Shown: in pieces, positions 1-64,000 of the stretch
Layout: each line of letters starts with the position of its first letter
Position numbering within the stretch: position 1 is the stretch's first letter
Source: an uncultured Bacteriovoracaceae bacterium
GTDB taxonomy: Bacteria > Bdellovibrionota > Bacteriovoracia > Bacteriovoracales > Bacteriovoracaceae
Direction of reading: 5' to 3'
Length of the DNA: 64,000 bases
Assembly (NCBI GenBank): GCA_964012805.1
Contig: CAXGUD010000006.1
Coordinates: 32,001-96,000 of the forward strand
Made by a program: the position numbers and the translations under genes
Notes under the pieces: generated by a model
Seen by the model: only the letters and a program-made list of their open reading frames with translations
Database searches by the model: none
What the model was told of the DNA's origin: nothing

Positions 1-966
1 GACGACAATACTGTTAGCAGAAAGACATGGCTTTATATTTTGAAGGAAATTTTTTTCAATATTACCTGTAAAGTAAGACGGCACATCACTAAAAGAAAAA
101 AAATCAATATTATCGATTTCTTTTACTAATTCAAAAATATCTTTTTGCTCGAGGTGTACCGAAGCGTTTCCTTCATTTAAACTTCTTTTTATATCATCAA
201 AAACTGATGGATCTGCCTCTATAGGAATACCTTCTTTAGTCATAACTTTTCCAAGAAATACAAGTTGAAGGAAAAAGCTTTCTTTTGCGACAATATTGTT
301 TATAAGGTGGTCAAAGTTATTTAAGTAGTATTGAAAGTGACTTTCTTCAACGTTTTTTTCTATAAAGTGACCTTTATAGAGAAGAGCATTAAAAAAGCTC
401 TTGTTTCCCATAAGAAAAACAAGAAAACGCCATTTTAAATGCGGAAAATCTCTTTTATAATAATTCAACTGATCTTCAATGGTGGAAAATTCAAAAAGTT
501 TATCGTGTTGACTTCCCATTATTTTTTTTATGATTTTTGCCACGACTTGAAACGTCTTTTCCCACTTTCCTAAATAAAGGGGGGAAATCCAGTTAATTTC
601 ATCGTAAAGCCTTGAAAAAAAATGTTTACAATCATTTGAAAGTTCAAGTTCATTAAAAAGAGTATTTCTCTTTCTTGTGTTATCTTCAGGTTCATAAGGA
701 GGGTATCCCCAGAATAAAAGATAGTCTTCAAGAGAAAATTCTTTGTAGCAGCTTGATCTTAACTCTGTAAGATGGATCTGCTCCTTAGAAAGGTCAACGC
801 AATATAAATCACTAGGGCCATGACATAAAAGAGGAAGACTTCGACCACCACTACCAGCAACTGCTAATACTTTTTTAGGATTTAATTTCTTAACCATCTC
901 AACTTCAAATGTTGTATCTTCGTTTCCAAGGGAGTAGTTAAGACTTTTAAAGTATTTTTCGGTCAT
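1..966 (-). CDS. DUF3419/BtaA-family SAM-dependent 3-amino-3-carboxypropyl transferase-like protein (3' end runs off the window)
   Basis: Not in the ORF track. Hand translation from ATG at 966 (ATGA overlap with the upstream stop) gives MTEKYFKSLNYSLGNEDTTFE...VLAVAGSGGRSLPLL...YCVDLSKEQ, and near the edge FSFSDVPSY. These are DUF3419-like motifs. The middle was not checked codon by codon. Confidence 0.8.
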   Translation of the reverse strand, partial: MTEKYFKSLNYSLGNEDTTFEVEMVKKLNPKKVLAVAGSGGRSLPLLCHGPSDLYCVDLSKEQIHLTELRSSCYKEFSLEDYLLFWGYPPYEPEDNTRKRNTLFNELELSNDCKHFFSRLYDEINWISPLYLGKWEKTFQVVAKIIKKIMGSQHDKLFEFSTIEDQLNYYKRDFPHLKWRFLVFLMGNKSFFNALLYKGHFIEKNVEESHFQYYLNNFDHLINNIVAKESFFLQLVFLGKVMTKEGIPIEADPSVFDDIKRSLNEGNASVHLEQKDIFELVKEIDNIDFFSFSDVPSYFTGNIEKNFLQNIKPCLSANSIVV

Positions 967-3038
967 GAGTTATCCTCACTTTTTTTAATTGACCAGGTTT
1001 TTAAGTTTTTTATTGCGTGCTCTCTACATAATTCAAATTCTTGATCTGTGACAAAACCCGAATGCCCCATAATTGCGGATAGTCTTACACCATGCTCAGA
1101 TGCCATTTTATCAATTTCTAAAACCTTTTTATAATTAATATTTCTTGAAAGGGTAAAGTTTTCAAGTGTGCCATTAAGTGCAAGAAGAGCTGTCTCAGCA
1201 AGACATGCATAGACCACATTTCCCTCAAGCCCAAGGTCAACTTTGCTATCAATATTGCCAGGAAGTTGAACTTCTCCACTTGCTATAACCATGACATCCG
1301 GTCTTTTAAGGGCGTCTTCCTCCTGAATATCAAAAGGTCGGCTCACATCGCAAATAACACAACCAGGTTTCACCATTTCAATATCTAAGATCTTTCTACC
1401 TTGAGCACTTGTTGTGGTTATAATCAGGTCACAAGTACCAATGAGTTCGGGTTCTGGTGAGGTCGCGATTGTAATTTTTGTTGTAGGGTCTATATTTTCA
1501 ATTTCATCTTTAAGTTCAAGAAGCTTATAGCCTCTAGGTGCAACAAGAATAACTTCGTCCCACCGTGAGGCAAGTACCTTTGCACTAACAGCACCAATGC
1601 TTCCTGTTGCACCGACGACCATAATTTTACCTTTCCATTTTCCATCATTCTTTTTTACTATCCCAATTTTTTGAACAGCTATTTTTGCGGCCCATAAAGT
1701 GGAAGCAGCGGAAAGACTATTTCCAGTTGTAACGGGAATAGGACTTCTTCTTGCTACAGTGACACCAGCATCACCTACAATTTTTGTATAGGCGCCAAGG
1801 CCAATGATATTAGCACCATCTTCTCTTGCCTTATAAGAGAGGTCGACTAATTTTTTATAAATCGTAGATGTGTCTGCCTCAAGAAGTTTTCTAGGAGTAT
1901 CAGGAACTGCATAAATAATACCCTCTACTTCTTTTCCAGTTTTTTCGCTTACGATTCCTTTAATTTTACCATAGAAAAAACCTGGAAAATTAGAGGCCAT
2001 ATTTTCAACTGATCTTTCAAGTGGTTTAGAGTAGCTTTTAAGCCATTTAAGAGATTTTGCCTTAAAAAGCATTTTGGCCGCAAGAGGGTGGATGATAAAA
2101 GCAAACGTTTCTTTTTTATTTGGTGTAGATGTTTTATCATAGCTTTTAATTTCTGGACCTAGTTTACTATCTCCAACCCAAGATAAAATTTCACTTGCAC
2201 TTAAAGGATTATTATTATTTTTTGTAAGCTGAAGAAGTCCCTCATAGAGAGCAAAACTAGAAAATGGAAAGTTTTTTAGAGAAGGTAGGCACGAGATAAT
2301 ATTTTTTACACCATAAGATTTTAATTTTTTTTCTAAAAGAGGGTTCAGAAAGTCTATAATAAGAGTTTTTCCCCTTAGATGTTCTAAGTCAACACTTGAA
2401 ATAGTTGAATTCGTTCCTATAAATACGTGGGAAGAGAAGAATCTACGCAGACCTTTTCCTATGAGCACATCTTTTTCTGAAAAACTAGGAATATTTTTTT
2501 TTCTAAAATTCATTTTTTTTAATAGATTTGAGGAAAGGGATAAAAACGTTTCTAATCTTCTTTTATTTCTAAAAATTGTTGGTAGGTGAAAAAAGTAATA
2601 AGGGTCACAGAGCCTTATGTCGCCAGCAAATTCTTTAATAACATCAAGGCAATGAATAAATTGAGATCCGCAGTAAAAAGAGATTTTTTTATTGGCAATA
2701 AGCTCAGGTTCTCTTAAATAAACTTGTCTTAACATCCAGGGAAGATAAACCTCTTCGAGAATTTCACCGTCAAGTATGGGTGTTTGATCTGAGCTTAATT
2801 TCAGCTGATTAGACGTTGGGTTTACTATATCTTTTCTTGGAAGGTGAATTCTATGTGGAATTCCTGAAAGACAAATGAGATCACATTCACCATCATATTT
2901 TTTAATAAGGTCTTTTGTTAAATTAAAATGAAAACCAGTAGAAAATTGGGTAATCCTAATTTCTTGACCTTCAAATTCAATAACTTTATCAAAGTTTGTG
3001 TTTCTGGATGCATAGGCAAGGGAGAGGATGTGCTTCAT
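963..3038 (-). CDS. two-domain dehydrogenase: uncharacterised N-terminal domain fused to a COG5322 / fatty acyl-ACP reductase (AAR)-like domain
   Basis: FAFIIHP, GLGAYTKIVGD, TTGNSLS, VVGATGSIG, CDVSRP and YACLAET motifs typical of AAR-like proteins. Confidence 0.7.
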   Translation of the reverse strand: MKHILSLAYASRNTNFDKVIEFEGQEIRITQFSTGFHFNLTKDLIKKYDGECDLICLSGIPHRIHLPRKDIVNPTSNQLKLSSDQTPILDGEILEEVYLPWMLRQVYLREPELIANKKISFYCGSQFIHCLDVIKEFAGDIRLCDPYYFFHLPTIFRNKRRLETFLSLSSNLLKKMNFRKKNIPSFSEKDVLIGKGLRRFFSSHVFIGTNSTISSVDLEHLRGKTLIIDFLNPLLEKKLKSYGVKNIISCLPSLKNFPFSSFALYEGLLQLTKNNNNPLSASEILSWVGDSKLGPEIKSYDKTSTPNKKETFAFIIHPLAAKMLFKAKSLKWLKSYSKPLERSVENMASNFPGFFYGKIKGIVSEKTGKEVEGIIYAVPDTPRKLLEADTSTIYKKLVDLSYKAREDGANIIGLGAYTKIVGDAGVTVARRSPIPVTTGNSLSAASTLWAAKIAVQKIGIVKKNDGKWKGKIMVVGATGSIGAVSAKVLASRWDEVILVAPRGYKLLELKDEIENIDPTTKITIATSPEPELIGTCDLIITTTSAQGRKILDIEMVKPGCVICDVSRPFDIQEEDALKRPDVMVIASGEVQLPGNIDSKVDLGLEGNVVYACLAETALLALNGTLENFTLSRNINYKKVLEIDKMASEHGVRLSAIMGHSGFVTDQEFELCREHAIKNLKTWSIKKSEDNS

Positions 3039-4093
3039 CCTTCACCCCCTTCGAGGGCCTTTTCCCTAATTGGTTTAAAAATGTTTTCTTTGTATTTATT
3101 ATAATCACTTGTTTTTTCGCCCCTTAAATCTCTATTGAAATTTCTTTGATCATAAATGCATTTAGAGTACATATAGAGCAAAAGTTCTCGTGGAATTCCT
3201 AAAAGTTCCACCAGATGGGGACTAAACTTGGTATTAGGTAAAGGAAACGGCTTTGGATTTATTCCAACTGCTTTAAAACAATCTTTAATAAACTCATCAA
3301 TTGTTGGAAGATTCGTACCAACCACATGATATGTTTTTAAAGGTAAATCATCCTGATCATTTTTAATTCCCTGGATAACAAAATATTTTGCGTGATCAAC
3401 AGGAATAATAGGGAAAATACTATCCTTGTTGTAAGGAATTGGGATAACAGGCAGAGAATTTAGAATATCTTTTTTATCCTTATTTTGAAGAAGAAACTCT
3501 GTGAAATAATAAGGCCCATCAACCTTAGGGATATGACCTGTTTTTGAGTCTCCTATGATAACTCCTAGTCTATAAATTCTTCTTTTAATAGATTTTTTAA
3601 AATCCCAATTCTGAACCTGAAATTCTGCAAAATATTTAGTTTCCGCATAACTATTGGAGAAAGATTGACCTTCATCGAGAACACTTTCGTAGTACGTTCC
3701 TGAGTGTGAACCACTGACAGCAATTGTGCTTATATAATGAAAAACATCTACATTTGGGCAAAGACCTGCAAAATAGAGAAGATTTTGTGTTCCAATAACA
3801 TTATGGGAATAACATTCAGATAAATTTCCTTCTATGTCATAAAAAGCTGCAATGTGAATGATTGAGTTAATCTCTTCTTTTATATCCTGATATTCTTTAG
3901 CATCCTCAATAACATCCATGTTCAGGAGGTCCCCAACTATGAAGGATATCTTTTTTTCATTTGGGAATAAGCCTTTTGCTTTTTGTAAGCTTTGTTTTCT
4001 TATGAGAAGGTAAATGTGATCGAAGTGATCTATTAGATCCTTTAGGATATACCCACCCAAAAAACCTGTAGAGCCTGTCAGTAAAGCTTTCAC
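3035..4093 (-). CDS. extended SDR oxidoreductase (male-sterility / thioester-reductase-like)
   Basis: TGSTGFLG, HIAAFYD, YAETK. Start moved to GTG 4093, which gives a GTGA overlap with the upstream stop. Confidence 0.8.
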   Translation of the reverse strand: MKALLTGSTGFLGGYILKDLIDHFDHIYLLIRKQSLQKAKGLFPNEKKISFIVGDLLNMDVIEDAKEYQDIKEEINSIIHIAAFYDIEGNLSECYSHNVIGTQNLLYFAGLCPNVDVFHYISTIAVSGSHSGTYYESVLDEGQSFSNSYAETKYFAEFQVQNWDFKKSIKRRIYRLGVIIGDSKTGHIPKVDGPYYFTEFLLQNKDKKDILNSLPVIPIPYNKDSIFPIIPVDHAKYFVIQGIKNDQDDLPLKTYHVVGTNLPTIDEFIKDCFKAVGINPKPFPLPNTKFSPHLVELLGIPRELLLYMYSKCIYDQRNFNRDLRGEKTSDYNKYKENIFKPIREKALEGGEG

Positions 4094-5055
4094 GTTAATG
4101 TGACCTCTGCAACCCAATCAACAAGATCCTTACTTGGATCAACTGCATAAACTGTAAGGGCCTTTCTCTCAACTTTGATTTCCCATCGGTTTGATGGGGC
4201 AAAAACTTCACCATCCCCAAAAAACGAAATCATTTTCTCAGGATTATTATTAATGATTTCTAGCTCGCTTGTTTCGAAGGATTTGAAATGGGGATCATTT
4301 TGAGGCAGATTTCCGTTTGAAAGCTCTAAGAGGGCTTTCAAAAGATCTTTTTTGTATGGATGAGTAAACAGGCTTACGTTGAAAGACCCATCAGAATTAT
4401 TTGTTTCAGGTGCGACTATAAAAGAACCGGCCAAAGTAGATTGGTTATTGATTAAGACAGCAACAGCTTTTTCATGGGAGTGAAAGTTAGGGGACTTTAG
4501 TTCTAGATCATAGTAGTCCAGTTTATCGGTTAAAATTTCATAACCAAGAAATAAAGAATAAATTTTACTTCCGGAGAGTTGCATGACTTTTTTGAAAAGG
4601 GGGTAGTCTTGTCGGAGGTCATTTATTTTAGCGGCAACTATACCACCAAGACCAATACCACCATTGGTTGCCATAAATTGCCCATTTATATTGATGAGGT
4701 CAATTTTTTTCTTAGTTTCAAGTCTTATACATTGAATAATTTGTTCGATATCTTTTGGGTCACTTAGTTCGCTTGCAAGGTCATTTGCAGTGCCCGCAGG
4801 AATAACAAGTAGACCAACTTCTGTTTTTGCTATATTTTGAATAACCGTATTTGCTGTTCCATCACCACCAACACTAATGATAGCATCAACTTTATCCTCG
4901 ATGTCTTCTTTAAGGTTTTGATTAAGTTCCTCAATGGACGAAGGTGTTTTAAAAATGAGATGACTTCTAAAAAGCTGTCTAGTTATTTTCTTCCTCCAAT
5001 GATCATAAGATGTATTGGAGGCCCTTTTGTTGAGGTAAATAGTTATCTTTTGCAT
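4090..5055 (-). CDS. diacylglycerol/sphingosine kinase-family lipid kinase
   Basis: GGDGTAN, IPAGTANDLA, GDGE motifs; likely start ATG 5055 (MQKITIYLN). Confidence 0.85.
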   Translation of the reverse strand: MQKITIYLNKRASNTSYDHWRKKITRQLFRSHLIFKTPSSIEELNQNLKEDIEDKVDAIISVGGDGTANTVIQNIAKTEVGLLVIPAGTANDLASELSDPKDIEQIIQCIRLETKKKIDLININGQFMATNGGIGLGGIVAAKINDLRQDYPLFKKVMQLSGSKIYSLFLGYEILTDKLDYYDLELKSPNFHSHEKAVAVLINNQSTLAGSFIVAPETNNSDGSFNVSLFTHPYKKDLLKALLELSNGNLPQNDPHFKSFETSELEIINNNPEKMISFFGDGEVFAPSNRWEIKVERKALTVYAVDPSKDLVDWVAEVTLT

Positions 5056-5234
5056 AAATTGACCCTTTTGAGGGTTATCAAACGGTCTTTTCCCTATACT
5101 CAAATCGGTTAAGGCATTTAAAAGATTGAAGAAAAAATTGCATCATTTCTTAAAAAAATGAGGCCTGTTACTATGATTGCTATAATAGGTATTCTTTAAA
5201 GGGATACTTGGAACTTATTCACAAAAGTTGACTT

Positions 5235-5906
5235 ATGGACACCATCTTTAGTTGTCAGGAACTGACTTTTTCTTATAGTTTTGGAAATGTAAATATTGAG
5301 GCCTTAAGAGGGGTTTCAATGGATTTTCAAAAAGGAAAATTCTACTGTCTATCGGGCCCTTCAGGTTCTGGAAAAACAACTTTTCTTAACGTCCTTGGAC
5401 TTATTGAAGATATTCAAGGGGGAGATATTGAATTTGAAGGAAAAAGGTTTAGAAACCTAAAAGAAGAAGACAAAAATTATATAAGAAGAAATCAGGTCGG
5501 ATTTATTTTTCAACATTTCAATCTCTTTCCAGTCTTAAGTGCTGAGGAGAATATTGAGTTTTTTCTAGTAAGGCAAGGTGTACCAAAAAAAGAACGTACA
5601 GATCTTGTTCATAAGGCGCTAAAGGACGTGGGACTTTGGGACCATAGAGATAAAAGGCCGCTTGAAATGAGTGGCGGACAAAGACAGAGAGTCGCCGTGG
5701 CAAGGGCCCTGACGAAAAGGCCTCTTGTTATTATTGGTGATGAACCTACGGCAAGCCTTGATCAAAAAACAGGAAAAGAAATTGTAAACCTTCTTAAAAA
5801 CTTAAGTGATGAATATGGGGCTTCAATTATTTTATCTAGCCACGATACGATGGTTCATGAATTTGCTGAGGAGCTTGTTATTCTAAAAGATGGGAGGTTA
5901 ACGTAA
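5235..5906 (+). CDS. ABC transporter ATP-binding protein (LolD/MacB-like)
   Basis: GPSGSGKT, MSGGQRQRVA, DEPT. Confidence 0.92.
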   Translation: MDTIFSCQELTFSYSFGNVNIEALRGVSMDFQKGKFYCLSGPSGSGKTTFLNVLGLIEDIQGGDIEFEGKRFRNLKEEDKNYIRRNQVGFIFQHFNLFPVLSAEENIEFFLVRQGVPKKERTDLVHKALKDVGLWDHRDKRPLEMSGGQRQRVAVARALTKRPLVIIGDEPTASLDQKTGKEIVNLLKNLSDEYGASIILSSHDTMVHEFAEELVILKDGRLT

Positions 5907-7111
5907 TGCTTTTTTCACTGGCCTTTCGAAACTTAGCAAGAAATTTTAGAAGAACATTAGCAATGGTCTTAACTATAGGAATAGGAACTGGTGCCCTTTT
6001 GGTTTTTAAGGGATTTAATGTTGGGATCATGAACCAGTATAGAGATAATACAATTCATGCTCGCTACGGTCATGGTCAAATCAATATGAAAGGTTATCAT
6101 AACTCCGTTTATGAGAAGCCTTGGAAGCATTGGATAGAAGATTATGACTCGCTTAAAAAGAACCTCTCAAAAGTCCCTGGTGTTAAACTTCTTTTTCCAA
6201 GAGTCAATTTCTTTTCGCTTTTAACCAACGGGGAAATGAACATAAGTGGAAAGGGTCAAGGAGTCGATGGTTCGGCTGAATTTTCCTTTTTTAATACCCT
6301 TAATATTGTTGAAGGTAAAAATTTATCAGATGAGAAAGAAGGAATCATTTTAGGAAAAGGACTTGCCAGGGCCCTTAATGCAAAAATTGGTGATCGGATA
6401 ACTGTTTTGGGAAGTACTATTTATGGAAGCATGAATGCTGTTGATACATACGTAACAGGAATTTTTCATACAGGCAGTAAGGAGTTTGACGATAGTGTTT
6501 TTAGAATTCAACTTGACCTTGCACACCTTTTACTTGATACGAAAAAAGTTGAATCCGTTTCCCTAGGCATGAAAGGCCTCGGCTTATGGAAAAGTATAGA
6601 AGACTTTGTTGCTGATAGTGATATAGATCTGGAAAGTATTCCTTTTCATGTTTTGGATAAGGTATATTATCAACACTCAGTTGACTGGTTAGATGCTCAA
6701 TTTGGCGTTATTCAAATTATTATTTTAGTCATTGTTATCTTAGGTATTTTTAATACAGTTTCAACATCAATTCTTGAAAGGCGTCAGGAAGTAGGAAACT
6801 TAAGGGCGAATGGTGAAAGTAGGATTGAGGTTTTAAAGCTTTTTAGTAACGAAGGTTTTTTAGTTGGTGTTTTTGGGGCCATTTTTGGTATTATTGTTGT
6901 ATACGCAATAAATTTAAGTTTTTTAAAAGACGGTATTTTAATGCCTCCGGCGCCTGGTTTAACTAGGCAATTCCACGTTAAAATTGAGTTACAAGAATGG
7001 ATGGCCGTTCAGACATTTATTATTGGGACAGTAACGAGTTTTGTGGCCACATTTTTGGCCTCTCTAAGAGTTATCAATCAAAAAATATCTGATCTTTTAA
7101 GATCTGTTTAG
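5906..7111 (+). CDS. ABC transporter permease (FtsX/LolC/E-like)
   Basis: N-terminal TM, large periplasmic loop, ERRQEVGNLRANG, C-terminal TMs; translationally coupled to the ATPase. Confidence 0.88.
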   Translation: MLFSLAFRNLARNFRRTLAMVLTIGIGTGALLVFKGFNVGIMNQYRDNTIHARYGHGQINMKGYHNSVYEKPWKHWIEDYDSLKKNLSKVPGVKLLFPRVNFFSLLTNGEMNISGKGQGVDGSAEFSFFNTLNIVEGKNLSDEKEGIILGKGLARALNAKIGDRITVLGSTIYGSMNAVDTYVTGIFHTGSKEFDDSVFRIQLDLAHLLLDTKKVESVSLGMKGLGLWKSIEDFVADSDIDLESIPFHVLDKVYYQHSVDWLDAQFGVIQIIILVIVILGIFNTVSTSILERRQEVGNLRANGESRIEVLKLFSNEGFLVGVFGAIFGIIVVYAINLSFLKDGILMPPAPGLTRQFHVKIELQEWMAVQTFIIGTVTSFVATFLASLRVINQKISDLLRSV

Positions 7112-7127
7112 GATAAGGAAGGTTCAA

Positions 7128-8054
7128 ATGCTAAAAATCGTAAGGGTATTTTTATTTTTAGGGTTATTTGCTTTTTTATCAAACCCTTTGGTTTCTCAAG
7201 AAAAGGAGAGTGAGGCGAGTAGTGAACCTATAAAGGAAGACAAAGTAGATGTATCACCAAAAGATGAAAAAATAGGAGACGTATCTGGAGAAGTTTCTGA
7301 AGAAGATGGTGATAAAAATGCAGCTGAAGAAAAAGTTTCAGCACCTATCGTCACTGAAGAAGTTCCTGAAGACGTTTCCGGTCGGTTACCAGCATCTGTA
7401 GAAGGTCCATCTGCAGAAGATATTTTAAAAAGAGCTGATGAAGTACGCAATCCTTCTGACTCATTTTTTATGAAGGTTAAAGTTACAAATAAAGGGGAAG
7501 AAGAGAAACCTAGTCAATTCGACGTTTCAATAAAAGGTAATAATAGAACTTTAATTAAAACTCTTCTTCCTAAGAGGGATAGAGGAAGAAACCTTCTGAT
7601 GCTTGATGAAAATATGTGGGTTTTTATTCCTAACTTAAAAAGAAGTGTTAGAGTTGGACTTTCTCAAAAATTAACGGGTCAAGCTGCTAATGGGGATATA
7701 AGCCGAATGAGGTGGAGTGGAGACTATACTCCAAAGCTTTTAAAAGAGACGAAAAAGAGTTGGTTACTTCACCTACAGGCGAAAAAGAAAGGTTTAACGT
7801 ATGAACAACTTAAGGTCCTTATATCTAAAAAAGGATTCAGGCCCAGACAGGCCCATTTGATGAGTGTTTCTGGTAAACTTTTAAAAAAGATTTATTACCA
7901 GGGGTATAAAAAATTGGCAGGTCGTTTAAGGCCTAGTCAAATGAACATAGTTGACGCTATAAATGATAATAAGAAGTCACTTATAGAAATCGAAGAGATG
8001 GAAGCAAGGGATTTTCAAACTGCCCTTTTTAATAAGAGGAACCTCGCTGAATGA
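7128..8054 (+). CDS. LolA-like 'outer membrane lipoprotein-sorting protein' with acidic N-terminal linker
   Basis: Signal peptide, Glu-rich linker, then MWVFIPNLKRSVRV and LTGQAANGDI; typical position after an ABC permease. Confidence 0.75.
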   Translation: MLKIVRVFLFLGLFAFLSNPLVSQEKESEASSEPIKEDKVDVSPKDEKIGDVSGEVSEEDGDKNAAEEKVSAPIVTEEVPEDVSGRLPASVEGPSAEDILKRADEVRNPSDSFFMKVKVTNKGEEEKPSQFDVSIKGNNRTLIKTLLPKRDRGRNLLMLDENMWVFIPNLKRSVRVGLSQKLTGQAANGDISRMRWSGDYTPKLLKETKKSWLLHLQAKKKGLTYEQLKVLISKKGFRPRQAHLMSVSGKLLKKIYYQGYKKLAGRLRPSQMNIVDAINDNKKSLIEIEEMEARDFQTALFNKRNLAE

Positions 8055-9259
8055 TTCCAAAAAAAGGTCTTCTTTGGACCTTTATAAGTTGTCTTTTTCT
8101 AATAGGTGTCTCAAAAGCTGAACGAGGTACTGTTAAGATTGGTGGTGAGTTCGGTATGAGATCATCTTATCTCTATGGGGAAGATGATTTTTCTTTAAAG
8201 AGGCCCTACGCTCACGTAAAAGCCCATTTTAAAAATTTTGGGAATGATGAGGTTACACAAGAAGTGTCTATCTCCTCAAGGTTTTTGTTAGATGACGAGG
8301 CCTCTAAATCAGATACTTTGACAGAAGCTACGTACAAAATTGTGAGAGAAAACTCTACTTTCACATTTGGTCTTCAGGAAATAGGGTGGGGAGAAACTTT
8401 TGGTATTTATCCTCTCGACTTTGTAAATGCCAGAAATTTTGAAGATCCTTTTATTTCAGATTTAAAGTGGACGAGAATTCCTGTGTTTGCTCTCAATTAT
8501 GAGTATCTTGGAGAAAAGTTTAGTGGACAATTAATCGCTATTCCAAAACCTAAAAATAGCATATTTCCCTCTAAAGGAGATACCTTCGACACAACCCCTA
8601 CGAGTTTTGCCCATCTAGAAAGAGAAGATATGGCCACCCCTCAACTCATTTACGATTCGGAAATTGGTGGCCGGCTTGGTTATCTTTTTGACTTTGGTCT
8701 AGATGTCGACTTTTATTACTTTTATCACCGGAATCGAAACTTAGCCTTGGATATAAAAAATGGTACGACCTTGAGTCCTGTATTTAAACAAATTCATTCA
8801 ACAGGATTAAGTAGTACTTTTGCAACAGGGGATTTTGTTTTTCGCTTAGATTTTGTAAATCATTTTAATAGACCTGTTAATGATCCAGAAACACTTGCTG
8901 TTAAATATCTAAATAATATGATTGGTGTTTTCGGTTTTGACTTTTCAACCGAGAGTAAATTCCAACTTGGCCTTCAATACCATCATGATTCTTTTACAGA
9001 GTTTTACTATAACTGGGTAAGTTCACAAATGAGCTTCCCTTTATTTGGTGATTGGATGGAATTAAGTTTTTTTGTTTTTTGGGGACTTAATAACCAAGAT
9101 CTTTGGTATCAGCCGACCATGAAGCTTTTTATGAGTGATCAATTATCAATGTCAATTTGGGCAGACATCATTGAGAAACAAGAACCTAAAAAGGCAGGTC
9201 AGATTAGCAGCTTTTCAGAGCATGATAGAGTCTTTCTTGATGTTAGTTGGCAATTTTAG
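8051..9259 (+). CDS. putative outer-membrane beta-barrel (DUF1302-like)
   Basis: Signal peptide, GLQEIGWGE...PLDFVN motif, terminal Phe (VSWQF). Confidence 0.6.
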   Translation: MIPKKGLLWTFISCLFLIGVSKAERGTVKIGGEFGMRSSYLYGEDDFSLKRPYAHVKAHFKNFGNDEVTQEVSISSRFLLDDEASKSDTLTEATYKIVRENSTFTFGLQEIGWGETFGIYPLDFVNARNFEDPFISDLKWTRIPVFALNYEYLGEKFSGQLIAIPKPKNSIFPSKGDTFDTTPTSFAHLEREDMATPQLIYDSEIGGRLGYLFDFGLDVDFYYFYHRNRNLALDIKNGTTLSPVFKQIHSTGLSSTFATGDFVFRLDFVNHFNRPVNDPETLAVKYLNNMIGVFGFDFSTESKFQLGLQYHHDSFTEFYYNWVSSQMSFPLFGDWMELSFFVFWGLNNQDLWYQPTMKLFMSDQLSMSIWADIIEKQEPKKAGQISSFSEHDRVFLDVSWQF

Positions 9260-9418
9260 GGGAAGATTTTCAGTTTACAATAAAGTCAAGTAAAGAGCAT
9301 TAAAAGTTTCGGTAAAGATTTTATCCAAAAAATTTCTTATAAAACTACTGGCCAACAGTCTTTCTTAAAGGCACTATCGGGGCATCGATTTTGGCAACCT
9401 TTATTAAGGCGGCGAGGC

Positions 9419-11014
9419 ATGTGCGGAATCATTGGCCTTTTCGAAAAATCATCAGTTTCAAGTCACAACGGTGTTTCACCGAATCATAATAGCGCAAAGA
9501 AATTGGTTAAGGCCCTCAAACTTCTTCAGCATAGGGGGCAAGATGCAGCTGGGCTTCTTTCGTCTCGAATAAAAAACGACCACTTCGTTGTAAAGAAAGG
9601 CCCTGGTTTTGTATCAGAAGTTTTTTCAGGCCTGCCTGAAAAAGATTTTTGTGAGCTCGATGGTCAAATTCTACTAGGTCATACCAGGTATGAAACAGTG
9701 GGAGGCCCTTCAGAGTTAAATATACCACCTTTCCAAGCTGTACATTCTGACACAAATTTTAGCGAAGGTGCGGTTAACAACTCTTCGGAAAAAGAAAAAA
9801 CTCCCTCTATGGGGATTGTTCACAACGGGAATATTGTTAATTATTTTTCTCTTAAAGAAGAGCTGGAAGGGGCTTCCGAAGGACAAAGGACCTTCTTGAA
9901 AGGTCAAAATGATGGTGAATTAATGCTTCGACTCTTTCAATCTTTTTTTATGGAAGAGTCTCATTCTCCCAAAACTTTTAATAGGCGCTCTCCATTTTTG
10001 ATTATCCAAACATGTATGAGACGGCTGTCTGAAAAAGTTGAGGGGGGATATGCACTCCTTCTGATTATTGAGGATGTGGGACTTGTGGCCTTCCGAGATC
10101 CTTATGGAATCAGACCCCTCGTTTATGGAAAGGATAAAAAAGGTCATATTTGTTTTTCTTCTGAAACGATTGCTTTAGAAGGAATAGGTTATCAATTCGA
10201 GAGAGAAGTTAGACCTGGTGAAGTCATTTTTATCGGTTTTAATGGTACCTTCAAGTCGGCCAAACTCGCTTTTAGCGGCTATCAAAAAAAAGATCCTATA
10301 AAAGAAGCGCCCTGCATGTTTGAACGAATTTATTTCGCTTCTTCAAAAAGTCAGGTTCAAGGCGCGTTGGTTAAAAATACCCGGCGTCGTTTAGGAAGGG
10401 TTCTTGCGGAAAAAGTATTGGAAAAGAATAAGTTCTTTGACCATTATGACGCAGTTTCGGCTATCCCGGAAACAGGCCTTGACGCTGCTTATGGAGTGGC
10501 CGAATGTTTAAAACTACCTATGGTTGAAGGCATTCTTAAGGTGCAAAAAAGTGGCAGGACTTTTATTTTACCGGGAAATAAAAGAGGCACTGCTTTAAAA
10601 CAAAAGTTCATTGTCAGGGAATCAGAGATAAAGGGTAAGAGGCTTCTTTTGGTTGATGATAGTTTGGTGAGGGGAGCGACTCTTAAAAGTCTTATCTTTG
10701 AGCTGAAGAAAAAGGGGGCCAAAGAACTCTCTTTGGCATTTTCTTGCCCACCAATACAATTTGGTTGCTTTTATGGAGTTGACTTCCCGGAAAAAAATGA
10801 ATTGCTTGCCAACCAAAAAAGTCATCAAGAAATGACTACTTTTCTTGGTGTAAATGACCTTTTCTTTCTCAACGAAGGTGATTTATTAAATGTTTTCGAT
10901 GGACGTGACCATTGTTTTGGCTGTGTCACAAAAAAATATCCGACTAAGCTCAAAGAGGGGATTGCTTTTGCCCGAAAAAGGACGGCTGAAAAAAGTATTT
11001 TAGGAATAGTTTAG
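9419..11014 (+). CDS. purF: amidophosphoribosyltransferase ([4Fe-4S] type)
   Basis: MCGIIG, LQHRGQDAAG, GHTRY, HNGN, VDDSLVRG; Cys in PCMFE, GCFYG, HCFGC. Confidence 0.95.
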   Translation: MCGIIGLFEKSSVSSHNGVSPNHNSAKKLVKALKLLQHRGQDAAGLLSSRIKNDHFVVKKGPGFVSEVFSGLPEKDFCELDGQILLGHTRYETVGGPSELNIPPFQAVHSDTNFSEGAVNNSSEKEKTPSMGIVHNGNIVNYFSLKEELEGASEGQRTFLKGQNDGELMLRLFQSFFMEESHSPKTFNRRSPFLIIQTCMRRLSEKVEGGYALLLIIEDVGLVAFRDPYGIRPLVYGKDKKGHICFSSETIALEGIGYQFEREVRPGEVIFIGFNGTFKSAKLAFSGYQKKDPIKEAPCMFERIYFASSKSQVQGALVKNTRRRLGRVLAEKVLEKNKFFDHYDAVSAIPETGLDAAYGVAECLKLPMVEGILKVQKSGRTFILPGNKRGTALKQKFIVRESEIKGKRLLLVDDSLVRGATLKSLIFELKKKGAKELSLAFSCPPIQFGCFYGVDFPEKNELLANQKSHQEMTTFLGVNDLFFLNEGDLLNVFDGRDHCFGCVTKKYPTKLKEGIAFARKRTAEKSILGIV

Positions 11015-11077
11015 GTCAAATATATAAAAGTATAGAATATTAAAGCTTTAAATCCAGATCTAAAGGTAGGTGAAAAA

Positions 11078-11809
11078 ATGAAAGGTATTGTGTTGTATGG
11101 AAGTCAAAGTGACAGAGTTTTTTATGAAGAGTGTTTGGAAAAATTAAAACCTCATTCAGAGTTTATTTTTGAAGTTTTGAGTGCCCACAGAGATGCCGAA
11201 AAGTTGCGCTTATTATGTCAAAAAATGGACGCACAATATGTCATTGCTGGAGCTGGATTGTCCGCAGCATTGCCTGGCTGTGTGGCATCGCAAACAAAAG
11301 TTCCTGTTTTTGGAGTACCGCTTCCCTCATGCTTTGGTGGACTTGATGCCTTTTTGACATCGCTACAAATGCCTAAGGGTACGCCAGTAGCAACATGTGC
11401 TCCTTACAACGAAGATTCGATAATAAAATTTATTGAAAACATTGGGGATGATAGATGGGCTAAAGAAACAAGAGTTAATATTTACGTTGATGCTCTTGTA
11501 CAGCCCTATGAGTATGTTGATAAGGTTCTTAAAGATACAATCAATTTATCAGAAAAAGAAAACATCCAATTAGAAATCACCAATAAATATAACCCAGACT
11601 GCTGGAATATCCTATTAGTCCACCAAGAAAAAGAAATTGTCCTAAAGCCAAATTGTTTGCATGTTCCAATGATGAATAAACAGACGGTGGATAATCCAAG
11701 CAGGGCCCTAAGTCTTTTTAGTTTAGCTGGAAATGGAGGACTTTGGTTTGGAGTGAATAACTGCATTAATGCGCTTCGCTGGCTTAAAAGAGGCTTTGAG
11801 TCTTTTTAG
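11078..11809 (+). CDS. purE: PurE (AIR carboxylase / N5-CAIR mutase family) with C-terminal extension
   Basis: GSQSD, SAHR, AGLSAALPG, GGLDA, QMPKGTPVAT. Confidence 0.85.
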   Translation: MKGIVLYGSQSDRVFYEECLEKLKPHSEFIFEVLSAHRDAEKLRLLCQKMDAQYVIAGAGLSAALPGCVASQTKVPVFGVPLPSCFGGLDAFLTSLQMPKGTPVATCAPYNEDSIIKFIENIGDDRWAKETRVNIYVDALVQPYEYVDKVLKDTINLSEKENIQLEITNKYNPDCWNILLVHQEKEIVLKPNCLHVPMMNKQTVDNPSRALSLFSLAGNGGLWFGVNNCINALRWLKRGFESF

Positions 11810-11851
11810 AAAAAAGTTTAGGGCTCTTCTTTTTTATTTGAGGGAGGAAAT

Positions 11852-13162
11852 ATGAGTTTTGTAAGTAATGAAAGTAGCAAGCATTTAAATAAAATGATTC
11901 CAGATGTTTACCGACTTGGCTCCGTAAAGAAAATTAGGGGTGTAGAGGGATGTACTCCTTGGCTTTTTGATTTCTCCGATCATTATTCTCTTTTTGATTG
12001 GGGAAAAATGCCGGATGAGCTTCCCTTAAAAGGGAAGAGTCTTGCTCTTATGAGCCTGGCCATTTATGACTACTTAGAAGACTCTAACTCTTGGGAATCA
12101 TTAGATGATTTTCCTGGTCATATAGACTCGAAGTCGATCACTCATTCTTGTTTAGAGTGGCTGAAGAAAAACGGACTTAAAACACATTTGAAAGGTGCTT
12201 GGAATGAAAAAGGGCCTATCAATCTTAAAAATAATAAAGAGTGGGAAAGGTTAGAAACCAAAGGTCCTCTTTATTTGGATTTTACTCCTTTTAAAGTTCA
12301 AAAACCGAAATGGAGTGATGACTTAAGTTTCTGGGATTACTCTTGTTTTAAAAAACCTCAATTAAAAGGTTTCGTTCCTTTGGAAGTTGTTTTTCGTTTT
12401 GGCCTTCCTGAAGGAAGCTCGTTTCGAAAAAGAATCAAAGATAGACCTTACTTGGAGGAGGTTTTACAAACTCTTCCCGAGTCTTATTCAAATAAATTTA
12501 TGGAAGATCTATGTAATGGCCAATATGATAATGGGCTTTGGGACTTTCCAATTATAGAGTTTTCGACCAAGTGGGAGCCTGAAGACCGTTTTGTAACCTA
12601 CGGAGAAGCCCAAGAGATATCAGGTCTAAGTGATGGAGAATGGGCGGCTTTTATCGAGTGGAACCGGCTTGTGGCCATTAAATTGCGTTCCTTTTTTAAA
12701 AAAATTGACCTTGTGCTTTGGGATGGGAAATGTGAGTGGGGGGCCACAAACGAGGAAGGGCCATTTCCTGGTCAAAGGAATTTTGTTTTGGCCGACAGTT
12801 TGGGACCTGATGAGCTCCGTTTGACTTATAAGGGGAAATCCCTTTCTAAAGAAATTTTAAGAACTTCTTATAGAAAAACAAAATGGGCCAAGTATGTGTC
12901 ATTGGCCAAAGAAGAATCAAGGTCGAAAGGACTGAAGGATTGGAAAGACTATTTTTATAAATCTAATTTTCCAGTGAATTCAGAACCACCTTCTTTAGAG
13001 AAAGAGCATAAAAATGTTTTTTCAATGATTTATCAGACTTTATCTAATCATGTTTGTAAACAAGTCTATCAAAAAGTGCCTTTCCCTGAAGCCATGGCTT
13101 TAGATGATTTAGTAAGGGCCATATCAAGCCTGGAGTCTAATAAGTCGGAGGGGGATGAGTGA
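11852..13162 (+). CDS. purC: SAICAR synthetase, long form
   Basis: GSVK, FSDHYSLFDWG, PLEVVFR, FSTKWE, DGKCEW, ADSLGPDELR, SKEILR. Confidence 0.88.
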   Translation: MSFVSNESSKHLNKMIPDVYRLGSVKKIRGVEGCTPWLFDFSDHYSLFDWGKMPDELPLKGKSLALMSLAIYDYLEDSNSWESLDDFPGHIDSKSITHSCLEWLKKNGLKTHLKGAWNEKGPINLKNNKEWERLETKGPLYLDFTPFKVQKPKWSDDLSFWDYSCFKKPQLKGFVPLEVVFRFGLPEGSSFRKRIKDRPYLEEVLQTLPESYSNKFMEDLCNGQYDNGLWDFPIIEFSTKWEPEDRFVTYGEAQEISGLSDGEWAAFIEWNRLVAIKLRSFFKKIDLVLWDGKCEWGATNEEGPFPGQRNFVLADSLGPDELRLTYKGKSLSKEILRTSYRKTKWAKYVSLAKEESRSKGLKDWKDYFYKSNFPVNSEPPSLEKEHKNVFSMIYQTLSNHVCKQVYQKVPFPEAMALDDLVRAISSLESNKSEGDE

Positions 13163-14514
13163 GCTCTTTAAATAAAATAATAATTATTGGCTCTGGTGGG
13201 AGAGAGCAGGCGATGGCCTTTAAGTTGGCCCAATCAAGTGAAGTCAGCTTAATTTATGTATGTCCTGATCCAAAAACACCCTTTCCTTCGGAGAAAATAA
13301 AAGGGCTGGATTTGAATCCAAATCATTTTGAGGAATTAGGTCATTATGCCTTGGAAGAGGAAATAGACCTTGTTGTTGTTGGTCCAGAAGTTCCCCTTGT
13401 AAATGGTGTTGTCGACTTTTTGGAAAGGAAAGGCATTTCTGTTTTGGGGCCCTCAAAAGAGGGGGCTAAGTTAGAGGGGTCAAAGCATTTTTCTAAACAG
13501 CTAATGAAAGAATCTGAAATCCCAACTGCAAAATTTAAGAATGCCTCTTCTTACGAAGAAGGACTTGAGTACCTTGAGAAGGTCAATGAATCGGGCTTGG
13601 TTGATTTAGGTGTTGTTATTAAGGCCGACAAATTAGCGGCAGGGAAAGGGGTATTTCTTTGTAACTCAGAAAATGAGGCCAGGGATGTCCTTTTTAAAAT
13701 TATGAAAGATGAGTCCTTTGTAATTAAGGATAATAAAGTCGTTATCGAGGAAAAACTTTTTGGAAAAGAAATTTCAGCCTTCGCTCTTTGCGATGGCGAC
13801 TCCTTTTTAACTCTTGGGTTTGCAAGGGATTACAAGAGGTTGAAAGATTGTGATGAGGGACCCAATACAGGCGGAATGGGAGGCTTCTCTAACCCTGAAC
13901 TTGTAAATGAGATCCTTCAAAAGGAAATTGAGGAAAACGTTTTTTCTAAAACCTTAAACTCGTTGAAAAGTCGTGGAATTCATTACAAAGGAATTCTGTT
14001 TGCGGGCCTTATGATAGACCCAAGTGGTGTGGTTAATGTTCTTGAGTTTAATGTTAGGATGGGAGATCCAGAAGCTCAAATCCTCCTACCCCTTGTGAAA
14101 GAAGATTTATTTCCTCTTTTTAAGGCCGCTGCAGATGGTGAATTGTTAGAGCTTATAAAAAGAAGACCTCCATCTTTAAAAAATAAAGTTCACATGAAAA
14201 GTGAGAGCTCTGTTCATGTTGTTATGGTTTCAGAAGGTTACCCTATTTTAGAAAAGGGAAGAAACATGAAGCTAGAACAGCCTATCAGCTTTCCTCAAGT
14301 CAATCAGAGAAAAGAGGCCTTAACTTATTGCTTTTTAAGTGGTGCTATGAAGGAAAATGAAGGGAATAGACTTTTAAATAGTAGTGGTCGAGTTTTGGGA
14401 ATCACAGGTCTTGGGTTAAACCTTAAAGAAGCTCGCGAAAGGGCCTATGAAAGAGTTCACCAAACTAATTTTGAAGGGGCTCACTATAGAAGTGATATTG
14501 CGCTTAATCTTTGA
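13159..14514 (+). CDS. purD: phosphoribosylamine-glycine ligase
   Basis: GSGGRE, VVGPE, LEGSK, KADKLAAGKGV, GPNTGGMG, EFNVRMGDPE. Confidence 0.96.
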   Translation: MSSLNKIIIIGSGGREQAMAFKLAQSSEVSLIYVCPDPKTPFPSEKIKGLDLNPNHFEELGHYALEEEIDLVVVGPEVPLVNGVVDFLERKGISVLGPSKEGAKLEGSKHFSKQLMKESEIPTAKFKNASSYEEGLEYLEKVNESGLVDLGVVIKADKLAAGKGVFLCNSENEARDVLFKIMKDESFVIKDNKVVIEEKLFGKEISAFALCDGDSFLTLGFARDYKRLKDCDEGPNTGGMGGFSNPELVNEILQKEIEENVFSKTLNSLKSRGIHYKGILFAGLMIDPSGVVNVLEFNVRMGDPEAQILLPLVKEDLFPLFKAAADGELLELIKRRPPSLKNKVHMKSESSVHVVMVSEGYPILEKGRNMKLEQPISFPQVNQRKEALTYCFLSGAMKENEGNRLLNSSGRVLGITGLGLNLKEARERAYERVHQTNFEGAHYRSDIALNL

Positions 14515-14534
14515 GAAGGTCATTGGGAAAAAAA

Positions 14535-15122
14535 ATGAAAGCCGTTATTCTAGCGAGTGGAGAGGGAACAAATGCTGAAAATATTGTTTCCTTTTTCCAA
14601 AATAAAAAGGAATGTCTTGAAGTCCTAGGAATCATTAGTGATAAGGCGGGTTCTGGAGTCCTTGAGAGGGCAAAAGGTTGGGATATTCCAACGGCACTTA
14701 TTGAAAAAAAATCAATGAAAAGGTCAATGCATGAAAGAGAAATATACCGCCAGGTAAAGGAGTGGGGAGGTCATTGGCTCCTTCTGGCAGGGTACATGAG
14801 AATACTAGGGCCACATTTTATTTCCAGATTTTACGATGAAAAAAGAGGCCATTCGAGAATAATTAACATTCACCCCTCTTTGCTACCATCTTTCAGAGGC
14901 TTAAGGGCCTATGAGAGGGCCTTTGAGGCGAAGGCCCCTTTTTCGGGAGTAAGCGTTCATTTTGTTGATGAGGGAATGGACACCGGTCAGCTTATCCTTC
15001 AAAAAAAATTCAACCGCCTTCAAGAAGACAGCTTTGAAGATTTTAAAAAGAGGGGACAGCACTTAGAGCATATTGCTTATATTGAGGCCATATTTAAAGT
15101 ACTTAAAGGGGATTACAGGTGA
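14535..15122 (+). CDS. purN: phosphoribosylglycinamide formyltransferase
   Basis: ASGEGTN, LAGYMRIL, NIHPSLLP, VHFVDEGMDTG; ATG 14535 preferred as start. Confidence 0.95.
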   Translation: MKAVILASGEGTNAENIVSFFQNKKECLEVLGIISDKAGSGVLERAKGWDIPTALIEKKSMKRSMHEREIYRQVKEWGGHWLLLAGYMRILGPHFISRFYDEKRGHSRIINIHPSLLPSFRGLRAYERAFEAKAPFSGVSVHFVDEGMDTGQLILQKKFNRLQEDSFEDFKKRGQHLEHIAYIEAIFKVLKGDYR

Positions 15123-18100
15123 GTTTATTACGCTTAGAAATTAAGCCTATTGAGGAAACTATCCTTGGTGAAAATGGTTTTCTGTATGAAGAAATTCCTT
15201 TCTATATTTTAGATTTACCTAGCAATGCTCTTCCTTCATTGGCTAACCTTGAAGAGGTTTTTGGAGACCCCGTTCTTAACGATGTTTATATCGATGACTA
15301 TGATCATTTTTGGGACAAGAAAAAGCCGAAATGGGTTATTGAAGTTAGTTTCAAACCTGGAGTAACTGATAACAGAGGGTTATGTGCCAAAGAAGCCTTA
15401 AACCTCTCTAGCCTATCTTGCTCTTTTGCCAAAAGTGGGACTCTTTATTTTTTCTTTGAAGACCATAAGGAATTAAAAGAATATGCAAACCCACTAATTC
15501 AAAAGGCTGAGCTTTTTTCCTATGAAGACTTTAAAAAAAGAAGCAGATTCCAACATATTGAAAAAATTGATGAAGTCAATTTTGAAGACCTAAATTCAGA
15601 AGTCGAGGTTATTTCTTTAGACAGACCCTTAGAGGAACTGGTTAAGTTAAGCGAAGAGAGGTGCTTGGCCTTAAACGTTAATGAAATGAGTTTTTTGAAA
15701 GATTATTTTAATAAAAAAGACGTTTTTGAAGAACGCAAGGCCCAGGGATTACCAAAAAACCCAACAGATGTGGAGCTAGAAATATTGGCGCAAAGTTGGA
15801 GTGAACATTGTAAGCACAAAATCTTTAAGGCCACTATAAAATATAAAGAAGATTTAAGTAGTTATGAAGATTCTAACTCTGAACACCCTTTCAAGAAGCT
15901 TGGAAACCAAAAAATTGAAGGTGTTTATCAAAGTTTTATCCAAAAGAGTACCAAAGATATCATAGAGGAAAGGGGAATTACATGGGCAAAATCGGTTTTT
16001 AAGGATAATGCTGGAATCGTAAGCTTTGAAAATAAGGTAGACCTTTGCTTTAAAGTTGAGACTCATAATTCGCCATCAGCTTTGGACCCTTATGGAGGAG
16101 CTTTAACAGGTATCCTCGGAGTCAACCGTGACATTTTAGGTGCAGGCTTAGGGTCTAGGCCCATCGGAAATACAAATGTTTTTTGTCTTGGACTTCCGCA
16201 TTCGCTAAGTTCATCTGAAAAAAAGAAGGCGCCTAAAGGTCTGCTTCATCCAAGGTCAATTCTAAAAGGTGTCCACAAAGGTGTCATGGATGGCGGTAAT
16301 AAAAGTGGAATTCCCACAGTTAACGGGGCCATACACTTTGACAGGGATTACGCTGGTAAACCCCTTGTTTTTTGTGGAACAGTTGGTGTTTTGCCAAAGG
16401 TTTTAGCTGATGGAAGGGATACTTCACTTAAAGAAACCCAAGTTGGCGATAGAATTTTTATGGTTGGAGGTGCAATTGGTAAAGATGGTCTTCATGGAGC
16501 CACTTTTAGTTCTCTTGAGTTAAACGAGAGCTCCCCAACAAGCGCTGTTCAAATTGGAGACCCTCTTACCCAAAAAAGAGTAACCGATTTTCTTTTAAAA
16601 GCTAGAGACTTAGGTCTTTACTCATCACTTACGGATAATGGAGCTGGAGGTTTGAGTTCTAGTGTTGGTGAAATGGCTGAATTCACTGGTGGGGCGACTT
16701 TGGATTTATCAAAGTGCCCTGTGAAATACGAAGGACTTAAAGCTTGGGAACTGATGATTTCCGAAAGTCAGGAAAGAATGACTTTTGCTGTACCCCCTTC
16801 TAAATCCCTTGCTTTCAAGGATTTGGGAAAAAAATATGGGGTATCCGTAACAGATATTGGTTACTTTCATGATAAAGGGGCTTTGGAAGTTTTTCATTTA
16901 AAAGAGCGTGTTGCTTTTTTAGACCTCCGACTTATACATGACTTACTACCCCCAATGAAATTAGAGGCCTTATGGAAGGGCCCAAGAAAAAGAAATGAGT
17001 GGTGGAAAGACCCTAATGAGGCTAGTCAGAAACAATTTTTTGAAGAGGAAAAAGTCGAGGATATTCTTCTTAAGCTTCTTTCTTCTCCTAATATTGTTTC
17101 GAAAGAAAAGTGGGTTAGGCAGTATGATCATGAAGTGCTTGGCGCCAGTCATATTAAACCTTTTGTTGGAAAAAAAGGAGACGGCCCTAGTGATAGTTCC
17201 TCTTTATGGCTTTACCCGCATGGCGGCGAGGAAAGCTCAGTTATTCAGATAGGTTGCGGTCTTGCACCTAAGTTAAGTCTTTGGGACCCTTATGTGATGG
17301 CCCAATATGCAGTCGATGAAGCCGTTAGAAATGTGGTGGCCCATGGTGGGAATATTGATCAATGTGCATTATTAGATAATTTTTGTTGGCCTGACCCGGT
17401 TGTATCAGAGAAAAACCAAGAAGGTCTTTTCAGGTGCGGTGACCTTGTAAGGGCTTCACATGGACTTTATGACATCACAGTTACTTATGGCACTCCATTG
17501 GTAAGCGGTAAAGACAGCATGAAAAATGATTTTAGAGGTCTTAATGCTTCAGGTGAACCTTTAAAAATTAGTGTATTACCAACACTCTTAGTAACTGCTT
17601 TTTCAAAATCAACTTTAGAGCATACAGTGACAAGTGATTTTAAAAACCAAGGTGATCTTATTTATTTGCTTGGAGATCATGGACAAGGATTGGCGGGAAG
17701 TGAAGTCTCGGACTTCTTTATCTTTGAGGATCAAGAAGCTCAGAAAAAAATGGAAAAACTGCCATCTATAAACCTTATAAAAAATAAAGTTTTATACCGT
17801 GCTATTTACAAAGCTTTAGGTAGAGGCTTAATTGAATCTTGTCATGATATTTCGGAAGGAGGGCTTGCCGTGGCCCTCGTTGAGTCTGCCATTGGTGGCC
17901 GTTTAGGTTTTACCCTGGATGAGGTGGAATGGCTTGGCCTAAGCAACTTGATTGGGAAGCTCTTTGGTGAGGGTCCTGGGCGGTTTGTGGTTAGCATTGC
18001 AAAGGAAAACGAAAAAGAGTTCTTAAGTGTATTCAAGGAATTACCTCATTCTAAACTTGGAACAGTAAGCTCCTTACCCCAGGTAATTTTCAAAAATGGA

Positions 18101-18163
18101 CATAAAGTCGTTTTAAATCAACATTTAGATAAGATGATTGAGGCCTATAAAAAGGGAGTCTAA
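15119..18163 (+). CDS. purL: FGAM synthase subunit PurL (about 1000 aa, N-terminal PurS-like region)
   Basis: QSWSEHCKH, KVETHNSPS, DNGAGG, SESQERM, QYDHEV, SGKDSM, HDISEGG. Confidence 0.95.
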   Translation: MSLLRLEIKPIEETILGENGFLYEEIPFYILDLPSNALPSLANLEEVFGDPVLNDVYIDDYDHFWDKKKPKWVIEVSFKPGVTDNRGLCAKEALNLSSLSCSFAKSGTLYFFFEDHKELKEYANPLIQKAELFSYEDFKKRSRFQHIEKIDEVNFEDLNSEVEVISLDRPLEELVKLSEERCLALNVNEMSFLKDYFNKKDVFEERKAQGLPKNPTDVELEILAQSWSEHCKHKIFKATIKYKEDLSSYEDSNSEHPFKKLGNQKIEGVYQSFIQKSTKDIIEERGITWAKSVFKDNAGIVSFENKVDLCFKVETHNSPSALDPYGGALTGILGVNRDILGAGLGSRPIGNTNVFCLGLPHSLSSSEKKKAPKGLLHPRSILKGVHKGVMDGGNKSGIPTVNGAIHFDRDYAGKPLVFCGTVGVLPKVLADGRDTSLKETQVGDRIFMVGGAIGKDGLHGATFSSLELNESSPTSAVQIGDPLTQKRVTDFLLKARDLGLYSSLTDNGAGGLSSSVGEMAEFTGGATLDLSKCPVKYEGLKAWELMISESQERMTFAVPPSKSLAFKDLGKKYGVSVTDIGYFHDKGALEVFHLKERVAFLDLRLIHDLLPPMKLEALWKGPRKRNEWWKDPNEASQKQFFEEEKVEDILLKLLSSPNIVSKEKWVRQYDHEVLGASHIKPFVGKKGDGPSDSSSLWLYPHGGEESSVIQIGCGLAPKLSLWDPYVMAQYAVDEAVRNVVAHGGNIDQCALLDNFCWPDPVVSEKNQEGLFRCGDLVRASHGLYDITVTYGTPLVSGKDSMKNDFRGLNASGEPLKISVLPTLLVTAFSKSTLEHTVTSDFKNQGDLIYLLGDHGQGLAGSEVSDFFIFEDQEAQKKMEKLPSINLIKNKVLYRAIYKALGRGLIESCHDISEGGLAVALVESAIGGRLGFTLDEVEWLGLSNLIGKLFGEGPGRFVVSIAKENEKEFLSVFKELPHSKLGTVSSLPQVIFKNGHKVVLNQHLDKMIEAYKKGV

Positions 18164-18166
18164 GTC

Positions 18167-18985
18167 GTGAATCCTTTGATTAATTATAAAAAGAAACCTC
18201 ATTTTCTTGTTTTAGCAGGTGATGGTATTAACTGTGAACAAGAGACCAAACTTGGCTTTGAAAAAGCCAAGGCAAAAACAACCATTATCCATATAAACGA
18301 ACTTTTGGATAGACCGAAATTGCTTAGAGATTACCAAGGGTTGGCCTTTCCAGGAGGCTTTAGTTTTGGAGATGACTTGGGAAGCGGCCAGGTCTTGGCA
18401 CTTAAATGTAAGCGGGGTCTTAAAGACGAACTAAACCTTTTTGTTGAAAAGGAAAGCCCTATAATTGGAATTTGTAATGGCTTTCAAACGTTATTGAAAT
18501 TGGGGCTTCTTCCTTTCCCAGGAGAAAAAAGGGAAGTGGGCTTGGCCCCTAATAGAGAGGGAACCTTTCAAAATTATTGGGTTAAGCTTAAAGCACCTCC
18601 TTCTAAGAGTGTTTGTCATTGGACAGAAGGTATTTTTGAAGGAGGTGAATCTTGTGAATTTGAACTGCCCTTGCGAAATAGAGAAGGTCGGATAACGCTT
18701 AAAAAAGGTTCTGAGGATAAAATTTATAATAAACTTTTAAAAAATGGCCAAATACCTCTCCAGTATTCTGATCAATTAAGACCACTTGCCAAGTTTCAGC
18801 ATGAAAGTATAGCTGGTTTATGTGATCCGAAGGGGCTTATTTTTGGACTTATGCCTCATCCTGAAGCTTCTCTTTTTGAGGCGACACATAGAATTCATTA
18901 TAAAAACAGGTGTAAAGACCCAGACCAAAAGGCTTGGGGTCAGAAAATATTTGATAATATTGTAGGTCATCTTAAAAGGAGCTAA
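18167..18985 (+). CDS. purQ: FGAM synthase glutaminase subunit
   Basis: GINCE, PGGFSFGD, GICNGFQ, MPHPE. Confidence 0.93.
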   Translation: MNPLINYKKKPHFLVLAGDGINCEQETKLGFEKAKAKTTIIHINELLDRPKLLRDYQGLAFPGGFSFGDDLGSGQVLALKCKRGLKDELNLFVEKESPIIGICNGFQTLLKLGLLPFPGEKREVGLAPNREGTFQNYWVKLKAPPSKSVCHWTEGIFEGGESCEFELPLRNREGRITLKKGSEDKIYNKLLKNGQIPLQYSDQLRPLAKFQHESIAGLCDPKGLIFGLMPHPEASLFEATHRIHYKNRCKDPDQKAWGQKIFDNIVGHLKRS

Positions 18986-18988
18986 TTT

Positions 18989-20605
18989 ATGAATCGTGAA
19001 GTAAATGAAATCGATCGAAAAAATCTTTTTTTAAAAAGATCACTCATCTCAGTTTCCGATAAAAGCGAATTAGGGCCTTTGGTAAAAAAGTTAGCAGAAA
19101 AAGGTGTCGAGTTGATAGCTTCTGGAGGAACCGCTAGATATATTAAATCTTTAGGCTTAAAGGTCACCCCTCTTCAGGAAATAACTGGGAACCCTGAGGC
19201 TTTTGATGGAAGGATGAAAAGTTTGAGCTTTCAGGTCTCAAGCTCACTCCTTTATAGAAGGGATAATCCCAAAGATGTTGCCAAGGCTTTGGAGTTGGGA
19301 ATCAAGCCAATCGACTGTGTTATTTGTAATTTGTATCCCTTCGAAGAAGCTTCAAAAGGAAGTAATTTATCAAGCCTTATAGAGAATATTGATATTGGTG
19401 GTCCAACAATGATTAGGGCGGCTGCAAAGAATTACGAGCATGTTCTTGTGTGCAGTTCTCCGTCTCAATATGCTGAATTTACAGAAGTTCTTTCTTCGGA
19501 AAAACCGCAAGTTTCATTAACTCTTAGAAAGAAGTGGGCGTTGGATGCTTTTAGGTTGAGTGCTTCTTATGAAGGGTTGATTGCAAATGAGTTAGAAAAT
19601 AGATGGGGAGAGGAAACGAAAACAATGTGCTTATCTCCTAAGCATGCGAAAGTGTTACGTTATGGTGAAAACCCACACCAAAAAGCATGGCTTTATCCTG
19701 CTAGAAATAACGGCCTTTCTGAGGCGAAGCTTTTGCAAGGAAAAGAACTATCCTATAACAATATCCTCGATACAGATGCCGCTTGGTCAGTTGTAAAGGA
19801 CCTAAATAAACTCTCATTGGATTCTAAATTTGAAAGACGGTTTTCTTACTCCAGTGTGGTAGTGAAGCACTCCAACCCTTGCGGTCTTGCAACCGCTTCC
19901 TCCAAAATAGAAAGCATAAAAATGTCATTTAAATCGGACCCTATTTCAGCTTTTGGTTCTGTTATAGGTGTTGATTATGAAGTTGATGAAGATGTGGCAA
20001 TTTTTTTGTCTAAAAAGTTTGTTGAGTTAATTGTTGCTCCAAGCTTTTCAGAAAAGGCTTTGGAAGTTTTAAGAAATAAGAAAAACATGAGGCTTCTCAT
20101 TCAAGACCTCGAATACACGGATCCTATGCCCAGTGTCCGTTCGGTTTTTGGTGGATGGCTAGTTCAGGATCATGATCAAGTCTTTGAAACAAAGGGTGAT
20201 TTTAAAACGGTGACCGAAAAGAGGATGAAAGAAGAGCAAAATAACCTCATCTCCTTTGGGATAGTCGCCACAAAGCATTTGAAATCAAATGCAATAAGCT
20301 TTGTCCTTCAAAAAAAAGAAGGTCTAGCAACTATCGGCGCTGGTATGGGGAATCCCAACCGTTTTCTTTCTTTAAAGGAGACATTTCAAAAAATTAAGGA
20401 GAATGGGCTTCAAGACTTAAGTGAAGGAATTTTGATTTCCGATGCCTTTTTCCCTTTTAGAGACAGCATTGATGAAGCTTTTCGGCAGGGAGTAAAGTTC
20501 ATCGTTCAACCAGGTGGAAGCATAAAAGATAATGAGGTTATTGAGGCGGCCAATGAACATGGAATAGCGATGGTCATGACAGGCAAGAGGCATTTCCGTC
20601 ATTAA
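18989..20605 (+). CDS. purH: bifunctional AICAR formyltransferase / IMP cyclohydrolase
   Basis: SVSDK, ENIDIGGPTMIRAAAKN, LRYGENPHQ, KHSNPCG, SDAFFPF, RHFRH. Confidence 0.97.
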   Translation: MNREVNEIDRKNLFLKRSLISVSDKSELGPLVKKLAEKGVELIASGGTARYIKSLGLKVTPLQEITGNPEAFDGRMKSLSFQVSSSLLYRRDNPKDVAKALELGIKPIDCVICNLYPFEEASKGSNLSSLIENIDIGGPTMIRAAAKNYEHVLVCSSPSQYAEFTEVLSSEKPQVSLTLRKKWALDAFRLSASYEGLIANELENRWGEETKTMCLSPKHAKVLRYGENPHQKAWLYPARNNGLSEAKLLQGKELSYNNILDTDAAWSVVKDLNKLSLDSKFERRFSYSSVVVKHSNPCGLATASSKIESIKMSFKSDPISAFGSVIGVDYEVDEDVAIFLSKKFVELIVAPSFSEKALEVLRNKKNMRLLIQDLEYTDPMPSVRSVFGGWLVQDHDQVFETKGDFKTVTEKRMKEEQNNLISFGIVATKHLKSNAISFVLQKKEGLATIGAGMGNPNRFLSLKETFQKIKENGLQDLSEGILISDAFFPFRDSIDEAFRQGVKFIVQPGGSIKDNEVIEAANEHGIAMVMTGKRHFRH

Positions 20606-20651
20606 TATGATGCAATTTGATTGTGTAATCTGATAAGGAAGGGAGTCAAAA

Positions 20652-21653
20652 TTGGAAAGTTTTTACCCAAAAACCTATAAAGAAGCTGGTGTCGATAACC
20701 AAAAAGCTGAACGATTTATTTCACGAATTAAGAAGAAAGTGGCAAGAACATATGGCCCTAGAGTTGTGGAAGGTGTTGGAGGTTTTTGCAGTTTATATGA
20801 AATGGGCAAAGACAAATACCTTTCTGCTGGTACTGACGGTGTGGGCACGAAGTTGGAGTTGGCGAAGCTCCTAAATAATCACTCTACGATAGGAATTGAC
20901 CTTGTAGCAATGTGTGCAAATGATATTATTTGTTCAGGATCCAGGCCTCTTTTTTTCATGGACTATTTAGCGACCGGTAGCCTTGATGTGGATGTAAGTG
21001 AAGAAGTTGTTTCAGGTATTATCGAGGGTTGTCAGGCATCTGAGATGGCCCTTATTGGTGGCGAAACTGCTGAAATGCCCGGTTTATATAGAGATGGTGA
21101 CTACGATTTAGCAGGTTTTGCGGTCGGAGAGGTCCATAAAGATGATGTATTAGATGGGAAAAACATAGAGGAGGGAGATGAAATTATTGGGATTTCATCT
21201 AGCGGTTTTCACTCAAACGGGTACTCTCTCTTAAGAAAAGTAGTAAGACCGGATGAAAAAGAGCTCTGTCAAATGCTTCTAAACCCAACCCGCCTTTATT
21301 GGCCATTTATTAAAGATTGCCTTAATCTACCAGGCCGACCAGTTAAAGGTTTGGCCCATATAACTGGTGGAGGTTGGACTAACCTCCTAAGGATTAACGG
21401 AAATTTTGATTATCATATAACCGACATGCCTTCTCTAAGTGATCTTCCCTCAATTTTTTCTGTTGTTGATCAGAGGCTTAAGATACCTCTAGTTAATTTT
21501 TTAGAGGTCTTTAATAGAGGAATTGGAATGATGATGGTCGTAAAACCTGGTCATAACCTTAAAGAAATTTTTTCTTCATGGAATGAAACATTTTGGTTTC
21601 TAGGTCATGTTGAGAAAAATAAAACTGGTAAAGGCAAATTAATTTATCACTAA
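20652..21653 (+). CDS. purM: AIR synthetase
   Basis: YKEAGVD, TDGVGTK, GGETAEMPG, SGFHSNGYSL, AHITGGG. Confidence 0.96.
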   Translation: MESFYPKTYKEAGVDNQKAERFISRIKKKVARTYGPRVVEGVGGFCSLYEMGKDKYLSAGTDGVGTKLELAKLLNNHSTIGIDLVAMCANDIICSGSRPLFFMDYLATGSLDVDVSEEVVSGIIEGCQASEMALIGGETAEMPGLYRDGDYDLAGFAVGEVHKDDVLDGKNIEEGDEIIGISSSGFHSNGYSLLRKVVRPDEKELCQMLLNPTRLYWPFIKDCLNLPGRPVKGLAHITGGGWTNLLRINGNFDYHITDMPSLSDLPSIFSVVDQRLKIPLVNFLEVFNRGIGMMMVVKPGHNLKEIFSSWNETFWFLGHVEKNKTGKGKLIYH

Positions 21654-21662
21654 ATTGCCTTT

Positions 21663-24008
21663 TTAACTATTTTGATTATCGTCCACTTTTTTCAGCAGTT
21701 CAGGGAAGGTTTTTAAGTCTTTTTCGATGTCTTGCATTTTGAAAAGAGAAGCTTCTTTTTTTAAATTAATAGACCAGGTTAAAAGGTCGTGAAAATGATG
21801 TCTTTCCGCAACTTTTTTTGCAGCTTGAGAAAATTCAATAACTTGATTAATTATGAAAGGACGTTTTAACTTTTTCCAATCAGAAAGAAGTACTTCTTTA
21901 AAAATTTGGATAAGGATATCTTTGTCAACAATGCTTTTGCCTTTAAAGTCTTCTTTGTCACTCCAATTTTTGGTAACCTCTGACAATTCATCAGTTTGTT
22001 CATCAAGGTTAATAATTTTATAAGGGAGGTACTTTGAAATTTCTTGAATAACCTCATTTTCCTGAACAGGCTTTTTGAGATAACTATCACAGATATTGAT
22101 AATGCGATCGAAGTCTTCTTTCATTGCAGATGCAGTAATTGCGACAATTGGAATGTTTTGAAACTCTTCTTCTTTTTTCCAAAACTTTGTTGCAGTTAAT
22201 CCATCCATAATAGGCATAATAATATCAAGTAATATGATATCAACTTTATATTTTTTTGTGATTTTTATCGCCTCATCTCCATTTTCGGCCATGATAAGGT
22301 CAAAATTATGTGACTCTAAAAATGTATGGAGGAGGTCTCGGTCTGTTTTTACATCATCGACGATTAAGATAGTCGCCTTTTCAAAATGATATACAGGCTT
22401 TCTGAGCGGGTCGCTTCTATCATCATAATTTGCGCTGGAACCAACTTCAACTTCTTTTAATGTCAAGTGAAAGGTGCTTCCTTTATCTAAAACACTTTCC
22501 GCTCGAAGCTCACCTCCCATAAGTGAAGATAGCTGTTGACTGATGGTAAGACCAAGCCCAGTACCACCAAACTTAGAGTATTTTTGGCGAGACCTTTGAT
22601 TAAAAGCTTCAAAAATTTTAGGAATTTGATCCCTTGGAATTCCTATACCGCTATCTTCAACTGAAAAATCAAGTGATACTTTATTTGCCTTTTTATTTGG
22701 CCATTTAAATGAAGCAATTAACTTTATTCCACCTTTGAAAGTAAATTTTAGAGCATTTGAGAGAAGGTTGAAAAGAATTTGTCTGACCCTCATTTCGTCA
22801 ATAATAATAACAGGGGGAAAATCCTTTTCTATTTCTATTTCAAAATCTAGACCTTTATTTTCAATCTGGTTTTTAAAAATAGAATTGATGTCTCTCAAGA
22901 GGTTGTTTGTATTACAAGCTGAATATTCGAGATGGAATTTACCGGCCTCAACTTTTGAAAGGTCTAAAATATCATTTATAATATTTAGCAATGCCTTACC
23001 ACTTGTATTGATAGAGTCCATATGTTCTTTAAGAGTTTTGTCTTTTAGATGTTTATGAACGATTTCAGAAAAACCTAAAATTGCATTCATAGGGGTTCTT
23101 ATTTCATGGCTCATGTTTGCTAAAAATTCACTCTTGTGTTGATTTGCAAGAATTAATTTTTCTTCAGTTTTCTTATGAGACCTGACTTCCTCTTTCAAGA
23201 GGTTTATATTTTGTTTAATTCTTTCTTCTTTTGCCTCAATCCTTTTCTCTAACTCATGCTTTGAGTTAATTAATTCGTTATTTCTTGTTCTTATTTCTTT
23301 AGATTGACTGACAAGTGTAGATTTATTTTCATGTAATTTTAAAAGAAGAGAATTAAATTGAACCTTTAAAAGTTGTAGCTCGTTTTTTCTCGGAATTTCC
23401 GCTTGAAGAGGCGTAAGATTTTCATAATTAATATTTTTTATTTCATAAATCAGTCCATCAATTGGTTTTTCCAATTCTCTTTTAAGAAAAAAGCGCATGA
23501 TGATGTAAAGAAGAATTGTCTTTATGAGTGCATTTAGAATTAAAATGAATAAACTCCCTTCAATTCTATTATAAATTTTACCCCAATGAGAACCCAAAGT
23601 TATGGTGCCCATTGAAAAAAACTTTTCACCTTTTTTGTAAATTAAAGCAGATTTGTACGAAAATTCAATTTTGTTCAAGAAAAGTATATTTCGAGTTTCT
23701 TTTTTCTTAAGAACGATAACAGGTTTATCCTCTAAATCATCTAATGTGATCTTTCTAAAACTGGAAAAGGATGAGAAATTTTCGAGGATGTATTTATAGC
23801 CTTTATGTTTGTTTATGTGTAACTTTTCAGATATATCCGGCCCTAAAAAATTAACGATTTCTTTCATTTCTTTAACGATAACTTTTTTTTCATGTTGAAA
23901 TTCAAAAAAAATTTGGATTAAGGTAATGAGAAAGGCAAAAAGCCAGTATAGAAGAAAGATATTCTTCAAAAGATGAGAGCTGAGATTTTTATTTTTAAAA
24001 CATACCAT
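21663..24008 (-). CDS. membrane-bound hybrid sensor histidine kinase (HisKA-HATPase-REC)
   Basis: Two TMs, FLANMSHEIRTPMN, N/G boxes, receiver IVDD...LLDIIMP. Confidence 0.92.
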   Translation of the reverse strand: MVCFKNKNLSSHLLKNIFLLYWLFAFLITLIQIFFEFQHEKKVIVKEMKEIVNFLGPDISEKLHINKHKGYKYILENFSSFSSFRKITLDDLEDKPVIVLKKKETRNILFLNKIEFSYKSALIYKKGEKFFSMGTITLGSHWGKIYNRIEGSLFILILNALIKTILLYIIMRFFLKRELEKPIDGLIYEIKNINYENLTPLQAEIPRKNELQLLKVQFNSLLLKLHENKSTLVSQSKEIRTRNNELINSKHELEKRIEAKEERIKQNINLLKEEVRSHKKTEEKLILANQHKSEFLANMSHEIRTPMNAILGFSEIVHKHLKDKTLKEHMDSINTSGKALLNIINDILDLSKVEAGKFHLEYSACNTNNLLRDINSIFKNQIENKGLDFEIEIEKDFPPVIIIDEMRVRQILFNLLSNALKFTFKGGIKLIASFKWPNKKANKVSLDFSVEDSGIGIPRDQIPKIFEAFNQRSRQKYSKFGGTGLGLTISQQLSSLMGGELRAESVLDKGSTFHLTLKEVEVGSSANYDDRSDPLRKPVYHFEKATILIVDDVKTDRDLLHTFLESHNFDLIMAENGDEAIKITKKYKVDIILLDIIMPIMDGLTATKFWKKEEEFQNIPIVAITASAMKEDFDRIINICDSYLKKPVQENEVIQEISKYLPYKIINLDEQTDELSEVTKNWSDKEDFKGKSIVDKDILIQIFKEVLLSDWKKLKRPFIINQVIEFSQAAKKVAERHHFHDLLTWSINLKKEASLFKMQDIEKDLKTFPELLKKVDDNQNS

Positions 24009-24107
24009 AAAATATTATCGGTTTTAAAATTAATTTGAAAATGAAACGGTATCGTTCTTACAAAAGGGAAAAAAAATCCATTTAATTACAAATACATTGA
24101 GTTAAAA

Positions 24108-26039
24108 ATGAATTTGTCGAAAAATTTGGCCATGGATAAAAAAGAAGATATACCCCTAATTCTAATTTGTGATGATACACCTAAGAATATTCAGGTTTTA
24201 GGAACTATCCTTATGGAAAAAGGGTATCATGTAACTGTGGCTGAGGATGGCACAGATTGTTTGAAAATGCTGGAAACGGTTAAACCTGACTTAATTCTTC
24301 TTGATATTATGATGCCAACTATGAATGGTTATGAAGCATGCGAAAAAATAAAAGAGGATCCTGACAAAAAAGATATACCTATTATTTTTCTAAGTGCCAA
24401 AAATGAAATTGATGATATTGTAAAAGGTTTAAGTCTTGGAGCCGTTGATTTTGTATCCAAACCATTTAACTCTATAGAATTACTTCAAAGAGTGAGGACT
24501 CAATTAGAGATTAAAAGAAGTAAGGATGTTATTTTAAAACAAAAAGCTATTTTGTCTACTTTGATAGATAACCTTGAGGAAGGTTTTTTTATTTTTGATA
24601 AAAATGGAAAAATTCAGGAAGGCTATTCGAAATCCGTAGAATCTTTTATAGGAAAAAATCCAAATGGAGAAAAAGTCGAGGATTTTATCCCTTTGAGTAC
24701 AAGTGACAGGGATTTATTTAAAAAATGGTATAAAAAAGTTTGGAATTCAAAACTTCTTATCAAAGATCTTATGCCTTTAGCACCAAAAGGTTTTAGCAAG
24801 GGAAAAAACTTTTATGGCCTTAATTTCACGCCAATATTTCAGGAAATTAAGGAAACCAGAAAGAAAAAGTTAATTCAAATGATTTGTACGATAAAAGATA
24901 AAACCGAGCAAAAAAAACTTGAAGAGATTGCTGAAAACGAAAAAAGCTATGTTAGTATGATGCTTTCTGTTCTTCAAGACCCCTTTAGCTTTTTGGACTT
25001 TATTGAAGATCAATCAGAGTTGATTCAAAATTGTTTGGAAGAATTGAAAGAAAATAATAAAGAATGGAAAGTCAAAAAACCAGATGAAAAGAAATTACTA
25101 GAATATTTTAACCATCTTTTCAGGCAAATACATACTTTAAAAGCTGAGGCACTTCGTTACTCATTAAGCGAAATAAAGAAACTTTGTATAGAAGTTGAAA
25201 ACATAATTTTTAAAATTCGAGAAGAAACCCAAAATTTTAAAGAAGAAGAGGTTTTAAAAATTATTGAATTCCTCCAAAAAATAAGTGGATCATTTTCAAA
25301 ATCATTTTTTTCGATTCAAACTTTCTTAGATTTGATAAATAACTCAGATGATAAAAAGTCTTCCAAGAGAATAGAAATTCAAGAAGTATATCAATATTTT
25401 AAAAGTAAAATAAGGGAAGAGAAAAGTGTTATAAGTGACTTTGAAAGAGATTATTTTCATCGTGATATTCATTATTTTTTTGAAGGTCACGATCAAATGT
25501 TAAAAAATATGGCCTTTGATTTAAATAAAGAAATTGAAATAAAAGTTTATCCTACAGATAGAACTTTTAATATGAAAACATACTCTCATTTCTTTTCAAC
25601 ATTAATTCATATTTTGAGAAATGCTCTCGATCATGGAATAGAAGAAAAAGTCTATCGTAAGGAAGTGGGCAAAAAAGAAGCAGGTTTAATAGAGATTCGG
25701 TGTAAAGATGGAGATGAGAAAAAAGAAGGAGAAAAAGGTCTTGTTCTTTTAATTTCTGATGATGGGGCAGGAATAGATATAGAGGCCCTTAAATCAAAAA
25801 TAATGGATAGCGAAGTTGCCAAAGATATAGATTTGGAAAAATGTACAAATGATGAAATCTTACAGAAAATTTTTATGCCAGGGTTTTCAACTAAAAAAGA
25901 AATTAGCCATATTTCAGGGATGGGAGTTGGATTGGATTCTGTTATGCATGAAGTTGAAAACTTAGGCGGTACAATTAGGGTTGACTCAACTTTTCAAAAG
26001 GGAACAACCTTTAGAATTGAAATTCCTTTTTTAAAATGA
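24108..26039 (+). CDS. REC-PAS-Hpt-HATPase CheA-like kinase lacking a CheW domain
   Basis: Receiver CDD...LLDIMMP; FRQIHTLK; HILRNALDHGIE; SDDGAGID; PGFSTK...SGMGVG; ends right after the HATPase. Confidence 0.85.
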   Translation: MNLSKNLAMDKKEDIPLILICDDTPKNIQVLGTILMEKGYHVTVAEDGTDCLKMLETVKPDLILLDIMMPTMNGYEACEKIKEDPDKKDIPIIFLSAKNEIDDIVKGLSLGAVDFVSKPFNSIELLQRVRTQLEIKRSKDVILKQKAILSTLIDNLEEGFFIFDKNGKIQEGYSKSVESFIGKNPNGEKVEDFIPLSTSDRDLFKKWYKKVWNSKLLIKDLMPLAPKGFSKGKNFYGLNFTPIFQEIKETRKKKLIQMICTIKDKTEQKKLEEIAENEKSYVSMMLSVLQDPFSFLDFIEDQSELIQNCLEELKENNKEWKVKKPDEKKLLEYFNHLFRQIHTLKAEALRYSLSEIKKLCIEVENIIFKIREETQNFKEEEVLKIIEFLQKISGSFSKSFFSIQTFLDLINNSDDKKSSKRIEIQEVYQYFKSKIREEKSVISDFERDYFHRDIHYFFEGHDQMLKNMAFDLNKEIEIKVYPTDRTFNMKTYSHFFSTLIHILRNALDHGIEEKVYRKEVGKKEAGLIEIRCKDGDEKKEGEKGLVLLISDDGAGIDIEALKSKIMDSEVAKDIDLEKCTNDEILQKIFMPGFSTKKEISHISGMGVGLDSVMHEVENLGGTIRVDSTFQKGTTFRIEIPFLK

Positions 26040-26084
26040 ACAAGTAAAAATTAAAATCCCTTTAATATAAGGAAGGAGTTGATA

Positions 26085-26291
26085 ATGTCTGATAGTATTT
26101 ATAAAGTTATTGAAGTTGTTGGATCCAGTCCTGTATCTTGGGAGGATGCTGCTAAAAAGGCCATAGAAAGGGCAAGCGAATCTTTAAGAAATTTAAGAAT
26201 TGCCGAGGTTATGGATCAGGATATAAAGATAGAAGATGGAAAACTCTCAGCTTATAGAACAAAATTAAAGCTTTCTTTTAAGTTTGATTAA
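26085..26291 (+). CDS. dodecin (flavin-binding)
   Basis: YKVIEVVGSS..SWEDAA, LRNLRIAEV, YRTKLKLSF; strong RBS. Confidence 0.92.
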   Translation: MSDSIYKVIEVVGSSPVSWEDAAKKAIERASESLRNLRIAEVMDQDIKIEDGKLSAYRTKLKLSFKFD

Positions 26292-26297
26292 AAAAAA

Positions 26298-26930
26298 TTA
26301 GTCTATGTACTCTTGTTGATAAATCTTTTTACTAGGCCAATGGATCCCTGTAAGCAACTTAGAGGGAGATGTGTCTACGCAAATACCAAAGTCACCATTG
26401 TCATCCTCAAAAAAACGGGGTCTTATTTGGTTCAGGTGTCCGCATATTTGATATTTTTCTTTCCTTTTTGGTGGATGGTAATAGTTCCAAATAAAGGAGG
26501 TAAAAGTTTCCTCTGAGTAATAATTGTTTCCGAGATTGAGGCCATCATCAAATGTTTTAAGGATTCCTGCAATTGGAGCATGAGTCAGGATTAGCTCATT
26601 TGTTTCAATAAAAAGAGGAAGGTCTTTTAACCAATCAACATAAGGGTCCATGTTTTTTATATCATGAAAGCTTTTTAGTGTTTCTGATCCCCAAGCATCA
26701 AACCAAGTACCTTCTCTATAGTAATTACTTTTTATTAGGTGGTTGAGCATCATATGCTCATGGTTTCCAAGTAAACTTCTGCCATTTTTCATAAAGAAAT
26801 CGAATACTTCCCTAGATCTTGGGCCTCTGTCATTAAGGTCACCTAAGCCTATAGGCTCATCATCTGGCATCTTTTTTAGAAGTGCCAAAAGTGTCTTGAA
26901 GTTTCCTGCAATATCTCCAATAAGATTCAT
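26298..26930 (-). CDS. calcineurin-like metallophosphoesterase (PPP/ApaH-like)
   Basis: GDIAG, GDLNDRG, GNHE, THA, GH motifs. Confidence 0.85.
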   Translation of the reverse strand: MNLIGDIAGNFKTLLALLKKMPDDEPIGLGDLNDRGPRSREVFDFFMKNGRSLLGNHEHMMLNHLIKSNYYREGTWFDAWGSETLKSFHDIKNMDPYVDWLKDLPLFIETNELILTHAPIAGILKTFDDGLNLGNNYYSEETFTSFIWNYYHPPKRKEKYQICGHLNQIRPRFFEDDNGDFGICVDTSPSKLLTGIHWPSKKIYQQEYID

Positions 26931-26955
26931 AATATTTATTTTACCATGATTTTTG

Positions 26956-27324
26956 TCAGCTTATCTTTTCAATAAGGTCTGTAATAGATTTGAGTATAAT
27001 AGGTTTTTGTAGAAAGTAGATGTCTTTTATTTGTCCAACTTCTTTTTGAACTTCTTTTAGAAAACCTGAGATGAAAATAATAGGGGTCTGCTGGTTAGGT
27101 CCATCTTTTTCCCTAATCTCTTTTGCAAGAGAACCCCCTGTTTTACCTGGCATTTTGTGGTCTAGAAGGAGCACATCGTATTTTATCTGACCAACTAAGT
27201 CCATAAACTCAGAAGAGGTTTGACTAACTTCAATTTCATAAAGGTCTTTTAACTCAAGACCTTCCTCAAGAATATTAAGAATTTTCTCTTCATCATCAAT
27301 GATTAAAATAACTTTTTTTTTCAT
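26956..27324 (-). CDS. single-domain response regulator
   Basis: IIDDE, LLDHKMP, ISG, KP. Confidence 0.9.
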   Translation of the reverse strand: MKKKVILIIDDEEKILNILEEGLELKDLYEIEVSQTSSEFMDLVGQIKYDVLLLDHKMPGKTGGSLAKEIREKDGPNQQTPIIFISGFLKEVQKEVGQIKDIYFLQKPIILKSITDLIEKIS

Positions 27325-27423
27325 GTCAAACCTGCCTTTTTTAACAGTTTTAGTCAGAATTTATATATAAAAAAATTATATAGACATAATAATAACAAAA
27401 AGAACTTTTAATTGGATTGTTTT

Positions 27424-27466
27424 AAAAGAGAGGTTAAGGATTCCTACTTTGTAACCCTTAACTCTC
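27424..27466 (-). terminator. probable intrinsic terminator after speE
   Basis: Imperfect inverted repeat GAGAGGTTAAGG / CCTTAACTCTC followed by Ts on the minus strand. Confidence 0.45.
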
Positions 27467-27485
27467 ATATTCGATTGATGTCTTT

Positions 27486-28343
27486 TTATCCTTTTAAGAA
27501 AAGACTCAAATTATTTTTCATGAACGTAGGTAAAGAAAATGCGGCTTTATGAATATCCTTATTGTAATAGTTAAACTTAAGTCCACTTTCTTTAACTCTC
27601 TCCTCTTTAAAGTCATTTAGAGGGTGAAGGCCTTTAGAAGCAAAAGTAAAACTCCAAAGTCCACCTGGGTAAGTGAGGTTTGAAAAATTATAAAGAAGAG
27701 AAACGGGAAAAAGTCCGTTTAAGATACTCATAAGTTTTTTTTGCATCTCAACTTCGTAGAATCCACTTTCTCCCTGACTAACAACTATTCCATCATCTGT
27801 TAAGCAATTAAATATGTCTTTATAAAAATCTTTTCCAAAAAGCGGCTGGGCCGGTCCAATGGGGTCTGTTGAATCGACTAGAATAAGGTCAAATTTTTCT
27901 TTTGTCTTCTTTACGAATTCCAGGCCATCCCCAATGATAAGGTTCATCTTCGGGTGGTCCAAATCTTTAGATGTTTGTGGTATAAATTTTCGGCAAGCCT
28001 CTACAACCATTTCATCAATTTCAACCATTGTACATTTTTTGACTCCAGGGTGTCTCAAGACTTCCCTGGCCGTACCTCCATCACCTCCGCCAATAACGAG
28101 CACATTTTGAGGGTCTGGATGTACAAAAAGAGGAACGTGGGCAATCATATCATGATAAATGAATTCATCTCTTTCTGTGACCATGACGAGGCCATCATTC
28201 AGAAGCATTTTTCCATGGCCTTTTGTTTGAACGACATCAACACTTTGAAATTTGCTTTTTCCAGAAAAGAGCACTTTTTCAACTTTATAATTCATTCCTA
28301 AAAAGTCGCCGTGTTTCTCTTCAATCCAAAGGTTAGATTTCAT
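27486..28343 (-). CDS. speE: spermidine synthase
   Basis: LNDG, DEFIYHDMIAH, IGGGDGG, VEID, VDSTDP, TYPGG. Confidence 0.95.
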   Translation of the reverse strand: MKSNLWIEEKHGDFLGMNYKVEKVLFSGKSKFQSVDVVQTKGHGKMLLNDGLVMVTERDEFIYHDMIAHVPLFVHPDPQNVLVIGGGDGGTAREVLRHPGVKKCTMVEIDEMVVEACRKFIPQTSKDLDHPKMNLIIGDGLEFVKKTKEKFDLILVDSTDPIGPAQPLFGKDFYKDIFNCLTDDGIVVSQGESGFYEVEMQKKLMSILNGLFPVSLLYNFSNLTYPGGLWSFTFASKGLHPLNDFKEERVKESGLKFNYYNKDIHKAAFSLPTFMKNNLSLFLKG

Positions 28344-28378
28344 ATATCTTGCTCCTAAATATATACTTTACTTGTCGC

Positions 28379-29317
28379 TTAAGAGATTAAAACTGCACTC
28401 TCTTCAGCCGTATCTTTTTTAATAAACTGTCTAAATTGGACTTCATACCCACAGTTAAGCTTTTCTTTAACGCACTTCACTGGGTAATTACTATTCTGAA
28501 AAGGTCTTTCTGGAATAAAATCATTAAAAGAGACCAGATCAAAACTTTCCGGTGAGAAAGCTTGTAGTATTTGAACGCCATAATTTTTATGCTCTCCCCA
28601 AAGGGGAAGGTTTGTTTCAAAGCTCGCATACGATCCCTCTTCTTGAGGAGTGACATGTATCGTAAAATATTGATGACCTTTAATAGCATTTAAAGAGTAG
28701 CCATAAGGCTTAAATACGAAATCGTCGATTTTCCAGTCACTAAAATATTTATTCAGTTTCAAAAACTCTCTAATATTACTTGTTTGCTGACCCTCTTGGC
28801 AAAAGATAGACTTGGCATCACTACCTAGGTGGTACATAAGAAGTTCATGGGTATAGTCACTTGGAGAAGGCGCAAACTCTTTATTTAGGTGATAGAGAAA
28901 GTTGTGGTGGCCGTCAGTATTACCAAAACGAAATGATTTACCACTAAAAACACTTTTAAGAGATTCGATATCAGAAAAGAAGTTTGTTTTTTGGAGGTGG
29001 GAGCAGTATTCATTTTTTCTTTGAAAAATAAGAGAAAGAATATCTTCCTTCGGAAACCTCTTTAAGAAAGTGTGAACCGCTTGGATAAGCTTTGTTTCAC
29101 CACAGGTTATCATCACGATTCTATCATCCCATACAAAAAGGCTAGATTCACTAAGCAGGTAAGCACTTAGACAACTATTGTGGATAGAGGATAAAATTTG
29201 GGCCCCGGAAGCACTAACAACTTCGTTCCAAAAGGGTTGTTTTATATTTCGCAGTGAGTCCCCTGCGGATAATTTAACAACGATTTCTAATTTTTTTTCA
29301 GATCCTTCAAAAAACAC
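28379..29317 (-). CDS. speD: S-adenosylmethionine decarboxylase proenzyme, eukaryote-like (class 2)
   Basis: FEGSEKKLE, YLLSE|SSLFV cleavage site, TCG, GYSLN, TIHVTP, SYASFETN; GTG 29317 follows an AGGAG RBS. Confidence 0.9.
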   Translation of the reverse strand: MFFEGSEKKLEIVVKLSAGDSLRNIKQPFWNEVVSASGAQILSSIHNSCLSAYLLSESSLFVWDDRIVMITCGETKLIQAVHTFLKRFPKEDILSLIFQRKNEYCSHLQKTNFFSDIESLKSVFSGKSFRFGNTDGHHNFLYHLNKEFAPSPSDYTHELLMYHLGSDAKSIFCQEGQQTSNIREFLKLNKYFSDWKIDDFVFKPYGYSLNAIKGHQYFTIHVTPQEEGSYASFETNLPLWGEHKNYGVQILQAFSPESFDLVSFNDFIPERPFQNSNYPVKCVKEKLNCGYEVQFRQFIKKDTAEESAVLIS

Positions 29318-29586
29318 CGGCAACTCCTTCAGAACATTGTGATGATTTTTTATGAAAAATATAAAACTATGGTCGTTCTTCTTACACCAAAAGGGCCTTT
29401 TTTGCATCACTTTGGTAAGAATTTCAAACTGGGCCTTTCTATAATGTTGAAATTGAAGCTATTCCAAACAAGAAATAGACTAAAAAAAAGCCTTTTTGAA
29501 CTGCTGAAGACCTTCTTTTTAGATTGTAGGGTCAATTAAAGTCATTGAGTTGAGCCGAGAAATTCAGGGGGTTGTCGGTAAAACGG

Positions 29587-29610
29587 AAAAGGCCCCCATC
29601 AATGGAGGCC
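29587..29610 (-). terminator. intrinsic terminator downstream of the CARDB gene
   Basis: Minus strand reads GGCCTCCAT-TG-ATGGGGGCC-TTTT (one G-U pair). Confidence 0.65.
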
Positions 29611-29671
29611 AATTTTATTAAATTGGGTTAATAATGCTGTCTGATGACCCCTCTAAGGGAAGGCCACTCAA

Positions 29672-30163
29672 TTAACCCAATCTAAAAAATGACTTGGTGT
29701 TATTGTTTTCATTCTTTTCTTTTACAGTGTTTTTATAATCTGCTTCCACATTTAAAGCAGCATCTGGATTAAAAATCCAATAAGGTAAGTGAAGAGTCGC
29801 TTGAAAACTTTGACCTGGATTCAGTGCTGGTACATAGGAGACATCATTATAGGGGGCTCCTGTGGATTGAAAAGTTGAAGGGTCAATGATTCGTACATAA
29901 CTGGCACCAGCTTTAAGGTTACCAATATTTTTAATGGTAACTTTAATTTCAGTTTGTCCAGTTCCATTTATAAATTGAAATGGGTGGATCGTCTGGACAA
30001 TAAGGTCTGGTCCTTTAATGAAAAAGTGTCTGTCTAAAGGGAAAAGCTTACGAATAACTTCTTTTTTAATAATTTTCTTAGGAACTGGTAAGAACCTAGC
30101 GTCCGCCTTAAAACTCATAACTGCCATAAGAAGCATTAGGGTTACATGGATCATTTTTTTCAT
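29672..30163 (-). CDS. secreted CARDB (Ig-like) domain protein
   Basis: Signal peptide; PDLIV, VTIKNIG, PALNPGQS, ADYKNTVKEKNENNN. Confidence 0.8.
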   Translation of the reverse strand: MKKMIHVTLMLLMAVMSFKADARFLPVPKKIIKKEVIRKLFPLDRHFFIKGPDLIVQTIHPFQFINGTGQTEIKVTIKNIGNLKAGASYVRIIDPSTFQSTGAPYNDVSYVPALNPGQSFQATLHLPYWIFNPDAALNVEADYKNTVKEKNENNNTKSFFRLG

Positions 30164-30227
30164 TGTGTACTCCTCAATTGTTCGATTTACTTTTTAGAGG
30201 CCTAAACGGCATCTTGAGGAAGTAGTA

Positions 30228-30244
30228 TGCAGAAACCATGCCAA
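30228..30244 (-). promoter_or_regulatory. sigma-54 (-24/-12) promoter of the CARDB gene
   Basis: Minus strand TTGGCATGGTTTCTGCA, with GG-N10-GC spacing, about 65 nt upstream of the ATG. Confidence 0.7.
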
Positions 30245-30298
30245 AGGTTTTGGTAGCAAAAGGTAACTACTGGTGACTTTTACGGTATTGAGAGGAGT

Positions 30299-31261
30299 TT
30301 AAGAGCTAATATGGCCATGATGCATAAGCAATTTATGTCCTGGGATTTTCTTCGCTTGTATGACCCAGGTCGTCCAAGCATGTCTATGGGGAACCCTTGG
30401 TGTCCACTTTGCTAAATTTGATAAGTGGTACGCCGGAAGAGATGGAAAAAAGTGATGGATTACATGATAGTTAAAGTTCATAAAAACAAAATTAGAGACC
30501 AAAGGAGGAAAGATAAGCTCTCTTGTATACTCATCCTGTTTTCGTGGTGGAATGGTCGAGTTGAATTCATTCTGCTTATAATATTTTCGCTCAAAATAGG
30601 TGTGCTGACTTAATAGAAAAGGGTCAGAAACAAAAAGAGTGAAAAATGTGCTTATTAAAAAAGGAAATAAAAAGCTCGTGCCCAAAAAATAATAAAGAAC
30701 AAAATAAGGAGAGATCATAAATAAAAGACAAAAAAGTTGGAACACCTTTTTCTTTTTTGTCGGAGCAAATTGAAGTGTAAACAAAGGATTCCAAAAGCTT
30801 CTGATGTAAAAACTAATAACAAAAATTGGAATCCAATATTTCCAGGCAAAATCAACGACTTTTTTTTGAGTGTCCTTAATCATTTTCTTGTTGGGTCCTG
30901 AAGCTGTCGGGTCTTTGTCAAAAAAGCCTGTCCACCGATGATGAAGGTTATGAATAGTCCTCCACTGTTCGAAGGGAAGGAGTGAAACACACGATGCTAC
31001 AATGCCCACTAACGTATTCATCCAGTTTTTGGAGAAAAAGTGCCCATGACCGCAGTCATGTAAGATAGAGACCCAATTAAAGACAACCGCCACACCTAAA
31101 AGTGTGCCTATAAGATTAAGAATGAAGCTATGTGAAGAAAGGAAATAAAACCAGGTAATGGTTAAAAGGGTTGCTCTGAATACCCACCATAAAGCCAAAA
31201 GGTTTGAATTTTTAAGGGTTTTAGTCTTTTCTTTTAGTTTGAGATAATCGTATTTATTCAT
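30299..31261 (-). CDS. membrane fatty acid desaturase family protein
   Basis: His boxes HDCGH, HNLHH, HVIHH. Confidence 0.88.
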   Translation of the reverse strand: MNKYDYLKLKEKTKTLKNSNLLALWWVFRATLLTITWFYFLSSHSFILNLIGTLLGVAVVFNWVSILHDCGHGHFFSKNWMNTLVGIVASCVSLLPFEQWRTIHNLHHRWTGFFDKDPTASGPNKKMIKDTQKKVVDFAWKYWIPIFVISFYIRSFWNPLFTLQFAPTKKKKVFQLFCLLFMISPYFVLYYFLGTSFLFPFLISTFFTLFVSDPFLLSQHTYFERKYYKQNEFNSTIPPRKQDEYTRELIFPPLVSNFVFMNFNYHVIHHFFPSLPAYHLSNLAKWTPRVPHRHAWTTWVIQAKKIPGHKLLMHHGHISS

Positions 31262-32111
31262 AATGGCCTTCTTTTGAAAGGTCCTTTTTAAAATATCTTT
31301 GATATGTATCTATAATCATTGAATTTAAAACAAGCTCTTTTTTAATAAAAGGGGCGATATACTTTTCATGCATTTTTGGAAGTTGGCTCCAATGGATCCG
31401 AGGATACATATGGTGGATGGTATGATAACCGCCATTTAAAAAAAGAAAGTTTTCAATGGCATTAGTATAATTTTTGCTCAAGTTTATTTTTGAAGTTGGC
31501 TCGCAGTCTTTATGAAAAAGTAGGTTTGTAAAGACAATAAAATAATTTCCAAAAATCCAGGGTAAGATGACAAAAAATAATGTTTTTGAAAAACTTAAAA
31601 AAAAGCCCATTCCTAAAAAGGTAATAAGGAGTATGTTTTCGGCCTTTTTTATTTTACCAAATTGTAGGTCCATCTTTTTAAAAAGGTCCTTACCTTCTCT
31701 TTTAAAGCGCCTTCCGGTTCTAAACGCGTAAACAAAAGGCCTCAATGATTTTGGGCCTTCACCTTCATTACCAGGCCAAAACCAGTCTTCCTTGCTGCCT
31801 TCATATCGATGATGATTGAGGTTATGGATGATAAAGGTAAAACGCTCACTCGCTCCCCGAGTTATGGTCAGTAAAAGGCCGAAAAGAGTATTAAGTCCCT
31901 TATAACCAAAGGTTGGAACGTGAATATGGTTGTGATCAATAAGGTTCACAATAAAATTAACCAGACATGAAAAAGAAATCCAGAAAAGAGATATAGGAAG
32001 TGAAAGTTCTAAAAAAAAGGGTCCTATAAGTAGGAAAAGGGAAAGGCAGGTTATAAAGATACTATAGATATCTTGCCAGTGAGGAAGTATTTTTTGTCTA
32101 GAGGTTTCCAT
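31254..32111 (-). CDS. membrane fatty acid desaturase family protein
   Basis: His boxes HNHIH, HNLNHH, HTIHH. Confidence 0.85.
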   Translation of the reverse strand: METSRQKILPHWQDIYSIFITCLSLFLLIGPFFLELSLPISLFWISFSCLVNFIVNLIDHNHIHVPTFGYKGLNTLFGLLLTITRGASERFTFIIHNLNHHRYEGSKEDWFWPGNEGEGPKSLRPFVYAFRTGRRFKREGKDLFKKMDLQFGKIKKAENILLITFLGMGFFLSFSKTLFFVILPWIFGNYFIVFTNLLFHKDCEPTSKINLSKNYTNAIENFLFLNGGYHTIHHMYPRIHWSQLPKMHEKYIAPFIKKELVLNSMIIDTYQRYFKKDLSKEGHYE

Positions 32112-32946
32112 AAAAAAATTTATAGAAAATGTGATACTTAAAGGCTTTGAAAAAGCAGGTTTTGGTAAAAATTATAAGGAGAATCAACCTTAGGTCAATA
32201 AATTCAGTTTATGGTTAGTTTTAAAAAATGAAGTCGATCTAGGAGATAAGGTTGAAATGGTCAACTTTCAAGTTTATAGCGCTTTGATCTTTCTAATATT
32301 TTTCTGAATTTTAAGAAGCTTTTCGCTGTTTACAGACTTGAAGTAGGTTTGAAACTTCTATTTTTCTCTGTTTTCTTTGTTCTCTTATTTAACTTTCTTT
32401 TACAATGAAATTTGTTATTATTAAGCCTTTTAAGCAAAAGAGAATATTTATGATTGCTTTCTTTTTTCTAGAGAATATTATTTAGCAACTGTTTTAAAAA
32501 GTGTAAATCTACTAAAAAAAAGCTAATCAAATATTGAAAAAAAATTAATGTTATTACTCCTAGCTTCTTATCGTTTTCAACATCCGATTTTATTTAAAAA
32601 AAATATAGCCCTCAAACTTTTGGTGAAGGAAAAGGTCTTAAGAATCACTTTTTTTTAAATTTTTTACTTATAAGAAAAATGAAGAACAAGATTAAAAAAA
32701 TAAGTTAAAGTTTATAGTTTATTAAATACCGTTTGAAAGAATTAAAGAATAGGTTAGTATCGGTGTTCTTTATTTTTATCCTTAATAAATATTTTAACGG
32801 CGTTTAATCTGAAGGTTTCAATTTTAAATTATTGGTTTTATATTAAACTTAAAAATTAAAAAATAAAAAATAGGATTAATTAAGTCTAGTCATGATTATT
32901 CATTATATTTAAATAAGAATTACAGAAAATTTATTCAGGCGCTACT

Positions 32947-33156
32947 ATGAAAAATGACTTTAATCTGGATGAAGAAAGGAAAAAAAGTGACGCTAAATTA
33001 TCCAGATATGAAAACGAAGATAGGGCAGGAAAAAAATATGAATTAAAATTGAATCCTTTAGAAATAACAGCTATTCTAATTTTTATTCTAGCAGTTTCTT
33101 TTATTATTTACTCAGAGATAGGTCAAAGGATTAGTTTGGGCTTTGGGATTGGGTAG
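32947..33156 (+). CDS. small hypothetical membrane protein
   Basis: 69-aa ORF with a charged N-terminus and one C-terminal TM. Confidence 0.5.
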   Translation: MKNDFNLDEERKKSDAKLSRYENEDRAGKKYELKLNPLEITAILIFILAVSFIIYSEIGQRISLGFGIG

Positions 33157-33269
33157 CCTTTTATGGGCTATGTTAAATTCGACGATTGACTTAAAATAAA
33201 ATCATTTAATTATAGGTATTGAATTCTAAACTAAAACTAACTAAAAAATGAAAAGTAATTAAGTCCAAA

Positions 33270-33598
33270 AAAAAGGCCTTTTTAATCATTGAGGTTATAT
33301 GAACAATTTTATTGATTTTCTGCTAGATGAAAAATTTAGCGTTTTGGTTGTGGGTCTTCCAGGCCATGGTCTTTCTAAAGGAAGGCTTGTATGGGTTGAA
33401 AATATTTTAAAACTTAAGCCAATAAATAAAAAAATTATTGTTTTTCAGGGTGACCAGGATGGTTTTCTTAATTGGGAAAACAACCGAGCTCATCTTAAAG
33501 AAAAATTTCCTCTTATAAAATTTCACCTTAAAAAAAATCCGAACACCAAATCTTTAATGAATCAGGACCAGTTAAAAAGAAATTTTTTTAGTTTATGA
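33270..33598 (+). pseudogene. degraded alpha/beta-hydrolase (lysophospholipase-like) remnant
   Basis: The LPGHGLS motif sits about 20 aa from a QGDQD motif, with the nucleophile region missing. Confidence 0.5.
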
Positions 33599-33607
33599 TA
33601 TTCTTCA

Positions 33608-34510
33608 TTAGAAATTAAAAATATTTTTGGCCACTTTATAAGTATTAATATGAGCTTTTACGGTATGAGATATTGGCTTTGAATAGCCTCCCCCTAAAAC
33701 GAGGGCCAAGGGAATATTTCTTTCTCTTGCAAAAGAAAATATAAATCTGTCTCTTTCAATAATTCCTTGCGCTGTTAGAGATAAATTCCCTAAAGAATCT
33801 TCCTTTAGAACGTCAACACCTGCTTGGTAGAGTATCAAGTCAAAATTTTTATTTTTTAAAGGCCTTAGGCCCTGCTCCAGGCTATTCAGATAATCTTGGT
33901 CCCCAGTATTTTCTTCAAGAGAAATGCTATGGGGGGAGAGGATTTTTTTAAACGGATAGTTCTTTCTGGAGTGAATACAAAAAATAGTAATGTAAGGGTT
34001 GTCGTTAAGTAGACTGGCGTTTCCATTTCCCTGATGAACATCTAAGTCAATGATGAGTATATTTTTCGCCAATTTATCGTGGATTAGCTTTAAACAACAA
34101 ATCGCAAAGTCATTAAAAGCACAAAAACCTTCTCCTTCATCAAAGCCCGCATGATGAGTTCCTCCGGCCAAAAGTCCTGAAAAACCAAATTCTAGCGAGC
34201 TATAACAAGCTTGAAGACAGCCACCGATGCTGGCTAAAACTCTATCAACATACTGGGGGCTCCAAGTAATACCTATTTTCTTTAGCTTTTTTGGCTCTAA
34301 AGTACCTTTTAAAAAACCTTCAACATAATGCGGGGAGTGAGCGAGGTAAAGGTCTTTTTTATCTATTTTGTCAGCAGGTTTAAGGTGATCAATATTTACA
34401 ATATTATTTGAAACTAGACCTTGCCTGATTAGTGAATATTTTTCGACCGGAAACCTATGGCCATGCGGTAAGGGAAATATATAATGATCAGAGTAAAATA
34501 CTTCTACCAT
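33608..34510 (-). CDS. histone deacetylase family protein (class IV / HDAC11-like)
   Basis: HRFP..KY, GGTHHA, GFCAFND, DLDVHQGNG, YQAGVD, GGGY. Confidence 0.92.
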   Translation of the reverse strand: MVEVFYSDHYIFPLPHGHRFPVEKYSLIRQGLVSNNIVNIDHLKPADKIDKKDLYLAHSPHYVEGFLKGTLEPKKLKKIGITWSPQYVDRVLASIGGCLQACYSSLEFGFSGLLAGGTHHAGFDEGEGFCAFNDFAICCLKLIHDKLAKNILIIDLDVHQGNGNASLLNDNPYITIFCIHSRKNYPFKKILSPHSISLEENTGDQDYLNSLEQGLRPLKNKNFDLILYQAGVDVLKEDSLGNLSLTAQGIIERDRFIFSFARERNIPLALVLGGGYSKPISHTVKAHINTYKVAKNIFNF

Positions 34511-34563
34511 CTTAAGCCTTAGTTAATAGAAGGAAGGTATAATAATTTTTAAAGAGGTAAAGT

Positions 34564-35343
34564 TCATTCTTTTAAAAGCTCCTGTGCCTTCTCAATATTT
34601 TTAATTATAACATTTGGTAGGTTGACTGAGTGATATTTAAGCTGATCGTCTAAGCGAGGTATAATGGACCTTGAAATAAGTTTACCTAAGATTTCTTCAC
34701 CTTCTGTTGTGTTGAAGGAAACATAACACCAAATTCTTGCCCAGAAGGTTGGATCTTTGCGAAGAGACTTAGCAATATCTCTTTTGTCTGAAATTAAGTC
34801 AAAAAGGTTAAAAAATGCAGCTATCTCACCTTTTTCGATTATGATCTTAACTGCTTCTGTAAAAAAAACACTGCCATTATCATTTATGAACTTTGGTTTA
34901 GCAAAAATAGAAGTCTTTTGAACCCCTTCATCTTCTATGTATGAAGTGATAGCAGGGTTTAAGACACCATCTAGAGCAGGTGGGATCAAAATTTTTGATT
35001 GGTCAGTATTTTCTTGAATTCTGATGAACTCTAAAAATAATTTCCTTTCCCAGATTTTACCAAAAAAAAGCAATAAATTAGGCGATGTATCTAGAGTATC
35101 TCCAAATAGCATACTGTCTTGGGAAATATTAAAATTATTAATAAAGGATTTTTCATTAATTTGAGGAATGCCGTTTATAAAATCTATTTCTCCAAAAACA
35201 GCATCTATAACTGTATCACCAAGGTCATCAAGGGCCATAATTATTTTTAGGGGTCCAAGCGAATCCAAAAGGTTTGAAAAACAATTAAAGTCATTTTCTC
35301 GGATTGAGGAGACTATAGCTTGTGAAAGGTCTTGTTCAACCAT
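34564..35343 (-). CDS. hypothetical protein
   Basis: 259-aa ORF, no recognised motif. Confidence 0.65.
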   Translation of the reverse strand: MVEQDLSQAIVSSIRENDFNCFSNLLDSLGPLKIIMALDDLGDTVIDAVFGEIDFINGIPQINEKSFINNFNISQDSMLFGDTLDTSPNLLLFFGKIWERKLFLEFIRIQENTDQSKILIPPALDGVLNPAITSYIEDEGVQKTSIFAKPKFINDNGSVFFTEAVKIIIEKGEIAAFFNLFDLISDKRDIAKSLRKDPTFWARIWCYVSFNTTEGEEILGKLISRSIIPRLDDQLKYHSVNLPNVIIKNIEKAQELLKE

Positions 35344-35526
35344 TGTTTGACCCTAGATTATTTTAAAAGGAACGAAAACGTTCTATTTTTTATATAACAA
35401 ATCTGCGAAAAGTTCTACACAAACCCCTCTTAAATACACGGAAATATTTATGAGTTCTGAAAAAAAACCATGCCTAGCGTACACTGTTTTAACATACCCA
35501 GGAAAAGAAAAAATAGGGAGAGGGCG

Positions 35527-36423
35527 GTGAAAAAGATTACTTTTACTGAAATAAAAATATTTATTATAGTGGGGTTTTTTGGTTGGGTAAAAAATATTAT
35601 GAGTGATGTTGATGATACAAAAATTAAGCCTAGAAAAACACCAGTAGAGTTAGTTCATGGAAAGAAAGTAAAGTCGACTAAAATGCTCTTTTTTAAGAGC
35701 AAGAGTGTCACAATAAAAATGTTGTTTAATAAAGATGACCTAACTAATGGACTTTATATTCTTAAAAAAGGAGAGATTGTTCCAAAACATTACAATGATT
35801 ATGATAAGGCCTTTTACGTTTACAAAGGCAAGGTAGACCTTTTTGTAAAAGGTGCAAAAAAGACTTTAGTTAAGGGTGATTCTGTTTATATTCCGAAAGG
35901 AAGTGTTACTGAGCTTTCTCAAAAGGGAAGCCAGGTATCCCAAGTTTACTTTTTCTATCCCGAAGGACCTCTTAAAAGTATTAAGCATTATGATGGAGGT
36001 TCTTTAACAAAGGCCAGTGACCGTGATGGAAATAATGTTCGGGTTATTTTTTCAAAAGATGTCCCTTGGGAAAATTGGGATGGGAAAATTAAAGATGGTA
36101 AGATTACACCTCTTGCATGGAAAACTCTTATAGAAAATAAGTCCATGATTTTAGGTATCACAAAAATAGACCCTGGCTATGATGTTGATAGCCATTATCA
36201 CCGTCAAACTCAAGTAGTTATTTTTGAACGAGGGCAGGGTGAAACACATATTAAAGATGGTCAATATGTGCCAGTTGGTGTGGAGAGTGTTATCTACCCT
36301 CCGACCTATTCTACACACCATACAAAAAATACTGGAAAAGAAGCCCTATGGGAAATTTATTTTTTTAATAGCGGGCCATTTTCTAGTATAAAGTATCATT
36401 TTGATAAAAAGAAAAAGCCTTAG
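35527..36423 (+). CDS. tandem cupin protein with N-terminal hydrophobic segment (DddK/DddW-like fold)
   Basis: Two cupin repeats, the second with HYH...H; GTG 35527 follows a purine-rich RBS. Confidence 0.75.
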   Translation: MKKITFTEIKIFIIVGFFGWVKNIMSDVDDTKIKPRKTPVELVHGKKVKSTKMLFFKSKSVTIKMLFNKDDLTNGLYILKKGEIVPKHYNDYDKAFYVYKGKVDLFVKGAKKTLVKGDSVYIPKGSVTELSQKGSQVSQVYFFYPEGPLKSIKHYDGGSLTKASDRDGNNVRVIFSKDVPWENWDGKIKDGKITPLAWKTLIENKSMILGITKIDPGYDVDSHYHRQTQVVIFERGQGETHIKDGQYVPVGVESVIYPPTYSTHHTKNTGKEALWEIYFFNSGPFSSIKYHFDKKKKP

Positions 36424-36496
36424 CAAAGATTATTTGAGCTCTCCTTATTTGTTATAACAAGGAGGGCCCAAATTAAATAAATTCAAAAGTTCTATT

Positions 36497-37504
36497 TTAT
36501 TTCTTTTGGCAAATACTTTCTAAAGTGAATGGTTTTGGATCTTTGAGCTCTTTTTTTCTAATTTTTTCTGCTAAATAAAGATAAGAGAATGATTTTTTCT
36601 TAAATTTTGCATAAGACTTCTTAATTTTATTTAATTTTTCTAGTGACTCGCTATTACAGTATTTTTTCATATTTGGTTTGATTTTCTTCCAGAAGCTTGG
36701 TCGAAAATAGTTAGGGTTATAACTTTCATCCAATTCAGGTGTAATGAATGAGCTTATATCAATATAGGTTTTAATAACCCATTTGCCTTCTTCTTTTTTT
36801 AAATTTGGATACTTACCCTCACAAATTCCATAGAAAAGTCTGAGCCCCTGGTAGTTGGCTTCCATATCAGCATAAGAAAAAGTCCCTGCCGAAGAGAGGT
36901 TTAACCCTGTAATAGTCTGCTCTTGAAAAATACCGAAATTAATCGCTTTTTCGATGGCCTTTTTCCTTGCAGCCGTTATCGGAAGGTCTTTTTTGTACCT
37001 CTCAAAAAAGAAGTGGAAGGCTTTATAATAAGTAAAACCAATATAAGTGATATGTGAGATCTTATCACCACCAAGTCTTACTCCAGCAACATTAAAAGTA
37101 GGAGATAGATAGCGGTTATCTCCATTCCCGAAGTCGAATCTTCTTATACCGTAAAAAATAGAGTCTTCGTAAAAAAGCTCACGGTTAGAGTTATACCTTG
37201 GTATCTGATCCATGCCCGGATTATTTCTAAGAGGAACATCGAGAAGGATTGGCTTTCCAAAACTCACTTCTTTTCCAAAAAATTCAGTTAATTTATAGCA
37301 TGACATTTTTTTTGAATTGGCTTTCTTAACCGCTTTTTCAAGCTTAAGTTTAAGGATTTTGTTAATGATATGTTTTGAGTCCTTTATATCTTTACCTAGA
37401 GCAAGAAATTGATCGGTTTCTGATCCAAGTATCGATGGGATTTGTAAGGATAATGAACTCAAAATAAAGGCAATAAAGTATTTCTTGAAAGAGAAGGGGT
37501 TCAA
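36497..37504 (-). CDS. secreted hypothetical protein
   Basis: Signal-peptide-like N-terminus; 335 aa. Confidence 0.7.
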   Translation of the reverse strand: MNPFSFKKYFIAFILSSLSLQIPSILGSETDQFLALGKDIKDSKHIINKILKLKLEKAVKKANSKKMSCYKLTEFFGKEVSFGKPILLDVPLRNNPGMDQIPRYNSNRELFYEDSIFYGIRRFDFGNGDNRYLSPTFNVAGVRLGGDKISHITYIGFTYYKAFHFFFERYKKDLPITAARKKAIEKAINFGIFQEQTITGLNLSSAGTFSYADMEANYQGLRLFYGICEGKYPNLKKEEGKWVIKTYIDISSFITPELDESYNPNYFRPSFWKKIKPNMKKYCNSESLEKLNKIKKSYAKFKKKSFSYLYLAEKIRKKELKDPKPFTLESICQKK

Positions 37505-37743
37505 ATTTAATTCTCCTAGGCTTTTTGAATGTTTAAATGAAGATCTCTTTTAATTTAAAAAGCTTAAATAGGGAAGATGTTCTCATCTTTTTAAGCTTTC
37601 TTCTTTTTTGGGTGAAAAACTCTTTGCAATAAATTTTATTTATTTTCTTTCAGGCTCCGATCCTACTTTCAGAAATAATTAAATAAGTATTATTTAAAAT
37701 TAGAAGCCTATAGGGCAAAGGAAGCCAAAATCTTTTTTTGGTC

Positions 37744-37770
37744 TAAAAGTTGAGAGGTTTTCTCCGATAA
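37744..37770 (+). promoter_or_regulatory. sigma-28 (FliA)-type promoter
   Basis: TAAA-N15-TCCGATAA (consensus TAAA-N15-GCCGATAA), 48 nt before ATG 37819. Confidence 0.6.
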
Positions 37771-37818
37771 CGGGAGTGGTCAAAACCACATTTTTTGGGG
37801 CCTAAATAAAGAAAAAAT

Positions 37819-40575
37819 ATGGGTATTAATGATCATCTCACTAGGTTTAAGCAGAGTTTAACCCTTCCAATTTTTTTGGTTTTGCTCAGTTTACTTTTCA
37901 TTTTTGAAGCAAAGTCTAAACCTTCACTGTTAATTAAAGATGGAGTTTTAGATGCAGGTCGAATTTCTTTTGATAGTAACACCTCAGCATCTTTAAAAGG
38001 GAAGTGGTTTTTTTATTGGGATAATTGGGTTCCTGCTGATTCTTTTAGAAATGAGATACCCGAGAATCCATCCTTAATGAACGTTAGTAGTAATTGGCAT
38101 CATTTTAAAGATCCAAAAACGGGGAAAGATGTTGGGCCTTTTGGTAAAGCGACCTATGCATTAAAGGTAAAAGATATTTTAAAAGGAAGCTCTTTTTCTC
38201 TTTATATTAGAAGTCTTTCCAGTTCCTACAAATTGTATATTGTGGATAAGAATGGGGTTCGTTTATGGGAGAATGTAGGAGCTGCTGGAACAAAAAAAGG
38301 TTTATCTATTCCTTGGTGGGAGCCTAGAGTTTTTGACCTTGGAGAATTCGATTCTGACTTCACAATCGTTATTCACCTTTCTAATTTTCACTATCCAAAA
38401 GGAGGAATGTGGAATATTCCTGAATTAGGCTTAACAAAAAAGATAAGAAATGATTTTCAGTGGCGTCTTATGAGAGACTTTTTTTTAATGGGAATCATTT
38501 TTATCATGGGGCTTTATCACTTGATCCTTTTTTCTTTGAGGCCTAATGATAAGCCGAAACTATGGTTTGGACTTTTCTGTATGACAATGTTTTTGAGGTC
38601 CTTTAGCTCAGATCTTTATGTTTTTTATTTTTCCAAACAACCAAATATTTTGTTATTTTCATGGAGCGTAACTCTTGAACATTTAACTAATTACGCAAGT
38701 ATCCTTACTTTACTTGGATTTTTTCAATCAAGTTTTCCGAACCAATTTGGAAGACCCTACCGTCTATCGTTTTATATTCTAAATATAGGGATGATTGTCT
38801 ATATTCTTTTTTCTGACCCAGTATCTATTGGTAAGACTCTTCGGATGGCGCAAGTTTTTGTTTTTGGTTTTGGAACCTTTCTCATTGTTAAATTAATTTT
38901 GGCCGGTTTAAGGGGGATTGAGAATGCTTTTTCTTATTTAGGGGCCTTGAGTGTTATGTTGTGTGCCACGATTTATGATATGATGGCCATTTCTTATATT
39001 GTTCCAAAGCTTTTTGGACTTTCTTATTTATTACCTTATGGATTAGTACTCACTATTTTTATTCAAAGCTATATCATCGCAAAAAGTTCTGCAAAAGCCT
39101 ATAAAACAGCTGAAAAACTTGGTAAAGATTTAGAAAAGGAAGTTTTAAAGAAAACAGATCAAATTGAAAGTCAGTATAAAGATTTTAAGACTCTTCTTTT
39201 TAATCTTGAGCAGGGGTTTTTAGTTTTTGATAGAAATGGACTTGTTAAGGGTGAGTCTACAAAAATCACAAAAGATATTTTCCAAATAGATCCTAAAGAT
39301 AAAAAAATGGATGAAATTTTTAGATTAGAAGGAAAGGCAAAAGAGTCTTTCGACTCATGGCTATCCCATCTATTTAGAGGAATGATTCCTTTTAAAGATC
39401 TTCTTGGGCTGGCCCCAAAGGAATTTAGTAAAATAGAAGGAAAGGCCATTTCTCTTCACTTTAGACCAATTTATGAAGAGGGGTCTAACAAAAAAATTGA
39501 GCGGGTCGTTTGTATCGCTACAGATATTACTGCCCAAAAAGAGGTAGAAGAAAGGTCTGAGTTAGAACGAGATAAAGTCATTATGATTAATAACCTTTTG
39601 GAAAGACCTCTGGAGTTTTTGGATTTAATGACTGAGTCTCAGGAAACCTTTGAAGAGCTTTCAAGAGAAGCCTTTTTAAAAGGCCCAGAATCATTATTCC
39701 GGGCGGTTCATACTTTAAAGGCCCGTTTTGCCTCTTTTAAGATTAATGATGTTGTTAAGGGAATCCATAACCTTGAGACCAATTTAGATAATTACAAAAA
39801 AAGTGGCGCTTGGGATGAGACAATGGCAAGGGTCGTTTCCGGTTCAATCAATGATATTGATTTTCAATTTAAAAAGTTTTTAAAAGAAAACAGGAAGCTT
39901 GTTGAGGTTGCTAATAATGCTATTAACTCAAGTGAAGGGGCGGAAGATTTACAAAAAGCTAAAAATGAGCTTTTAAGTTTTTACAGTAGCATTTCAAAAA
40001 ACTTGATCTTAAAAAATGTAGCGGATTCTTTTAGGAAATTTGTAGAACCAACAAAAGAATTGGCCCAAACCCAGGATAAGGTTGTTAATATTTCAATTGA
40101 AGAAACAAATATTCATATTAATCCAGAAAAATACAAAAGCTTTTTTTCTGGCCTTCTCCATGTCTTTAGAAATGCCGTTGATCACGGAATTGAATCGAGG
40201 GAAGAGAGAGAAGATAAGGGAAAGGACATTGAAGCTTCCATTAAAATATCATTTAAGGAGGAGGGAATTTCTCGTTTTTCAATTTATATAGAAGATGATG
40301 GTGGTGGCATTGACCCTAAAAAGATAAGGGAAAAAGCTTTAAATCTACCTGACTTTAAAGAACATCCAATGGTTAAGGGAGATGATTCTGAGATCATACA
40401 ATGCATTTTTGAACCGGGCTTTTCTACAAGGGACGAAGTTTCTGAAGTAAGTGGTCGGGGCGTGGGAATGGATGTTGTTAAAAAGGAAGCTTTAAAAATT
40501 GATGGCCTTATAAAAGTAGAGTCGACTTTAGGTAAAGGAACAATTTTCAAAATTGAATTGCCTATTTTGAAATAA
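37819..40575 (+). CDS. 7TM-DISM sensor / PAS / Hpt / HATPase CheA-like kinase without a CheW domain
   Basis: LKGKWFFYW ectodomain, multiple TMs, FRAVHTLK, HVFRNAVDHGIE, EDDGGGID, SGRGVGMD. Confidence 0.85.
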   Translation: MGINDHLTRFKQSLTLPIFLVLLSLLFIFEAKSKPSLLIKDGVLDAGRISFDSNTSASLKGKWFFYWDNWVPADSFRNEIPENPSLMNVSSNWHHFKDPKTGKDVGPFGKATYALKVKDILKGSSFSLYIRSLSSSYKLYIVDKNGVRLWENVGAAGTKKGLSIPWWEPRVFDLGEFDSDFTIVIHLSNFHYPKGGMWNIPELGLTKKIRNDFQWRLMRDFFLMGIIFIMGLYHLILFSLRPNDKPKLWFGLFCMTMFLRSFSSDLYVFYFSKQPNILLFSWSVTLEHLTNYASILTLLGFFQSSFPNQFGRPYRLSFYILNIGMIVYILFSDPVSIGKTLRMAQVFVFGFGTFLIVKLILAGLRGIENAFSYLGALSVMLCATIYDMMAISYIVPKLFGLSYLLPYGLVLTIFIQSYIIAKSSAKAYKTAEKLGKDLEKEVLKKTDQIESQYKDFKTLLFNLEQGFLVFDRNGLVKGESTKITKDIFQIDPKDKKMDEIFRLEGKAKESFDSWLSHLFRGMIPFKDLLGLAPKEFSKIEGKAISLHFRPIYEEGSNKKIERVVCIATDITAQKEVEERSELERDKVIMINNLLERPLEFLDLMTESQETFEELSREAFLKGPESLFRAVHTLKARFASFKINDVVKGIHNLETNLDNYKKSGAWDETMARVVSGSINDIDFQFKKFLKENRKLVEVANNAINSSEGAEDLQKAKNELLSFYSSISKNLILKNVADSFRKFVEPTKELAQTQDKVVNISIEETNIHINPEKYKSFFSGLLHVFRNAVDHGIESREEREDKGKDIEASIKISFKEEGISRFSIYIEDDGGGIDPKKIREKALNLPDFKEHPMVKGDDSEIIQCIFEPGFSTRDEVSEVSGRGVGMDVVKKEALKIDGLIKVESTLGKGTIFKIELPILK

Positions 40576-40836
40576 TTATTTTTCTTTAAAGTTATTTTGC
40601 GTTGTGGTGTGATTGAGCCCATAGTTTTACGATAAAAATTACCCTAGACCCATTGTTGTTTTTTCTGTTAAATATCAACCTATGACTTTTTTTAATTCAG
40701 AAAACCTTTCTCTTTTTTTTCTGCTTTTGTGCCCTCTTGCTGCACTGCTATTCTCTTTTTTACTTGCGCTAAAGAACTTTTAAACCTAGTTTGACCCAAA
40801 AACTGGTTCAAGTTGGTTTTTACAAAGGATAAAAAG

Positions 40837-42519
40837 GTGAGTAGGCATCATATTAAGTCACTCTTGGAGTTTTTTTGTTTTCGTATTGTCTTACTAACTT
40901 CCTTACTTTTTAGCTGTCAGACAGGTCGCCTAAGCAAACCTTTGGTCCAAAATGAAAATGCGACGAAGCCCAAAAACGTTATCCTTTTCATTGGTGATGG
41001 AATGGGCCCTCAACAACTAGGACTTCTGTTAGCTTATGCTCAAAAGGCTCCTGGGTCTTTTTACAAGGGGAGAAAAACTTCTTTTGAAAAAATAGCAGGC
41101 CACCCCTATGGAAGGATGGGGCTTATGACACATAACCCTTCTGGTGCTATTGTTATCGATTCTGCAAGTGCTGCATCTCAGATTGCAACGGGTGTTCCAA
41201 CTCTTAACGAAGTTGTGGGCCTTGATACAAAGTGGAGGCCAGTTGAAACTGTTTTAGAACAAGCTAAAAATAGTGGAAAGTCAACCGGTCTTGTTACTGA
41301 TACAAGGTTAACTCATGCAACTCCTGCTGCATTTGCTTCTCACGTTCCTCATCGAAGTCTTGAAAATGAAATTGCCAAGCAAATTGTAAACTCTAGAAAT
41401 GTCGACGTTTTATTGGGAGGTGGTTTAAGGCATTGGATTCCAAAAAGCGTAGGAAAAGACAATGAGGTTACAAAATCATTAAAGGATTTAATTGGACCTA
41501 ATAGTGAACATTTTAAACTCAAATCAAAGCGTAAAGATGAAGTGAACCTCTTGCTAAAGGCCCAAAAAGGTGGGCACGAACTGGTTTTTGATAGAGACCA
41601 ACTGGAAAAGTCTGAGGTTAAAAGCAATAAACTGTTAGGTCTTTTTTCCTATTCAGGAATGGAAAATGGCCTTTCTCATAGAATTAAAAAAAATAACCCT
41701 CAAAGAATTTTTCCAACTTTAAAAGACATGACTAAAAAGGCCTTGAATGTTTTAGAGCGAAATCCTAAAGGTTTTTTTCTTATGGTTGAAGCTGGTCAAA
41801 TTGATTGGGCCGGTCATCAAAACGATGCGGGCACAATGTTAAATGAAATGGTTAAATTTGATGAGGCCATCGCTGCTGTCTTGGAGTGGGTAAAAGGAAG
41901 AAAGGATACTGTTGTTATTGTTACGGCAGATCATGAAACAGGTTCCTTTGGCTTTAGTTATTCAAAAAGTAATGTGGTAGGCTCTAGAAAACTTCAAGAG
42001 GAGGAATATAAGAATAGCCCTTTTAAGCCAAATTTTAATTTTGGTCCCTTTTCTCTCCTCGATAGAATTTACCATCAGAAAAAGACTTTGGTTGAAATTA
42101 TAAAAGAATTTAAAGACTCTAAAAAAGGGTTGGATCACTTAATATGGCTTGTTGAGAAAAATACCTCTTTTAAAATAACCATGGAAGAGGCCCGAAAAAT
42201 TATGGAAGTTGAAGATAATAACTTCTGGGTTAAAAACCATAAATACCTAAGCAAAAAAAGAATACCAAAAGTTGAGGGTCCACTAAAGAGCTTCTACGTT
42301 TACCCAGGTGATGCCCATGCGAATAATTTAGGTCTTATGCTTTCAGAAAAGCAAAACACCGTTTGGGGGACTGGCACACATACAAACACACCTGTCCCTC
42401 TCCTATTCTTAGATACTTCAAATTCTCTCATCGGAAAAACCAAGCTTGGAAGTTTGGTATCTAATACTGACTTGGGAAAAATATTAAAAAACCTCGTTGG
42501 GAAAGAACTTAAACTTTAA
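40837..42519 (+). CDS. phoA: alkaline phosphatase (PhoA family), predicted lipoprotein
   Basis: IGDGMG, DSA nucleophile, THATPA, IDWAGHQND, TADHETG, GTHT; lipobox LFSC. The start is uncertain. Confidence 0.92.
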   Translation: MSRHHIKSLLEFFCFRIVLLTSLLFSCQTGRLSKPLVQNENATKPKNVILFIGDGMGPQQLGLLLAYAQKAPGSFYKGRKTSFEKIAGHPYGRMGLMTHNPSGAIVIDSASAASQIATGVPTLNEVVGLDTKWRPVETVLEQAKNSGKSTGLVTDTRLTHATPAAFASHVPHRSLENEIAKQIVNSRNVDVLLGGGLRHWIPKSVGKDNEVTKSLKDLIGPNSEHFKLKSKRKDEVNLLLKAQKGGHELVFDRDQLEKSEVKSNKLLGLFSYSGMENGLSHRIKKNNPQRIFPTLKDMTKKALNVLERNPKGFFLMVEAGQIDWAGHQNDAGTMLNEMVKFDEAIAAVLEWVKGRKDTVVIVTADHETGSFGFSYSKSNVVGSRKLQEEEYKNSPFKPNFNFGPFSLLDRIYHQKKTLVEIIKEFKDSKKGLDHLIWLVEKNTSFKITMEEARKIMEVEDNNFWVKNHKYLSKKRIPKVEGPLKSFYVYPGDAHANNLGLMLSEKQNTVWGTGTHTNTPVPLLFLDTSNSLIGKTKLGSLVSNTDLGKILKNLVGKELKL

Positions 42520-42577
42520 AAATCAGCACCGAAAAGAATAGAAGCCATTAATATCACAAAACTTTGAGGGTTTTTGA

Positions 42578-45500
42578 GTGAAGGCTTCTTTGCTTTTTTT
42601 TCAAATTTTTTTTGTAAAAAAGAAGGCCGCTTTTTTATGTGCCTTAATACTTTGTTTCTTTTTTCATGGTTCTGGCTTCGCTAATGATTTTTCTAAAAAA
42701 GAGAAAGAGTTTGAAAGAGGCATCCTCGACTTATCAAAAAGAAAGAATGATGGATTAAAAACAATTGACTTAAAGGGAGAATGGTCATTTTACTGGAATA
42801 AGTTTTTGGACCCAAAGTCTGTTCTTTCAGGTGCAATTCCCAAAGAAGACGGCTTTTTAAAAGTGCCAAGTTCCTGGAAAAAGAGTGAGTTTGGAAATGA
42901 ATTGATGGCACCAAAAGGTTTTGGCAGCTATCTTCTTCGTGTAAAAGGTGTCCCTCAAAAAATGGCCCTTTATTTTTATCCAGGGCGGGTTAAGCAAACA
43001 TCTAAAGTTTTTCTTATTCAAGGGGGGCGAGCGGACGTTATTTTTGAAGCTGGAATTCCTGGTAATAAAGTGGACAAAGAATTACCACAGCTTTTGTCAA
43101 CGAAGAAGCAAAAAGTCGTTTTAGAAAAAGGTGATTTCACTCTTTTGATTCACGCCTCGAACTTCGGATATAGAGATGGTGGGGTGGCGATAGCTCCAAG
43201 GTTTTACTCTAAATCCAATATTAAGATGGATTATTTTAAAATGTTCTCTTCAGGAATGCTTCTCATTATGGTGCTCTACCATTTTGGACTTTTCTTGAAA
43301 AGAAGAGGGGATAAGGCCGCTCTTTATTTTTCCTTGATCTGCCTTTTTATGTTTTTTAGGCATACGATTATAAATGACCACCAATACTTTTTTATGGCAC
43401 CTTCTTATTGGGCCCACCAAATATCAGTTAAGTTGGAGTTTTTGGGTCTTTCATTGACTCCTTTTCTTTTTGCAGGTTTTTTAAAAGAAATTTTTACGGG
43501 GAGTTTTCAAAAGTTTTTTAAAATTTCTTTTGTCTTTTCAATTCTTCTCTCTTTGATTGTTGTCGTTTTTCCCGCTTCTGTTTTTACTAAAATGCCTTTT
43601 CTTATTCCCATGCAAATAAATGCCTTAGGAACGATTTTATTTGGAATCATACGTTTTGTGATACTCCACTTTAAAAAAGATAAGTTTGCTGGTTATTGCT
43701 TAATTTCAATGGGGATTTGGTTTTTTACTGTATTAATGGATGTCTTAATCATTTTTAACGTAATTAATCTCGAAATTAAATTAACCCAATTTGGTTTTCT
43801 TTTTTGGATTTTATCCCAAAGTTATATCCTCTCGGTAAAGTTTTCAAATGCTTATGAAACAGCAGAGAGGCTTTCTAAAGATCTGCAAAAAGAAGTTAAA
43901 AAGCAGACCAAGCAAGCTCATGAAGCAAGAGAAAGAGCTGAAAAGTCTGAAAAAGAAGTCGCAGGCCTCATGGACAATATGAGGCAATCTGTTTTCTGTA
44001 TCGGTCGTGAGAAGGAGGTAATTGCACCTGTCTCTTTTTATTCTGAAACTCTTTTTGGTCAAAAAATTATAGGTAAGTCTATTTATGATGTTCTTTATAA
44101 GGGGATGGACCGAAGAAAAGAGTCCTTTGGTGGTCTTGAGATGGCCTTGTCGGTTATCTTTGGGGCTGACGACCTCCAATTTGACCTTTTAAAAGACCAA
44201 TTACCCACGAGGCTCATTGTAAATACAGAAAGTAAAAAAACAGAAAAGGGTGAAAATAAAGTTTTAAAGATTAGTAATAACCCGATTTTTGATAATGAGG
44301 GCAGCCTTTTAAAGCTTATGTATGTCGTAGAAGACATCTCGGATGTGGAGGCCCTTGAACAAAAAATGAAAGAACAGAAAGAGGAAGTTTCTAAAAAAGC
44401 CGGTGTAATTCAAGAACTCGCAGGAAATAAAAAAGAGGACCTTCAGAACTTTTTTGATGATAGTTACGAGCTTCTCCAACTCTCTATTGATGAATTAAAA
44501 AGAATGAGAAGCGAGCAACTTGAAGGAGAGTCAGGTCAAAAGTCTTTAGATATAATTTTTAGAAACTGCCATACTTTAAAAGGAAACTCTCGAATTTTTG
44601 GCCTTTCTCTTATTTCTAAAAAGTCCCACGAGGTAGAAGGTGTTTTAGAAGTTTTTCAAAAAGAAGAGGAGGTAAAAGATGTTTTAGAGAACTCCTTAAA
44701 ATCTCTTTATGATCTTAGGGGGCAGGTCTCCGAGTATTTTATGGTATCACGAGATCTTTTTGGAGTGGAATCTCAAGATGAAATACGCTTTAAAAATGAA
44801 ATACATGAACTTATGCTCGATTTTGAATATTGGATCGCTCAAATTTATTTCCAATCAAGAAATACTGGTTATGAACCTGAGGGGATAAAGGATTTATGGA
44901 AAAAGCTTGTTGACTTGGATGAAGATATAAGAGAGCAGATTCTTTCATCCTTAGTTAGAGTTTTACACGGTCTTAAAGGATTGAGTAGGGCCTTAAATTT
45001 AAAGTCTTTAAGTGAATCAATTCACCAATTGGAAGGTGTCATTTACGACTTTTCCCCAAGTATTGATAAAGAAGATGAGAGTACTCATGAACGATTGGAG
45101 TCAGCTTATAATGAGGTCATAAATTTGGCCAGGAACCTTTATTTAAAGTCAGTGGATTTTAAACCTCTCGTATTAGCCTCTGATCAGTGGACGGAGCTAA
45201 TTTCAGAATTTATTCAAATAGCTTCTTTATATTTTAATGGCAGATCTGAAGACCAAAAGTCCATAATAAATAGAATTTACCTTTTTAATACAAGGGCTTC
45301 CAACTTTAGATTTCATTTTTCCCCATCTATTATTAGGTCCGTGTATGATTTTTTTGGAGGGAGTTCAGACTCTGAAAAAAATAAGATAAAGAGGGCTTTT
45401 AATAGCATATGGCTTTATTTAAAGTGGATCATTCAAATTGATATTGAAAAAAGTGTAGATTTTCAATTAAGAGATACGCTTATCTCCTATTTTGATGAAG

Positions 45501-46639
45501 ATAAAGACCATTTGAAAAGAAGTGAGATCATAAAAAAGATCCGTTTGAGAAGCGATACTCAGAACGGTCCCATTCTTTTTACGATATTTGAAAAAATTAA
45601 TAATCAAGAAAATTTTCTTATGGAGGATTTTCTCCTTGTTTTAGAAAAATTAGAAGCCTCTGATGACAAAGACTTTAAAGGACGAGAATTGTTGGAAAGG
45701 TTAATACCAAAACAAGATTCGAAGTCGTCTTTAGGTGAACTTTTTCTTGGTCTAAAAAACCTTTTTAACTATGAAAACTTTGAGTTAATAACTTCCAACA
45801 ATCAAATTCAAGGAGAAAGCATAGAGACTTTAAAGGAAATCATTAATTCAAGACATTTAAATATTTTTCCTTATCTTCAAAGTTTAGATTTTATGAGAGT
45901 TTTAAGAAGTTATGTTTATTTGGATGAGGATAGTGAACAGAGTAGAAAACCAAATACAGTAGATGTTTTAATGGAGAATTTTGAAGGACTCAAATCTCAT
46001 CTAAAAGATAGATGGGATGATGGGGAGATACCTAACTGGGACGAAATGGATAAATTCTTAAAACATCTTGAAGACATACCAGTTAAGTATTCTTTAAGAA
46101 AGCTTGGTTCAATGGCAACAGAAATGGGTAAAGGTTTAGGTAAAAAGGTTAAGTTCGTTATGAAAGGTGATCAAGCTTCCCTACCTAAAGAAAAGTTAAC
46201 AATTTTAAAGGATGGAATTATACATTTGGTGAGAAACTCTATTGATCATGGTATTGAAGCACCAGAGATTCGAAAAAGTTTAGGTAAGGATGTTTTTGGA
46301 AAACTCGAGGTAACACTATCAAAAGAGAAATCAGGGGGGCTTTCATTAAGCATATCTGATGATGGTGGCGGTATCAAATTTGATAAAGTCTTAGATAAAG
46401 CCATTGAGCGCGGTATTATAAAGAACGCTGAAAAAGCAAGTTTAAGTTACCAAGACAAAGTCAATCTTATCTTTGAACCTCGACTAAGCACAAAAGAAAA
46501 ATTGACAGATATATCGGGAAGAGGAATTGGAATGGACGTCGTCAAGAAAAATATTAAAAGCCTTGGAGGTTCAATCGAGGTTATCACTGAGCTTAATAAA
46601 GGTACAAACTTTATTATACGTCTTGAAAAAATTGAATAA
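42578..46639 (+). CDS. 7TM-DISM sensor / double-Hpt / HATPase CheA-like kinase without a CheW domain
   Basis: LKGEWSFYW, TMs, FRNCHTLKG and VRVLHGLKG, HLVRNSIDHGIE, SGRGIGMD. Confidence 0.85.
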   Translation: MKASLLFFQIFFVKKKAAFLCALILCFFFHGSGFANDFSKKEKEFERGILDLSKRKNDGLKTIDLKGEWSFYWNKFLDPKSVLSGAIPKEDGFLKVPSSWKKSEFGNELMAPKGFGSYLLRVKGVPQKMALYFYPGRVKQTSKVFLIQGGRADVIFEAGIPGNKVDKELPQLLSTKKQKVVLEKGDFTLLIHASNFGYRDGGVAIAPRFYSKSNIKMDYFKMFSSGMLLIMVLYHFGLFLKRRGDKAALYFSLICLFMFFRHTIINDHQYFFMAPSYWAHQISVKLEFLGLSLTPFLFAGFLKEIFTGSFQKFFKISFVFSILLSLIVVVFPASVFTKMPFLIPMQINALGTILFGIIRFVILHFKKDKFAGYCLISMGIWFFTVLMDVLIIFNVINLEIKLTQFGFLFWILSQSYILSVKFSNAYETAERLSKDLQKEVKKQTKQAHEARERAEKSEKEVAGLMDNMRQSVFCIGREKEVIAPVSFYSETLFGQKIIGKSIYDVLYKGMDRRKESFGGLEMALSVIFGADDLQFDLLKDQLPTRLIVNTESKKTEKGENKVLKISNNPIFDNEGSLLKLMYVVEDISDVEALEQKMKEQKEEVSKKAGVIQELAGNKKEDLQNFFDDSYELLQLSIDELKRMRSEQLEGESGQKSLDIIFRNCHTLKGNSRIFGLSLISKKSHEVEGVLEVFQKEEEVKDVLENSLKSLYDLRGQVSEYFMVSRDLFGVESQDEIRFKNEIHELMLDFEYWIAQIYFQSRNTGYEPEGIKDLWKKLVDLDEDIREQILSSLVRVLHGLKGLSRALNLKSLSESIHQLEGVIYDFSPSIDKEDESTHERLESAYNEVINLARNLYLKSVDFKPLVLASDQWTELISEFIQIASLYFNGRSEDQKSIINRIYLFNTRASNFRFHFSPSIIRSVYDFFGGSSDSEKNKIKRAFNSIWLYLKWIIQIDIEKSVDFQLRDTLISYFDEDKDHLKRSEIIKKIRLRSDTQNGPILFTIFEKINNQENFLMEDFLLVLEKLEASDDKDFKGRELLERLIPKQDSKSSLGELFLGLKNLFNYENFELITSNNQIQGESIETLKEIINSRHLNIFPYLQSLDFMRVLRSYVYLDEDSEQSRKPNTVDVLMENFEGLKSHLKDRWDDGEIPNWDEMDKFLKHLEDIPVKYSLRKLGSMATEMGKGLGKKVKFVMKGDQASLPKEKLTILKDGIIHLVRNSIDHGIEAPEIRKSLGKDVFGKLEVTLSKEKSGGLSLSISDDGGGIKFDKVLDKAIERGIIKNAEKASLSYQDKVNLIFEPRLSTKEKLTDISGRGIGMDVVKKNIKSLGGSIEVITELNKGTNFIIRLEKIE

Positions 46640-46716
46640 TCAATCATCACTGCTTTTTTTCTTGCTATATTTTTTTCTTAAAGTTTAAACTCTTGTTAAA
46701 AAACAGGAGTAAGCTT

Positions 46717-47967
46717 ATGAGAAGACTTTTTTTAAAAAAAATATTTTTTATATTAGGATTCACTTTTTTGGTTTTTCCTTTTTGGGGGTCTTCAACTCTT
46801 CCTCTTGTAAAAAAAGGTGAAGGTCATTTCCCAACAAGCCTCCTTCTAAGAGCAGACCTACATAAAGGTTTTCAGTTTCCAAACATGTCAACCATGAGGA
46901 ACTCTCACACTGCCCAAAATGATTCTGGAGATTATGCTTTTTCTTTTATGACTTTTATAAAAGGAAAGTGGCTTTCAGCTTTGTGGTACAAGGGAAGTGA
47001 TCAGAAGAAAGGAATGATTCTCTATACCGCTACAGAGGATACGATCCTAAGTGATCCCTCTATAAATCAAAAAGGTGACGTGGTTTTTAGTGAGTTTGGC
47101 CTGTCTGGAACAAAGAATGTCTTTGTCTATAGTAAGAAAACCAAGTCCCTCTCACGACCGTTAAAAAATTATGTGGACATTATTCAAAGAGGTTCTCATT
47201 TTCAAATCAACGATGAAGGATTCATCCTCTTTAGGAGCAATAAGTCAAATGATGGCCAATCAATTTATTGCTTAGGAGAAGACCATTTAATCGAAAAGCT
47301 TTCTCAGAGAAAAGAACAAGGTCTAAGCTATCTTTTTGGCCCAAAGCTTGTTGGAGTAAAAGGCTTCTTAGTTAAGGTGAGAGAAGGTGGGCCAGGAGAG
47401 TGGGAAGAAAAGCGTCCGGACTCTCTCCGCTTTTACTCTTTTGAAGGAATTGATAAAGGACCTCTTGTCCTCCACAAGGATACTGACATCGATTCAGCCT
47501 CCCTTTTTAAGCGGTTTGATAACTCAATGGCCGCTTCTTCTGATGGACAATGGATGGCCTTTATTGCTTATTTAAAAGATGGAAAAAGGGCGCTTGTAAG
47601 GCAAAAGTTTGAAGGGACTTTCACTATTATTTCAAAAGAGGGGGCCCATGGAGTTAAGAAAATTGAGTTTTTCTCTCCGAGTATAAATGACTTGGGGCAC
47701 GTCGTTTTTAGGGGGATTGGTGATAACGGTAAGCGCCATATTTACCTTGCGGGGACCAATTCAATGAGGATCCTTCTGTCTGAAAATCAGAAAATCTCTT
47801 TGGATCAAGGGGAGGGAGTTATCTTTGCTCCCGAAGGACCGAGTTTTGGTGGGCAAGCAACTCTTAATAACAAAAATCAAGTCCTTGTAAGGGGAAGAGT
47901 CTTTAAAATCAAAGGGCAAGTTGACCTGGGCCAGGCCCTTTTCCGAGTTCAAGGACCTAAGGATTAA
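46717..47967 (+). CDS. secreted protein with NxxGxx(A/V)F repeats (probable beta-propeller)
   Basis: Repeats QNDSGDYAF, INQKGDVVF, INDEGFILF, INDLGHVVF; N-terminal signal. Confidence 0.65.
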   Translation: MRRLFLKKIFFILGFTFLVFPFWGSSTLPLVKKGEGHFPTSLLLRADLHKGFQFPNMSTMRNSHTAQNDSGDYAFSFMTFIKGKWLSALWYKGSDQKKGMILYTATEDTILSDPSINQKGDVVFSEFGLSGTKNVFVYSKKTKSLSRPLKNYVDIIQRGSHFQINDEGFILFRSNKSNDGQSIYCLGEDHLIEKLSQRKEQGLSYLFGPKLVGVKGFLVKVREGGPGEWEEKRPDSLRFYSFEGIDKGPLVLHKDTDIDSASLFKRFDNSMAASSDGQWMAFIAYLKDGKRALVRQKFEGTFTIISKEGAHGVKKIEFFSPSINDLGHVVFRGIGDNGKRHIYLAGTNSMRILLSENQKISLDQGEGVIFAPEGPSFGGQATLNNKNQVLVRGRVFKIKGQVDLGQALFRVQGPKD

Positions 47968-48033
47968 TTTCATAATTGATAAAAAAATTTTGTGAGATAA
48001 ACCTCCTGTTTTGTGTAAATTATATAAAAGAAT

Positions 48034-48063
48034 AAAAAAAGGGAGCTGTCGCTCCCTTTTTTT
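48034..48063. terminator. bidirectional intrinsic terminator
   Basis: A7-GGGAGC-TGTC-GCTCCC-T7 between convergent genes. Confidence 0.9.
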
Positions 48064-48091
48064 CATGGTCATTTTTAATAAATTGCTATCT

Positions 48092-48790
48092 TTAATTCTT
48101 ACTATCAGTCACAGCAGCAGCGTAAATGGCCATACCAAAGGCAATCTTGTTAACAAAGTCCGCTAGGTTATATACCAAATTCATTGTTCCAGCATCGGCC
48201 CCACTTCCTAGGTAACCGATGGCATAACCTATGGGATAGATTGCCCAACCAATAGTTACGATAAGCCTTAATGTATTAAATGCTTTTTGGCTAGAAGCAT
48301 TTCCGCTAGCGGCATTAACCTTACTAGCCTCTCCAGCGAAGATTTCGTAAATAATGTAAAGCCACCCTGCCATTCCTATGACAAAAGCAAGAGTTACATT
48401 CATTGCTTGGGTTTCTCCTAAATAACCCGCTACAAGCATTACTGTTGAGGAGACCAGCAGTCTCCAGAAAAGGCCTGATGCTACGGTCGTTACTGCAGCT
48501 AAGATCACATAAAATTCTACAATTTGAAGGGGGACAGTTATAAACCAATCGACATATCTAATTTCTGTTGGGGATTGTCCGCCAGTAAGCATCCATGCTT
48601 CTCTCATATAAAAATAATGCCAAGCTGCTATACCTGTTATCAAGCCTGCAATGGTCAGAGAAGTTTTCCACTTTTCTGAGACTCTGTCTCTTTCTAGAAA
48701 GAAGAAAGCTGTCGCCGCTACCATGGCCATGGAAATGACCCAAAAGGAAATAGCTACATGATCTCCTGATTTAAGAAGTAATTCTTTCAT
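48092..48790 (-). CDS. proteorhodopsin (DTE proton pump, Q105 blue-tuned)
   Basis: Seven TMs; RYVDWFITVPLQIVEF (D97, T101, Q105, E108 in GPR numbering); WHY (His75); ADFVNK retinal Lys; AGGAG RBS. Confidence 0.96.
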   Translation of the reverse strand: MKELLLKSGDHVAISFWVISMAMVAATAFFFLERDRVSEKWKTSLTIAGLITGIAAWHYFYMREAWMLTGGQSPTEIRYVDWFITVPLQIVEFYVILAAVTTVASGLFWRLLVSSTVMLVAGYLGETQAMNVTLAFVIGMAGWLYIIYEIFAGEASKVNAASGNASSQKAFNTLRLIVTIGWAIYPIGYAIGYLGSGADAGTMNLVYNLADFVNKIAFGMAIYAAAVTDSKN

Positions 48791-49073
48791 AACTTCAAGT
48801 CTCCTTGGTAAAGATGTGTGTTTATGGATATTTTTTTACCTAGTATTTTAACAGAAAAAGGGTTTCAGATTTTTATATTAGAAAAAAACCTACAGAAAAA
48901 AATTGGAAAGTTAAGTATCATTAAAGGAAATACTTATTGTAAAATCTTGCTAATTATTTGTTTTTTTTAATTTTTTCATTGATAAAACTTAGTAAACCTT
49001 TATTGTATAGAAAATGATAAATGTTTACGAATAACAAAATTGGTAAAGGAAATTATCTCGGATTTGTTTAAAC

Positions 49074-49102
49074 TTAAAAATCCTTTTATCGGGGATTTTT
49101 AA
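49074..49102. terminator. possible terminator downstream of msrB
   Basis: Inverted repeat TTAAAAATCC / GGATTTTTAA. Confidence 0.45.
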
Positions 49103-49155
49103 TGAAATTGAAGCGAATAAACGTTTGAATGAAACTTTGTATGAGGAATACTTCC

Positions 49156-49785
49156 TTACTCTTTTTTAAAAAGGCTTAGATATTCCTTAAGGCCTTCTTT
49201 TTCAAGGTCTTCTACTGGAATAAAGCGAAGAGATGCTGAGTTGATGCAATAGCGCTGCCCTGTTGGTTGAGGGCCATCGTTAAATAGGTGTCCAAGGTGG
49301 CTGTCGGCATGCTTTGAACGGACTTCTGTCCTTTTCATAAAAAGGCTATTGTCTTCTTTCAGCTTTAGGTTTTCTTTTTCTAGAGGAGCACTAAATGAAG
49401 GCCAACCTGTTCCGCTATCGTATTTATCTAGAGAACTAAAGAGGGGTTCCCCAGAAACAACGTCAACGTAAACTCCTGCCTTTTTATTATCCCAATATTT
49501 ATTTGAGAAAGGTCTTTCAGTTCCGTCTTCTTGAGTGACTTTGTATTCTAAATCCGTCAGTTTTTCTTTGAGCTCTTTTTTAGACATTGTTTTAAACCTT
49601 TTCCAGTGGCCAGGGGTTTTTGGGCCTTGATTTTTACTTTTATTGACAGAAGCAAGTGACCTGCTGTTTTCAGAAGGGCCATCCATCTCTGTTTGGTCAA
49701 ATTGGGCGAGTACGACTGTAAGCGTTAGTAGTCCTAAGCTGAGTTTTATAGTATAGAGTGTTCTTTTTTTGACCGGGTCTTTCAT
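49156..49785 (-). CDS. msrB: peptide-methionine (R)-S-oxide reductase, exported or anchored, zinc-free type
   Basis: [32 protein letters not shown]; no CxxC pairs; N-terminal hydrophobic segment. Confidence 0.95.
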
Positions 49786-49847
49786 ATCTTCTCTTATGGT
49801 GCAGGATCTTTTTTACTCTTTATTTTACCATAAGGCGATTTTTTTCC

Positions 49848-50369
49848 CTATAAAACTCCCGGCTTAATGGGATAGGTTTTATCATTAATTTCAAGGATAT
49901 AGACGCCATCTTTTTCAAAGATAAAGTTAGTGATTTCAATATAGCATTTTCTTGAAAACCTGCCCTTAACTTTTCCCTTCAGCGCCATAAAATAAAGAAT
50001 ATTATTTGTGTCAATGCTAAGTGTTTTGGGGTTGAGGATCTCTTTAATACCTCCCCTAAAAATCAGTGTAACTGAGAGAATTTTACCTTCCTTACTTTTT
50101 ATAATATCCAACGAAGTGGTAACGAGAGGTGTATCAAGGCATGTGACGAAATTCTTTTCTCCCTGGCAGTAGACGACATATTGAGGGAGAGTTTTACCTT
50201 CAATTAGGGGAAAAGCATCTGAGTCATTTTCATCTACAGGTTTTAAATGGCGCAAAAAAAAGCTTATAGTCTTCTCATCTAAAAGAGGCCTTCCTTCAAA
50301 AAGGAGCTCTCCCTCTTCATTTATTTCGTAGTGGTAAACTCTTTTTGAAGGAGGTTTTTTTCTTTTCAT
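49848..50369 (-). CDS. hypothetical protein (DUF1285-like)
   Basis: INEEGELLFEG...FFLRHL...EKNFVTCLDTP pattern. Confidence 0.55.
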   Translation of the reverse strand: MKRKKPPSKRVYHYEINEEGELLFEGRPLLDEKTISFFLRHLKPVDENDSDAFPLIEGKTLPQYVVYCQGEKNFVTCLDTPLVTTSLDIIKSKEGKILSVTLIFRGGIKEILNPKTLSIDTNNILYFMALKGKVKGRFSRKCYIEITNFIFEKDGVYILEINDKTYPIKPGVL

Positions 50370-50480
50370 TTAATTAGAATACCTTATCTTTAGGGGACTT
50401 GAAAGTTACGATTATGATTTGGATTTTGGGTCATCAAAATTTTGTTATACTTAATTTTTAATTGATTAAAAAAAGTAAAC

Positions 50481-51458
50481 TCAACTTTTTTTATAAGAGT
50501 TTATAAACTTCTCTATCCCTTCCATTGTGTTGACTTTTGGTTGATAGCCTAGGATTTTTTTTGCCTTTTTAATATTTAAAGTTTGGGATTTTGCAAAGAG
50601 ATTACAAGTGTACCTCGTTAGGACTGGCTCTTTGTTGTTAAGAAAAAATTTGTGTACAATTTCACTTAAAAAGCAATAAGCATAAACAAAGTGGTAAGAT
50701 ATGAGCTTAGGGTCTCTTTTAAGACCCAATTGATTGAAAACGTGATCAATAATATACCAAAGTTTTTGTGGATTACCATCTGAAATATTAAAAATCTGTC
50801 CATTGGCAATGTCTTTTGAGAAAAGTGCACACCTAATGGCCTCAACGGCGTTATCTATATAAGTAAGGTCAGTTAGGTTGTTACCTTTTCCAATAGTCCT
50901 CAATCGTCCTTTATTATTGGCCCTTATTAACCTTGGGAAAATGGCCTCATCTCCGGGGCCAATAATGGCCCTAGGCCTTAGAATAATGGCGTTGGGAAAG
51001 TTTTCTAAAACACTTTTTTCGGCTTTAATTTTTGATTCAATATAATCATTGAGTGGTCTAGTGGTAATGGGGTCACTTTCCTTGATATCCAATAAATCTT
51101 TTGAGCTATGGTAAACACTAGGGCTAGAAATCAAAATAAACTTTTTAATTTTGTATTTTTGGGCCAATTGGGCGAGGTTTGAAGACGCTTTATAATTAAC
51201 CTCTAAAAAATCTTTTCTTTTTCCCCAAGGAGAAGATAAACCACCGCAATGAACAATATGGTCAAAGCCATTCACAATACTTTCCATTTTTTTATAATCA
51301 GTTAAATCGGCTTTTAAAAAGTGGACGCCTTTATTTAAAAGTTCCCTTCCTTTTTTTTCATTCCTTCCTAGGCCACTTAAATGATTAAAGTCTTTTTTTA
51401 AAATTTCACAGGTTCTCTGTCCTAAAAAACCAGTCGCTCCAGTAACTAAAACTTTCAT
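50481..51458 (-). CDS. NAD(P)-dependent 3-beta-HSD / OleD-like reductase
   Basis: TGATGFLG, SSPWG, SSPSVY, YIESK, LRPRAIIGPGD, TYIDN. Confidence 0.85.
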   Translation of the reverse strand: MKVLVTGATGFLGQRTCEILKKDFNHLSGLGRNEKKGRELLNKGVHFLKADLTDYKKMESIVNGFDHIVHCGGLSSPWGKRKDFLEVNYKASSNLAQLAQKYKIKKFILISSPSVYHSSKDLLDIKESDPITTRPLNDYIESKIKAEKSVLENFPNAIILRPRAIIGPGDEAIFPRLIRANNKGRLRTIGKGNNLTDLTYIDNAVEAIRCALFSKDIANGQIFNISDGNPQKLWYIIDHVFNQLGLKRDPKLISYHFVYAYCFLSEIVHKFFLNNKEPVLTRYTCNLFAKSQTLNIKKAKKILGYQPKVNTMEGIEKFINSYKKS

Positions 51459-51476
51459 TATTTATTCCTTAAAAAG

Positions 51477-53249
51477 TTAATTCTTTTTAATAAGAAAATT
51501 ATCAATAACCAAGTAGTCTAAATCCGTAGTAAGAAACGTTGTTAAGGCATCTTCTATAGAGTGAATAATAGGCCGTCCCATAACGTTAAGACTCGTGTTT
51601 ACCAAAATAGGTACTTTTGTTATTTGATAAAAATCTGAAATCAATTGGTGGTAAAGGGGATTTAACTCTTTATGCACAGATTGAAGCCTTCCACTTCCAT
51701 CTTTATGGACAACAGCTGGTACCAGTGACCTAACACTTTCTTTAAAGAAAAGGGCCTTTTCCATATAGGGGGTTTTAACATAATTTTTAAAATAATCTTG
51801 CCCAAATTCATGAAGAATCGAGGGGGCTATAGGCCTATAAAACTCTCTTCCTTTAATTCGTGAGTTAATTTTTTCCTTCATTTCTTTCTTTCTAGGATCC
51901 GCCAGTATGGAACGGTTTCCAAGGGCCCTTGGCCCAAATTCCGCCCTTCCCTGAACCCATCCTAAAATTTTTCCATTGGCCAAAAGGGTGGCCACCTTTT
52001 TAGTGAGTAAGTTTTTATTATCAAATTCTTGAAAATTAACTCCTCTGTAGTCTAAAATTTTTTTAAGGTAATCTATGTCTGGTTCGGACCCTAAATAGGG
52101 CGAGGAACCAAGAACTGGCCACTTTAAAGACCTTTTCATTTTATTAATATGATACTTTTGGTATAAAAGGGCACCCAAAGAGTTTCCATCATCACCTGGG
52201 GCAGAAGGTATGTGAATTTGATCAAACCCAGCCTCTTCCAAGATTCTTCCATTTGTTAAAGAATTAAGTGCGCAACCGCCTCCATAGGCTAGGTTCTTTT
52301 CACCAGTTTTCACTTGTAATTGGTTGGCCAATTCGATCACAGTATCTGAGAAGGCCTTTTGAAAGTTATAAGCAAGATCAGCGGATTTCAAAACGTCCTT
52401 ATCCGCCGGTTTTCTAAATCCGCCTACTATTTTATTGAGTTTTGCTTTGTCTCTAGGGCCAAAATTTGTTCTAAGTTTAATTCCCTTAACTTTCATTTTT
52501 TCTTTAAAAAAATAATAAATTTCTTGATTGAATTTTCCATAAGCACTGAGCCCCATAACTTTCCACTCTTCTCCATGCAGGCAGGAAAAACCGCAGCATT
52601 CTGTGACGGCCGCATAAAGATAACCCAAACTTGCCCTGCTTTTATAAATGAGTTTGAAGTTATTATTTTTAAAATGATAAAAAGAACAGGATATTTCTTC
52701 TCCTGCTCCATCGAGTATCATGACGGCACATTGATTAAAGGTGGATGTATAAACGGCATTGGCAGCATGGGTAAGGTGATGGGTTGTTTTTTTGTGAGAA
52801 ACTTTATGAAGATAATCCCCCCATAAAAACTTTCTTAATTGAAAAAGAACGACCGGTAAACCTTTTAAATACCAAGTTTGAGAATATCTTGCTAGGGCCG
52901 TAAATGACTGGCAATCATCAAATAAAAAAGGTCTTTTTTTATTAAAAAAGGCAACTCTTCTATAAATTGAGTTAAAAATTTTGGCAAGGCCTCTTATATA
53001 GAAGGGAGGTTTCCAGGTAGTTCTTAAGGTAAGTTCAACTGGATTTTCAATAGGAATTCCTCTTTCTTTTAAAGTTTTTTTTAGCCCTTTTAATGAATGG
53101 AGGTCTCCTACAGAAAAAAGAGACCGCTTATTTTGGGAAAGCCTTTCAAGTCCTTCAGCATAGATTTTATCTTTGTAGCAAACCGCTAAAGATGGGTCAT
53201 GAAAAGTATTGCTATGACCTATAATTACCTTATTAATTTCATATTTCAT
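51477..53249 (-). CDS. O-carbamoyltransferase (NodU/CmcH/TobZ family)
   Basis: HD, HHLTHA, DGAGE, KVMGLSAYG, GGCALN, EFGPRALGNRS, VHKDGSGRLQ, NTSLN. Confidence 0.93.
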   Translation of the reverse strand: MKYEINKVIIGHSNTFHDPSLAVCYKDKIYAEGLERLSQNKRSLFSVGDLHSLKGLKKTLKERGIPIENPVELTLRTTWKPPFYIRGLAKIFNSIYRRVAFFNKKRPFLFDDCQSFTALARYSQTWYLKGLPVVLFQLRKFLWGDYLHKVSHKKTTHHLTHAANAVYTSTFNQCAVMILDGAGEEISCSFYHFKNNNFKLIYKSRASLGYLYAAVTECCGFSCLHGEEWKVMGLSAYGKFNQEIYYFFKEKMKVKGIKLRTNFGPRDKAKLNKIVGGFRKPADKDVLKSADLAYNFQKAFSDTVIELANQLQVKTGEKNLAYGGGCALNSLTNGRILEEAGFDQIHIPSAPGDDGNSLGALLYQKYHINKMKRSLKWPVLGSSPYLGSEPDIDYLKKILDYRGVNFQEFDNKNLLTKKVATLLANGKILGWVQGRAEFGPRALGNRSILADPRKKEMKEKINSRIKGREFYRPIAPSILHEFGQDYFKNYVKTPYMEKALFFKESVRSLVPAVVHKDGSGRLQSVHKELNPLYHQLISDFYQITKVPILVNTSLNVMGRPIIHSIEDALTTFLTTDLDYLVIDNFLIKKN

Positions 53250-53286
53250 AAAATGGAGTCCCTTTAAAATTTTAAGATTTATCGGT

Positions 53287-53306
53287 AAGATTAAATTTTT
53301 AATCTT
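53287..53306. promoter_or_regulatory. palindrome in the divergent promoter region (possible operator)
   Basis: AAGATTAAA-TT-TTTAATCTT, a perfect 9-2-9 inverted repeat. Confidence 0.4.
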
Positions 53307-53338
53307 TGAAAAGAAGAATTTAAAAAAGGAATGGAAAA

Positions 53339-53596
53339 ATGGTGATTATCGGAAAAATATTCCTGTCAATCTTATGGGCAGTTTCTTTTACTTTTGTTTT
53401 AACCAATCTTTCAATTAATTTTTCTCCTTTTTTAAATGAAAACCTTGCTTCTTTACTTGTCATTTTTTTTATTATTCACCTAATTCAGTACTTTATTTTC
53501 GTTAAAAAACTAAGAAGGGAGCCTTTTAGGGGATACCATTTCTTTCAAATCTTATTTTTTGGAATGGTTCACGTAAGAGGATATAAAAAAGAATAG
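53339..53596 (+). CDS. small membrane protein (DUF1145-like)
   Basis: 85 aa, hydrophobic; IHLIQ and QILFFG motifs. Confidence 0.6.
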   Translation: MVIIGKIFLSILWAVSFTFVLTNLSINFSPFLNENLASLLVIFFIIHLIQYFIFVKKLRREPFRGYHFFQILFFGMVHVRGYKKE

Positions 53597-53707
53597 ATAT
53601 CAAAACCTACTAGAATTTTTTGCCTCTAATCTTTTATTTTTATCAATTAAAAAAAGTTAAAACTATTTTTTGCCGACCCTTTTCTAAATAGCAATCAAAG
53701 GAAAGTT

Positions 53708-54754
53708 ATGAAAATCGAAGCTGTGGCTTTGTCACTTCCTGAGCGGCAAATCTCTAATGATGATATCCTAGATTATATAAGAGAAAAAAGTAAAAACTCT
53801 TATAAGGGAGATTTAGAAAAATCTCTTCGGGAGGTAAAGTTTTTTCTTGGTCTTTGTGGTGCCCAAAATAGAAGGTGGGCGGCTCCCGGAGAAAACACGT
53901 TTAAAAAGCATACCGAAAAAGCCATTTTAGAGGTTTTAGAAAAGAGCAATACTCATCCGGAAGAAATTGATCTTCTGATTTATTCAAGTGTTGATAGGAA
54001 AGTTGCAGAGCCAAACGAAAGCTATCTACTAGCAAAAGCTTTAGGTTTGAAGAAAACCGAATGTTTTGACATTTTAGAAGCCTGTAATAGTTGGTCCAGG
54101 GCCACTCAAATTTCTCAAAGTTTATTAAAATCACCAGATTATAGAAAAGTCTTAGTTGTGACTGCTGAATACATGATTCATGAAGGAATGTGGGGACAGA
54201 ATGCCTTTCACGTAAAGTCTCCAGAAGAATTTGAATGGAAGTTCCCATCATATACATTAGGGGAAGGATCAACAGCCACTCTTCTCTCAAATGAAGGTGA
54301 AGATTGGAATTATAAATTCTTGGGAATGCCTGAGCATGCTGATTTGTGTATATGCCCTCTCGAAAATTTTAATGAACAAGAAACAAATATGAATGGTGTA
54401 AGTGTTGCTATGAATGGGAAAGGGGTATTTACTTCTTTTGGTAGAAAAATGGAGGTCCCAGGTAAAAAGGCCCTCATTGATATTTTAGATTCTTCAGCTG
54501 TTCCCCTCAAAGATATTGATATAATTTTCCCTCATTCTCACGCTAAAAAGGTTTGGAGTGATATTTCAAAGGAAGAAGAGTTAAATCTTCCGTTGTATTT
54601 TATTTTTCCAGAAACAGGAAACCTTGTGACAGGTTCAATTCCTGGAGCCATGAGTATGGCAATTGAGGAAAATGCGTTGAAAAGAAAAGACCTTGTAGCA
54701 GGCTGGATGGCCGCTGCCGGTATGTCCTTCTCTATGTACACTTTTAATTATTAA
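53708..54754 (+). CDS. KAS III / OleA-like condensing enzyme
   Basis: SSVDRKVAEP, FDILEAC (Cys126), TLGEG, PHSH, GNLVTGS. Confidence 0.85.
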   Translation: MKIEAVALSLPERQISNDDILDYIREKSKNSYKGDLEKSLREVKFFLGLCGAQNRRWAAPGENTFKKHTEKAILEVLEKSNTHPEEIDLLIYSSVDRKVAEPNESYLLAKALGLKKTECFDILEACNSWSRATQISQSLLKSPDYRKVLVVTAEYMIHEGMWGQNAFHVKSPEEFEWKFPSYTLGEGSTATLLSNEGEDWNYKFLGMPEHADLCICPLENFNEQETNMNGVSVAMNGKGVFTSFGRKMEVPGKKALIDILDSSAVPLKDIDIIFPHSHAKKVWSDISKEEELNLPLYFIFPETGNLVTGSIPGAMSMAIEENALKRKDLVAGWMAAAGMSFSMYTFNY

Positions 54755-54770
54755 CGATTAAGGGCTTGAA

Positions 54771-56117
54771 TTGGAAAATATAAACCTTGTAAAAATAAGA
54801 CCCTTTTGGAAAACAAGATCATCTATAAATGATCCTTTGTCTTTTTTTGAGGAAATTGATAAAAAAGGCGAGTTTTGTCATTATAAAGGGTTCCTCTCTT
54901 TTACCTATGTGGGTAATCCAAAATTAGTTAAACAGGTGCTGGATAAAACGGGAACTAATTATAATAAAGAAAACCCTCTTTATGACAGATTTAGATTCAT
55001 ACTAGGTCAGGGGATGCTAACGAGTGAGGGGAAAAATTGGAGGGATCAGAAAAAGTCTTTTTCTCCTTTCTTTTCCAAAAATAATATTAGTAAATTTCTT
55101 CCTATAATTTTTAGAAATATGTCCCAAACATTAGATATTTGGAACAAATATGCAGAAAAAGAGGTTGCTCTTAACCTTTCTGAAGAGTTCTTTAACCTAA
55201 CACTTAAAATTATAGGTGAAATTATTTTAAGCGATGACTTAAAAGAACATCTTCTGGAAATAAGAAAGATAACAAAAGTTTTTAATGAGTATGTTGCCTC
55301 TCCTCCCATTCCTATTTTTTCTTCATCAAAAATCCCAACTCCCCTTAATTTGAAAGTTAAAAAAGCGAGGGACGGTTTTATAGATATTTTAAAAAAAATT
55401 ATTGAAAAAAGAATGTCAACTAAACAGAAAAGAGAAGACCTCTTACAAATAATACTTGATAAGAACCCAGATAAAATTACTCCTTTAATTCTTGATCAAA
55501 TACTAAGCCTTATTATTGCTGGTCATGAAACGACTTCAAATGCACTTGTTTGGACTTTTTTTCACCTCTCCAAAAACACCTCTGAAAAAGATAAAATTCA
55601 AAAACTTTTAGATAGAGAGATTAAAGGTCTTTTTCCTTCTTTTAAAGAATTAGAACTCTTAGATTACTTAAGGCAAATTATAAATGAGTCTCTTAGACTA
55701 TCACCGCCCGTATGGCTTATAACGAGAAAGTCGATAAAAGAAAATATTTTAGGTGGACACAAAATTAAGCCTGGTCAAATGATTGTTTTTTCGCCCTACT
55801 TTATTCACAGAAATGAAAAGTATTGGAAAAATGCTGCTGATTTTAGACCTGATCGTTTTGATAAAAATAAAAAAATAGAAAAAGATGCTTTCTTGCCTTT
55901 TGGCTTAGGCCCACACACTTGTATAGGCTCAAATCTTTCTATGATGCAAATGAGTCTTTTTTTAAGTGTCTTATTAAAGTCATTTGACTGGTCTTGTATA
56001 GGATCTTTCCCAAAACCCTTTCTATCCTTCACAATGGGTGTGAAAGATGGACCTATGGTTATTTTAAAAAAGAGAAAAAGAGTAAAAAGTGTTTTTCCTG
56101 AAAAAATAACAATTTAA
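54771..56117 (+). CDS. cytochrome P450
   Basis: AGHETT, ESLR, FRPDRF, FGLGPHTCIG heme Cys. Confidence 0.95.
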   Translation: MENINLVKIRPFWKTRSSINDPLSFFEEIDKKGEFCHYKGFLSFTYVGNPKLVKQVLDKTGTNYNKENPLYDRFRFILGQGMLTSEGKNWRDQKKSFSPFFSKNNISKFLPIIFRNMSQTLDIWNKYAEKEVALNLSEEFFNLTLKIIGEIILSDDLKEHLLEIRKITKVFNEYVASPPIPIFSSSKIPTPLNLKVKKARDGFIDILKKIIEKRMSTKQKREDLLQIILDKNPDKITPLILDQILSLIIAGHETTSNALVWTFFHLSKNTSEKDKIQKLLDREIKGLFPSFKELELLDYLRQIINESLRLSPPVWLITRKSIKENILGGHKIKPGQMIVFSPYFIHRNEKYWKNAADFRPDRFDKNKKIEKDAFLPFGLGPHTCIGSNLSMMQMSLFLSVLLKSFDWSCIGSFPKPFLSFTMGVKDGPMVILKKRKRVKSVFPEKITI

Positions 56118-56133
56118 CGGAGCTATAAGTTAA

Positions 56134-57270
56134 ATGAAAAAAGACTTGATTAAAAATACCTGGAATCTTTTTTTAATTTTAATGAACCCTAAAAGATTAT
56201 CTTTTAATGGAATGCCAACGGCGTATCCTAAAACAAGTAAATGGAACCTTTTTCAATGGTGGGCCTGCTTTTTAACAAGGCATTATTTTGGTAAAAATTT
56301 GTTAATTAAAACTCAGAAAAAAGTTGAAAACAAAATCCTTAAGGATTATAAAAAGCATGGTAAACCAAAAGGGTATATTACACCACCTCGTTTTAAAGCA
56401 AGCGAAATTGATTCAGAAAAATTCAAAGAGATTGCCATTAAGACAAATTCACCAGTTATTATTGAGGGTTTTGCAAAAGATTGGGATTGTACAAAAAAAT
56501 GGTCACCTCAGTTTTTAAAGGAAAACTATAAAGATGAAGTCGTCCCTGTTAGGCGTGAAAGTGACAGACTAGATTCTGAAGGCTATATTTATGTTAATAG
56601 GACTTTAAGTGAGCTAGTTGACAACATTGAAAGTGGAGGTGTTCTTCAGGGGACTCTCTTAGAAAATATTTTCAATAATAATCCTGAACTTAGAGAAGAT
56701 CTTAATATCCCTAAGATTGAAGAGTATTGTTGTCTTACAAAAAGACAAGAGCTTCAATCAACTCAATTATTTATTACTGGTAAAAATGGTAGAACTGGTC
56801 TCCATTGTGCTTCAGGAATCAACTTTTTTATTAATGTTTATGGCCATAAAAAGTGGACCTTTGTTCACCCTCACCATACGATAGGGTGTTATCCAGACGT
56901 TAGAGAAGATATGTTTTATTCAAATAGCGCACTTGATTATTGGAAGTCTGACGAAGAACTGGAAAAGGAGGGATATACCCTTTGGCCTTATATTCCAAAA
57001 TATAAATTTACGCTTTCCCCAGGCGACGTTGTCCTGTCACCACAGTGGTGGTGGCATGCTGTCGACAATGAAGACACAACCATAGCTGTTGCCAACAGAA
57101 CTTTTAATAAACTATTAATGGGTAATAAAATTTTTGCTTTTTTAAACTTTTTCTCACCGACCTCTTTAAGATGTTATTATCGTTTTTTAAAAACTGGGTG
57201 GGGATCTGATGATTCAATAATTGAAGTTTGTGAACATAATGGAAGAGAAGCAGTAGGAAAAGGAAAATAA
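56134..57270 (+). CDS. JmjC / cupin_8 Fe(II)-2OG oxygenase-family protein with an H-x-A...H motif
   Basis: PVIIEG..DW..KKWS, TGLHCASGINFF, GHKKW, PGDVV..PQWWWHAV. Confidence 0.85.
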   Translation: MKKDLIKNTWNLFLILMNPKRLSFNGMPTAYPKTSKWNLFQWWACFLTRHYFGKNLLIKTQKKVENKILKDYKKHGKPKGYITPPRFKASEIDSEKFKEIAIKTNSPVIIEGFAKDWDCTKKWSPQFLKENYKDEVVPVRRESDRLDSEGYIYVNRTLSELVDNIESGGVLQGTLLENIFNNNPELREDLNIPKIEEYCCLTKRQELQSTQLFITGKNGRTGLHCASGINFFINVYGHKKWTFVHPHHTIGCYPDVREDMFYSNSALDYWKSDEELEKEGYTLWPYIPKYKFTLSPGDVVLSPQWWWHAVDNEDTTIAVANRTFNKLLMGNKIFAFLNFFSPTSLRCYYRFLKTGWGSDDSIIEVCEHNGREAVGKGK

Positions 57271-57301
57271 ATAGGAATTACTAATCAACAAGGAAGTCTA
57301 C

Positions 57302-58114
57302 ATGGTATTAAAAAATTTAATGAAGGTGTCTCTATTAAGTTTTACATTAACCTCAAGTCTTTATGGGGCTATGAGTGACTTTAAAAATAAGTCAGGAAAA
57401 CAGATCGCTGAAATGTTAGAGAAAAAAAACCTAGTTTATAAAACAGAAACTTATGATTTAGAATTGAAATATTATCACGATGATAATAATCCTTTTAAAA
57501 TAGTAAAAGGAAAGGCCATTACACAAGAAACTGCCGGTGGAAAAGGTCAAGGAAAGGCCATGGTTACTTTAAATGACAAAACGAAAGTTTATGTTGAAAC
57601 TAGAAACGGTAAAGAAGATATTCACATGATTAAATTTCCGGGATCAAAAAGAAGTGTTTCTTTTTCTTGGAAAAATAGTAATTTTAGTAAATCTTCTAAA
57701 TTCTTAGGAAGTGAAGCGAGTGTTGAAGATCTTACTTGTCATATCCTATCAAATTATAAACACAAATTTAGAAAGTTTTCTCAGGGTGGAAAAGTGGCGA
57801 TCCTGGAATTTACTCCAAAAAGGAAAAGCTACTACACATCAAAAGTTTACTACATTGATACAGACAAGTTTGTTCCTATTGAAATTATTTACTATAAAGG
57901 AAGTACAAAGCTTAAATCAATGGCCGTAAAGGAATACAAAAAATATAAAGTTCCAGGAAGTAGTAAAACGGTATACCGCCCTCATAGATTAGAAATGAAA
58001 AATAATGAGTATCTAAGGAAAAACAAAAAAACACTAGAAACCCATATGGTTATTTCTAATAGAGTACTTAATGGAAAAGTGAACTCTTCAGACCTAAACC
58101 CTAATAAAATGTAA
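57302..58114 (+). CDS. LolA-like 'outer membrane lipoprotein-sorting protein'
   Basis: Signal peptide; FLGSEASVEDL, YTSKVYYID; lies next to an MMPL gene. Confidence 0.7.
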   Translation: MVLKNLMKVSLLSFTLTSSLYGAMSDFKNKSGKQIAEMLEKKNLVYKTETYDLELKYYHDDNNPFKIVKGKAITQETAGGKGQGKAMVTLNDKTKVYVETRNGKEDIHMIKFPGSKRSVSFSWKNSNFSKSSKFLGSEASVEDLTCHILSNYKHKFRKFSQGGKVAILEFTPKRKSYYTSKVYYIDTDKFVPIEIIYYKGSTKLKSMAVKEYKKYKVPGSSKTVYRPHRLEMKNNEYLRKNKKTLETHMVISNRVLNGKVNSSDLNPNKM

Positions 58115-58123
58115 AAAGATTAA

Positions 58124-60427
58124 ATGGTAAAGTGGGGAGTATGGATGAAGAATTTCAATATCTTTAAAATACTCCCTACCTTTCTTATAAAATCAAATAA
58201 AATTTTATTTACTTTTTCCCTCCTAACCGTTTTTATTTTCAGTTTAGGGGTTTTTTCATTAAAAAAAGACATTTCTCATCGTATCTGGTTTAAAAAGGGA
58301 GACCCCTTTTTAAATAAATATGACTCCTTTATTGAAAATTATGGAAATGATGACCTCTTAGTTATTATTTTAGAAAATGAAAAAGGTCTTTTTACACCAA
58401 GTTATGCTAAAGAATTGTATCTTCTTACAAAAAAATTAGAAAATGTCCCTCTTGTTCTAAGAGCGGAGTCAATGGCCAACGTTTTGTTTTCCACCCATAG
58501 ACCTCTAGATCATTCTAATTATAAATCCTCTCATATTCATTTTGATCATTTCTTTCCAGACCTAAAGTCTTTAGACAGCGCCTTTTTGGAAGAACGTAAA
58601 AAGAAACTAAATATTGTTAAAAATTTCAGGGACTTTTATTTAAGCTCAAACTTTAAAACCTCCATCATTTATTTATATTTAAAGAAGGTTAACCCTCCCG
58701 ATTACCAACTGACATTAAAAAAAACAAAGGAAATTCTTAAAGCGACTCTATCGAAAGAAACACGTTTTTTTATGACGGGAAATTCTGTTTTGGCCGAAGC
58801 TTATAAAAAAGCTCCCGTTGATGATATGAAACTAATTATGCCTCTCGGCCTTTTTATCCTTATTACTTTACTTTTTTTTATATTTAGAAATTTCCTCGGC
58901 GTTTTCATACCGCTAGGCCACTTATTTCTTTTAATTTTTGCCCTTTTAGGAATTCAGGGGCATTTAAAAATGACTATGAACAGTGTGACTTCCATGGCCC
59001 CACTTATTTTGATGGCCATAGGTTTGCTTGATTCTATTCATCTCTTAACCACTTATTACAAATCAAGGATGAAAAAAAGTCGTCTTTGGGCCCTTTTGTG
59101 CGCTATTAAAATTAATATTTTCCCAACTTTTTTAACGTCATTTACTACCGCCATAGGTTTTTTTGCTCTTTCAACATCTAAAATAGCGCCTATATCAAAT
59201 TTGGGAACAATATGTGGCATAGGAGTTTTATTGGCGTGGCCTTTAACTTATTTTTTTATTCCTTTTGTTTTACTTAAATTCTCAAAAAAATCTAAACCAA
59301 AAAACATTATTCCTTTTAAGGCCAAGCTTTTCCTTCATTTAATTAAAAACAAGAAAAAAATTTTTTTATCGAGTTCTTTCATTCTTATCCTTTTGGGGGG
59401 GGGCTTTGCTTTTCAAAATGAAGTTAATTCGGATTTTGAAAATTATTTCCCAGAGAAAACCCCTTTTAGAGTGGCCAATCAAAAATTGGAAAAAAACATT
59501 GGTGGATCTTCAACAATCCATCTTCTTATTCAAAACGAAGATGTTAGAAATCCTAAATTTTTAAAAAAAATTGAAGATTTAACTTTAAAATTAGAAGATT
59601 TGAAAGGGGTAACAAAAGTTTTTTCACTTCTAGATATAATCAAAAATTCAAGACAACTTCTTTTTGAAAATGACGAAAAATATAACTCCCTTCCACCTGA
59701 TAAAGAGCAAATTAAGGAATCCCTCTTTTTTTATCAATTATATGAAATGGAAGGCAAAGAACTATACCGGTATGCTAAAAGAGATTTTAGTGAGATGAAA
59801 ATCACTCTCTTTTGGAAAGGTTTCAGCTCCAAAGAAATTAAAAGAGGGGTGAGAGAAATAGAGAAATTATTAAAATATTATAATTTAAAAGGGAGTCTTA
59901 ATGGTAAGGTCCTTTTTATGAAAGGCTTGGATTCTTATATATTAAAAACGTTTCTTATGTCCCTTATTTTAACTATAACTTGCCTTACCCTCTTAATGAT
60001 GATCCTTTTTAAATCATTTAGAATAGGTCTTTTTGCCATGGTTCCAAATGTCATTCCATTAACCTTAGGTGTGGCGGCTTTGGGTCTTTTTGGAAAAGGG
60101 CTTGATGTTTCTGCCGTTTTAATAGGCTCTATTAGCTTAGGTATTTCCGTGGATGACACCATCTTTTTCATGTCCCATTATTATAGAAAAACCAAAAAGT
60201 TCGAAAACCATTTGAAGGCGATCGAAGAAACGATTAAGGAAACAGGACACACGCTTTATATTACAACAATTACTTTAGCCTCTATAATTGGCCTTTTCAC
60301 TTTGGGTTCTTTTGGCCCCAATAAAGTCTTTGGTTTTATGACCTCCTTTATCCTTATTTGCGCCTTTCTTTTTGACTTAACACTACTTCCAATTCTTTTA
60401 TTAAAAAAAAGGGATTATCAGACGTAA
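58124..60427 (+). CDS. MMPL/RND-family exporter
   Basis: Two repeats of TM + loop + 5 TM; IGLLDSIH and GISVDDTIF motifs; TSFTTAIGF. Confidence 0.9.
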   Translation: MVKWGVWMKNFNIFKILPTFLIKSNKILFTFSLLTVFIFSLGVFSLKKDISHRIWFKKGDPFLNKYDSFIENYGNDDLLVIILENEKGLFTPSYAKELYLLTKKLENVPLVLRAESMANVLFSTHRPLDHSNYKSSHIHFDHFFPDLKSLDSAFLEERKKKLNIVKNFRDFYLSSNFKTSIIYLYLKKVNPPDYQLTLKKTKEILKATLSKETRFFMTGNSVLAEAYKKAPVDDMKLIMPLGLFILITLLFFIFRNFLGVFIPLGHLFLLIFALLGIQGHLKMTMNSVTSMAPLILMAIGLLDSIHLLTTYYKSRMKKSRLWALLCAIKINIFPTFLTSFTTAIGFFALSTSKIAPISNLGTICGIGVLLAWPLTYFFIPFVLLKFSKKSKPKNIIPFKAKLFLHLIKNKKKIFLSSSFILILLGGGFAFQNEVNSDFENYFPEKTPFRVANQKLEKNIGGSSTIHLLIQNEDVRNPKFLKKIEDLTLKLEDLKGVTKVFSLLDIIKNSRQLLFENDEKYNSLPPDKEQIKESLFFYQLYEMEGKELYRYAKRDFSEMKITLFWKGFSSKEIKRGVREIEKLLKYYNLKGSLNGKVLFMKGLDSYILKTFLMSLILTITCLTLLMMILFKSFRIGLFAMVPNVIPLTLGVAALGLFGKGLDVSAVLIGSISLGISVDDTIFFMSHYYRKTKKFENHLKAIEETIKETGHTLYITTITLASIIGLFTLGSFGPNKVFGFMTSFILICAFLFDLTLLPILLLKKRDYQT

Positions 60428-60803
60428 GATAATGTAAGGGAAAACATCTTAATGAGAAATGATTTTAACTTCTTGTTTAAGTTATCTAAAAATTTTTTGA
60501 TATTCAATTAATTGAAGAAAGGTTTACAAATTTAAATGAATCATTTGCAATTGGTTATAGGTGGATTGATTTTTCAAATACCTATAAGAAATCAAAGCTT
60601 TTAACTTCGCTCCATATATTTAATACAAACCCAAATATTTTTTGGACTATTTTAAACCAAAAAGCCGACTATATTAAGCTTTTAGCGTATGCAAATGGAT
60701 CCTACCGCTCTGTGAGAAAAGCCGAGAAAGTCGATGGTTAAAGAAAAAAAAGAATACAAAAATTTATTATTCAATTCAAAAAAAAAGTCTAGATTTTTAT
60801 ATA

Positions 60804-61184
60804 CTAGTCTAAAGCGTATTCTATTTTAAGTATGGCGTATTCTTTACCTTCAGCTTTGAGATTAGAACTTGAGGAGGTTATATTTTTTTTTGTAGGATCA
60901 AAGTTTTTGTTATCGTATTCATACATTGGCTTTTTATCCAAATCAAGGAATGAAACCTTTTTTATCCAGCATTTTTTATCTTTATCACAATTAGATTTAA
61001 AAATAGCTGATACACCATTTTTTAATTGATCTATATCTTCTGAATATAATGCGGTTCCTAATGAAGGTGTGTAACTTTCATTAACTGTTTCAATTAAGGC
61101 CTTTCTCTGCATTTTAATATTAGGGTCAGTAGAGTTGCAGCTTAAGCTTAAGATAAGGATCATTAGTAATGACCAAAGTTTCAT
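60804..61184 (-). CDS. hypothetical lipoprotein
   Basis: Signal peptide with lipobox LSLSC. Confidence 0.7.
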   Translation of the reverse strand: MKLWSLLMILILSLSCNSTDPNIKMQRKALIETVNESYTPSLGTALYSEDIDQLKNGVSAIFKSNCDKDKKCWIKKVSFLDLDKKPMYEYDNKNFDPTKKNITSSSSNLKAEGKEYAILKIEYALD

Positions 61185-61406
61185 TTACTTTCCCTTCTCA
61201 AAAAATAATTCCTTAATTACTATAGAGGTTTGAGTTTATGAATTCAACAATTTTGATAAAATTCGTGGGTTATGAAAACTTACAACACTCCCTAGAAATA
61301 AATCTAGTTTTTTTTATTTTCCTTTAAATTAAAGATTTCTATTCCTAGACAATATGCCTTGAAATTAGAGAAGCTATTATAAAAAGAAATATTTGGGGAG
61401 GGGTAA

Positions 61407-62402
61407 ATGGAATATAGATATTTAGGGAAGTCGGGTTTAAAAGTAAGTTCCCTTTCTTTTGGCTCTTGGGTTACTTTTTCCAACCAAGTTCAAACAGAAA
61501 GTGCCGTTGAAATGATGGCCATGAGCTATGATGCCGGAATTAACTTTTTTGATAACGCTGAAGTTTATGCTGATGGTGAATCAGAAGTAATCATGGGCGA
61601 TGCCCTTCAAAAGCTAGGCTGGGCGAGGGACACTTATTGTGTTTCAAGTAAGGTTTTTTGGGGAGGTCCGAAACCAACTCAAAGAGGCCTTTCTAGAAAG
61701 CATGTGAAAGAAGCATGCCATCAAGCTTTAAAAAGGCTCAAGGTTGATTACCTAGACCTCTACTTTTGTCATAGGCCGGATCAGGATACACCGATTGAAG
61801 AAACGGTTAGGGCCATGGACCAATTAATCCAAGAAGGAAAGGTTCTCTATTGGGGAACTTCAGAGTGGTCGGCAACAGAAATTCAAAAAGCTTATGGTGT
61901 TGCCAGAGAATACAACCTGACTCCTCCTACCATGGAGCAACCCCAGTACAATTTATTTCACAGGGAAAAAGTTGAAAAAGATTTTTTACCACTTTATGAA
62001 GAGGTTGGCCTTGGAACAACGATCTGGTCTCCTTTAGCGAGTGGAATTCTCACAGGTAAGTACTCTAATGGCATTCCTGATGGGAGCCGGGCCAGCTTAA
62101 GTGGTTTTGAGTGGATCAAGGATCAAATTTTATCTCCCAAGGGGCAAGATAAGGTAAAAAAGGCAAAACAATTGGAAGTAATCGCAAAAGAATTAGGTTG
62201 TAGTTTAACTCAGCTTTCTGTTGCCTGGTGTCTTAAAAGTCCTTTTGTTAGCACTGTTATTTTAGGAGCAAGCAAGGCCAGTCAGCTTTCAGAAACGATT
62301 GAGGCCTTAGAATTTCTTCCCAAATTAACGGATGATATTATGGAAAAAATAGAAGGGATTGTAGAGTCTAAGCCTAAACCAGTTATTGACTGGAAAGGTT
62401 AG
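61407..62402 (+). CDS. aldo/keto reductase (Kv-beta-like)
   Basis: LGKSGLKVS, FDNAEVY, HRPD, YWGTSEW, EQPQYN, WSPLASG. Confidence 0.93.
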   Translation: MEYRYLGKSGLKVSSLSFGSWVTFSNQVQTESAVEMMAMSYDAGINFFDNAEVYADGESEVIMGDALQKLGWARDTYCVSSKVFWGGPKPTQRGLSRKHVKEACHQALKRLKVDYLDLYFCHRPDQDTPIEETVRAMDQLIQEGKVLYWGTSEWSATEIQKAYGVAREYNLTPPTMEQPQYNLFHREKVEKDFLPLYEEVGLGTTIWSPLASGILTGKYSNGIPDGSRASLSGFEWIKDQILSPKGQDKVKKAKQLEVIAKELGCSLTQLSVAWCLKSPFVSTVILGASKASQLSETIEALEFLPKLTDDIMEKIEGIVESKPKPVIDWKG

Positions 62403-62755
62403 TTTAAGGCATTCATGATATCTGAGTAAAGTGAATTTAGCTTGTCAATGCCGACGAGGCAAAAACCCATGGTCTTTGAAAACTCAAAGTCCTCAGGGGT
62501 TCCTTTTCGGCAAACAATGACAAGTCTGGTTTCATTTTTATCTGCCTCATCAAGGTATTGATCCAAGGTCTGTCCACCAGATTGAAGAAAATCCGTTGTG
62601 TTTGTCTTAGGAAGGCATACAATACCGTACTTTTTCCCTTCGAATGTTGTCTCAAAGTCCCATGTGGAGTTTTTTAGCCTTTGGTTTACGTCGTGATTAA
62701 ACTGTTTAAAAATTAGTGAGCATCTGGCAAGGAACTCTTTTTCTTTATCTGCCAT
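62399..62755 (-). CDS. hypothetical protein
   Basis: 118-aa ORF with GGAG RBS. Confidence 0.6.
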   Translation of the reverse strand: MADKEKEFLARCSLIFKQFNHDVNQRLKNSTWDFETTFEGKKYGIVCLPKTNTTDFLQSGGQTLDQYLDEADKNETRLVIVCRKGTPEDFEFSKTMGFCLVGIDKLNSLYSDIMNALN

Positions 62756-62904
62756 AATAAATTCACTCCGGGTGTATTGTTATTTATGAAAATATCAAAA
62801 AATACTGCTTTTATAAAAGGGAGGAAGCTTTTGACTTCCTTTTTTTGATCATTTCTTTGAAAAAGTCTAATATTGAGGCATCTTTTTGTTGGAAAGGAGG
62901 AAAT

Positions 62905-63801
62905 GTGTCTTCAGATTCTATCTTAGAAGTTAAAGCGTTAAAAAAATATTTTGGCCAGGTTAAAGCAGTTGATGGAATTAGTTTAAAAATCAAAAAGGGT
63001 TTGTGCTTCGGGCTTTTAGGCCCAAATGGGGCAGGTAAGACGACGACAGTTGAAGTCATGGAAGGAGTAACTGGGCCAACGTCTGGTGTTATTTTATATA
63101 AAGGAAGCCCTCTATCTGACCATTACCGAGAAGAAATTGGAATCCAATTCCAAAAAACCTCCCTCCAAGATTACTTAAAGGTTAAGGAGGTTTTGGAGCT
63201 TTTTTCTAGTTTCTACGAAAAAACTCTTCCCTTAGAGCAAATTATAGAAGAATGCTCGTTAGGAGAACTCCTTCAAAGGGACCACCGGAAGCTTTCAGGC
63301 GGTCAGGCCCAAAGACTTCTTTTGGGACTCGCTCTTGTTAATGATCCGGAAGTTTTATTTTTAGATGAACCAACCACGGGGTTAGACCCTCAAGCGAGGA
63401 GAAATTTTTGGGACCTCATAAACCAAATTAAAAAGAGGAACAAAACAATTGTTCTCACGACCCACTATATGGAAGAAGCCTACGCCCTTTGCGATGAAAT
63501 TGCTATTATGGACAAGGGGAAGATATTACTGGAGGGGCCACCTATAAAGCTTCTCAAAGAACATTTTAATTCCATGGTCATTTCACTTCCAGAAAAGGAT
63601 TGTCCCAGCGAGTTACAGGGAGAGAAAAACCATCTTGTGGAGGGACCAATGGGTAATATGCTAGAAATTTTAACGGCTGACCCCAATGAAACATTTTCTC
63701 ATCTTTTGAAGTCTGGAGTTAACCTGCAAAACGTTCACCTAAGGCAAAAAAATCTGGAAGATCTTTTTCTTGAGATTACCGGAAGCGATTTAAGGGGATA
63801 A
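62905..63801 (+). CDS. ABC-2 type transporter ATP-binding protein
   Basis: GPNGAGKTT, LSGGQ, LDEPTTGLD; GTG 62905 follows GGAGG. Confidence 0.93.
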   Translation: MSSDSILEVKALKKYFGQVKAVDGISLKIKKGLCFGLLGPNGAGKTTTVEVMEGVTGPTSGVILYKGSPLSDHYREEIGIQFQKTSLQDYLKVKEVLELFSSFYEKTLPLEQIIEECSLGELLQRDHRKLSGGQAQRLLLGLALVNDPEVLFLDEPTTGLDPQARRNFWDLINQIKKRNKTIVLTTHYMEEAYALCDEIAIMDKGKILLEGPPIKLLKEHFNSMVISLPEKDCPSELQGEKNHLVEGPMGNMLEILTADPNETFSHLLKSGVNLQNVHLRQKNLEDLFLEITGSDLRG

Positions 63802-63804
63802 AAA

Positions 63805-64000
63805 ATGAAAAAAATTTGGGCCGTGATGATTGCGAGGCAAAAAGAATTCTATAGAGACCGTTCTTCGATGGGCTGGAATTTGGCCTTTCCCTTCTTTGTT
63901 GTTTTGGGCTTTGCCTTTGCCTTCTCAAATGGAGATCAAAAGCTCTATAAGGTTGGTTTAATGGGGGATTTTAAAAGCGAAAGAGTAAAAAAAATTTCTT
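63805..64000 (+). CDS. ABC-2 permease (truncated by window end)
   Basis: MKKIWAVMIARQKEFYRDRSSMGWNLAFP..., open to the window edge. Confidence 0.8.
   Translation, partial: MKKIWAVMIARQKEFYRDRSSMGWNLAFPFFVVLGFAFAFSNGDQKLYKVGLMGDFKSERVKKIS

Follow-up and report, generated by a model that had tools for sequence, protein, structure and literature searches.

A two-histidine Cupin_8 oxygenase of the OocP/Arz family that likely chlorinates a fatty acyl chain in a KSIII gene cassette

Gene content of the KSIII cassette

The window (the whole 64,000-nucleotide stretch analyzed) encodes at 56134..57270, on the forward strand, a Cupin_8/JmjC-fold Fe(II)/2-oxoglutarate enzyme of the OocP/Arz family. The 378-aa reading frame has no internal stops, and its product matched the Pfam families Cupin_8 (E 4e-25) and JmjC (E 4e-6), both above the cut-off. 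The gene lies in a tight forward-strand run composed of a KSIII-type condensing enzyme (53708..54754; Cys, His, and Asn retained), a cytochrome P450 that ends 16 bases upstream of the oxygenase (54771..56117), the oxygenase itself, a LolA-like outer-membrane lipoprotein-sorting protein (57302..58114; PF17131, E 3e-15), and an MMPL/RND exporter (58124..60427), with successive gaps of 16, 16, 31, and 9 bases. An 85-aa hydrophobic ORF on the same strand (53339..53596) had no Pfam match and resembles the small gene of another KSIII cassette, L125 (29% over 75 aa, pairwise E 6e-6). Two genes occupy the opposite strand: a NodU-like carbamoyltransferase divergent from the KSIII operon (51477..53249) and an OleD-like or 3-beta-HSD-like reductase (50481..51458), for which the best NCBIfam match was OleD at 190 bits against a cut-off of 580. 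Scanning positions 49800-61500 for promoters and terminators revealed no excess over shuffled sequences (39 vs 39.6 and 6 vs 8.9, respectively). Elsewhere in the window are a microbial rhodopsin gene (48092-48790, reverse strand; PF01036, E 9e-48) and forward-strand genes for two large membrane proteins (37819-40575 and 42578-46639) with C-terminal segments that by eye resemble CheA kinases; several N-termini similar to those of the two proteins are encoded elsewhere in the genome.

Downstream of the exporter gene, at 60493..60735 on the forward strand, a remnant (69% identity over 81 aa) preserves only the 3′ end of another Cupin_8 gene. Two same-genus genomes have this gene intact, with the motif His-Asn-Gly, and in one of them it occupies the equivalent place after the MMPL gene. 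The cassette formerly held two carboxylate-less oxygenases or had one swapped for another. When the relatives were searched for orthologues of the oxygenase, 7 of 61 genomes gave a match, its own genome counted, and the three good ones were paralogues of 27-31% identity. The two same-genus genomes are only ∼70% complete, so they may carry an orthologue in their missing parts.

The cassette shares features with OleA/OleC/OleD-type head-to-head condensation, namely the OleD-like reductase and a KSIII in which a Glu-Pro aligns with the Glu-Pro of an OleA-like protein from the same genome; some homologues of this KSIII are labelled acyl-CoA:acyl-CoA alkyltransferase by one source. It differs from the Ole pathway in having no OleB or OleC and in the addition of the P450, the carbamoyltransferase, and the oxygenase. 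All of its NCBIfam Ole scores were below the cut-off and the OleA-OleB-OleC-OleD set is absent, so the likeness is a resemblance only. A comparable locus from a Flavobacteriaceae genome (L019) combines the same KSIII type (35%) and a P450 (32%) with an OleC-like ligase, an OleD-like reductase, an oxygenase, and a glycosyltransferase. Four more loci with this KSIII type were obtained from 3 of 401 Pseudomonadales genomes (L125-L128); the KSIII is accompanied by OleC/OleD-like genes in L125, which like L019 thus has the additional OleC-like ligase, by LolA-like and MMPL genes in L127 and L128, and by neither in L126. No oxygenase gene was found within 11-18 kb of the KSIII at these four loci, three of the four stretches reaching a contig end, which points to the oxygenase being an accessory gene. 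This distribution would fit an enzyme that tailors the KSIII lipid product in some cassettes only. A metagenome scan using the KSIII returned only two near-identical loci. The query genome also contains, on contig C5, a separate oleABCD-like run (102512-110239, assigned by sequence and BLAST) that is preceded by genes for a ketosynthase, a carrier protein, and an FAD-dependent oxidoreductase.

Loss of the iron-binding carboxylate across the family

The sequence-only reading had aligned a His-Cys-Ala triplet of the oxygenase with the H-x-D iron motif of related hydroxylases, Ala taking the place of Asp, and a phmmer alignment to JMJD5 confirmed this placement. The segment LHCASGINFF aligned with LHQDPQQNFL of JMJD5, so that Ala226 in His224-Cys225-Ala226 (codons CAT TGT GCT, 56803..56811, forward strand) falls on the iron-binding Asp and His224 is the first iron ligand. 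The same reading held that the distal His and the 2-oxoglutarate-binding Lys region were kept, and both residues are where it had put them. His308 (57055..57057, forward strand), the predicted distal iron ligand, is His in all but ∼0.5% of 236 family rows. Lys239 (56848..56850, forward strand) is spaced from the first His as in JMJD5 and FIH, and it and Asn230 are in register with the equivalent residues of both proteins; its predicted role in binding 2-oxoglutarate is one that we take from FIH Lys214. The predicted model (mean pLDDT 83) is a double-stranded beta-helix that superposes on JMJD5 and FIH, with residues 224-226 on a beta-strand. The H-x-D/E…H facial triad of FIH/JMJD5-type hydroxylases is absent, Ala226 being at the carboxylate position with no conserved substitute acid, and to judge by the residues present, the oxygenase possesses the 2-His/1-Gly-or-Ala metal site of the Fe(II)/2OG radical halogenases.

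The unusual motif is not a sequencing or assembly error since a relative with 89.5% nucleotide identity has it too, although 93 of its 379 codons differ silently and 17 are changed, and since two RNA-library contigs from a close strain span the motif codons unchanged. All 9 of the 9 differences between these contigs and the oxygenase gene are silent. The contigs derive from one marine sample and overlap the oxygenase and LolA-like genes in part; they cannot show transcription or rank the genes, and the regions that they miss are uninformative. The pattern of substitutions indicates that the oxygenase gene is under purifying selection. A private mutation at Ala226, like a sequencing error, is ruled out by these relatives together with the loss of Asp/Glu throughout the family.

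That loss was evident in every sample of the family. Among 18 close homologues, position 226 was Ala in 12, Thr in five, and Ser in one, with Asp/Glu in 0 of 18, and 59 complete motifs from 52 genome loci comprised 41 Ala, 17 Thr, and 1 Ser, again without Asp/Glu (0/59); these loci were found by a pattern around the distal His that favors close kin, and two motif-less fragments were excluded. A wider set was taken from the best 150 of 1890 matches in a 50%-identity library, of which 147 were scorable, both His being aligned and three fragments dropped. These rows held Ala (129), Gly (5), Glu (5), Asp (4), Thr (2), Ser (1), and Asn (1), so that Ala/Gly occurred in 134/147 and Asp/Glu in 9/147; both His, Asn230, and Lys239 were almost invariant. 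Pooling all family sequences (n=236, redundant and with the query included) gave Ala in 185/236 and Asp/Glu in 10/236. The comparison group consisted of 28 lower-scoring Nostocaceae Cupin_8 proteins, picked by score and not by motif, and had Asp at the equivalent position in 28/28. By these alignments, carboxylate loss at position 226 is a family trait that is not private to this oxygenase.

Two further positions set the family apart from these H-x-D controls. Position 322, on the last core strand, is Arg in the query (57097..57099, forward strand) and in 225/236 family rows vs Trp in 25/28 controls, and thus serves as a family marker in place of the Trp of ordinary H-x-D relatives. Position 320 is mostly Ala, Ser, or Gly in the 236 rows, with Ala in the query, vs Asn in 23/28 controls. 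Three positions around the predicted iron site have therefore changed together relative to the controls, judging from the alignment. The family proteins are also longer, with a median of 366 aa vs 291 aa. Arg322 was considered as a halogenase marker and was dropped; the Asp/Glu-bearing members among the best 150 of 1890 matches retain Arg or Lys there (9/9), and the residue is thus no predictor of halogenation.

A third protein ligand could give the site a different metal geometry and chemistry, and the sequence-only reading had suggested Cys225 for this role; another residue, such as Gln211, might also serve. Cys225 does not vary among the 19 closest sequences and occurs in 168/236 rows, and Gln, Glu, His, or Asn occupies position 211 in 220/236. 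The remaining 68 rows, however, have Ala (28), Ser (14), Asn (9), or other residues at position 225, and the orthologues of OocP, which share Gln211, have Gln there, so this variability makes Cys225 an improbable iron ligand. The model argues in the same direction in that position 225 of a beta-strand would be expected to point away from positions 224 and 226. A single acid, Asp298, is conserved throughout the family, and the controls retain it to the same degree. Neither Asp298 nor Cys225 thus looks like a substitute ligand, and we regard a replacement ligand as very unlikely.

A missing metal ligand may be the sign of a pseudoenzyme, and the absent carboxylate is what would favor the idea that the oxygenase has lost catalysis and become a lipid- or metal-binding protein. 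We consider this highly improbable given the near invariance of both His, Asn230, and Lys239 and the signature of purifying selection; moreover, OocP is active with these same ligands.

OocP and the Arz enzymes as relatives

When the family profile was compared with the PDB, the top match was chain A of entry 8A82 (8A82_A; OocP, motif H-Q-G) with an E of 7.7e-44, vs 7.9e-31 for JMJD5. This entry bears the title "Fe(II)/aKG-dependent halogenase OocPQ", and its OocP subunit is UniProt K7WEY7 (Pfam PF13621). Foldseek gave 8A82 the highest query-normalised TM-score (0.68) among the rows listed, but by E-value placed it only 14th, after JMJD5 and other JmjC structures. Superposition of the predicted model on 8A82 aligned 318 residues (Z 28.1, rmsd 3.1), and that on JMJD5 aligned 233 residues (Z 28.7, rmsd 1.9); the Z scores are tied, whereas the coverage is not. 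The best solved relative by profile and whole-chain coverage is the halogenase OocP.

OocP and its helper OocQ are reported to chlorinate the growing oocydin chain of a trans-AT PKS (PMC11260071), and another account describes OocP as having a cupin-like domain and its deletion as abolishing bioactivity (PMC4552970). The query shares with OocP the Cupin_8 fold, including N- and C-terminal helices beyond the JMJD5 core, the pair of His with a small residue in place of the carboxylate (H-C-A in the query, H-Q-G in OocP), and Gln211, Lys239, and Arg322. It differs in having Ala rather than Asn at position 320 and in its genetic setting. OocP is reported to require OocQ and to act within a PKS module, whereas no gene for OocQ, a PKS, or a carrier was found in the query cassette. 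Consistent with this, tblastn with three OocQ-like proteins (E 0.1) found no OocQ homologue in the query genome, and carrier domains gave 0 matches on the query contig and six elsewhere in the genome. These absences set the query apart from OocP itself, but not from the family at large. By comparison, JMJD5, FIH, TYW5, JMJD7, and the bacterial H-x-D Cupin_8 hydroxylases share the core fold, the first His, the Asn, the Lys, and the distal His with the query, but they are shorter and have Asp where the query has Ala226; the bacterial controls in addition mostly have Asn320 and Trp322 where the query has Ala and Arg.

Four OocP orthologues were recovered from 401 enterobacterial genomes, each in the gene order PKS, carrier protein, OocP, small partner, PKS, and the query is 26% identical to them over 245 aa. 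In a FastTree phylogeny (234 columns) rooted on the controls, 229 of the 236 family rows, the query, and the four orthologues formed one clade (support 0.937) that contained 0/28 H-x-D controls; the seven family rows outside it were three with H-x-D and four with H-x-A. The query belongs to a subclade of 37 members (support 0.999) in a first tree, whose outgroup was poor and had one member inside the family, and of 39 rows (support 0.902) in the tree with the 28 controls. OocP is on another branch of the clade, outside this subclade. Thr replaces Ala at position 226 in 23 of the 37 subclade members of the first tree, and Ser does so in two.

Halogenases of this fold are already documented. The atlas of Kipouros and Chang (2026), in which predicted structures were mined for 2-His/Ala-or-Gly sites, places OocP (K7WEY7, PF13621) in its cluster 2 and uses it as a known halogenase in an internal check (PMC13489965). 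The same cluster includes ArzC, D, F, G, I, and J, annotated JmjC (IPR003347) and Cupin_8, and entries from Phormidesmis priestleyi (355 aa), Enhygromyxa salina (386 aa), Gimesia sp. (454 aa), Xenorhabdus budapestensis (355 aa), and Photorhabdus luminescens (355 aa) (PMC13489965). Five of our loci (L021, L041, L046, L032, and L035, respectively) correspond to the latter entries by organism and length, as the atlas gives them, and not by sequence. The six Arz enzymes are described as the likely source of six chlorinated positions on the aranazole fatty chain (PMC10088813), and FshK of the fischerazole cluster is given as a 70% homologue of ArzI (PMC13548996). Like the query, the Arz enzymes and FshK are annotated JmjC and Cupin_8 (PF13621); they are reported as grouped with OocP in the atlas and are tied in the literature to fatty acyl chain chlorination, an assignment made in these accounts by correlation and not by assay. 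They differ in belonging to carrier-dependent NRPS/PKS clusters, this comparison with the query being by annotation, not by sequence; the six-gene Arz cluster was not recovered among 389 Nostocaceae genomes with five candidates scored per genome. SyrB2, WelO5, BesD, AspX, and BtnX have in common with the query the 2-His/1-Gly-or-Ala site and, as presented in the atlas, the proposed halide-transfer mechanism (PMC13489965), but they are of other cupin families and none was among the PDB rows listed for the query.

The statement in the sequence-only reading that no characterised halogenase was known in the JmjC branch does not stand, given that the literature presents OocP (PDB 8A82, PF13621) as an Fe(II)/alpha-ketoglutarate halogenase and that six Arz enzymes carry JmjC/Cupin_8 annotations. 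A claim to the first halogenase in this branch fails for the same reasons, OocP having been solved and the family being part of the 2026 atlas. Publications pairing JmjC with halogenase included no item on the OocP/Arz family by title or by the start of the abstract, which shows only that the family is not called a JmjC halogenase in print. On the alignments and tree above, the halogenase-type site is real and conserved, and the oxygenase is a further member of the OocP/Arz family and not a first.

Proposed function and settings of the family

We propose that this two-His OocP/Arz (Cupin_8) enzyme likely chlorinates an unactivated carbon of the fatty acyl chain handled by the KSIII cassette, and we assign a probability of roughly 0.6 to its acting on an acyl chain as a radical chlorinase. 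That the site is of the halogenase type, a reading first made from the motif, gains support from the family-wide loss of Asp/Glu, the lack of a conserved replacement acid, and the identity of the nearest solved relative as a halogenase. The motif, fold, family membership, and gene neighborhood are direct observations, and we infer halide binding, substrate, and product from the known mechanism and the neighboring genes. By the known mechanism of radical halogenases, Fe(II) would be held by His224, His308, and 2-oxoglutarate, and chloride would occupy the place vacated by Ala226. Reaction with O2 would then generate a chloro-ferryl species that abstracts a hydrogen atom, and the chlorine would pass to the carbon radical of the substrate. 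More tentatively, the neighboring genes suggest that the KSIII may join two acyl units, that the OleD-like enzyme could reduce the 3-oxo group, that the carbamoyltransferase and P450 might decorate the product, and that the LolA-like/MMPL pair may export it. Because neither a carrier protein nor OocQ was found in the cassette, the enzyme would be expected to act on an acyl-CoA, on an acyl chain borne by a housekeeping carrier, or on the condensation product in free form.

Several findings weigh against halogenation. The identity to the OocP orthologues is only 26%, with OocP on another branch of the clade, Asp/Glu does occur in the 10 family rows counted above, and an H-C-A relative is found in a squalene-cyclase/P450 cluster. 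Gene neighborhoods point both ways. In favor of the proposal, BLAST detected at least one acyl-handling gene (ketosynthase, acyl-AMP ligase, carrier protein, KSIII, or FeeM-type) at 30 of 52 family loci, and L019 repeats the combination of KSIII, P450, and OleD-like genes with the oxygenase; against it, the other 22 loci, many of which are short, showed none of the acyl-handling genes tested, and the oxygenase was not seen at the four further KSIII loci. In addition, swapping Asp to Ala or Gly alone is reported to have initially failed to create halogenases (bioRxiv 2023.05.25.542349).

The oxygenase might instead be a two-His hydroxylase, desaturase, or other oxidase that introduces oxygen or a double bond into its acyl or lipid substrate, the third site being filled by water, substrate, or a chloride that is not transferred. 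AspH is reported to show no halogenation with chloride and the D201G variant of FIH to be catalytically viable (PMC6817910), from which it follows that two His alone do not make a halogenase, and the atlas authors describe a class of two-His hydroxylases that they discarded as false positives (PMC13489965). The large Thr-bearing sister group (23/37) fits such an oxidase, as reported halogenases all have Gly or Ala at the carboxylate position according to the atlas (PMC13489965). So does the very wide occurrence of the family, which extends to giant viruses and a triterpenoid cluster. To our knowledge, the OocP/Arz family is spread more widely than the chlorinated products known. On the other side, halogenases are the only family members found with a described function, the prevalence of Ala (185/236 rows) fits selection for an open site, and the cassette already has a P450. 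We judge a two-His oxidase to be possible, yet distinctly less probable than chlorination.

Beyond family membership, the points that stand out are the seemingly carrier-free KSIII setting and the split between Ala and Thr. Chlorination of a free or CoA-bound lipid, if true, would extend an assembly-line family to a compact cassette of ∼10 kb, small enough to be expressed as a unit, and could provide a partner-free biocatalyst for the chlorination of unactivated carbons. The Ala and Thr sister groups would form a natural pair for asking what decides between halogenation and hydroxylation. More speculatively, and with considerable doubt, the oxygenase may be a carrier- and OocQ-free JmjC-fold radical halogenase acting on a head-to-head (OleA-like) lipid, with the marine bacterium exporting an undescribed chlorinated, carbamoylated lipid and with the Thr sister group representing a halogenase or oxidase type that is missed by Ala/Gly mining.

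Other settings of the family were noted in the locus collection. The H-x-Thr sister group (L002, L003, L005-L013, and L015-L017, from Pseudomonas, Nostoc, Microcystis, and others), which an Ala/Gly motif filter would overlook, is part of a conserved gene neighborhood that also encodes a ThiF-like enzyme, a tryptophanase-like PLP lyase, a FeeM-type N-acyl synthase, a GST, and a MAPEG protein, often along with LolA-like/MMPL genes. Loci L022-L026, L028, L031, L032, L035, and L051, from Xenorhabdus, Photorhabdus, Aquimarina, Ketobacter, and others, share a recurring order of PKS, small unknown protein, carrier protein, H-C-A oxygenase, and PKS, an oocydin-like layout with a different small partner. 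Four loci from Myxococcota and unclassified sources (L040, L047, L049, and L050) have two to three H-x-A paralogues adjoining an acyl-AMP ligase/carrier/reductase/AurF-like fusion and a sulfotransferase; together these genes are a candidate route to a sulfated lipid bearing several chlorines. H-C-A members with the conserved Arg are also encoded by 10 of 11 viral loci (L070-L079), several of which come from giant-virus assemblies. On plasmid NZ_LR882940.1 of Planktothrix agardhii, an H-C-A member (L129, 8463-9566) is located between a squalene-cyclase-like gene and P450 genes in a cluster that also includes squalene/phytoene synthase and Rieske proteins, and a Nostocaceae member (L093) has a similar motif.
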